DNA of 32,000 nucleotides from Candidatus Arthromitus sp. SFB-mouse-Japan (GTDB taxonomy: Bacteria > Bacillota > Clostridia > Clostridiales > Clostridiaceae): contig NC_015913.1 of NCBI RefSeq assembly GCF_000270205.1, positions 1,080,001 through 1,112,000 on the forward strand, written 5' to 3'. Below, piece after piece: positions 1 through 32,000 of the stretch. Below the pieces are notes generated by a model. The model was not told where the DNA came from and did not search any database. It saw only the letters and a list, made by a program, of their open reading frames with translations. A program made the translations under genes and the position numbers. Position 1 is the stretch's first letter; each line of letters begins with the position of its first letter.

Positions 1-454
1 CTAATAAATTTATCTCTTCAGCTCCAAAAAATATAAATTTCAAATCATAATGGGTTTGTGTATTTCGGAATATTTCGCAAAGTTCTAAAAGCGTAGCAAT
101 TCCAGAAGCATTATCATCGAATGCATTACCTTCAATACGTCCGTCATAGTGTGCACCTAAAATTATAACTTTTGAAGAATCAAGACCTTTTTTATTTACC
201 TCAATGTTTGCAGTTTCATATCCATCAACATCAAATTTATGAATATCTACTTCATATCCTAAATCTTTCAGGGTCTTTTCTATATAATTTCTAGAATTTA
301 TTTCACTTTGTGTAACTAATGCTCTACTTCCTATTAATGAAAATTTCAATAAATGTCTATATGCAATATCTCCATTAATTGCCATAACATTAAGTAAATC
401 AAAATTACAAATCAATATTATAAAAACTACAACTATTTGTATATATTTTTTCAA
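1..454 (-). CDS. M28-family zinc metallopeptidase (aminopeptidase-like), N-terminal part; C-terminus lies beyond the left window edge
   Basis: Not in the ORF track because it is truncated by the edge. My manual translation from TTG at 454-452 gives (M)KKYIQIVVVFIILICNF... (signal/anchor helix), then ...VIILGAHYDGRIEGNAFDDNASGIATLLELCEIFRN...KFIFFGAEEINLL. The GAHYD / DDNASG / FFGAEE motifs are the M28 metal-ligand signature. A GAAGGGG Shine-Dalgarno lies about 9 nt upstream (463-469). The ATG at 458 is in a frame that stops after 17 codons. Confidence 0.7.
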   Translation of the reverse strand, partial: MKKYIQIVVVFIILICNFDLLNVMAINGDIAYRHLLKFSLIGSRALVTQSEINSRNYIEKTLKDLGYEVDIHKFDVDGYETANIEVNKKGLDSSKVIILGAHYDGRIEGNAFDDNASGIATLLELCEIFRNTQTHYDLKFIFFGAEEINLL

Positions 455-476
455 TCATACACACCCCTTCCGAGAA

Positions 477-2219
477 TCATTTTCTCAAAATTATTTCATC
501 ATAATAAAATGTTTTAAATACATTAGTCGAATTTATTCCAAAAATTCTTCCATTATAAGCATCAAACTTTTTACGTTGAAATAATGGAATTACTGGCAAA
601 TCTTCTCTAAGAATTTCATAAGCTTCAAGATAAAAATTTCTATTTGCTTCTATATCAAAATTTGTATCTATATTCGTTAATAATTCATCTAAGCTTTGAT
701 TGGAGTAAGAAAAATAATTGTTTACTCCCGATGTATAAAAACTCTTGTACCAATTGCTGCCATAAGTAAACTCATCATCAACCAAAAACAAATCATAATT
801 ATGTTTTCTTGCACTCACATCTGAAAAATCATTAATATTGACATATTCTTTAATCAATGAAATTCCAATATTTTTAAGATTATTTTCTATTATCGGAAAA
901 ATATCTTGACATATGGAACTATTTTCCTGAACCAAAATATTAAATTGCAGAGCCTTACCATCTTTTTCTAAAATTCCAGATTTATTTTTAACCCATCCAT
1001 GTTCATTTAAAATTCTGACTGCTTCGTTCTTGTTAAAATCATTTTTCATATTATCTTTATCATAAAAAAATTTTTGAAATGCTCCATCAATTGGAGCATC
1101 TATAATATTAAAATTTTTATCCGATATATTCTTTACAATTTGGTTTTTATCTATACATACATTAATTGCTTTCCTGATAGAAATATCTTTCAATAATTCA
1201 TTTGAATGATTTATTCCGATAGAACCATAATCATATGTATCAAACATATATCCATTTAAAAATTGAGCATTTGATGCCTCTTCAATATTTTCATTATTTG
1301 GCAAAATATCATATGCTATATCAATATTTCCAGATATCAAATTATTTATATACGATTTTTCATCAACCTTTTTAAAAGTTAATGTTGAAATATCACTTTT
1401 ATCCTTGTAATAATAATCATTAGTTTTAAGAATCAAATAATCATCTTCATAAGCAAAAAATTTAAATACTCCATTACCAAAAGGTTTTAAATTTTTTTCA
1501 ACAATATCATTTGCTTTCCCTTGATAATAATATTGACCATAATATATGTAAGAAAGAGGATAAATATTTAAAAGTCCAATTGTTTGAATACTTGGATTTT
1601 CCACATTGACTCTAAAATTATAATCATCTATAATTTCAATTCCTTCAATTGTGTTACTTGTTCCACTGTTATAATCTCTCCAATTTTTTAAGTTCAATGT
1701 TTCTCGATCAAAACTTCCTCTATAATCTCCATCCATTAAAAATTTATATGTAAAATCAATGTCTTTTGTCGTCAACTTTGTTCCATCTTCCCATAATAAA
1801 TTCTCTTTCAATGAAAACAAATAAGTTTTCTTATCTTCCGAAACTGTAGGAAGTTGTTTTAAAATATTTGGATAAAACTCACCATCATATCCTACCTTCA
1901 TTAAAGGTTCCCAGATAGCATCAATCACATAATAATCAGATTTAGACTCAACGAAATATGGATTAAAATTAAACTTGCCTAAAAACTTCACACCAACATT
2001 TAATATATCTTGCTTTGCCATAGCATTATTAACATAAGTATTAAAATTACTAGCACTTATATATAAAGTATCCTTATCAAATTTACCCGATCCTCTATGT
2101 ATGTTATCAACTTGTATTTTGTTTCCATTTTCCCCTTTCTTTCCTATACAAGATGAAAGTGAATAGAAAATTATCATAATAGATAAAATTAAATTAATTT
2201 GTTTTATATATTTTTTCAT
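477..2219 (-). CDS. ABC transporter substrate-binding lipoprotein, family 5 (oligopeptide/nickel, OppA-like)
   Basis: 580-aa ORF. The N-terminus MKKYIKQINLILSIMIIFYSLSSC has a lipobox (LSSC). The block DAIWEPLMKVGYDGEFYPNILKQLPTVSEDKKTYLFSLKENLLWEDGTKLTTKDIDFTYKFL is typical of SBP_bac_5. A GGAGG lies upstream (2231-2235). No permease or ATPase genes are in the window. The M28 peptidase follows 22 nt downstream. Confidence 0.85.
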   Translation of the reverse strand: MKKYIKQINLILSIMIIFYSLSSCIGKKGENGNKIQVDNIHRGSGKFDKDTLYISASNFNTYVNNAMAKQDILNVGVKFLGKFNFNPYFVESKSDYYVIDAIWEPLMKVGYDGEFYPNILKQLPTVSEDKKTYLFSLKENLLWEDGTKLTTKDIDFTYKFLMDGDYRGSFDRETLNLKNWRDYNSGTSNTIEGIEIIDDYNFRVNVENPSIQTIGLLNIYPLSYIYYGQYYYQGKANDIVEKNLKPFGNGVFKFFAYEDDYLILKTNDYYYKDKSDISTLTFKKVDEKSYINNLISGNIDIAYDILPNNENIEEASNAQFLNGYMFDTYDYGSIGINHSNELLKDISIRKAINVCIDKNQIVKNISDKNFNIIDAPIDGAFQKFFYDKDNMKNDFNKNEAVRILNEHGWVKNKSGILEKDGKALQFNILVQENSSICQDIFPIIENNLKNIGISLIKEYVNINDFSDVSARKHNYDLFLVDDEFTYGSNWYKSFYTSGVNNYFSYSNQSLDELLTNIDTNFDIEANRNFYLEAYEILREDLPVIPLFQRKKFDAYNGRIFGINSTNVFKTFYYDEIILRK

Positions 2220-2290
2220 TTATATAAATGCCTCCACAATTTGTATTAAATATATTATTTACAGTAAAATTGGAATTTATTTAAAAAATA

Positions 2291-2321
2291 AAAAAAGGAA
2301 AGGAAAATCCTCTCCTTTTTT
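2291..2321 (-). terminator. Rho-independent terminator after paralog P4
   Basis: On the minus strand: GGAGAGG-ATTTT-CCTTTCC (7-bp stem with one mismatch) followed by a T-run, directly after the stop codon at 2323. Confidence 0.6.
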
Positions 2322-2322
2322 A

Positions 2323-5300
2323 TTAATATCTTAGTCCCATAGAAGTAATATATTGTTTGAATTCTGATTCATTCATCATTTCACTAGCTATTCTTATTCT
2401 TAATTCTGCCAATGACTCTACTTGTAATTTATATTCATCATATTTTCCTTCCCAATACTTCTGTCCTTCTTCTTCAGGATCTCTTCCAACAACTATTTTA
2501 TACATCATTTTTACGAATTCTTCTTTACTAAGATATCTGCTTATAAATTCATCTTGTTTCATCAAACCATAAATAAATTGAGTCACTGGTAATTCCTTAG
2601 ATTCCAATTTTTGAACCCAAAATTTCCAACCCTCAACTTCTGGATCACGTCCAAGTGAAACAGAATAAATTTTTGATACAAATTCTGCAACTTTTCCAGT
2701 AGGTGGTTGTAATTCTTGTTTTGTCGTAAAAGAATCAATTTTATATCTAGTTATTAAACCATTCTCAAGTTTAAAAGTTATCTCTAAATCTCTGTAAGTC
2801 GTCATTGGTTTCAAGTCGCTTAATCTTAAAATTAATGAATTTGTATCCCAAGTAAATTTAATTTTTTCATCATTCAAAGCTACACTAGATATTTTTGATT
2901 TTGGAGATGCGAATAATTCAAATACAATTTCCGCACTCTTATCAGTAGTAGTTATTTTCGTTGATTTTACATCAACAGATGGAGATTGAGGTGTGGATAT
3001 TTTTGCATATTTTGATAATGTTTGTTCTTTATTATCCTTATCTTTCCAAATAAAATCAAGTTTATATACTGATTCAGTCTTTGGCTCTAGATTTGTGAAT
3101 TTTAAGAGTCCTCCCTCTAACTTAAGCTCAACATTAGGATTATTGCTTGGCTTTTGGAAGTCAATTCTTAAAAATCTTTCATTTAAATCATCAATTAATA
3201 CTGGTATTTCAGCTTTTCTAGCCTCTAAAGTTTTGGCCTCAAATAAAGTTACATTAAATGAATCTGTTACACTCAACTCTGGTCCTGTCTGGTTATCAAG
3301 CGTTACATCTGGAACTTGGTGTATACCTGTAGTCGTAAAAACTGCACTTGGAGATGTAGGCGCACTAGGTATACTAACATTAGTTATTTTATTAATATCA
3401 TTCAATACTTGTCTTGTAATAAGTTCTCTCTTATCGATGTCTATATAGCTAAGTTCAAGAATCAAAAATCCATAATCTCTCTTCTCTGACAAATTATACA
3501 AAGTTAAAATAAAATAAATTTTCTCTTTCCCTTCAATTTTTTCAACTTTGTATTTCTCTTCACCTTTAAGTCCATTAACAGTTAAATTCTTAATAGTTAC
3601 ATCACTATTATCAACTTCTATTACATATCTTAGAGATGTTTTATCATTCTTAACAGCAGGTATTATTGTTTTATTTGGAAGTTCAACATTTAATTTTGGA
3701 AAAAATACTTCAACTGTATCAGTGGAAGAAGCTGCTGACGAAAAAATTCCTTGTTTTATATCAACATATTTTTTTTCTGGATCAAGTTCTATATAGAGCT
3801 TAGGCTCTGTAAAGTTTGAAGTTCTAATTGATAAATTATGCGTGCTTACAGTTGTTACAGTTGTTACAGTTGAACTACCACTAGTAGTAGCAGATGTCAT
3901 TATTTGTGAAAAGTAAAAAGTTTTTGTTATATCTTTGTCTTCTGGCTTCGCTGTTACATATAACTTTCTAAATGTATATGGAGTCGATCTCTGTAATCCT
4001 GTTATATTAAGATATCCACCTTTTTCTGGTTTATCTGTATTAATTAAAGAAACAGATGCTGAATATTTGTTAAGTCTATCATCTTCTACTTCCATCTTTG
4101 TTATTGTACTATCTTTATCAAATATCTTGAAAGTATTAAATCTTATGCTATTACCATTAGTTCTCAAGGCTATATTTGAAGCTGTAGTTGATATCATTTG
4201 TTCATAATCCAAATAAGTTGTATCATCTATAGAATTAAAATCAATATTCATTTTTGAACCTACATTACTATTAGGTAATGTATATATCATATTTGAAACT
4301 TCAAGTGATGAATTTGATGATGATACTAAATAAGTTTCAAAAAGTGGTAATTGTTTACCAGTCTTGAAGTTTGTCATGCCGAATCCTTCAAGATAGTTAA
4401 CAACTGATAGATTATTAAGATCAGGATAAAAAGTAATATTCTTGTTTAACGCAATAAACTGGTAATTTGTGTTAGTCTTCAAAAATTCGTATGGTTGAAA
4501 ATCAGATCCATTCTTTATATCAAATTTTATAGCCATTCCATCAGCATTCAAATTCAAATTAGATGCTTTAACATTACTAGTCACAGAATTATTGATTAAT
4601 GAATCTTCTGCTATGATACTTCTTAAATAATCCATGCTTGTTGGAAATATAGTTTCTCCATCATAAATTACTGAAACTTGTTTAGGAGAAATATCATCAA
4701 TATCTTTAAAACCAAATATTAATGGTAACGTATCACGATCATAATCAACATCATTAGACTGAAATACTTTTCTTAAAGCTAATGCCAAATGAGCTCTGTT
4801 TGTTATATTAGGTATTCCTGCAGGAGCACTAGGCGATGTCATCCCAGCTGGAGTTCTAACTCCATTAATATCATCAATCATCTCATTTGCAGCTTTGATC
4901 ATAAAGTCTCTTAAACTAGCTGTTACAGTTGTCGGTGTACTAGAAATACTAGAAATACTAGAATCCATAAATACAACATCGTTTAAATTAAAAGATGAAA
5001 CTAATGATACTGTTGCAATAACATCCAAAATTTTTCCAGTCAATACGAAATTTGACTTAGCCTTACCTTGGAAAGTATACATTCCACTCTCAACTGTAGT
5101 CTCTGCAGTAGATATTATTAAATCTACTCCTCCAATTGTACTCTTAAACTGCGAAATCGTTCCTGTTGGCTTAGTTACATTACTTGGAATTCTTGTATCT
5201 TCTACTGCTCTTGTCGCACCATAAACAGACATATTATCTAAATTATCTATTATTTCTTGATTAATTTTGGATTCATCTTGTAAATCACTTATAATTTCTG

Positions 5301-5850
5301 AACTATCATTCGAAACTACTTGATCAATACTTAAATCTGGAATGATACTATCTTGGACTCCATCCATCTGTTCTACTTCCGTGTTTCCTTGATTATATTC
5401 TCCTGATCCGGACACGGTAACTCCATTCTCTTGAGCATCCGTTTGATCTTGTGAATCGTTTGTATTGTCCTCACTGTTATTTTCACTTTGTAGTGCATTT
5501 TCTTGACTGTTTGTTTCGTCATTTTCAATAATTTGTTCAGAATCTTCTTTCTTTTCAAATTCCATTTGAACAACATCTCCTTCCTCCACTAATATTGTTT
5601 CCTCTTCTTTAGTGGATTCCTGAAAATCTTGTAATGGTTGTTCATTTTCACTCACGACCGTCTCCATATGTTCTAATTTTTCTACCTCATCTACGCTTTC
5701 AGCTGTATTTTTACTAATCCCACTATTAGCTTGCTCCATAATTTTATTATAAATTTCATTGAAATTTAATGAGTTATTATCATTTTGGTCTTTCATGAAT
5801 TTTTTGATTCCTTTAAAATTAATTGATTCAATATCATTATTAGTTACCAT
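2323..5850 (-). CDS. Paralog P4 of the large FN3-like/DUF4214 surface-protein family; lacks a signal peptide
   Basis: 1175-aa ORF. The C-terminus VAEFVSKIYSVSLGRDPEVEGWKFWVQKLESKELPVTQFI...FVKMMYKIVVGRDPEEEGQKYWEGKY...EFKQYITSMGLRY is two DUF4214-like repeats, colinear with P1-P3. It shares internal blocks with them (LRYVIEVDN, KRDYGFLILELSYID, IPVLIDDLNERF, FTNLEPKTESVYKLDF). The N-terminal ~170 aa are E/Q/N/D-rich with no hydrophobic leader. No Shine-Dalgarno precedes the ATG. Confidence 0.8.
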   Translation of the reverse strand: MVTNNDIESINFKGIKKFMKDQNDNNSLNFNEIYNKIMEQANSGISKNTAESVDEVEKLEHMETVVSENEQPLQDFQESTKEEETILVEEGDVVQMEFEKKEDSEQIIENDETNSQENALQSENNSEDNTNDSQDQTDAQENGVTVSGSGEYNQGNTEVEQMDGVQDSIIPDLSIDQVVSNDSSEIISDLQDESKINQEIIDNLDNMSVYGATRAVEDTRIPSNVTKPTGTISQFKSTIGGVDLIISTAETTVESGMYTFQGKAKSNFVLTGKILDVIATVSLVSSFNLNDVVFMDSSISSISSTPTTVTASLRDFMIKAANEMIDDINGVRTPAGMTSPSAPAGIPNITNRAHLALALRKVFQSNDVDYDRDTLPLIFGFKDIDDISPKQVSVIYDGETIFPTSMDYLRSIIAEDSLINNSVTSNVKASNLNLNADGMAIKFDIKNGSDFQPYEFLKTNTNYQFIALNKNITFYPDLNNLSVVNYLEGFGMTNFKTGKQLPLFETYLVSSSNSSLEVSNMIYTLPNSNVGSKMNIDFNSIDDTTYLDYEQMISTTASNIALRTNGNSIRFNTFKIFDKDSTITKMEVEDDRLNKYSASVSLINTDKPEKGGYLNITGLQRSTPYTFRKLYVTAKPEDKDITKTFYFSQIMTSATTSGSSTVTTVTTVSTHNLSIRTSNFTEPKLYIELDPEKKYVDIKQGIFSSAASSTDTVEVFFPKLNVELPNKTIIPAVKNDKTSLRYVIEVDNSDVTIKNLTVNGLKGEEKYKVEKIEGKEKIYFILTLYNLSEKRDYGFLILELSYIDIDKRELITRQVLNDINKITNVSIPSAPTSPSAVFTTTGIHQVPDVTLDNQTGPELSVTDSFNVTLFEAKTLEARKAEIPVLIDDLNERFLRIDFQKPSNNPNVELKLEGGLLKFTNLEPKTESVYKLDFIWKDKDNKEQTLSKYAKISTPQSPSVDVKSTKITTTDKSAEIVFELFASPKSKISSVALNDEKIKFTWDTNSLILRLSDLKPMTTYRDLEITFKLENGLITRYKIDSFTTKQELQPPTGKVAEFVSKIYSVSLGRDPEVEGWKFWVQKLESKELPVTQFIYGLMKQDEFISRYLSKEEFVKMMYKIVVGRDPEEEGQKYWEGKYDEYKLQVESLAELRIRIASEMMNESEFKQYITSMGLRY

Positions 5851-5900
5851 TTTAATGTTTTATGACAAATTTAATGAACTTTATTTCATAAAAATAAATT

Positions 5901-5935
5901 AAAAAAATAAAGAACTCATAATAATGAGTTCTCTT
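5901..5935 (-). terminator. Rho-independent terminator after the 85-aa gene
   Basis: Perfect 8-bp stem AGAACTCA/TGAGTTCT (5911-5918 / 5925-5932) with a 6-nt loop, followed on the minus strand by TTATTTTTTT. Confidence 0.7.
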
Positions 5936-5971
5936 TATACAAAATAACTGCTATTAAATAATCTACCTATA

Positions 5972-6229
5972 TTAATCTGTTACACCATCTTCTATTAAGT
6001 TAGTAGTAACAAGCTTAACATCATATCTTGTGTGATCAACTAGTTCTGCTACAGCTCTCGCTGCTGCACTCAAAATATCATTTGTCAATCCTGACTTTAT
6101 GTCTGCAATTGTTCTTGTAAATTTTCTCACAGTTCCATCAAGATTATCAGTATAAAAAGTTATTACAAGGCTAGTAGCTAGCGTTGTAGATGTTATTACT
6201 TGAGTGTTAAATAGATTGCTTACTCCCAT
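5972..6229 (-). CDS. Small 85-aa protein, DUF1659-like (function unknown)
   Basis: Intact ORF with GGAG about 11 nt upstream and its own terminator. The pattern ...SLVITFYTDNLDGTVRKFTRTIADIKSGLTNDILSAAARAVAELVDHTRYDVKLVTTNLI resembles, from memory, the small Firmicutes DUF1659/DUF2922 proteins (beta-strand, G-K/T turn, 'tf.nvk...t.e.l..va.al..L'). The family assignment is tentative. Confidence 0.45.
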   Translation of the reverse strand: MGVSNLFNTQVITSTTLATSLVITFYTDNLDGTVRKFTRTIADIKSGLTNDILSAAARAVAELVDHTRYDVKLVTTNLIEDGVTD

Positions 6230-6266
6230 GTCTACACATTCTCCACAGCTATTATTATTTCAAAAT

Positions 6267-6327
6267 AGTAGATGAACTCGGTATAAGGGGCTTTTCTGGA
6301 TAATTGGTGAATTCAAGTTCATCTACT
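6267..6327 (-). repeat. 12-bp perfect inverted repeat with a 37-nt spacer, between the P3 stop and the small gene
   Basis: AGTAGATGAACT (6267-6278) and its reverse complement AGTTCATCTACT (6316-6327). On the minus strand it is followed only by ATTTTG. It is an atypical long-loop hairpin: a possible weak terminator, processing site or attenuator. Confidence 0.4.
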
Positions 6328-6369
6328 TTAATATAATATTATCTGTTATAACAATTTATTCCAAAAATT

Positions 6370-9300
6370 TTAATACCTAAGTCCTATTCTAGTTACTAAC
6401 TCTTTAAATTCTGGTTGATCCATCATTTCTCTTGCAATCTTAATTCTAAGTTGCTCAATAGTTGAAACCTGGTCCCTGTATTCGACATATTTACTTTCCC
6501 AGTATTTTTGACCTTCCTCTTCTGACTCCCTATCTACTATTAAAGTATACATCGTTGAAACAAACTTAGATTTAGTTAGCTCTCTATCAACAAATTCTGG
6601 TTGAGTCATTAAATTCTCAGCTATAAATTCTGTAGCACTAAGTTCTTTACTTTGTAATTTCTCTATCCAAAAATTCCATCCTTCATTTTCTGGTTCACGT
6701 CCAAGTGCAATCTTATAAACTCTCCTCACAAATTCAGCCACATCACCTTTTGGTCTATTCTCATCAATAACTGTCTTAAAAGTTCCAAGTGGATATTCAA
6801 CACTCTTGCCATTTTCTAAAATTAATCTTATAATAACATTTGTGTAGGTGTAGTCTGGTTTAAGTCCTTCTAATTTTATAGTGCTTATATCTTTATCCCA
6901 TGTTGCCTTAAGAGCATTGTTTAAATCATCAAGAACTGTAACTGACTTCACCTCCGATTTTGGATTGTTATAAATGTTTAATTTAATATTTACTTTAGTT
7001 AGGTCTACAACCTCAATATCCGTGGACTTAATATCATAATCTGGTGTTTCTGTAGTACTCAACTGAACATATTTTTTTATCTGTTTTGTTTCTCTAGAAA
7101 CACCATTATCTTCGCAATTAAATATTATAGTAAACATCCCACTCGTTTCTGGTTTCAAATCGCTAAATTCCAATATAAAGTTATCATAACTTACTCTAGC
7201 ATTTGGATTATCTACAGGATTTTCAACATCAATTGAAGTTACTCTATTTTCTAGGTCATCAATTAAAATCGGAACTCTTGCCACTCTTGCATATGATGAT
7301 GTAAAACTATCACTCAATGAAATCTGCACGGCCTCTTCAATCGGTAAAGACTCGGCCTCAGTCATGTTGTCATATTTTGTATTTTCACCTTTTGTCGAAT
7401 TTAATGTAGATAAACTCTTCCTAGAAGTTTGAACGTTACCACTATCATCTAAATAATTTAATTCCAAAATTACAAATCCATAATCTTTATTCTTCTCTAA
7501 ATTGTTTAAAGTTACTATATAGTAGTTTTGTTTCTGAACCCTATCTACTATCTTCTCAACTTGATATGATTCCGAACCCGTAAGACTTATAACTTTAAGA
7601 TCTAAAATATTTCCTTGCTTATTATCAACTTTAAAAACATATCTTAGAGCTGTATCAGAATTTTTAACGGTATTCATTTCAATACCATTTGGAAGTTTAA
7701 CTGTCGAAGAATTTGTAGCTGCCAATTGAATTTTTGGTTCAGGTTGCTTAATAGTCCTTATAGGTATATAATTCTGTTTCACACTTCCATTATCATAACA
7801 ACCCAAATCCAATTCTTGGCTTGTCATTCTTCCATCCGTATTTGATGTAATAAATAATTTTGTAAAAATATAAGACGTATCGCTTTCAAGACCATTAACT
7901 TCAATCGAAAAAGTATCTGTATATTCTGAAATTAAACTACAACTATATCTATAACCTCGATCATCCTGAATTTCAACCCTTGATATACTCCTATCAGGAT
8001 CACGGAAAGTTATATTTTTAAATTTAATAGAATTTTCTGCGATAGAAATATCTGATTCACTTGTCCCATATGATCCCATATCCAAATAAACACCATTTTT
8101 AAATTGTGTAACATACATATCATTTTTTGATGTACCTTGTAAGTTTTGAGAATTTGTTTCATATAAATTAGGTTTCGCTGCATTTTTAGATATAAACAAT
8201 GCTGGTGCTTTACCTGTTTTACAATTACTTAATCCAGTTAAAGTCAACTTAACATCATCGCCGACAGTTATATCTCGATTTGTTTGTGACTCCTCTAGAG
8301 CACCAAGACTATAAACTGTATTAGTTAGAAGTTTATCACCAACATTTTCATTTCTAACTACAATTCTCAAAGCAATATTACTTGGATCAATTCCATTATC
8401 TAATTTCGTATTACCTAGATCAATGATGCTTTTTATATAATCATCAGTATTAGGTACAAAATCTGAACTCATTTTAATCTTCTTCACACCATGTGTACTT
8501 TCAAATGATAATTGTGCATTCATATCATCTAATATCTTAGAAAGGGCATCACGAAGTTTCTTTCTCTCTGTTACAGTTTCAGAACTACGGTCACCTTTTG
8601 CCTCTTGATATGCTCTCTTAATTAAATCTCCAAGAGTTCCAGTTTCAAAATTTTTAACTCCATAAGTTAAAGGCTCTTCTTCAGTATCTTCTACATCATC
8701 TGTAATGTCACTATCCTCAGAGTCTGTTGGAGGTTTTGTTGATTCACTCGGTGATTCTTGTGATGGTGGTAAGCTTGATGATCCTTCCATATTAACTTCA
8801 TCATCACTGGGTTGATCTGTACTTCCTCCATCAACTTCTGGTTTTTCTTCTTCACCAACATCTGGAGTCCCATTTACACCATTATCTGGAATTCCTTCTC
8901 CCTCATCTGGTTTATTACCACCATCTTCTGTTGGTGGTTTTTGTTCTCCATCTCCATTACTCGGTTTATCACTATCTTCTCCTGATGAATCTCCTGAACC
9001 ATCATCAGTACCTCCCTCTGAAGGCTTGTTCTCATCTTCTCCATTATCTATATCACCTCCACCAGTTCCATCATCTGGTTGTTCTGGAGTTACTGGTATA
9101 TCAATCTTTGACTCTAATATTTTTCCTGATAATTTCAAACTCAACTCTATTGTTCCATAAGGTGTATATGATTCTCCCGCTCCAACTAGCTCAGAACTTC
9201 CTGTACTTTTTACAATCTGAACTTGACTTTGATTTGTTACTGTTGGCTCTGAAGGTTGTTGATCTCCTCCACTTTCTGGTGGTGTTTGAGAAGTATCTCC

Positions 9301-9711
9301 ATCACTACCAGTTGGTGGTGTTGTATCTCCTTCAATTGTTGGCGGTATTGCAACTTCATCGTTTGATGGAGGTTTACTTGAACCCCCTTCATCCACTGAT
9401 GGTCCCTCTGAATCTTCACCTTCACCACCTTCAGAACCATCTCCTGAACTATCATCACTTGGTGGTATAGTTCCCTCTACTTGTTCTGTATCGTCAGGAT
9501 TCTCACTTTCTTCACTAGATTCTCGAGTAATCGTAGTATTTAAATATGCGTACAATGAATCACTATCTTGACTTACCTCAGCTCTTGCGTAATTCAAAGC
9601 TGTTGCAACTTCCCTATTATATTGTGTACTATAAGGCACAAAGCATCCTGAAAAAATACTTGATGTAACAAACATCGTAATTAACATAAAACTAACTTTT
9701 CTCTTATTCAT
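6370..9711 (-). CDS. Paralog P3: surface lipoprotein with acidic disordered regions, FN3-like modules and a double DUF4214 C-terminus
   Basis: 1113-aa ORF. MNKRKVSFMLITMFVTSSIFSGC has a lipobox. GGGAGGG Shine-Dalgarno upstream. Two D/E/G/S/P-rich low-complexity segments. FN3-like signatures (VNGLESDTSYIFTKLFI, LNNLEKNKDYGFVILEL, FSDLKPETSGMFTIIF, LEGLKPDYTYTNVIIRL). The C-terminus is EGWNFWIEKLQSKELSATEFIAENLMTQPEF...EEEGQKYWESKY... Confidence 0.85.
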   Translation of the reverse strand: MNKRKVSFMLITMFVTSSIFSGCFVPYSTQYNREVATALNYARAEVSQDSDSLYAYLNTTITRESSEESENPDDTEQVEGTIPPSDDSSGDGSEGGEGEDSEGPSVDEGGSSKPPSNDEVAIPPTIEGDTTPPTGSDGDTSQTPPESGGDQQPSEPTVTNQSQVQIVKSTGSSELVGAGESYTPYGTIELSLKLSGKILESKIDIPVTPEQPDDGTGGGDIDNGEDENKPSEGGTDDGSGDSSGEDSDKPSNGDGEQKPPTEDGGNKPDEGEGIPDNGVNGTPDVGEEEKPEVDGGSTDQPSDDEVNMEGSSSLPPSQESPSESTKPPTDSEDSDITDDVEDTEEEPLTYGVKNFETGTLGDLIKRAYQEAKGDRSSETVTERKKLRDALSKILDDMNAQLSFESTHGVKKIKMSSDFVPNTDDYIKSIIDLGNTKLDNGIDPSNIALRIVVRNENVGDKLLTNTVYSLGALEESQTNRDITVGDDVKLTLTGLSNCKTGKAPALFISKNAAKPNLYETNSQNLQGTSKNDMYVTQFKNGVYLDMGSYGTSESDISIAENSIKFKNITFRDPDRSISRVEIQDDRGYRYSCSLISEYTDTFSIEVNGLESDTSYIFTKLFITSNTDGRMTSQELDLGCYDNGSVKQNYIPIRTIKQPEPKIQLAATNSSTVKLPNGIEMNTVKNSDTALRYVFKVDNKQGNILDLKVISLTGSESYQVEKIVDRVQKQNYYIVTLNNLEKNKDYGFVILELNYLDDSGNVQTSRKSLSTLNSTKGENTKYDNMTEAESLPIEEAVQISLSDSFTSSYARVARVPILIDDLENRVTSIDVENPVDNPNARVSYDNFILEFSDLKPETSGMFTIIFNCEDNGVSRETKQIKKYVQLSTTETPDYDIKSTDIEVVDLTKVNIKLNIYNNPKSEVKSVTVLDDLNNALKATWDKDISTIKLEGLKPDYTYTNVIIRLILENGKSVEYPLGTFKTVIDENRPKGDVAEFVRRVYKIALGREPENEGWNFWIEKLQSKELSATEFIAENLMTQPEFVDRELTKSKFVSTMYTLIVDRESEEEGQKYWESKYVEYRDQVSTIEQLRIKIAREMMDQPEFKELVTRIGLRY

Positions 9712-9728
9712 TTCAAACCCTCCCTGTT

Positions 9729-9768
9729 TTTAAAAAAAAAGATGGCTAGATAAGCCATCTTTCTTTTT
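9729..9768 (-). terminator. Strong rho-independent (bidirectional-looking) terminator after paralog P2
   Basis: Perfect 8-bp stem AAGATGGC/GCCATCTT (9738-9745 / 9753-9760) with a 7-nt loop, flanked by an A9 run and a T-rich run. On the minus strand the stem is followed by T9. Confidence 0.8.
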
Positions 9769-9776
9769 TGAAATGA

Positions 9777-12700
9777 TTAATATATCAATTGAAGTTTAGT
9801 CACTAACTCTTTAAACTCTGGTTGATCCATCATTTCTTTTGCAATTTTAATTCTTAACTCAGCTATAGACTTAACTTGATCCTTGTATTCATCATATTTT
9901 CTTTCCCAATAGTTTTGGCCATCACTATCTGGCTCCCTATTAACTATTAATGAATACATTGTCGTAACAAACCTCGATTTACTTAACTCCCTATCCACAA
10001 ATTCTGGTTGAGTCATTAAGTTTTCTGCAATAAATTCTGTAGCTGAAATCTCTTTTGATGTTAATTTTCCAATCCAAAAATTCCATCCTTCAACTTCTGG
10101 CTCACGTCCAAGAGCTATTGTATAAACTCTTGCAACAAAATCTGCAACTGCTCCAGTTGGTTTAATAATTTCTTCGCTAGTTGTAAATGGAGTCAACTCA
10201 TATTTACTTGTCAATTTATTTTCGAGAGTAAATGTTACTACAAGCTCACTATACTCTTTGTTTGATTCAAGATTATACAATGTTATAGTATTAGTTGTTT
10301 TATCCCAAGAACTTCTTATTACCTTAGAGTTTTTATCTTTAATTTCTATTGCCTTAATAGGTGATTTTGGATTTTCATAATACTCAAGTTTTATAGTCAC
10401 TTCATTTCCTTTAACAGTTGCTGTATCGCTCTTAATATCTACTTCTGGCACAGCTGGAGTCATAACTTTTAAATATTTTGTTAATACTTTATCATTACCA
10501 CTTGCATCTTTGTAATTAAATTCTAAAGTTATTGTTGTAGTTGCATTAGGTTTTAATCCTGTAACATCTAAATAAGAATCCTTATACTCAACTTTAACAT
10601 CTGAATTATTTGTTACAGGTTTAAAAGTCATACCAGATACTCTTCCATAAATATCATCAACAAAAACTGGAACTCTTGCTTTTCTTGCATATTCACTCTT
10701 AAACTCATCATTCATTATTACGTTAACATCATTTAATCCTGTTAAAGCTTCCTTCTCTGTTCTATTATCCATTGTTGGATTTTTATCATCAGTCTTATAA
10801 ATATTTCCTATAGATTGTCTTGTAGTTTTATCATTACCACTTGCATCCTTATAACCAAGCTCAAAAATCACATGACTATAATCAGTATTAGGTGTAAGAC
10901 CTGTTAAAGTTACTATATAATAGTTAGTTTTTGTCTTACTATCTTCAATCTTTTTAACATCTGCTTTCTCATTTGAAGTTAAAGAAAGTACTTGTAAATC
11001 TCCAATATTTCCTTCATTATTATCAACTTTAACTATATATCTAAGTGCTGTAGAATCATTCTTAACTGGTTTTACTTTTAATCCATTAGGTAAAGTAACA
11101 TCTTCAGTTACCTTTGCAGAACCTAATTCTATTTTTGGCTCAGAAACTTGAGTTGTTCTAACAGATAATTGGTTAGCTGTAACATTATTACTAGCATCCA
11201 CGTTAGCTAAATCGATTGTAACCGTTTTATCTTTTACCCCAGTGTTTGAAGTTACAAGCAATTTTGTAAACGTGTATGACATATCCCTCTCAAGGTTATT
11301 TACTTGAACATAATATCCATTATCTTTATTTGAAAGATCAACTGGAACTAGACTACACGTATATTTTGTACCTCTAGCATCCTGCATTTCAATTTTCACA
11401 ATAGTACTATCTGGATCGTTTAAAACTATATTTTTATATTTAATTGATGTTCCACTAGCTACTATTCCTTCTTTAACATTTTCGTGATAATCTGTCATGT
11501 TTAAATAAATTCCTGGTTTAATCATCGTTGTTATATATTTATCTTTTAAAGTACCCTTATCAGTACCTGATGAAGTCTGATATATAACACTTGTAGTTTT
11601 ATCTTCCTTCTGAGCTGTTAAAATTGAAGGTGATTTACCCGTTCTACATTCTGGTACTGTAAAGCCTGATATGAATTGATTATCATTTGCATCTACCTTA
11701 ATATTATTTCCATCACTGTTAGTTCCACCTATACCAACAAATGTATAGTCAGTGTTGGTTTTTAATATTGAGTTATCATTATTTGATGCAGAACTATTTC
11801 TTATCATCATTCTTAATACAACATCTTTAGAATCCGTAGATCTTGCAGTTCTCATAGTTCTTCCTGTAGTCCTCATACTGTTTAAATCTATAATACCTCT
11901 TACATAATCCTTGTTACTAGTTTTATCTGGGAATATATCGCTAATTGGAACATTTACAAGGGTACCTTTTGGATCTCTAAACATTAACGTTTTTCCTGTA
12001 TTATTATCACAAATCACTTTTTTAAGAGCAGCTTGCAAAGCTTCTCTAGCTGTTGTTGTACCTTCTCCTGACCATCCACTGTTAGAATCTTTAATTGCTT
12101 CATCAAAGGCACCTGAAATTAATCCACTTAGATTTTCTTTATTTAATACTTCTCCTGATAACTTAAAGCTCAAATAAATAACACCTTGAATATTACCATC
12201 ATCACCTGTACCTATTACTTCGCTTGATCCAACACTCTTTAATGGTACGAATTCTCCTATCGTTGTTCTTTCTGTGCTAGCTTGTGGAGAAATAGCAGAT
12301 TGTGAATTAGACTGTGGAAGATTTGGATCATTTTGAGCATTATTATTAATAGTTACTCCACTAGTTGATGGTGTTGTTCCTTCGCTAACTCCATTATTTG
12401 GAGATATAATATTCCCTTGTCCTGAATTATCTACTACACCTGTACCTTGTGAAATGCCTGAATTATCTACTATATCTGTACCTTGTGAAGAATTTGAACC
12501 TGTTAAATCATTTGTATCAGTCAATGAAGAAATATCATCTTCTACAACAGCTCCCCCAAATCCTGTCATAGTATTACCGTTACTAAATGAATTAATATTA
12601 TCATTTGATATTATTTCATCAGATGGAGACATTTCATATGGTGTCATTTCATAATCTGTTCCCATTTGATCAAATAAATTTGTATCATTTGACCTTGCAC

Positions 12701-13064
12701 CCATTTTTATATCATTTGTTGTTTCACCATTTTGAATTCCATTGTCATATACATTTGTGTCACCACTAAAAATATTTTGATCATCCATTAATGCTCCATC
12801 TGTAATTTCATCACCATAGGTAACATTTGGATAATTTCCAGGATTATAATCTGGCGCTGTATTATCTGTATATGGGTTATTTACTCCATATCCATCTCCT
12901 GTATATTCTGTAACAGTTCTATCTGTTGCTCTTCTAAATGCATCCTCTCCTTGTGCTACATTTGCACCATTATCTGCACTCTTATTATTTGATGTGCATC
13001 CTGTTAACATACTTGAGGCAACAACTAATCCAGTTAATAGAAGTGTAATTTTTTTTCTATTCAT
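9777..13064 (-). CDS. Paralog P2: surface lipoprotein, N/D/G/S/T-rich linker, FN3-like modules, double DUF4214 C-terminus
   Basis: 1095-aa ORF. MNRKKITLLLTGLVVASSMLTGC has a lipobox. AGGAGG upstream (13079-13084). It is colinear with P1 over nearly its whole length after the linker. The C-terminus is EGWNFWIGKLTSKEISATEFIAENLMTQPEFVDREL...DSDGQNYWERKY... Confidence 0.85.
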   Translation of the reverse strand: MNRKKITLLLTGLVVASSMLTGCTSNNKSADNGANVAQGEDAFRRATDRTVTEYTGDGYGVNNPYTDNTAPDYNPGNYPNVTYGDEITDGALMDDQNIFSGDTNVYDNGIQNGETTNDIKMGARSNDTNLFDQMGTDYEMTPYEMSPSDEIISNDNINSFSNGNTMTGFGGAVVEDDISSLTDTNDLTGSNSSQGTDIVDNSGISQGTGVVDNSGQGNIISPNNGVSEGTTPSTSGVTINNNAQNDPNLPQSNSQSAISPQASTERTTIGEFVPLKSVGSSEVIGTGDDGNIQGVIYLSFKLSGEVLNKENLSGLISGAFDEAIKDSNSGWSGEGTTTAREALQAALKKVICDNNTGKTLMFRDPKGTLVNVPISDIFPDKTSNKDYVRGIIDLNSMRTTGRTMRTARSTDSKDVVLRMMIRNSSASNNDNSILKTNTDYTFVGIGGTNSDGNNIKVDANDNQFISGFTVPECRTGKSPSILTAQKEDKTTSVIYQTSSGTDKGTLKDKYITTMIKPGIYLNMTDYHENVKEGIVASGTSIKYKNIVLNDPDSTIVKIEMQDARGTKYTCSLVPVDLSNKDNGYYVQVNNLERDMSYTFTKLLVTSNTGVKDKTVTIDLANVDASNNVTANQLSVRTTQVSEPKIELGSAKVTEDVTLPNGLKVKPVKNDSTALRYIVKVDNNEGNIGDLQVLSLTSNEKADVKKIEDSKTKTNYYIVTLTGLTPNTDYSHVIFELGYKDASGNDKTTRQSIGNIYKTDDKNPTMDNRTEKEALTGLNDVNVIMNDEFKSEYARKARVPVFVDDIYGRVSGMTFKPVTNNSDVKVEYKDSYLDVTGLKPNATTTITLEFNYKDASGNDKVLTKYLKVMTPAVPEVDIKSDTATVKGNEVTIKLEYYENPKSPIKAIEIKDKNSKVIRSSWDKTTNTITLYNLESNKEYSELVVTFTLENKLTSKYELTPFTTSEEIIKPTGAVADFVARVYTIALGREPEVEGWNFWIGKLTSKEISATEFIAENLMTQPEFVDRELSKSRFVTTMYSLIVNREPDSDGQNYWERKYDEYKDQVKSIAELRIKIAKEMMDQPEFKELVTKLQLIY

Positions 13065-13077
13065 AACCTTCTTAAAA
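13026..13077 (-). repeat. 52-nt block identical to 16333-16384 (5' cassette of P2)
   Basis: CTAATCCAGTTAATAGAAGTGTAATTTTTTTTCTATTCATAACCTTCTTAAA occurs identically at both sites. It covers the codons for MNRKKITLLLTGL plus 13 nt of leader. Similarity continues, imperfectly, through the AGGAGG and beyond. Confidence 0.9.
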
Positions 13078-13117
13078 CCTCCTAATTTATAAAATAACCT
13101 TCGTAATTTTATCTAAA

Positions 13118-16100
13118 TTAATATTTTAATCCTAATGAAGTTACTAACTCCTTGAACTCCTTCTCATTCATCATTTCTCTTGCTATTTTAATTCTCAAGG
13201 TTGCAACTGAACTTGTTTGTTCTCTGTATTCGTTATATTTTTTCTCCCAATAACTTTGTCCATCTTCATCTGGAGTTCTATTAACTATCAATGAGTACAT
13301 AGTTGTAACGAATTGTTGTTTATTTAACTCTCTTTCAATAAACTCTGGTTGAGTCATTAAATTTTCAGCTATAAACTCTGTAGCTGAAAGCTCTTTAGAC
13401 GTTAATTTATTAACCCAGAAATTCCATCCTTCAGCCTCTGGCTGACGTCCAAGTGCTATTGTATAGACTCTTGATACAAAGTTCGCAACATCACCTGTTG
13501 GTTTTGGAGTAACTGTACCAGTTTTAAATGAAGTTAATGGATACTCTATAACTTCTGTATTTTCTAAAGTAAACTTAGCAATCAATCCTTTAAACTCCGT
13601 ATTTGCATCCAATCCTTGTATAAAAATTGAATTTGTTGATGAATCCCAATTAGAAGTATATTTTTTACCTGTTGAATCCTCAATTGATATAGATTTAATA
13701 GGAGATTTTGGTGTTGAATAATACTCAAGTTTAACTATAGCCTCATTTTCCTTAATAATCACTGTATCTGATTTAATATCTAAATCTCCTGTAACTGGTG
13801 TCTTTATAGTTACATACTTTCTCATACTTTTCTCTATACCAGCATCAGTTTTATAAACAAATTCTAAAGTAATAGTAGTGCTTGAATTTGGAGTTAAACC
13901 TGTTACATTTACATAAGAACCATCATACTCAACTTTAACATCTAAATTTGATTCTAATGGAATGTAATTCATCCTAACAAATCTTCCATTCATATCATCA
14001 ATGAATAATGGAACTCGCGTACTCCTTGCATAATCAGCTTTATGATTTGTTTCAATATCTACTGTAAAAGTGCCTTGTCCTGTAATAGGAGTATTCTCTG
14101 TTACGTTATCAACTGTTTTATCATCTCTCTTAGTATTAATTTGAGCTAATGTTGTTCTAAGAACCCCATCTTTTCCATCATAATCTTTATAATCTAATTC
14201 TAAATTAACAAAATTATAATCTGTTCCTGGAGATAGACTACTTAAAGTTACTACATAATAATTAGTTTTACTTTTCTTATCTACAATCTTTTGAATCTTA
14301 GACTCTTCTCCAGGTCTTAAACTCGTTACTCTTAACTCCCCAATATTATCTTCGGAATTATCAACTTTTAAAACATATCTAAGAGAAGTTGCATCATTCT
14401 TAACAGCTTGTACCTTTAATCCACCAGGAAGTGTAACAGTTTGTTTTGGTCCATCTGCTCCTAACTCTAACTTTGGCTCACTAAAGTTAGTTGTTTTAAT
14501 TGCTGTAGTATTAACTGTAGCCCCCGCAGTATCTTTTTTCATCAATTGAAGTACGTTTAATTGATCCTTACCTTCAGTATTTGTAGTTATATCAATTTCT
14601 GTAAAGATGTAACTACTATCAGTTCTTAATCCACTAATTTGCAAATATTTACCAGCTTTTTTGTTATCAGGATCTACTTGAATTAATGTTCCAGGATAAG
14701 TTTTGCCCTCTGAATCTTTCATTTCAATCTTAACTATACTATCATCAGAATCAACAAACTTAATCCCTTTAAATCTTATAGTTGTACCCCTAGCCTCTAC
14801 TTTATCAGGACTATTTAAATCGAAATCTTCTACGTTTAGATAATTTTTCTTATTAAGTTTTGTTACATATACCGTTCCAGTAGTTACAGTTCCTGCTGAA
14901 CCATTACTAAGATTTTCATATATAGCACTAGTTGAACTGTCTTTCATTATTTGTATAGTAGAAGGAGCTTTAGCTGTTGTTGCTTGAGGAATTCTTAATC
15001 CTGTAAGAACTTTATCATCTTTTATTGGTAACTCATTATTCTTAACTGTGCTACCAGTTAAACCTACAAATGTATAACTTGTATTTGTAGCTAACTCATC
15101 ATTACCTTGTCCATCTGCACTTTGAAATCTCATAATAAGTGTAATTGGAATATCTTGTGAAGTAGCTCTTACTGATCTTTTTCCACCATCTCTGTACATA
15201 CCATCAATGTCAATTATTCTTCTTACATACTGTGAATTTTTATTCTTATCAGGACAAATATTAGCAGCTGTATATGGTATGTTAATTATTTGACCCTTAC
15301 TGTCCTGAAATGTAAAATTATTACCAGTATCTGTTGGATTAAATATCTCAGCTAATCCTTTTTGTAAAGCTTCTCTTGCTGTAGTATTTTGTGCAGCTCC
15401 TTCAAAGTTTGTATTCGCATCTTGTAAAGTTTCTTCATAAGCCTTTTGTATTAAATCAGCTAAAGTACTTTGAGTACTGCCATTGGTAACTTGTGTAGAA
15501 AGTACATCTCCTGTTAACTTGAAACTAAATCTAATAGTTCCTTGTGGTTTTTTACTTCCTTGAGCACCGGTTAATTCTACACCACCAATACTTCTTACAG
15601 GTACTATATTACCAGCTACAGTACTTTGAGTATTTCTACCCTCTTGTATTGTTTGTGGAGTATCCATGACTTGTCCATTAATATCTGAACTCATATTTGT
15701 ATTTGGAGTCATTCCATTCTGAGTATTATTATTTACATCCATATCATTTTTAGTTGTGTCAGAATTATTAGATATATTTGGATTTTCAGTTGTATTTAGA
15801 TTGCTATCAACTCCATTTATCCCAGACACATCTTGTCTACTTGAATTTGTTGACCCATCTGATAAATCACTTCCATTTGTTCTATCTGGTAATCTTCCAA
15901 AACCATTCAATGGCTCCATGATAGACGCATTGTTTTGGAATTCATTTATATTATCTTTTCCTGACACATCCTCTGATGAAATCAAATTATTTCCCGTTCC
16001 ATTTTCATTTATTGACTCATCAGATGTTATATCTCTAGAATATCTATTTAAATTCTCATCTACTGAGTTATTAAATCCATTATCAGTTCCATTATCAAAC

Positions 16101-16372
16101 TCATTAACTGTATCCATTCCCGTTATATCATCAGCATAAGCAACATCTGGATATCCTCCAGATTGATATTGATTATTAGAATTGTATGGATATTGCGCTT
16201 CTTCTTTAAACTCTGTTACAATTCTCTCTGTTGCTCTCTGCAATCCATTCTCATCATATTGAGAAACTTTATTGTTATCTTGAGTTTTGTTACCTGATGA
16301 TGCACATCCTGTAAATATACTTGAGGCGATCGCTAATCCAGTTAATAGAAGTGTAATTTTTTTTCTATTCAT
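13118..16372 (-). CDS. Paralog P1: surface lipoprotein, N/S/T/D-rich linker, FN3-like modules, double DUF4214 C-terminus
   Basis: 1084-aa ORF. MNRKKITLLLTGLAIASSIFTGC has a lipobox. AGGAGG upstream. FN3-like signatures (ISGLRTDSSYIFTEIDI, LSSLSPGTDYNFVNLEL, VTGLTPNSSTTITLEF, IQGLDANTEFKGLIAKF). The C-terminus is EGWNFWVNKLTSKELSATEFIAENLMTQPEFIEREL...DEDGQSYWEKKY... I found no terminator between its stop (13118) and the P2 start (13064). Confidence 0.85.
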   Translation of the reverse strand: MNRKKITLLLTGLAIASSIFTGCASSGNKTQDNNKVSQYDENGLQRATERIVTEFKEEAQYPYNSNNQYQSGGYPDVAYADDITGMDTVNEFDNGTDNGFNNSVDENLNRYSRDITSDESINENGTGNNLISSEDVSGKDNINEFQNNASIMEPLNGFGRLPDRTNGSDLSDGSTNSSRQDVSGINGVDSNLNTTENPNISNNSDTTKNDMDVNNNTQNGMTPNTNMSSDINGQVMDTPQTIQEGRNTQSTVAGNIVPVRSIGGVELTGAQGSKKPQGTIRFSFKLTGDVLSTQVTNGSTQSTLADLIQKAYEETLQDANTNFEGAAQNTTAREALQKGLAEIFNPTDTGNNFTFQDSKGQIINIPYTAANICPDKNKNSQYVRRIIDIDGMYRDGGKRSVRATSQDIPITLIMRFQSADGQGNDELATNTSYTFVGLTGSTVKNNELPIKDDKVLTGLRIPQATTAKAPSTIQIMKDSSTSAIYENLSNGSAGTVTTGTVYVTKLNKKNYLNVEDFDLNSPDKVEARGTTIRFKGIKFVDSDDSIVKIEMKDSEGKTYPGTLIQVDPDNKKAGKYLQISGLRTDSSYIFTEIDITTNTEGKDQLNVLQLMKKDTAGATVNTTAIKTTNFSEPKLELGADGPKQTVTLPGGLKVQAVKNDATSLRYVLKVDNSEDNIGELRVTSLRPGEESKIQKIVDKKSKTNYYVVTLSSLSPGTDYNFVNLELDYKDYDGKDGVLRTTLAQINTKRDDKTVDNVTENTPITGQGTFTVDIETNHKADYARSTRVPLFIDDMNGRFVRMNYIPLESNLDVKVEYDGSYVNVTGLTPNSSTTITLEFVYKTDAGIEKSMRKYVTIKTPVTGDLDIKSDTVIIKENEAIVKLEYYSTPKSPIKSISIEDSTGKKYTSNWDSSTNSIFIQGLDANTEFKGLIAKFTLENTEVIEYPLTSFKTGTVTPKPTGDVANFVSRVYTIALGRQPEAEGWNFWVNKLTSKELSATEFIAENLMTQPEFIERELNKQQFVTTMYSLIVNRTPDEDGQSYWEKKYNEYREQTSSVATLRIKIAREMMNEKEFKELVTSLGLKY

Positions 16373-16384
16373 AACCTTCTTAAA
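16333..16384 (-). repeat. 52-nt block identical to 13026-13077 (5' cassette of P1)
   Basis: See the 13026-13077 entry. The block includes a T8 run on the + strand (A8 in the mRNA) at codons 3-6. Confidence 0.9.
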
Positions 16385-16528
16385 CCTCCTAAATTTTTAA
16401 AATAGCACTTAATAAAAATAAATAACTCGAACCTTTTAAAAAATAAAAATATTTAATAAATCAGCAATTTCTTAACTACTGATAAAACTATTATGAACAA
16501 TTTATTTTTTTATATTCATATTTTAAAA

Positions 16529-16559
16529 TAAAAAAAATGACTACTCTAAGAATAGCCAT
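16529..16559 (-). terminator. Weak rho-independent terminator after the deacetylase gene
   Basis: On the minus strand: ATGGCTA-(9-nt loop)-TAGTCAT (7 bp including one G-U pair) followed by T8, immediately after the stop at 16565. Confidence 0.45.
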
Positions 16560-16564
16560 TTTAA

Positions 16565-17398
16565 TTAATAACCATATTCAGCCAATTTTTGTTTAAAAAT
16601 GTCAATATCACTTCCACCTGGTATACTAACTCTCTCCATAGTCATATAATGATCAAAAAATTCCCCTGGCTCAGTCGACAAAGCCCATTCATATCCTACA
16701 TCTTGAGCAACTCTTATAACCTCAGAGTTAAATGAAGAATTTGGATAAACTAAAAATAAAACAGGTTTATTTAATGTTTCCTCCAATATCTTCTTACTTA
16801 TATACATTGACTTATGTACTTGAGCAAGCGATGTATTAATAAAGTCTTCGTTGTTATGTCCTTGACTTTCTATGTCTTGACCAGCTTCGTGCATCTCTAC
16901 AAGATTATCCTTCGTAACATATCCTCTCTCTCCAAGTTGCCTTGTTGTAACAAAAAAGCTCGCCTTTAAATTCCTTTTTTGAAGTTCAGGGAACACCGTA
17001 TCATATGAGCTTTTATCTCCATCATCAAAAGTTAAAACTAATGTTTTCTCTGGAATCTCCTCACAAGATTTACGTAATCTATAAAGTTCTTCTAATGTTA
17101 TAACATTGTATCCATTTCCAACTATATAATCTAATTGTTTTCTAAAATCATCAATATGTACGTATAAATCATCTTCCTGACTAGCTTTCTTACTATTTGT
17201 TACATTATGATAAAGCAAAATTAACGCTTCATTCTTTTCTTTCCTACTTAACATTTCTTCATTTGTAAGTGATGGCTTTACTTCATCATATATTTTTTTA
17301 GCATCATAATAAGATTTTGCAACCTGACTTCCTATGGATAAAAAACTAACTAAAATTAATAACGGAAGCAAAACTTTATAAACTTTTTTTCCTCTCAA
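16565..17398 (-). CDS. Polysaccharide deacetylase (NodB homology domain), membrane-anchored
   Basis: 277-aa ORF with a TTG start. It has an N-terminal TM helix (VLLPLLILVSFLSIG), LLYHNV, and the canonical LTFDDGDKSSYD motif. The arrangement is typical of PdaA/PgdA-type peptidoglycan deacetylases. The second His motif looks atypical (ESQGHNNE). Confidence 0.8.
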   Translation of the reverse strand: MRGKKVYKVLLPLLILVSFLSIGSQVAKSYYDAKKIYDEVKPSLTNEEMLSRKEKNEALILLYHNVTNSKKASQEDDLYVHIDDFRKQLDYIVGNGYNVITLEELYRLRKSCEEIPEKTLVLTFDDGDKSSYDTVFPELQKRNLKASFFVTTRQLGERGYVTKDNLVEMHEAGQDIESQGHNNEDFINTSLAQVHKSMYISKKILEETLNKPVLFLVYPNSSFNSEVIRVAQDVGYEWALSTEPGEFFDHYMTMERVSIPGGSDIDIFKQKLAEYGY

Positions 17399-17410
17399 GT
17401 TAACACATCC

Positions 17411-18385
17411 TTATAAAGATAATATTAAATACGCAATATATATTAATATAATTGCCAAACTTAAGACTAAATAAACAATCTTCAATTTTTTATTGCTATT
17501 TTTAATGATAAGTAAGATTGCAATTAATACTGTTGCTATAAATCCAAATAATAATAATATTTTTGTTTGAGAATGATTTGTAATATAAAGTGATGCACTG
17601 ACATATAAAAGATCTATTATCGAAATTATAAATAAGTTAAAAATATTACTCCCAATAATATTTCCCACTACTAAATTAAATTTTGCTTTTTTCGCAAGTG
17701 CAACACATGACGTAACTTCTGGAAGTGATGTTGCTATTCCTAAAAATAACGCTCCACTTAAACTTGCAGCTAGATTCAATTTTACAGAAATTATATCAGT
17801 TACATACGTTATAAAAACACTCGCAATAACTAATCCTATACTAACTAATATAAATCTCGTAAAAATTTGTTTAAGGGTAAGTTTACATTCCCCTTTGTCT
17901 TCCTCATCTGCATCTATGTCATTTGTCGCCATAAATTTAAGAGAAGTAAAATATAATACCAAAATCAAAATTGAAACAATACTCACATTAAAAATGTTAA
18001 AATCCTTTGAAAAATAAACTGGTATGAATAAAATTATGTTTATTATTATAACAAATAAAATCGTTTTAGTATGACTCTTGCTTATTTGACTTTGTACAAA
18101 CCCTTTAATAAATAAAATAACAATAGCAGACAATGTAGCTAAATTAAAAATATTACTTCCTAAAATATTTCCTAAAACAAGCTCAGGATTATTTAAAATA
18201 AGTGCCCCAGAAATACTCGTAAATAATTCTGGAAGAGATGTTACTGCCGCAAGCATAACTCCTCCTATAAAAGCTCCAGATACATTTGTCTTTTTATCGA
18301 TTAAATCAACATAATCAGCAGCTTTTATCGAAAATAATATTACAGTTATTGCCAATATGACATAAAGCAAATATATCAACAACAT
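17411..18385 (-). CDS. CaCA-family cation/Ca2+ exchanger membrane protein (YrbG-like)
   Basis: 324-aa polytopic membrane ORF with two alpha-repeat signatures: TSLPELFTS...GNILGSNIFNL and TSLPEVTS...GNIIGSNIFNL. The GGAGG is only 2 nt from the listed ATG, so the true start may be the TTG two codons downstream. Confidence 0.85.
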   Translation of the reverse strand: MLLIYLLYVILAITVILFSIKAADYVDLIDKKTNVSGAFIGGVMLAAVTSLPELFTSISGALILNNPELVLGNILGSNIFNLATLSAIVILFIKGFVQSQISKSHTKTILFVIIINIILFIPVYFSKDFNIFNVSIVSILILVLYFTSLKFMATNDIDADEEDKGECKLTLKQIFTRFILVSIGLVIASVFITYVTDIISVKLNLAASLSGALFLGIATSLPEVTSCVALAKKAKFNLVVGNIIGSNIFNLFIISIIDLLYVSASLYITNHSQTKILLLFGFIATVLIAILLIIKNSNKKLKIVYLVLSLAIILIYIAYLILSL

Positions 18386-18470
18386 TTCCTCCTTTAAAAA
18401 TTTTTTTGAAAATTATATGTAAAAACTATGTTTTATTATAATAGTTAATCTCTTTTTATACAATATGTAT

Positions 18471-18496
18471 TAAATATCTAGTCGTCACTACGATTA
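18471..18496 (+). promoter_or_regulatory. Candidate sigma-D/sigma-28-type promoter for the flagellin-like gene
   Basis: TAAA (18471-18474), a 14-nt spacer, then TACGATTA (18489-18496). Compare the Bacillus sigma-D consensus TAAA-N14-16-GCCGATAA, where the CGAT core is conserved. The match is weak and the background is AT-rich. Confidence 0.3.
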
Positions 18497-18515
18497 ATTA
18501 TATTGAGGCTTGTTT

Positions 18516-18545
18516 ACAAGGACGTATATTTTCGATCAAGGAGGA
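18516..18545 (+). promoter_or_regulatory. Two candidate CsrA-binding GGA motifs in the leader, the second overlapping the Shine-Dalgarno
   Basis: ACAAGGACGT (18516-18525) closely matches the CsrA consensus RUACARGGAUGU. AAGGAGGA (18538-18545) is the Shine-Dalgarno. The GGA cores are 20 nt apart. This is the same layout as the B. subtilis hag leader. Confidence 0.4.
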
Positions 18546-18552
18546 TCTAACT

Positions 18553-19299
18553 ATGAGAATAAATAAAAATTCTAATATCACAAAAGCCTTAAGTGTTTTT
18601 AAAATTGGAAAAGTAAATAATAATTTATCAAAAAATAATTCAAATTCAGACAATATTCAAATTAATTATCTTATGGATGAGCTTACAGAATCCCAATATA
18701 TAACACGCAATTACCAAATAGGTATAACTTATGTACAAATAGCCAAATCCACTTTGAGTGAAGTAAAGAAAACTATTTTAGATATGAAAGAAATTTTTGA
18801 TAAATGTAAAAATGAAGATAATACTTCTTTTGGTCGTGAATCACTAAATTTTAAATTCGAAGAATTGTGCCAAAAATTCAACAAAGAATCGAACAAATTA
18901 ACTATAGATATAAGAGAAAATTTATTTTATAATAGCAATAACGAACTTGTATTTAAAGTATTCGATTCAAAGTCTCTAGAAAATTGTATTCTTATTCCTA
19001 AACTCGACGCAAACAAATTAAATCTTAGAAATATAAATATAAAAAACGAAATCAACGCTAATGAGGCATATAATAAAATGAATCAAGCTCTTGACTATAT
19101 CCTTTTGTCAGAGAAAGCAATAAAAGATTCTGAAGAAAAACTTCTGCGAGTTAATCTAACAGATATTATGTCTGCAAATCTCATGGCGTTAAGTAGCAAT
19201 GAAAACAAAGAATCTATTGAAAAATTATTAGAGCTAACAAGAAGAGGCTTGCTCAAAGAAGGCAACACCTATTTGAAAGAAATAAACAAAGATAAATAA
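18553..19299 (+). CDS. Minimal, highly divergent flagellin-family (FliC/FlgL-like) protein
   Basis: 248-aa ORF with a strong AAGGAGGA Shine-Dalgarno. The N-terminus MRINKNSNITKAL... follows the flagellin MRINxN start. NYQIGITYVQIAKSTLSEVKKTILDMKEIFDKCKNEDNTSFGRESLNFKFEEL tracks the flagellin N-domain pattern N.QDGIS.LQTAEGAL.EV..ILQRMRELAVQA.N.T.S..DR..i..Ef..L. The C-terminal helix pattern is ...AIKDSEEKLLRVNLTDIMSANLMALSS... Confidence 0.55.
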   Translation: MRINKNSNITKALSVFKIGKVNNNLSKNNSNSDNIQINYLMDELTESQYITRNYQIGITYVQIAKSTLSEVKKTILDMKEIFDKCKNEDNTSFGRESLNFKFEELCQKFNKESNKLTIDIRENLFYNSNNELVFKVFDSKSLENCILIPKLDANKLNLRNINIKNEINANEAYNKMNQALDYILLSEKAIKDSEEKLLRVNLTDIMSANLMALSSNENKESIEKLLELTRRGLLKEGNTYLKEINKDK

Positions 19300-19311
19300 T
19301 CTAAAAAATAG

Positions 19312-19341
19312 AAAGTATCTTAGAGTCTAAGATACTTTTTG
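19312..19341 (+). terminator. Rho-independent terminator of the flagellin-like gene
   Basis: Near-perfect palindrome AAGTATCTTAGA-G-TCTAAGATACTT followed by TTTT. Confidence 0.8.
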
Positions 19342-19351
19342 TATTATATAC

Positions 19352-19380
19352 AAAAAACAAACTAAATGAAATTAGTTTGT
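19352..19380 (-). terminator. Rho-independent terminator of the aminotransferase-like gene (convergent)
   Basis: Perfect 9-bp stem ACAAACTAA/TTAGTTTGT (19357-19365 / 19372-19380) with a 6-nt loop. A T-run follows on the minus strand. Confidence 0.75.
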
Positions 19381-19397
19381 TTATAACGAGCGATATC

Positions 19398-20537
19398 TTA
19401 TTTCAGTGCTTTCCTTATTCTAGTGAAACACTCCTTAAGCATCTCTCTTGGATAAGCCATATTAATTGCAATCTTACCTTGAAGATTTCCTTCAATTTCT
19501 TCTCCAAACTTAAGTGTAAGTTTTCCATTTCGTAAAATTCTATACTCAAGTTCTTCAGGCATATATCCATATTTTGATAAGTCGATAAATGCCAATGTTC
19601 CGCTCTCAGGTCTCTCAAGTTTCATTGTTCCAAATATATCTTTAAGATAACCATCAAATAAATCAAAATTTTTATTAACATATTCTCTAAGTTTTCTTAA
19701 CCAAATATCTATTCTACTATAAAAAATATTAAATATTTCAACATCTATTGCGTTAATTGCAAACCTACTATTATCACTCAATTGCATTTTCATAAAATCC
19801 CTAAACTTTTTGTTATTTATAACTAAATTACCCATGGTACTATCCATAAGATTTAATGTCTTACATGGACTTAGATATGTTATAACGTTACTACTATTAT
19901 TAAGTGCCTTTGACAATGGAATATATTTAATTCCATCTCTTGTTAACTCATATCCCTCTTCAATACTTAAAATCCATAAATTATTTTTTCGTGCAATGTC
20001 TCCAAGTTTTTTTAATTCATCTTCACCAAAACACCTTCCAGATGGATAATGTGGATTGCTTATAACCATAACCTTAGCATCTTTAGAATATTTTTCTAAA
20101 AGTTCAAAGTCAAGCTCGGGTTTTTCTCCTTCATAAATAAGTGGTATTGATATAAGATTCCTACTTGATGCTAAAATCTTATATCTAAGTATTTTTTCTA
20201 AGGGTGAGAGTACAACCACATTATCATTCACTTGAGTTAAAGATTCAAATATCAAAGTATACGCCATTTCATCACTTGGTATATATTGTATATTCTGTAT
20301 ATCAATCTCCCACTCATATTCTTTCATAAAATAGGCACTCATGAGCATCTTATACGATTCTTTATCATAATAACCTTGACTTACTTGTTTCTCAAAAAGA
20401 TTATAATTTTGTATTACAAACATTACAGGCTTAGGACTTAAAAAATACATTTTCTCAGTTTCATGCATTATTAAATCAAAATCATTCGTATCCAAATTTG
20501 AATATTGATAATTATTTTTACTCTTAGTTGCTTCCAT
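19398..20537 (-). CDS. Class I/II aminotransferase-fold protein, PatB/MalY (C-S lyase)-like, apparently degenerate
   Basis: Motifs are SNPHYPSGR (NPHNPxGR-like) and SPCKTLNL (SxSKTFN with the Lys kept). Start refined: the ORF track starts at TTG 20552, but the ATG at 20537 (MEATKS...) sits right after GAGGGGGAG, and that codon run looks like the Shine-Dalgarno. Confidence 0.7.
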   Translation of the reverse strand: MEATKSKNNYQYSNLDTNDFDLIMHETEKMYFLSPKPVMFVIQNYNLFEKQVSQGYYDKESYKMLMSAYFMKEYEWEIDIQNIQYIPSDEMAYTLIFESLTQVNDNVVVLSPLEKILRYKILASSRNLISIPLIYEGEKPELDFELLEKYSKDAKVMVISNPHYPSGRCFGEDELKKLGDIARKNNLWILSIEEGYELTRDGIKYIPLSKALNNSSNVITYLSPCKTLNLMDSTMGNLVINNKKFRDFMKMQLSDNSRFAINAIDVEIFNIFYSRIDIWLRKLREYVNKNFDLFDGYLKDIFGTMKLERPESGTLAFIDLSKYGYMPEELEYRILRNGKLTLKFGEEIEGNLQGKIAINMAYPREMLKECFTRIRKALK

Positions 20538-20562
20538 ACTTCTCCCCCTCAATCTAAAACTT

Positions 20563-22689
20563 CTACTTTACATCATTAATTTCATTCTTGTTATCATTTC
20601 CATTATTATCTCCAAAATTATCTTGATTCATAGAATAATCTTGATTCCTATCTACTATTTGTAAGTGGATATCTTCCGTAATTTTAAATTTATTTACAAT
20701 ATTGTTTAACTGAGATGTTGTAATTTTATTATCTTTAATAAATTGTTTCAAGCTATTTATCTTCTCAACAATTTGAAAATTCTTATCAGAAATATTTGAT
20801 AATCCAATTGTTCCACTATTAACAGTCGTTGAAATTTCAGTTATTGATCCAACTATTGTTTCAACCGCATCGCTTACCTTTTTAGATATATCTAAGAAAT
20901 TTTTCATAAAATCATTAATTTTAAATGTGTCACTCCTATACTCCTCACTACTATCTATAAAACTATCGTAATCGAGTATAATTTTATTATCTATAAAATC
21001 TAGAATCTGTCTTGAACTTATAATCAAACTTTCAATAGACGTATTTACATTTTGAGCTATGCTCTTAATATTATTTGCGGTAACTGAACTTTCTTCTGCA
21101 AGAGTTCTAATTTCCTCTGCAACAACAGCAAACCCTTTTCCAGCTTCTCCAGCCCTTGCAGCTTCAATTGCTGCATTCAATGCAAGCAAATTTGTTTGAC
21201 TTGCAATACTCAAAATAGATTCTGTAAGAGTATTAATTTCATCAACTTCCTTTGATTTAGAAATTGCTGTCTCTAAATCACTCTTAACATTCTCGTAAAT
21301 CTGTATAGCCTTATCTTTAGACTCTGTAATATTACTCTTTATCAAGTTAGTTCGCTTAGAAATATCTTGGGTGCTATCATAACCTTTTTCAGCATTCATT
21401 TTTATATTAAACATCTCATCACTTATAAGTTTTGATGATGCTGTTATTTCTTGAAGAGTCGCATTTGTTTGTTCCATACCAGCATACAAATTATCAGTTT
21501 CAGAAGATGTAATCGTAGTAGAATCTTTTAACTCTTTTGTCAATAATTCAATCTCACTATACTTAGAATTTAAATCAACTATCTTAATCTTAATAATTTT
21601 TATCACTTTACCAATATTCAATCTCATCCTAATTAAACCATTATAAGTATTAGTAAGCTCATCTTTAGAATTATTTTGAATCTTATAATTATCTATGAGT
21701 TCAAAATTAGCTGTCTTGTCAATTATCTTATCATTATCCTCTAATTTTGATAAAATAAGAATCTTAAGTGTAATCAATGATATACCAAAAAGTAGAATTG
21801 CAAATCCTGCTAATAATATAAATGACATAATTTGACTCTTTGTATATGATTCCAACATAGATGACACCGGTAGAAAATAAGAAATTTTCCATCTAAGATC
21901 TGAAATATAATAAGTCAACATCTTATAATTCTTTTTAGCAATTGTTATATCCCCTGAATACAAAACATTTCCAGAATCAGCTTTTGATATATTTGTGAGC
22001 ATATTTTCATCAGTAAGATATTGCCCAACAATATTTTTAAAATCAGAATAAATTACACGCTTATCATGAGCATAAATTTCAACATTATTATTGTACATTA
22101 TATCTAATTTCATATCAGAAACAATATCTTTAATTAAATTTGATGATAAAGTACCACATAAATAGCTAAATACAGATCCTCTAGAATTTAAAATTCTCAA
22201 CACTAAAACAATATTGGCTTCTCCTCCATCAGAATCGAAGTCCAAATAAATCATATAATCATCGTTAAATTTATCATATTTTGCATTATTAGCTAACTCA
22301 CTTACTATATCCCCTTCTATACTTTTACTTGTAGATAATTCAACCGTACCATCATGACTGATAAATGTAATATCTTTCACAAAATCACTATTTAGATTTT
22401 CATACTCTTTAATAATAGAATAAACTCTATCTTTATTTACTTGATTATCCCCAAATATGTACTCAGAATCATCACTTTTCAACAATAAGCCAAGGAATTT
22501 AAAATCTAAAATATAATTCTTTAATCGATGTTCAATTTCTAATGATGTGATTTGCGACTTTCCTCTTATAACATCAATCTTTTGCTCTAAAAAATCATTC
22601 CTAATTATAGAAAGTCCAAATACAGAAACTAAAATACTAAAAATAGATATAATCAAACAGAATATCATTATCTTAAATTTAAGAGACAT
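20563..22689 (-). CDS. Methyl-accepting chemotaxis protein (two TM helices, extracytoplasmic Cache-like sensor, HAMP, MA domain)
   Basis: 708-aa ORF with the hallmark signalling hairpin [37 protein letters not shown]1 is at aa ~5-28. TM2 is [27 protein letters not shown]. The HAMP-like motif is [21 protein letters not shown] Shine-Dalgarno upstream. Confidence 0.95.
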
Positions 22690-22792
22690 ATAAAAATTCC
22701 CTCTTTCCTAAAAACACAATAAGCAATAATATATAAAGTATTATTTGTTATTTTTCTGTATTTAAAACATAATTTATTAAGATTTTTAGAGG

Positions 22793-22831
22793 TAAAAAAA
22801 ACAAGGGATTACATATAAATGAAATCCCTTG
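22793..22831 (-). terminator. Rho-independent terminator of radA
   Basis: Perfect 9-bp stem CAAGGGATT/AATCCCTTG (22802-22810 / 22823-22831) directly after the stop, followed on the minus strand by T8-9. Confidence 0.8.
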
Positions 22832-22833
22832 CT

Positions 22834-24219
22834 TTAAAATAAATCATAAATAACCTCATGTATATATTTAAAGGCTCTTATCTCTATATTTTTAAAACTA
22901 CCTACCTTATAATTTTCACCATAAGGAACATAAACCCTTTTAAATCCTAATCTATCAACTTCCTTAAGCCTAAGTTCCATAGATGGCACTCTCTTTATTT
23001 CTCCTGTAAGTCCAACATCACCAATAAATACATATCCATTATTTACTGCCTTATTTTTTAAAGAAGAAACTATACTAATAATAACCGACAAGTTAACACA
23101 CTGCTCCCTAAGTCTAATTCCGCCAGTAGATTTAATTACGATATTTTTATCAAATAATTTAATTCGACCTCGTTCTTCCAAAATTGAAATAAGAGTATTT
23201 AATTGATCCCTTTTTAAACAATCAGAAATTCTTGAAGGATATGGAGTTATCGAATTTGAAACAAGACTTTCAATTTCAACAACAATACATCTATTACCTT
23301 CTTTCACGACACTTAGACAACTTCCAAAAACCTCATTACTATCATCTCTCTGTGTCATAAAAAACTGTGATGGATTATCAATAGAAACCATTCCTTGCTC
23401 TGTCATGGAAAAAAAACCAACTTCTCCAGTACTGCCAAATCTATTTTTCGTACAAATAAGAGATCTTAATTCTTCAAGATTATCTCCTTCAATCATAAGC
23501 ACACAATCAACTAAATGCTCTAATGCTCTGACACCAGCTAACTCATCCTCTTTTGTCATTTGTCCAACTATCATAACAGCTCTAGGTCTATTTGCATTTT
23601 TTGCAATTCTCAAAAGTTCATTTGCACATTCCATAGTTTGAGTAGGCGACCCTGGTCTTGATAAATATTCTTCCAATATAAATGTCTGTATACTATCAAT
23701 TATTATAAAATCTGGATCAATCTCATTTATTACGCTAACTACATTATTTAACGAGATATCAGAATATATCCATATACTTTCATCTGATAATTCAGAAATT
23801 ATTCTATCTGTTCTCTTTCTAATTTGACTCTCACTCTCTTCACCAGATGCGTATAAAACCCTAAATCCTTTTTTTGAAATATCATAAGCAACCTGAAGTA
23901 ATAATGTTGATTTTCCAGCTCCTGGCTTTGCGGCAAGTATACTTATAGAATCTCGTACAATCCCACCACCAACAACCCTATTAAACTCATTAATATCAGT
24001 TACTATCCTATCGCTATTAAACACTTTTACTTCTGAAAGTCTTTGAGCCTTTTTTGTTACAGTTCCACTCTTTATGTATGTATTAACCTTAACATTTCCC
24101 TTCTTTAATATCTCAGATTCTTCAAAGGAATTCCAAGTATTACAATTTGGACATCTACCAGACCATTTGACTTGTTCAAACTTACAGTTTGAACATATAT
24201 AGACTATTTTACTTTTCAA
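22834..24219 (-). CDS. radA: DNA repair protein RadA (Sms)
   Basis: Zinc finger CSNCKFEQVKWSGRCPNCNTWNSF, Walker A AAKPGAGKSTLLLQ, the KNRFG motif, and a Lon-like C-terminal domain. Start refined to TTG 24219 (MKSKIVYICSNC...), preceded by GGAGGTAAAT. The 12 extra codons in the ORF track (MIYLYLNLLEVN) run through the Shine-Dalgarno. Confidence 0.95.
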   Translation of the reverse strand: MKSKIVYICSNCKFEQVKWSGRCPNCNTWNSFEESEILKKGNVKVNTYIKSGTVTKKAQRLSEVKVFNSDRIVTDINEFNRVVGGGIVRDSISILAAKPGAGKSTLLLQVAYDISKKGFRVLYASGEESESQIRKRTDRIISELSDESIWIYSDISLNNVVSVINEIDPDFIIIDSIQTFILEEYLSRPGSPTQTMECANELLRIAKNANRPRAVMIVGQMTKEDELAGVRALEHLVDCVLMIEGDNLEELRSLICTKNRFGSTGEVGFFSMTEQGMVSIDNPSQFFMTQRDDSNEVFGSCLSVVKEGNRCIVVEIESLVSNSITPYPSRISDCLKRDQLNTLISILEERGRIKLFDKNIVIKSTGGIRLREQCVNLSVIISIVSSLKNKAVNNGYVFIGDVGLTGEIKRVPSMELRLKEVDRLGFKRVYVPYGENYKVGSFKNIEIRAFKYIHEVIYDLF

Positions 24220-24265
24220 ATTTACCTCCAACAAATTTAAATAAAGGTAAATCAATTATATCATA

Positions 24266-24754
24266 TCAAATATCAGCAGCTATCTTATTGTTTAATATTT
24301 TATGTTTCATATAAAAAGCAGTAGGAACTGAAATATCCAAATTCTTTGCTGCTGTTCTTATAGTATTCTCATTCGTTACCTCTTTTACACACATCTGAAT
24401 TTTTTCAAATGGTAACTTCGCATTATGAAATATTGTATTAGTCGTATCAGAAAATGTTTTTCTACACTCCTTACATCTAAATCTTTCTTTCGTAACTCCA
24501 TCTTTATATTTTGTATATTTCTGATGCCTTGATATAGAAATACTATTACAATAAGGACATCTTCTATTGCTTTTATCATTTATAATTTTTAACAAATATA
24601 TAATTTCTTTTCTGCTTAAAATAATTTTATCATTTGCCTTAAAAATATTTATGAGTGCATTGTAATCAATCCTATCTGTACTTTTCAGATAATTAATTAT
24701 ATCTTCCTTACTTTTAATTTTTATATTTATATCTGTAACTTTAATATTATCCAT
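24266..24754 (-). CDS. Transposase-derived zinc-ribbon + HTH protein (IS1595/IS1 InsA-like N-terminal domain only, no DDE domain)
   Basis: 162 aa. RRCPYCNSISISRHQKYTKY..KERFRCKECRKTFSDTTNTIFHNAKLPFEKIQMCV...NTIRTAAKNLDISVPTAFYMKHKI matches the CPxC...RxxCxxCxxxFS..tGTif..skl pattern of the transposase zinc-ribbon domain, followed by an HTH. There is a unique 60-aa N-terminal extension. A GGGGG Shine-Dalgarno lies upstream. Confidence 0.6.
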   Translation of the reverse strand: MDNIKVTDINIKIKSKEDIINYLKSTDRIDYNALINIFKANDKIILSRKEIIYLLKIINDKSNRRCPYCNSISISRHQKYTKYKDGVTKERFRCKECRKTFSDTTNTIFHNAKLPFEKIQMCVKEVTNENTIRTAAKNLDISVPTAFYMKHKILNNKIAADI

Positions 24755-24814
24755 ATTAAATAACCCCCGAAGTCATATTTATTGTCATTATTTCAAGCTG
24801 AAAAATTTTTATAC

Positions 24815-24850
24815 AAAAAAGGACTTACCAAAAAAATTTTTTAGTAAGCC
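24815..24850 (-). terminator. Rho-independent terminator of the double-subtilase gene
   Basis: On the minus strand: GGCTTAC...GTAAG(T)CC stem (7 bp plus one bulge) with an A/T self-complementary loop, followed by TTTTTT. Confidence 0.55.
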
Positions 24851-24858
24851 TTAAAATA

Positions 24859-27800
24859 TTATCTTAAAATATCAAACACATTTCTTATATTTAAAATTCC
24901 ATATCCCCAATATCTATTAGGATATTCATACCCTTTTGGAGTAATAGCTGAGCTCACAAATAGCCACATTATAATAGTAGAATTCAAATTTGGCTTATTC
25001 TTTTTTACAATTCCCCATTCCAAAATTAGTGCAATTCCTCCAGCAGAAACAGCCGCAGCGACAGAACTACCACTCATTAAAATTTCTCTTCCACCTTTTC
25101 CTATAGTCAAAATATCTATGCCACCTGCTGCAAGTAATGGTACAACTCTATTATCCAAAGTAAATCCTTGTCCTGACTTTGTAACAATCGAAGTTAAATT
25201 TTGATTGTAATAGGCCATGGCAATAGCAAGATGTGCTGAACTTGGTTGAGTAATTGTACTGATTGAGGTTGAATTCAAAAATCTAGTATCTGGCTTCAAA
25301 AGTTCCTTAATAGGCAAATAAGCATCATACTTTACTGGAAAATTATCTTTAGACATAATAATTATTTGCCAAATTCCAGATTTCAAATTATTAAACAAAA
25401 TCTCAATATCTTGTATAATTGAAACAGATGTTTGCCTAATTTCACAAAATATTTTCATCTCTGTCTGCTCTAATAAAAATTTAAAACTATAATTGTTATA
25501 AATAACCCCTTTAACATCAAACTCTCTCGTTCTTTCACCTGAAGGAGAAATTACATAAAACGATACTTTTGAATAATTCTCTATAAATATATCAATTGCT
25601 AAACGTGTTTGACCCTTGTCTGCAAAAAATTCTATAACTCCTTCCTGATTTTCCTTATAAATTTGACCTTCAACATGAATTTGTTTATTTGCTTGATCTC
25701 CACATGGAACCGAAATAACAAATCCTGAATTTTGGGAATATTCTGTAATTTGTTTTGATACAAAAGACTCTCCAGAATGATATCCAGCATTAGTCTGAAG
25801 TGGCAACACAACAGAAACTGGCTTATTATATTTAAATCTAATCGATCTTAAATATCTAAGTGCTAAGTACAACACAACCTCATTATATATTGGTATATCT
25901 TTTGGAAAATCTAATACCTCTCTCAAATTACTAGACAACTCTCTCAATTTCACAACTACTATATTGCTTTCAGGTGCTGCTCCCCTAACCAAACCAATTC
26001 CAGAAGAACTCGTAATACCAGCCATAGATGTTCCATGTCCGTTTGTATCCCTAGATGGAACAATTGTATATGGATCTCCTCCATTTCTTTTAACTCTAAT
26101 TGCAGAATCTATATCTTCCTTTGTATATATTTTACCAAAAAGAACATTAGGTTGATGTGTATCTTCATCAATTGTTTGATCCCAAATTTCTAAAATCCTA
26201 GTTTGATTAAACTCGTCCATAAAATTCTCATTTAAATAATCAATTCCTGTGTCTACTATAGCAACTATAACATTTCTTCCTGTCAAATCTAAATATTCAT
26301 TACTTTGCGTTTGATAAATACCTGAATCTGACAATGGAGATATACTCTCACTACATAGTGTGTAATAATACGAAGTTTGAATATCTACTGACCCATCCGG
26401 AAAATATCTTTCATATAACACATCTAATTTATCTATAGGAACTGATAATATTGATAAATAGACTTCTTCACTCTCTTCTTTTAAAGGATAAATACAATAA
26501 TCTCCATCAATAAACTTCATATTATTTTGAACAGTCATCAAAAATTCAACCCTGCTATCATCACTAAGACTATTAAGTGGGCACAAATTAATATTCATAT
26601 CGTCATATTTTAAAACATTTATATTATCTAACGGGTCATAAGTCTGTATAGGATTTATAATTTCTTTATCTTCTTCCCTATTCGCTTGAATTTGAGTCAT
26701 CCTTATATCATACAAAATATTATTAATACTTTCTTCAACATCTATAAAAGCTTTAGACCCACATACAAATCCATATCCATAAGAATTATTAGGATAAGAT
26801 ATATTTTTAACTCTATTTGCTCCTCTAATTAAAAAATATTTTATAACCTCTCCATATAAATTAGGTTTATTTTTATTAATAATTCCCCACTCCATCAAAA
26901 GTGCACATATCCCAGAAACTATTGGAGCAGAAAAACTTGTACCCGAAACCACATATTCCTTTCCTCCAATTCCTATTACTCTAACATCCTCTCCTGGAGC
27001 TAATATATCAGGCTTTAAATTATCCTTATTATTAATTGAACCTCTACCGGAAAAAATAGAAACACTTTCACGTCTATAATTATAACTTCCAACAGAAATT
27101 ACATTATATACAGTTGCAGGCGAACCTAAAGTATCATTATTATCAGGTTTTAAAAATCTCGTACCCTTACCTACAGACTCATTTGTTGGTAGCCACATAT
27201 TATAAGTACTCTCAAACTCATTACATAACTTAATGTTTATACTCCAGACCCCCTCCTCAATAGTTGAATTTCTATATGATTCAATGGTAATTAAACATTC
27301 ACCAAAAACATTATACCTTGTAGGACCAGTATATAAAACATTAACGAGATCTCCTCCAACTCTCACACGTTGATTACCTTCAGTTAATCTTATAAGCTGA
27401 CTTACTCCCGTAGATGGAGAACTTATTGTAATCACTACATCAGACAATATTCCTTTATAAAGCGAGACTATAATGACTTCATGATTACCTGAAATTTCAA
27501 TTTCTACATTCTCACCTTCTGAAACTATATTCCCACTTTTGTGATGTGCTGCACCTCCTTCATTTCCAGCCGAAACCACCACAGTAGTATTTTCTCTAGC
27601 GGCAAAATTACTTACATATTCTGCAAGCAAAGTTGTGCCTGTGTGAGCTCCATAATTAGTACTAAAACTCAAATTTACTACTAGTGGAAATCCTTCCTCA
27701 TCTTGTTTTTCTGCTAAAAAATCAAGTCCCATCATAATAGTGTGAAAAAGTACAATAGTTGAATCAATATTTGTTGTACTATTTACACTAATTATAGATG

Positions 27801-28434
27801 CACGAGGTGCTACTCCATACAAATTACTATTTATATTCCCACCTGCACAAGCAATTGAAGCGACCTCTGTCCCATGACCCTTATAGTCACCTTCATTAAT
27901 AACACTAAAAGGATTCTCATTTCTTAATGCCTCATTTATTTGCTCAGAATTATAAAGAGTTCCAGTAGAAGGATTGTACATATATTTAATTCTTGTTGTT
28001 CCATCACTATTTCTAAATGCATTGATCGTATAATCAATTCCCGAATCTATAAATGCAATAACAACACCCGAGCCATATAACTTTTGAGAATTATTAAGAT
28101 CAAAAACACAAGAATTAAAATTAGAACTCGAATCATCTAGTATAATCGGATATGAAAAATCAAAATAAATTTCCTTATCTAAAGCATTTGAAATATCATT
28201 TATCGTGTCCAAATTTCCAATATCTAAATGAATAATCCCAAAATCACCTCTTAATGGACGATGTTCAACATTTAGATCTCCCAAAAAACTTTTAACGCCT
28301 TCTACATTTCTAGAGCGGTAAATTATAGGTACTTTGTCATTTAGCGTAAACTTATCATGCACAAATGCCTTATAAAGCTTAGACCTCCTATAAATAGATC
28401 TCTCTTCCAAAATCAATTTTAAAATTTCACTCAT
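24859..28434 (-). CDS. Tandem double subtilisin-like (S8) serine protease without signal peptide; CspBA-like germination protease fusion
   Basis: 1191 aa. First half: VIAFIDSGIDY (Asp), GHGTEVASIA (His), VSGTSFSAPIVSG (Ser). Second half: VAIVDTGIDY (Asp), GHGTSMAGIT (His), MSGSSVAAAVSAG (Ser). Both halves end with a KNKPNL...YPN..(W/Y)GYG motif. The size (two ~580-aa units), the cytoplasmic N-terminal prodomain and the long insertion between His and Ser fit clostridial Csp proteases. Confidence 0.75.
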   Translation of the reverse strand: MSEILKLILEERSIYRRSKLYKAFVHDKFTLNDKVPIIYRSRNVEGVKSFLGDLNVEHRPLRGDFGIIHLDIGNLDTINDISNALDKEIYFDFSYPIILDDSSSNFNSCVFDLNNSQKLYGSGVVIAFIDSGIDYTINAFRNSDGTTRIKYMYNPSTGTLYNSEQINEALRNENPFSVINEGDYKGHGTEVASIACAGGNINSNLYGVAPRASIISVNSTTNIDSTIVLFHTIMMGLDFLAEKQDEEGFPLVVNLSFSTNYGAHTGTTLLAEYVSNFAARENTTVVVSAGNEGGAAHHKSGNIVSEGENVEIEISGNHEVIIVSLYKGILSDVVITISSPSTGVSQLIRLTEGNQRVRVGGDLVNVLYTGPTRYNVFGECLITIESYRNSTIEEGVWSINIKLCNEFESTYNMWLPTNESVGKGTRFLKPDNNDTLGSPATVYNVISVGSYNYRRESVSIFSGRGSINNKDNLKPDILAPGEDVRVIGIGGKEYVVSGTSFSAPIVSGICALLMEWGIINKNKPNLYGEVIKYFLIRGANRVKNISYPNNSYGYGFVCGSKAFIDVEESINNILYDIRMTQIQANREEDKEIINPIQTYDPLDNINVLKYDDMNINLCPLNSLSDDSRVEFLMTVQNNMKFIDGDYCIYPLKEESEEVYLSILSVPIDKLDVLYERYFPDGSVDIQTSYYYTLCSESISPLSDSGIYQTQSNEYLDLTGRNVIVAIVDTGIDYLNENFMDEFNQTRILEIWDQTIDEDTHQPNVLFGKIYTKEDIDSAIRVKRNGGDPYTIVPSRDTNGHGTSMAGITSSSGIGLVRGAAPESNIVVVKLRELSSNLREVLDFPKDIPIYNEVVLYLALRYLRSIRFKYNKPVSVVLPLQTNAGYHSGESFVSKQITEYSQNSGFVISVPCGDQANKQIHVEGQIYKENQEGVIEFFADKGQTRLAIDIFIENYSKVSFYVISPSGERTREFDVKGVIYNNYSFKFLLEQTEMKIFCEIRQTSVSIIQDIEILFNNLKSGIWQIIIMSKDNFPVKYDAYLPIKELLKPDTRFLNSTSISTITQPSSAHLAIAMAYYNQNLTSIVTKSGQGFTLDNRVVPLLAAGGIDILTIGKGGREILMSGSSVAAAVSAGGIALILEWGIVKKNKPNLNSTIIMWLFVSSAITPKGYEYPNRYWGYGILNIRNVFDILR

Positions 28435-28553
28435 TTACTACCTATTTTAAAAATTATTCTATAATAAACTATATTTTCAAATACTAATAGTTGATTGTTA
28501 TTAAAAATATTTTTTGTTAAAATTGAATTAATAATAATTTTATGGAGGTTCTT

Positions 28554-30380
28554 ATGTGCGGTATAGTTGGATATGCAGGATCGAAGAATGCTTTACCTAT
28601 ATTAATTCATGGACTAAAAAAGCTTGAATACAGGGGTTACGATTCATCAGGGATTGCTGTATTATCTCAAGGATCCATATTTATAGAAAAATCAAAAGGT
28701 AACATTTCAAATTTAGAAAGTAAATTATCTCATCTAAAAATAACGAGCAATATTGGAATAGGTCATACAAGATGGGCAACTCATGGTGAGCCTTCAGATA
28801 TAAATTCTCATCCACATACAAATTCAATAAACACAATTGCTATAGTACACAATGGAATAATAGAAAACTACATTGAGCTTAAACACTTGTTACAAAACAA
28901 TCTTAATATCAAATTAAAATCAGAAACTGATACGGAAGTTATAGCACACTTAATAGATCATCTATGGAATGGAAATTTATTGAGTACACTCTATAAAGTT
29001 GTTCAAAAATTAACTGGATCATACGCTATAAGTGTAATCGCAAAAGATGATCCTGACAAAATAATAGCCGTAAGAAAGGATAGTCCACTTATAATTGGAA
29101 TTGGTGAAAATGAGAACTTTATAGCATCAGACATACCAGCAATTTTAAAATACACAAGAAAAGTATTATTAATCGAAAATAATGAATTTGTTGAAATTAC
29201 AAAAGACTCTATCAAGATATACGATGAATTTGAAAATCCTATTGAAAGAAAAGAAATTGAAATTACATGGCAAATTGAAGAGGCTGAGAAAGAAAATTTT
29301 GATCATTTCACATTAAAAGAAATTCATGAACAGCCAAGAGCTTTAAAAAACACTTTAAATAACAATATAAATGGAAATAAATTAAATATCCAAGATCTAA
29401 ATATAACAGAAGAAGAACTAAGAACCTTCAATAAATTTTACATTGTAGGATGTGGGACAGCCTATAATGCAGGATTAATTGGAAAATATATTTTTAGAAA
29501 ATTTGCACATATAGATATTAACTGCGAAATAGCATCAGAATTTAGATATAACGATCCAATAATTGATGATAAAACCTTAGTCATTTGTATTTCACAGTCT
29601 GGTGAAACCCTAGATACTATTCAAAGTTTAAGACTTGCAAAGGAGAAAGGTGCAAAAATATTAAGCATAGTTAATATTGTTGGCTCTTCAATAACTCGTG
29701 AATCAGATTATATATTCTACACAATTGGAGGTCCTGAAATAGGAGTTGCATCAACAAAAATTTTCACATGCCAATTACTTGCTCTGAATCTTATTGCTTT
29801 AAAATTTGGAAAATTATTAAATATTTTAGATGACAAACAAGTCGAAGAGCTTTTAAAAGAACTTAAAACAATTCCAGAAAAAGCTCAAACGATATTAGAC
29901 GACAAACAAAAAATTAAAGATATTGCACAAAAGCAATTCAAAAATGAAAACATATTTTATATGGGACGTAATATAGACATGGATATTTCATTTGAGTCTA
30001 GCCTTAAACTCAAAGAAATCTCATATATAAATTCTTTTGCAATAGGTGCTGGAGAATTAAAACATGGAACGATTGCACTTGTTGACGATAAAACTTTTGT
30101 TGTTGCTCTCTCAACTCAAGAAAAATTAATAGAAAAGATGATAGCTAATATAAAAGAAGTAAAAGCACGTGGTGCAAAAGTACTAACCGTTACAAAAGAA
30201 ACTACAAAATTTTTAAATGATTGTTGTGACGAAATAATATTAATTCCTGAAACATTAGATATCTTCACTCCTCTATTATCTATAATTCCAATGCAACTTC
30301 TTGCTTATTATATTTCTACACTCAGAGGTAACAACGTTGACAAACCTCGTAATCTCGCAAAATCTGTAACAGTTGAATAA
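28554..30380 (+). CDS. glmS: Glutamine--fructose-6-phosphate aminotransferase (isomerizing)
   Basis: MCGIVGYAG N-terminal nucleophile, followed by GHTRWATHG, HNGIIENY, two SIS domains (ISQSGETLDT) and a C-terminal DKPRNLAKSVTVE. Start refined to ATG 28554 so that Cys is residue 2. The GGAGG at 28544-28548 lies inside the four extra codons of the ORF track. Confidence 0.97.
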   Translation: MCGIVGYAGSKNALPILIHGLKKLEYRGYDSSGIAVLSQGSIFIEKSKGNISNLESKLSHLKITSNIGIGHTRWATHGEPSDINSHPHTNSINTIAIVHNGIIENYIELKHLLQNNLNIKLKSETDTEVIAHLIDHLWNGNLLSTLYKVVQKLTGSYAISVIAKDDPDKIIAVRKDSPLIIGIGENENFIASDIPAILKYTRKVLLIENNEFVEITKDSIKIYDEFENPIERKEIEITWQIEEAEKENFDHFTLKEIHEQPRALKNTLNNNINGNKLNIQDLNITEEELRTFNKFYIVGCGTAYNAGLIGKYIFRKFAHIDINCEIASEFRYNDPIIDDKTLVICISQSGETLDTIQSLRLAKEKGAKILSIVNIVGSSITRESDYIFYTIGGPEIGVASTKIFTCQLLALNLIALKFGKLLNILDDKQVEELLKELKTIPEKAQTILDDKQKIKDIAQKQFKNENIFYMGRNIDMDISFESSLKLKEISYINSFAIGAGELKHGTIALVDDKTFVVALSTQEKLIEKMIANIKEVKARGAKVLTVTKETTKFLNDCCDEIILIPETLDIFTPLLSIIPMQLLAYYISTLRGNNVDKPRNLAKSVTVE

Positions 30381-30388
30381 AAAAATAT

Positions 30389-30418
30389 AAAAGGCTACTA
30401 GTTAACTAGTGGCCTTTT
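30389..30418. terminator. Bidirectional terminator hairpin shared by convergent glmS and the DUF4214 gene
   Basis: AAGGCTACTAGT-TAAC-TAGTGGCCTT (one G-U pair), flanked by an A-run and a T-run. The stop codon and last codons of the minus-strand gene (..KRPLVN*) lie inside the stem. Confidence 0.7.
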
Positions 30419-32000
30419 ATTTATATTATTTTCCTTTATAAGCTCAATCATTACCTGCTCATTAAATCTACTGTAAAATTCATCACTGTTAGATATATCA
30501 ATAAATATTTTTTTGATACTCTCCTTAGCACCTAAAATCCCTTTTAGATTATCAAATTCAGAAGACCAAAACTCAATTCCAGAATCATCTGGGTACCTGT
30601 CAAAAATAACATCATATATATTATTTATTACCCAAGTAGTTTCAACATTGTCTCCTTGACTTTCAATATAAGATTTAAAATTTGAAAACTTATGTTTATT
30701 AGAAACAAATAAAATTTTAAGATCATCGAGCTCATCTTCCAAAACATCTATATTAAATCTTTCTTTATAATAAATCTTAATAAACTCATCCATAGAATAA
30801 TTTAGGTCATCAAGCATCATATATTTCAAATTCACAACATTATAAGAACCCAAATAATATATAGTCTTCCTAGTCTTAATCTTATCTATAAAAATCGTCT
30901 TCGTTTTTCCATTGAGCGTATATTTTATAACTACATCTTCATAAATTGTTGATGGTTCAAGATTTTCAATATAAAATTTTCCATTTTTATAGACCACTTC
31001 CGCATTATCAATAGAAATATAAAATTTAGTATAGGAATTCGGATAATTTTTAAATTCATCACTCAAAAATAATTCTACAGAATCAGTACTACCCTTACTT
31101 CTATTAAGTTCATAATAATCCATAACATAAAAATCTTCATGTTGGTTCCCATACCTAAAATCCATTTTATTATCAGAAAATTCCATATAAGTTGTAACTT
31201 CTGGAATTTCTCTCTCATCCATTTTAAGATCACTTAATATCGTCCTAAAATCTTCTGTATCCATCATATTTTTAACAATACGCATATACGCATCATTATC
31301 TTTCAAATAATAATTAGTTTTATATTGATAATGTATACTTTTCCAATGCTCCAATTCTTCCGCTGTTATATATTGAGCAAATACAGCTGAAAATATTCTA
31401 CCTATAGTCTCATCTATTGAATTCACATTATATAAAACATATGGATCCTGAAGTATGTCTAAAATAAATTCTTCTGGAGTAATTTCCCTCATCAAAATTT
31501 TATGTTCCCAAATATGATAATCAATATATTTAACTGATGATCTAAGAGTATATTGCAATCTTTTTGATATAAATTGCTTCAACGGATCATTAGACTTAGT
31601 TGTCTTAAAATTTTTAATCTCAATCACATATCTATCTTTCCCACGAAAAGCTTCAATGAATACTGAATCATAAAAAAAATCTGGTATGAGATTAGATACT
31701 ACTATATCCCCGTTATCATATTCAACTTTATAATTTTTATTATTAATTATGCAATCTGCCGCATTCAAAAACTCTTTGTTCAAATGTTCTGAAGTTATTC
31801 TTATAGATGAATCTGTAATTTTTGATGAGTTAATTTCATGAGAAGTAAAGGAGTAATCAATGCAACTCTCAACATAATTCCTGAAACTTACAGTTTTTGC
31901 ATTATAAGAATTAATTGCTAAAACATTTTTTTCAAATAAAACAAAAGTGGATATGAAAATTAAACAAAAAACTACAAATATATATCTAATTTCCCTTAAA
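30398..32000 (-). CDS. Fifth, shorter family member: membrane-anchored protein with one FN3-like module and DUF4214-like C-terminus; N-terminus at or just beyond the right window edge
   Basis: The C-terminus is IYDVIFDRYPDDSGIEFWSSEFDNL...ISNSDEFYSRF (DUF4214 pattern). The FN3-like signature is IENLEPSTIYEDVVIKYTLNGKTKTIFIDKIKT. The ORF track starts at TTG 31783, but the same frame has no stop up to nt 31999. My manual translation is ...LREIRYIFVVFCLIFISTFVLFEKNVLAINSYNAKTVSFRNYVESCIDYSFTSHEINSSKITDSSIRITSEH-LNKEF..., which includes an N-terminal hydrophobic anchor. Confidence 0.7.
   Translation of the reverse strand, partial: LREIRYIFVVFCLIFISTFVLFEKNVLAINSYNAKTVSFRNYVESCIDYSFTSHEINSSKITDSSIRITSEHLNKEFLNAADCIINNKNYKVEYDNGDIVVSNLIPDFFYDSVFIEAFRGKDRYVIEIKNFKTTKSNDPLKQFISKRLQYTLRSSVKYIDYHIWEHKILMREITPEEFILDILQDPYVLYNVNSIDETIGRIFSAVFAQYITAEELEHWKSIHYQYKTNYYLKDNDAYMRIVKNMMDTEDFRTILSDLKMDEREIPEVTTYMEFSDNKMDFRYGNQHEDFYVMDYYELNRSKGSTDSVELFLSDEFKNYPNSYTKFYISIDNAEVVYKNGKFYIENLEPSTIYEDVVIKYTLNGKTKTIFIDKIKTRKTIYYLGSYNVVNLKYMMLDDLNYSMDEFIKIYYKERFNIDVLEDELDDLKILFVSNKHKFSNFKSYIESQGDNVETTWVINNIYDVIFDRYPDDSGIEFWSSEFDNLKGILGAKESIKKIFIDISNSDEFYSRFNEQVMIELIKENNINKRPLVN

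Follow-up and report, generated by a model that had tools for sequence, protein, structure and literature searches.

The question raised by this locus is what a tandem set of four long paralogous genes does for Candidatus Arthromitus SFB-mouse-Japan, and whether the set is the recombining family of adhesins or antigens that a first-pass annotation took it to be. The stretch of DNA analysed, referred to here as the window, is 32,000 nt long, and the four same-strand genes of that annotation were found as minus-strand ORFs with exactly the same boundaries.

Architecture of the array

The first gene, P1 (SFBM_1027, 13118..16372), encodes a protein of 1084 aa with a Sec/lipoprotein signal, a spacer, a head, four β-sandwiches and two DUF4214 repeats. 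The next gene, P2 (SFBM_1026, 9777..13064), encodes a 1095-aa protein of the same architecture and was the copy used for the structure model. P3 (SFBM_1025, 6370..9711) encodes 1113 aa, and the P4 ORF (2323..5850) encodes 1175 aa comprising an acidic N-terminal region followed by the family head, rod and tail. The domain order common to P1–P4 is an acidic low-complexity spacer, a 265-aa head, four FN3/Ig-like β-sandwiches and two helical DUF4214 repeats. The shared architecture proposed earlier for the four paralogs is borne out by their collinearity, which begins at the conserved block and runs through to the C-terminus, with pairwise identities of 29–44% and BLASTP E values (1e-117 to 0) far beyond chance. 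In mouse SFB, rat SFB and lineage L003, a small gene encoding an 85-aa DUF1659 protein (SFBM_1024, 5972..6229, minus strand) separates the signal-less copy from the last of the lipoprotein copies.

N-terminal signals and the terminal copy

Lipoboxes were identified by pattern matching, the criterion being a positively charged n-region, a hydrophobic h-region and [LVI][ASTVI][GAS]C within about 35 residues. Predicted lipoboxes with Cys23 are present in P1 (FTGC, start MNRKK), P2 (LTGC) and P3 (FSGC), which agrees with the lipoprotein signals previously assigned to these three proteins and places them, by sequence pattern, among bacterial lipoproteins. The P2 signal peptide (12996..13064, minus strand; MNRKKITLLLTGLVVASSMLTGC) belongs to an N-terminus that is near-identical to that of P1 and to those of copies across SFB lineages. 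A lipobox is found in 27 of 28 family copies when the signal-less terminal type is left out; in rat P3 the lipobox Cys is replaced by His.

A search of P4 for a lipobox or signal peptide found neither, and the protein also has no cysteine. The absence of a signal peptide sets P4 outside the exported proteins, contrary to its earlier description as a surface protein. The P4 start is probably Met19 (ATG at 5796-5794), since the rat-mouse alignment begins there. The last gene of the array is without a signal peptide in all five lineages in which that end of the locus was seen (P4 and its counterparts in four others). P4 has the same folded body with no export signal and would therefore have to arrive at its site by another route. 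No LPXTG motif was found anywhere in P1–P4, which excludes them from the sortase-anchored class, and their C-termini (GL[KR]Y or QLIY) directly follow the last DUF4214 helix.

Spacers and head

The compositions of the linkers match those first described and do differ between copies, all of them being acidic with a pI of about 4. The P1 spacer (aa 24-251) is N/S/D/T-rich, the P2 spacer (12264..12995, minus strand; aa 24-267) is of low complexity, and the N-terminal region of P4 is acidic and E/N/S/D/Q-rich. Spacers of P1–P3 span 140–240 residues, and the P3 head is split by an extra 143-aa D/G/E/S/P insert (aa 213-355). Between mouse and rat SFB the spacers show a dN/dS of 0.62–0.86 with indels (P2: 0.76, with 43 gap positions) and evolve almost neutrally.

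The P2 head (11469..12263, minus strand; aa 268-532) is modelled as a compact α/β plus β unit (pLDDT 86, pTM 0.82) and contains the conserved block noted in the first-pass annotation. Foldseek provided no structural relative for it (best E 0.047 in PDB and 0.2 in BFVD). With a mouse-rat dN/dS of 0.14–0.16 in P1 and P2, the head is among the better conserved parts of the protein, and the variability formerly ascribed to the heads resides in the low-complexity spacers. No adhesin or lectin domain was recognised in P1–P4 by Pfam or by Foldseek analysis of the head, and NCBIfam gave no matches.

Rod and DUF4214 tail

The rod of P2 (10194..11465, minus strand) consists of four FN3/Ig-like β-sandwiches at about aa 534-630, 642-755, 780-868 and 876-957 in the AlphaFold model (pLDDT 86). 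The best PDB matches provided by Foldseek are tandem Ig/FN3 proteins, and matches include NCAM, titin, fibronectin FN3, SraP and cell-adhesion molecules. At the sequence level, no match to Pfam fn3 (PF00041) exceeded the gathering score of 25 bits in a search that reported E values up to 0.01, with P2 alone giving a match (18.9 bits, E 0.0018). The FN3-like modules proposed earlier are thus supported as a fold but not as Pfam fn3 domains.

The double-DUF4214 tail (PF13946) is detected above the Pfam gathering score of 23.2 bits in all four proteins, as had been proposed, with two stretches each and E values of 1e-13 to 3e-17 (P1 56 bits, P2 62.7, P3 51, P4 54.7). The tails lie on the minus strand at 13121..13492 in P1 (dN/dS 0.05), 9780..10151 in P2 (E 3.4e-17; dN/dS 0.14), 6373..6744 in P3 (dN/dS 0.06) and 2326..2694 in P4. 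The P2 tail forms eight helices in the model and ends in QLIY. With these mouse-rat values of 0.05–0.14, no other part of the protein is as constrained as the DUF4214 pair. A sequence-based search detected no solved structure for DUF4214, and neither SLH (PF00395) nor CWB2 (PF04122) was found in P1–P4 by Pfam at E up to 0.01. In the 60 closest tail-bearing proteins, DUF4214 is accompanied by Big_2, BspA-LRR, choline-binding repeats, SH3_3 and G5, and is also joined to the peptidoglycan enzymes VanY, YkuD, CHAP and glucosaminidase. A weak PBS_linker match in P4 (E 0.0026) lies below the Pfam cut-off; the same domain is matched by 33 of the 60 relatives. The phycobilisome linker (PF00427; PDB 2KY4, cited by Pamp et al., PMC3371716) has a helical-repeat fold related to DUF4214, but its biology, the scaffolding of cytoplasmic pigment complexes, differs from that of the array.

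Relation to known proteins

SFB-specific secreted proteins with a C-terminal DUF4214 have been described as Cluster.1 and Cluster.3 and proposed as components of surface structures (Pamp et al. 2012, Genome Res, PMC3371716). Those clusters, which were treated at cluster level only and of which one member has a predicted FN3 domain, resemble the array in being SFB-specific, predicted to be secreted and of low overall similarity except in their C-terminal regions, which are conserved and match PF13946. The array fits this description, and P1–P4 almost certainly belong to Cluster.1 / Cluster.3. The earlier remark that no characterised system is built this way is fair with respect to function, but the DUF4214-tailed family itself had already been reported. 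No published account was found of the tandem locus, its conserved leader, the lipobox, the signal-less terminal copy or the way spacer, head and rod are arranged. Production of at least part of the family is documented by a published catalogue of SFB peptides recovered from gut fluid, in which mass spectrometry detected the peptide NFETGTLGDLIK, mapping uniquely to P3, and a tail peptide common to P2 and P3.

A 2025 cryo-ET paper on SFB (PMC12780176) proposed DUF4214 as a surface anchor in these bacteria, which lack SLH-type anchors, and called the composition of the S-layer and of the hair-like layer unknown. The only functional evidence on DUF4214 found in the literature is a 2026 preprint in which the Pseudomonas putida RTX-DUF4214 protein Psh is reported to bind LPS O-antigen (bioRxiv 10.64898/2026.09.02.748959). 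Psh, like the array proteins, has a C-terminal helical DUF4214; it is secreted and covers the cell by attaching to a glycan of the surface. It differs in being a Gram-negative protein with type I secretion and an RTX N-terminal domain and in having no lipobox, Ig-like rod or paralog array, so that its homology to P1–P4 is confined to the tail. The same logic of paralogs that join one conserved, non-covalent wall-anchoring module to different domains is seen in SlpA/Cwp of C. difficile (CWB2) and Sap/EA1 of Bacillus (SLH); B. anthracis exchanges its S-layers in the course of development (cited in PMC12780176). The array, in contrast, contains no SLH or CWB2, has the C-terminal DUF4214 as its candidate anchor, and adds an N-terminal lipid anchor, a long acidic spacer and an unmatched head fold.

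A proposed surface-layer role for P1–P4

It is somewhat probable that the array encodes structural cell-envelope proteins of SFB, most likely ones that build or decorate a surface layer, and P1–P4 are good candidates for the SFB surface layers. The N-terminal lipid would tether P1–P3 to the membrane, the acidic spacer would thread through the peptidoglycan, and the folded part would be displayed at or beyond the wall. There the DUF4214 pair may attach non-covalently to a conserved glycopolymer of the wall or surface, taking the part that falls to SLH or CWB2 modules in other Firmicutes; SFB lack these modules. This reading draws on the domain architecture, the selection pattern, the restriction of the family to SFB, the envelope domains that accompany DUF4214 elsewhere, the Psh and cryo-ET papers and the gut-fluid peptides.

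Several observations run against the envelope reading. An S-layer protein with a lipid anchor at one terminus and a wall-binding module at the opposite one would be unusual in topology, P4 is signal-less, and the lipobox cysteine has been lost from rat P3. The immunodominant, cell-wall-associated Th17 antigen of SFB is encoded elsewhere (EGX28318). The hair-like structures seen by cryo-ET, which are about 1.3 nm wide, 34 nm long, transient and tip-restricted and have been proposed as attachment organelles, are thinner than an Ig-domain rod.

Transcriptional elements and a possible developmental assembly

The array is preceded by a leader of about 190 nt, whose conservation across SFB lineages exceeds that of the proteins. 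Within it is a forespore (σF/σG)-type promoter-like motif, TGAATA-N17-CATAATA (16489..16518, minus strand), which follows the G[TA]ATA-N17-CATAATA type taken from C. difficile σF/σG promoter tables. The window holds no second match to this motif, against an expectation of 0.6 per 64 kb. In six SFB lineages it lies 129–145 nt ahead of an array gene, which in five of them is the first. It occupies the same place in L001, L002, L006 and L007 and is found upstream of gene b in L004. Upstream of P4 is a σE-like motif, ATAAAG-N14-CATAAAAC (5857..5884, minus strand), which is identical in rat and is weak evidence; L005 has a related TGAAAATAAATTCATAAAAA block.

All terminators lie on the minus strand. 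An intrinsic terminator with a 10-bp stem and a U-run follows P2 (9730..9762), and P3 therefore needs read-through or an internal promoter, as its ribosome-binding site comes directly after this terminator. Further terminators follow the DUF1659 gene (5909..5934) and P4 (2291..2321), and none was found between P1 and P2. The terminator layout given in the first-pass annotation stands at these points but not after P3, where there is just an atypical long-loop hairpin followed by UAUUUUG (6260..6331; z = -4.05, arms conserved in rat) that is possibly a terminator.

Judged from sequence, the conserved forespore-type motif and the signal-less terminal copy are hints of a developmentally compartmentalised assembly. 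P1 and P2, and perhaps P3, would be made in the forespore-like offspring and exported across its membrane, and P4 would be deposited from the mother-cell cytoplasm, so as to form an outer layer of the spore or an S-layer specific to offspring. Such an assembly is rather unlikely, and it refines the envelope explanation without excluding it. It draws on the match of the leader motif to mapped C. difficile σF/σG promoters, on its being the sole such site in the window, on its conserved position within the leader and on the consistent absence of a signal from the last gene. The DUF1659 family, conserved beside P4, tracks endospore formers, and sporulation-type genes are nearby (CspBA in the window, the spoIIAA-AB-sigF operon in L003). 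An offspring-specific S-layer is known, with components not yet named. Against this, the forespore-type motif was defined after the sequence had been seen, its bases also form an inverted repeat (ATGAA...TTCAT) that could be an operator instead, and a conserved extended -10-like element (TGCTATTTT) is nearer the ribosome-binding site. The σE-like motif is kept only between mouse and rat, and the same regular expression matched a non-conserved site in front of the Na/Ca-exchanger gene, whose conserved element is σA-like. The more specific proposal of an outer-layer protein set from two compartments, with P1–P3 expressed via the forespore-type promoter, P4 laid on from the mother cell and all four locked by DUF4214 to a wall glycopolymer, is doubtful. 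If it were true, DUF4214 would be a new class of Gram-positive wall anchor, and a sporulation-derived sigma cascade would have been re-used for the surface of a live offspring cell.

Selection, and host adhesion as an alternative reading

The body of the array proteins has a mouse-rat dN/dS of 0.17–0.20, the level of the flanking SBP and MCP genes (0.20), and whole-gene values of 0.22–0.27 are close to the same neighbours. The folded parts are under purifying selection. Mouse-rat identity of the array proteins is 65–78%, below that of several neighbouring genes. An exhaustive HMM search of 1.84 billion representatives with the full body matched only about 20 clusters, versus 6,602 for the DUF4214 tail alone, and on this sequence basis the family is restricted to SFB.

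An SFB-restricted body of comparatively low mouse-rat identity is also what host adhesins might have. In such a role the Ig-like rods would hold the novel head out to the ileal epithelium, and the divergence between host-specific SFB would reflect adaptation to the host. Tandem Ig/FN3 rods are typical of adhesins, the Foldseek matches include SraP and cell-adhesion molecules, and the tip-restricted hairs are proposed attachment organelles. Gram-positive adhesins such as SraP and MSCRAMM-type proteins share with the array an elongated β-sandwich rod with a terminal functional domain and structural similarity by Foldseek, but the array has no sortase signal, no recognised ligand-binding domain and a sub-threshold fn3 sequence match. 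A role as host adhesins is improbable: the head is conserved rather than diversifying, overall dN/dS is near that of the SBP and MCP genes, no known adhesin or lectin domain or LPXTG motif was found, one copy is not exported, and the best-conserved module is a domain generic to bacterial envelopes.

Genomic neighbourhood

The array always abuts genes for an SBP_bac_5 lipoprotein and a peptidase. This arrangement, the resemblance of an Ig-like lipoprotein to SGBP-B (Foldseek rank 48) and the auxotrophy of SFB (PMC12780176) would suit nutrient-capturing surface lipoproteins that act alongside the neighbouring oligopeptide-binding protein and M20/M28 peptidase, like the surface glycan-binding lipoproteins of Bacteroides. 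Such a function is very unlikely: terminators set the array apart from the SBP gene, the resemblance to SGBP-B is of a generic Ig-like kind, the searches recognised no binding domain, and the DUF4214 tail and signal-less copy would be left unexplained.

Divergence of the paralogs

The last 368–391 nt of P1–P3 are 73–78% identical, as the first-pass annotation had noticed in describing a recombining or gene-converting family. In such a family the conserved tails would serve as recombination substrates. Silent sites between paralogs are saturated in the tail (pS 0.56–0.76) and in the body (0.51–0.66), and the fraction of conserved residues with the same codon is equivalent (0.49–0.66 in the tail versus 0.52–0.61). 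The longest silent-identity runs between paralogs are not significant; P1 and P2 share a near-identical ribosome-binding site and first 22 codons, with a 17-site silent-identity run (p = 0.065). Tail gene conversion is absent, and because the silent sites are as saturated as those of the body, the nucleotide likeness of the tails stems from amino-acid constraint. Mouse and rat orthologs pair 1:1, with orthologs rather than paralogs clustering together. The paralogs are old: they arose before mouse and rat SFB split, have distinct functions and are maintained by purifying selection. Among mouse SFB, 11–14 distinct variants differ at only 9–28 positions, with zero variable positions in the P1–P3 tails. 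A recombining antigen family, for which the tandem same-strand genes, similar 3' ends, P1/P2 starts and differing copy number could speak, is hardly credible and largely refuted by the saturated silent sites, 1:1 orthology and near-invariant mouse isolates, its supposed variable regions being disordered spacers.

Synteny of the locus extends to rat SFB, to three lineages known from MAGs or assemblies and to Ca. Dwaynia gallinarum. Variation in copy number, anticipated for related strains, is confined to comparisons of distant SFB lineages, which carry 4 to 6 or more copies (one of them split in L003), and does not occur among the near-invariant mouse isolates. The gene described as a fifth remote member, P5 (30398..32000, minus strand), does run off the end of the window, but is only a weak relative: its BLASTP similarity to the array (E about 1e-5) is confined to the last β-sandwich and the tail, and its DUF4214 match (21.8 bits, E 2e-4) is below the gathering score. 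P5 consists of an N-terminal hydrophobic segment and two units, each FN3-like plus DUF4214-like.

Gene organization and genomic context

The four paralogous genes of the array lie on the minus strand of a window with a G+C content of approximately 29%. P1 (13118–16372), P2 (9777–13064), P3 (6370–9711) and P4 (2323–5850) were recovered by ORF calling at exactly the coordinates given in the first-pass annotation. Exact protein look-ups assigned the window to Candidatus Arthromitus sp. SFB-mouse-Japan, the mouse-ileum member of the segmented filamentous bacteria (SFB), and identified P1, P2 and P3 as SFBM_1027, SFBM_1026 and SFBM_1025, the small gene between P3 and P4 as SFBM_1024, and 1172- and 1169-aa variants of P4 in other isolates. 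Genes encoding a Na/Ca exchanger and a polysaccharide deacetylase are found upstream of the array, and an SBP_bac_5 lipoprotein gene is found downstream, accompanied in other lineages by an M20/M28 peptidase. The window also contains, at a greater distance, radA, glmS and a gene for a CspBA-like double subtilisin.

The P1–P2 gap is free of a terminator, and a clean terminator follows P2. The ribosome-binding site of P3 is placed directly after this terminator, so transcription of P3 needs either an internal promoter or read-through. Downstream of P3 is a long-loop hairpin, and the small gene and P4 each have a clean terminator behind them. The small gene encodes a DUF1659 protein (5972–6229, minus strand; 16643–16909 in the rat SFB locus L001 and 13741–14091 in the related locus L003) and, in mouse, rat and L003, separates the signal-less copy from the last of the lipoprotein copies. 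This small gene is fast-evolving, with 57% mouse–rat identity and a dN/dS of 0.66. DUF1659 has been tied to endospore formers in one domain-phenotype study, and the Staphylococcus aureus homolog SroA is regulatory.

Protein architecture and predicted structure

The P1–P4 proteins are 29–44% identical and collinear from the conserved block of the folded head through the last residue, an architecture that the first-pass annotation read correctly. P1–P3 begin with MN[RK][KR]K; a hydrophobic stretch comes next and leads into a lipobox (FTGC, LTGC or FSGC, with the cysteine at position 23). This signal peptide is near-invariant over paralogs and lineages, and the lipobox is present in 27 of the 28 copies outside the signal-less terminal type. 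The sole exception is rat P3 (L001 13278–16496), in which the lipobox Cys is replaced by His (IFSGH); secretion or anchoring of this protein may differ in rat SFB. No LPXTG motif was found in P1–P4. A low-complexity spacer of 139–244 residues follows the signal, strongly acidic in every copy (pI ~4) and, as had been noted on first inspection, unlike in composition from copy to copy. P3 contains a second low-complexity segment (143 aa) within its head.

P2 residues 268–1095 were modelled with AlphaFold2 from an alignment of 23 family sequences, and the model is confident (mean pLDDT 86). The N-terminal unit of approximately 265 residues is composed of a long β-hairpin, two long helices and a β-rich subdomain, and reaches a pTM of 0.82 when modelled by itself. 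It is followed by a rod of four β-sandwiches and then by eight helices corresponding to two DUF4214 repeats. Two repeats per protein score over the Pfam threshold, as predicted; the proposed FN3 modules are borne out in the model as Ig/FN3-like folds, although Pfam fn3 matches remain sub-threshold. Foldseek comparison of the whole model returned tandem Ig/FN3 proteins from the PDB (NCAM, titin, contactins, cadherins) and, farther down, SraP and the S-layer protein SbsB. The head alone gave no structural match in Foldseek, with best E-values of 0.047 (PDB) and 0.2 (BFVD) and a TM-score of at most 0.22. Neither NCBIfam for P1–P4 nor a PDB sequence search with the family profile provided a match.

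The signal-less terminal copy

P4 carries the head, rod and tail of P1–P3 but has neither a signal peptide nor a cysteine. Mouse and rat P4 can be aligned only from Met19 (MKDQNDNN...) onward, and AAAGGA lies just before this codon; Met19 is therefore probably the true start. The last array gene adjoins the SBP gene and encodes an acidic N-terminus without a signal in all five lineages in which the array end is seen (mouse, rat, L003, L005/P0135 and P0128/P0133); judged from this comparison, the missing signal is no annotation accident. In mouse-SFB isolates P4 is 1175, 1172 or 1169 aa long, and the differences are 3-aa indels in short SIS and TTV repeats at residues 297–299 and 661–663 (window positions about 4960–4968 and 3868–3876).

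Distribution and copy number

An exhaustive profile (HMM) search of 1.84 billion representative proteins yielded 6,602 matches, of which the full body was present in only ~20 clusters and all others comprised the DUF4214 tail alone; the body is thus an SFB invention. Word-indexed protein searches gave few matches, and the distribution rests on the HMM search. The order Na/Ca exchanger, deacetylase, array, SBP and peptidase is kept across SFB lineages, in a set made up of rat SFB, two further assemblies, a 'Clostridiales' MAG, an uncultured Arthromitus MAG and Ca. Dwaynia gallinarum from chicken. The array holds four copies in mouse and rat, at least six in L003 and approximately five to six in L004/L005. 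One of these L003 copies is broken into a 739-aa body (7006–9225) and a separate 134-aa DUF4214 tail (9556–9960) and is probably a pseudogene, which would be evidence of gene death inside the array.

Recombination and selection

The first-pass annotation had proposed a recombining or gene-converting family of adhesins or antigens with variable heads and conserved tails, and this evolutionary interpretation proved wrong. Mouse and rat genes pair 1:1 as orthologs (78, 77, 65 and 73% identity), and the tree groups the orthologs together and not the paralogs. Hypervariability inside one host species is ruled out by the near-invariant mouse-SFB isolates, whose 11–14 distinct variants differ at only 9–28 positions, none of them in the P1–P3 tails, with two 3-aa slips in P4 as the only indels. 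The expected variation of the locus holds for copy number between distant lineages but not for the mouse isolates.

Diversifying selection on the heads is ruled out by region-level dN/dS, calculated by the Nei–Gojobori method from two orthologs per gene (mouse and rat) with the flanking SBP and MCP genes as reference (0.20). Values were 0.14–0.16 for the heads of P1 and P2, 0.30–0.37 for those of P3 and P4, 0.17–0.20 for the rod and 0.05–0.14 for the tail; the spacers, with many indels, reached 0.62–0.86.

Gene conversion or concerted evolution of the tail would account for the similarity of the P1–P3 3' ends, which are 73–78% identical at the nucleotide level. Silent sites between paralogs are nevertheless saturated in the tail (pS 0.56–0.76) exactly as in the body (0.51–0.66), and dN is 3- to 4-fold lower in the tail, so the 3' similarity reflects amino-acid constraint. 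A GENECONV-like silent-run permutation test found an equal same-codon fraction in tail and body and no significant run, with one hint at P1/P2 codons 2–22 (p = 0.065), beside a near-identical ribosome-binding site. Together with the clustering of orthologs, these results rule out conversion of the tail and dispose of the attractive but mistaken notion of antigenic variation by this route. Purifying selection acts on a family that is both old and stable, and gene birth and death are seen between distant lineages only.

Predicted role at the cell envelope

SFB are a textbook case of commensals behind the Th17, IgA and CD8 responses of the intestine, which they drive through epithelial contact. 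The SFB surface was first imaged in 2025, by cryo-ET that found SLH-type anchors missing and named DUF4214 as the likely anchor (PMC12780176). The same study described an S-layer with 8-nm spacing on the intracellular offspring, a hair-like layer with 5-nm spacing on the filament and tip hairs of 34 nm, none with a known protein component (PMC12780176). SFB-specific secreted proteins with C-terminal DUF4214 had been grouped by Pamp et al. in 2012, who suggested surface structures (PMC3371716), so the family is not new to the literature, where it stands as an uncharacterised group. A literature search with the locus tags and accessions of the array returned nothing. Newly added here are a map of the domains, a head for which no structural relative could be detected, the conservation of a terminal copy lacking the signal and, from comparison of the loci, conserved synteny with variable copy number and a conserved, putatively developmental-type promoter motif.

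Among the 60 non-SFB proteins with the closest tails, DUF4214 is found beside Big_2, BspA-type LRR, choline-binding repeats, SH3_3 and G5, and is also joined to the peptidoglycan enzymes VanY, YkuD, CHAP and glucosaminidase; by analogy, this is the company typical of envelope-targeting modules. In Pseudomonas putida, an RTX-DUF4214 protein mediates cell coating via O-antigen binding (2026 preprint, bioRxiv 10.64898/2026.09.02.748959). P1–P3 would be exported and tethered by lipid, the acidic spacer would cross the wall, and the head and rod would be displayed at or beyond it. The DUF4214 pair would hold the protein on a conserved wall glycopolymer, and the array proteins would thereby build or decorate a surface layer. 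To this envelope reading we give a slightly better than even chance, with caution because the two-ended attachment is unusual and the signal is missing in P4.

Two peptides of a published SFB peptide list map to the array, one of them unique to P3. The locus offers four concrete surface candidates with peptide-level detection and conservation between mouse and rat SFB, and the domain map indicates antibody targets, a module for a wall-binding assay and what is mere spacer. At least one other DUF4214 protein, SFBNYU_003240, is a defined T-cell antigen (PMC13174671). The Th17 epitopes and the published CD8 epitope SGLIYVTL are absent from the window, and a degenerate Th17 epitope pattern had no match in metagenome contigs. 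The Th17 antigen SFBNYU_003340 (EGX28318) lies ~204 genes from EGX28522-4.

Conserved leader and putative promoters

The leader of ~190 nt before the first array gene (16373–16564, minus strand) has homologous regions in L001, L002, L004, L006 and L007, with 77% column identity over five lineages compared with 40–50% for the proteins. Immediately after the deacetylase terminator it contains TGAATA-N17-CATAATA, which fits mapped σF/σG promoters of Clostridioides difficile such as those of CD2375 and spoIIR, a consensus from another species. The pattern G[TA]ATA-N17-[CA]A[TA]A[AC]TA occurs once in the window against 0.6 expected, and its only matches on the scanned strand of the related loci are at the homologous site, 129–145 nt upstream of an array gene (L001, L002, L006 and L007; upstream of gene b in L004).

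The forespore-like compartment corresponds in SFB to the intracellular offspring, and it is this type of cell that bears the S-layer. A forespore-type motif conserved before the array, together with a terminal paralog lacking an export signal, suggests assembly of the array proteins from two cellular compartments. Serious caveats apply to this suggestion. The pattern was picked after the sequence had been seen, its bases also form an inverted repeat without covariation, an extended –10-like element, itself conserved, is found closer to the ribosome-binding site, and conservation of the σE-like motif upstream of P4 is limited to mouse and rat. A σE-type promoter for P4 is kept as a weak lead, since the regular expression also matched a non-conserved site upstream of the mouse Na/Ca-exchanger gene. 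As a testable regulatory lead, the leader motif would tie surface assembly to the sporulation-like life cycle.

The leader also contains a conserved hairpin, ATCAG-N14-CTGAT, with one covarying pair, and the invariant TATTTTTA..AAnTGCTATTTTA. RNAalifold identified no convincing covariation in the leader outside the upstream terminator, and an Rfam/riboswitch search of the leader returned no known RNA family. A σA-like TTG[TA]AT-N17-TATAAT is kept in six lineages upstream of the Na/Ca-exchanger and deacetylase genes (18400–18470, minus strand, and homologs). The hexamer ATGAAC/GTTCAT is rarer than expected in the window (10 versus 23), and four of the ten lie in the short intergenic regions of the array (5874–5879, 6272–6277, 6317–6322 and 16493–16498). 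These are often arranged as TGAA...TTCA inverted repeats of differing spacing, and the hexamer may be the site of a shared regulator.

Other genes in the window

No glmS ribozyme or other Rfam family reached threshold across the whole window, including 28435–28541 upstream of glmS. The 1191-aa double subtilisin (24859–28434, minus strand), which the source record calls Csp serine protease, looks like the CspBA-like germination-protease fusion of C. difficile. Between its gene and radA is a gene for a 162-aa protein (24266–24754, minus strand) with a CxxC...CxxC zinc ribbon and a probable helix-turn-helix. A 248-aa protein (18553–19299, plus strand) shows weak similarity to flagellin N-terminal regions (E ~3e-3), and its position is kept in rat and other SFB lineages. 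The remote 'fifth member' of the family (30398–32000, minus strand) has a reading frame that is open to the window edge and encodes the hydrophobic segment IFVVFCLIFISTFVLF. The start at 31783 in the ORF list is an edge artefact, and the protein looks like two units, each FN3-like plus DUF4214-like.
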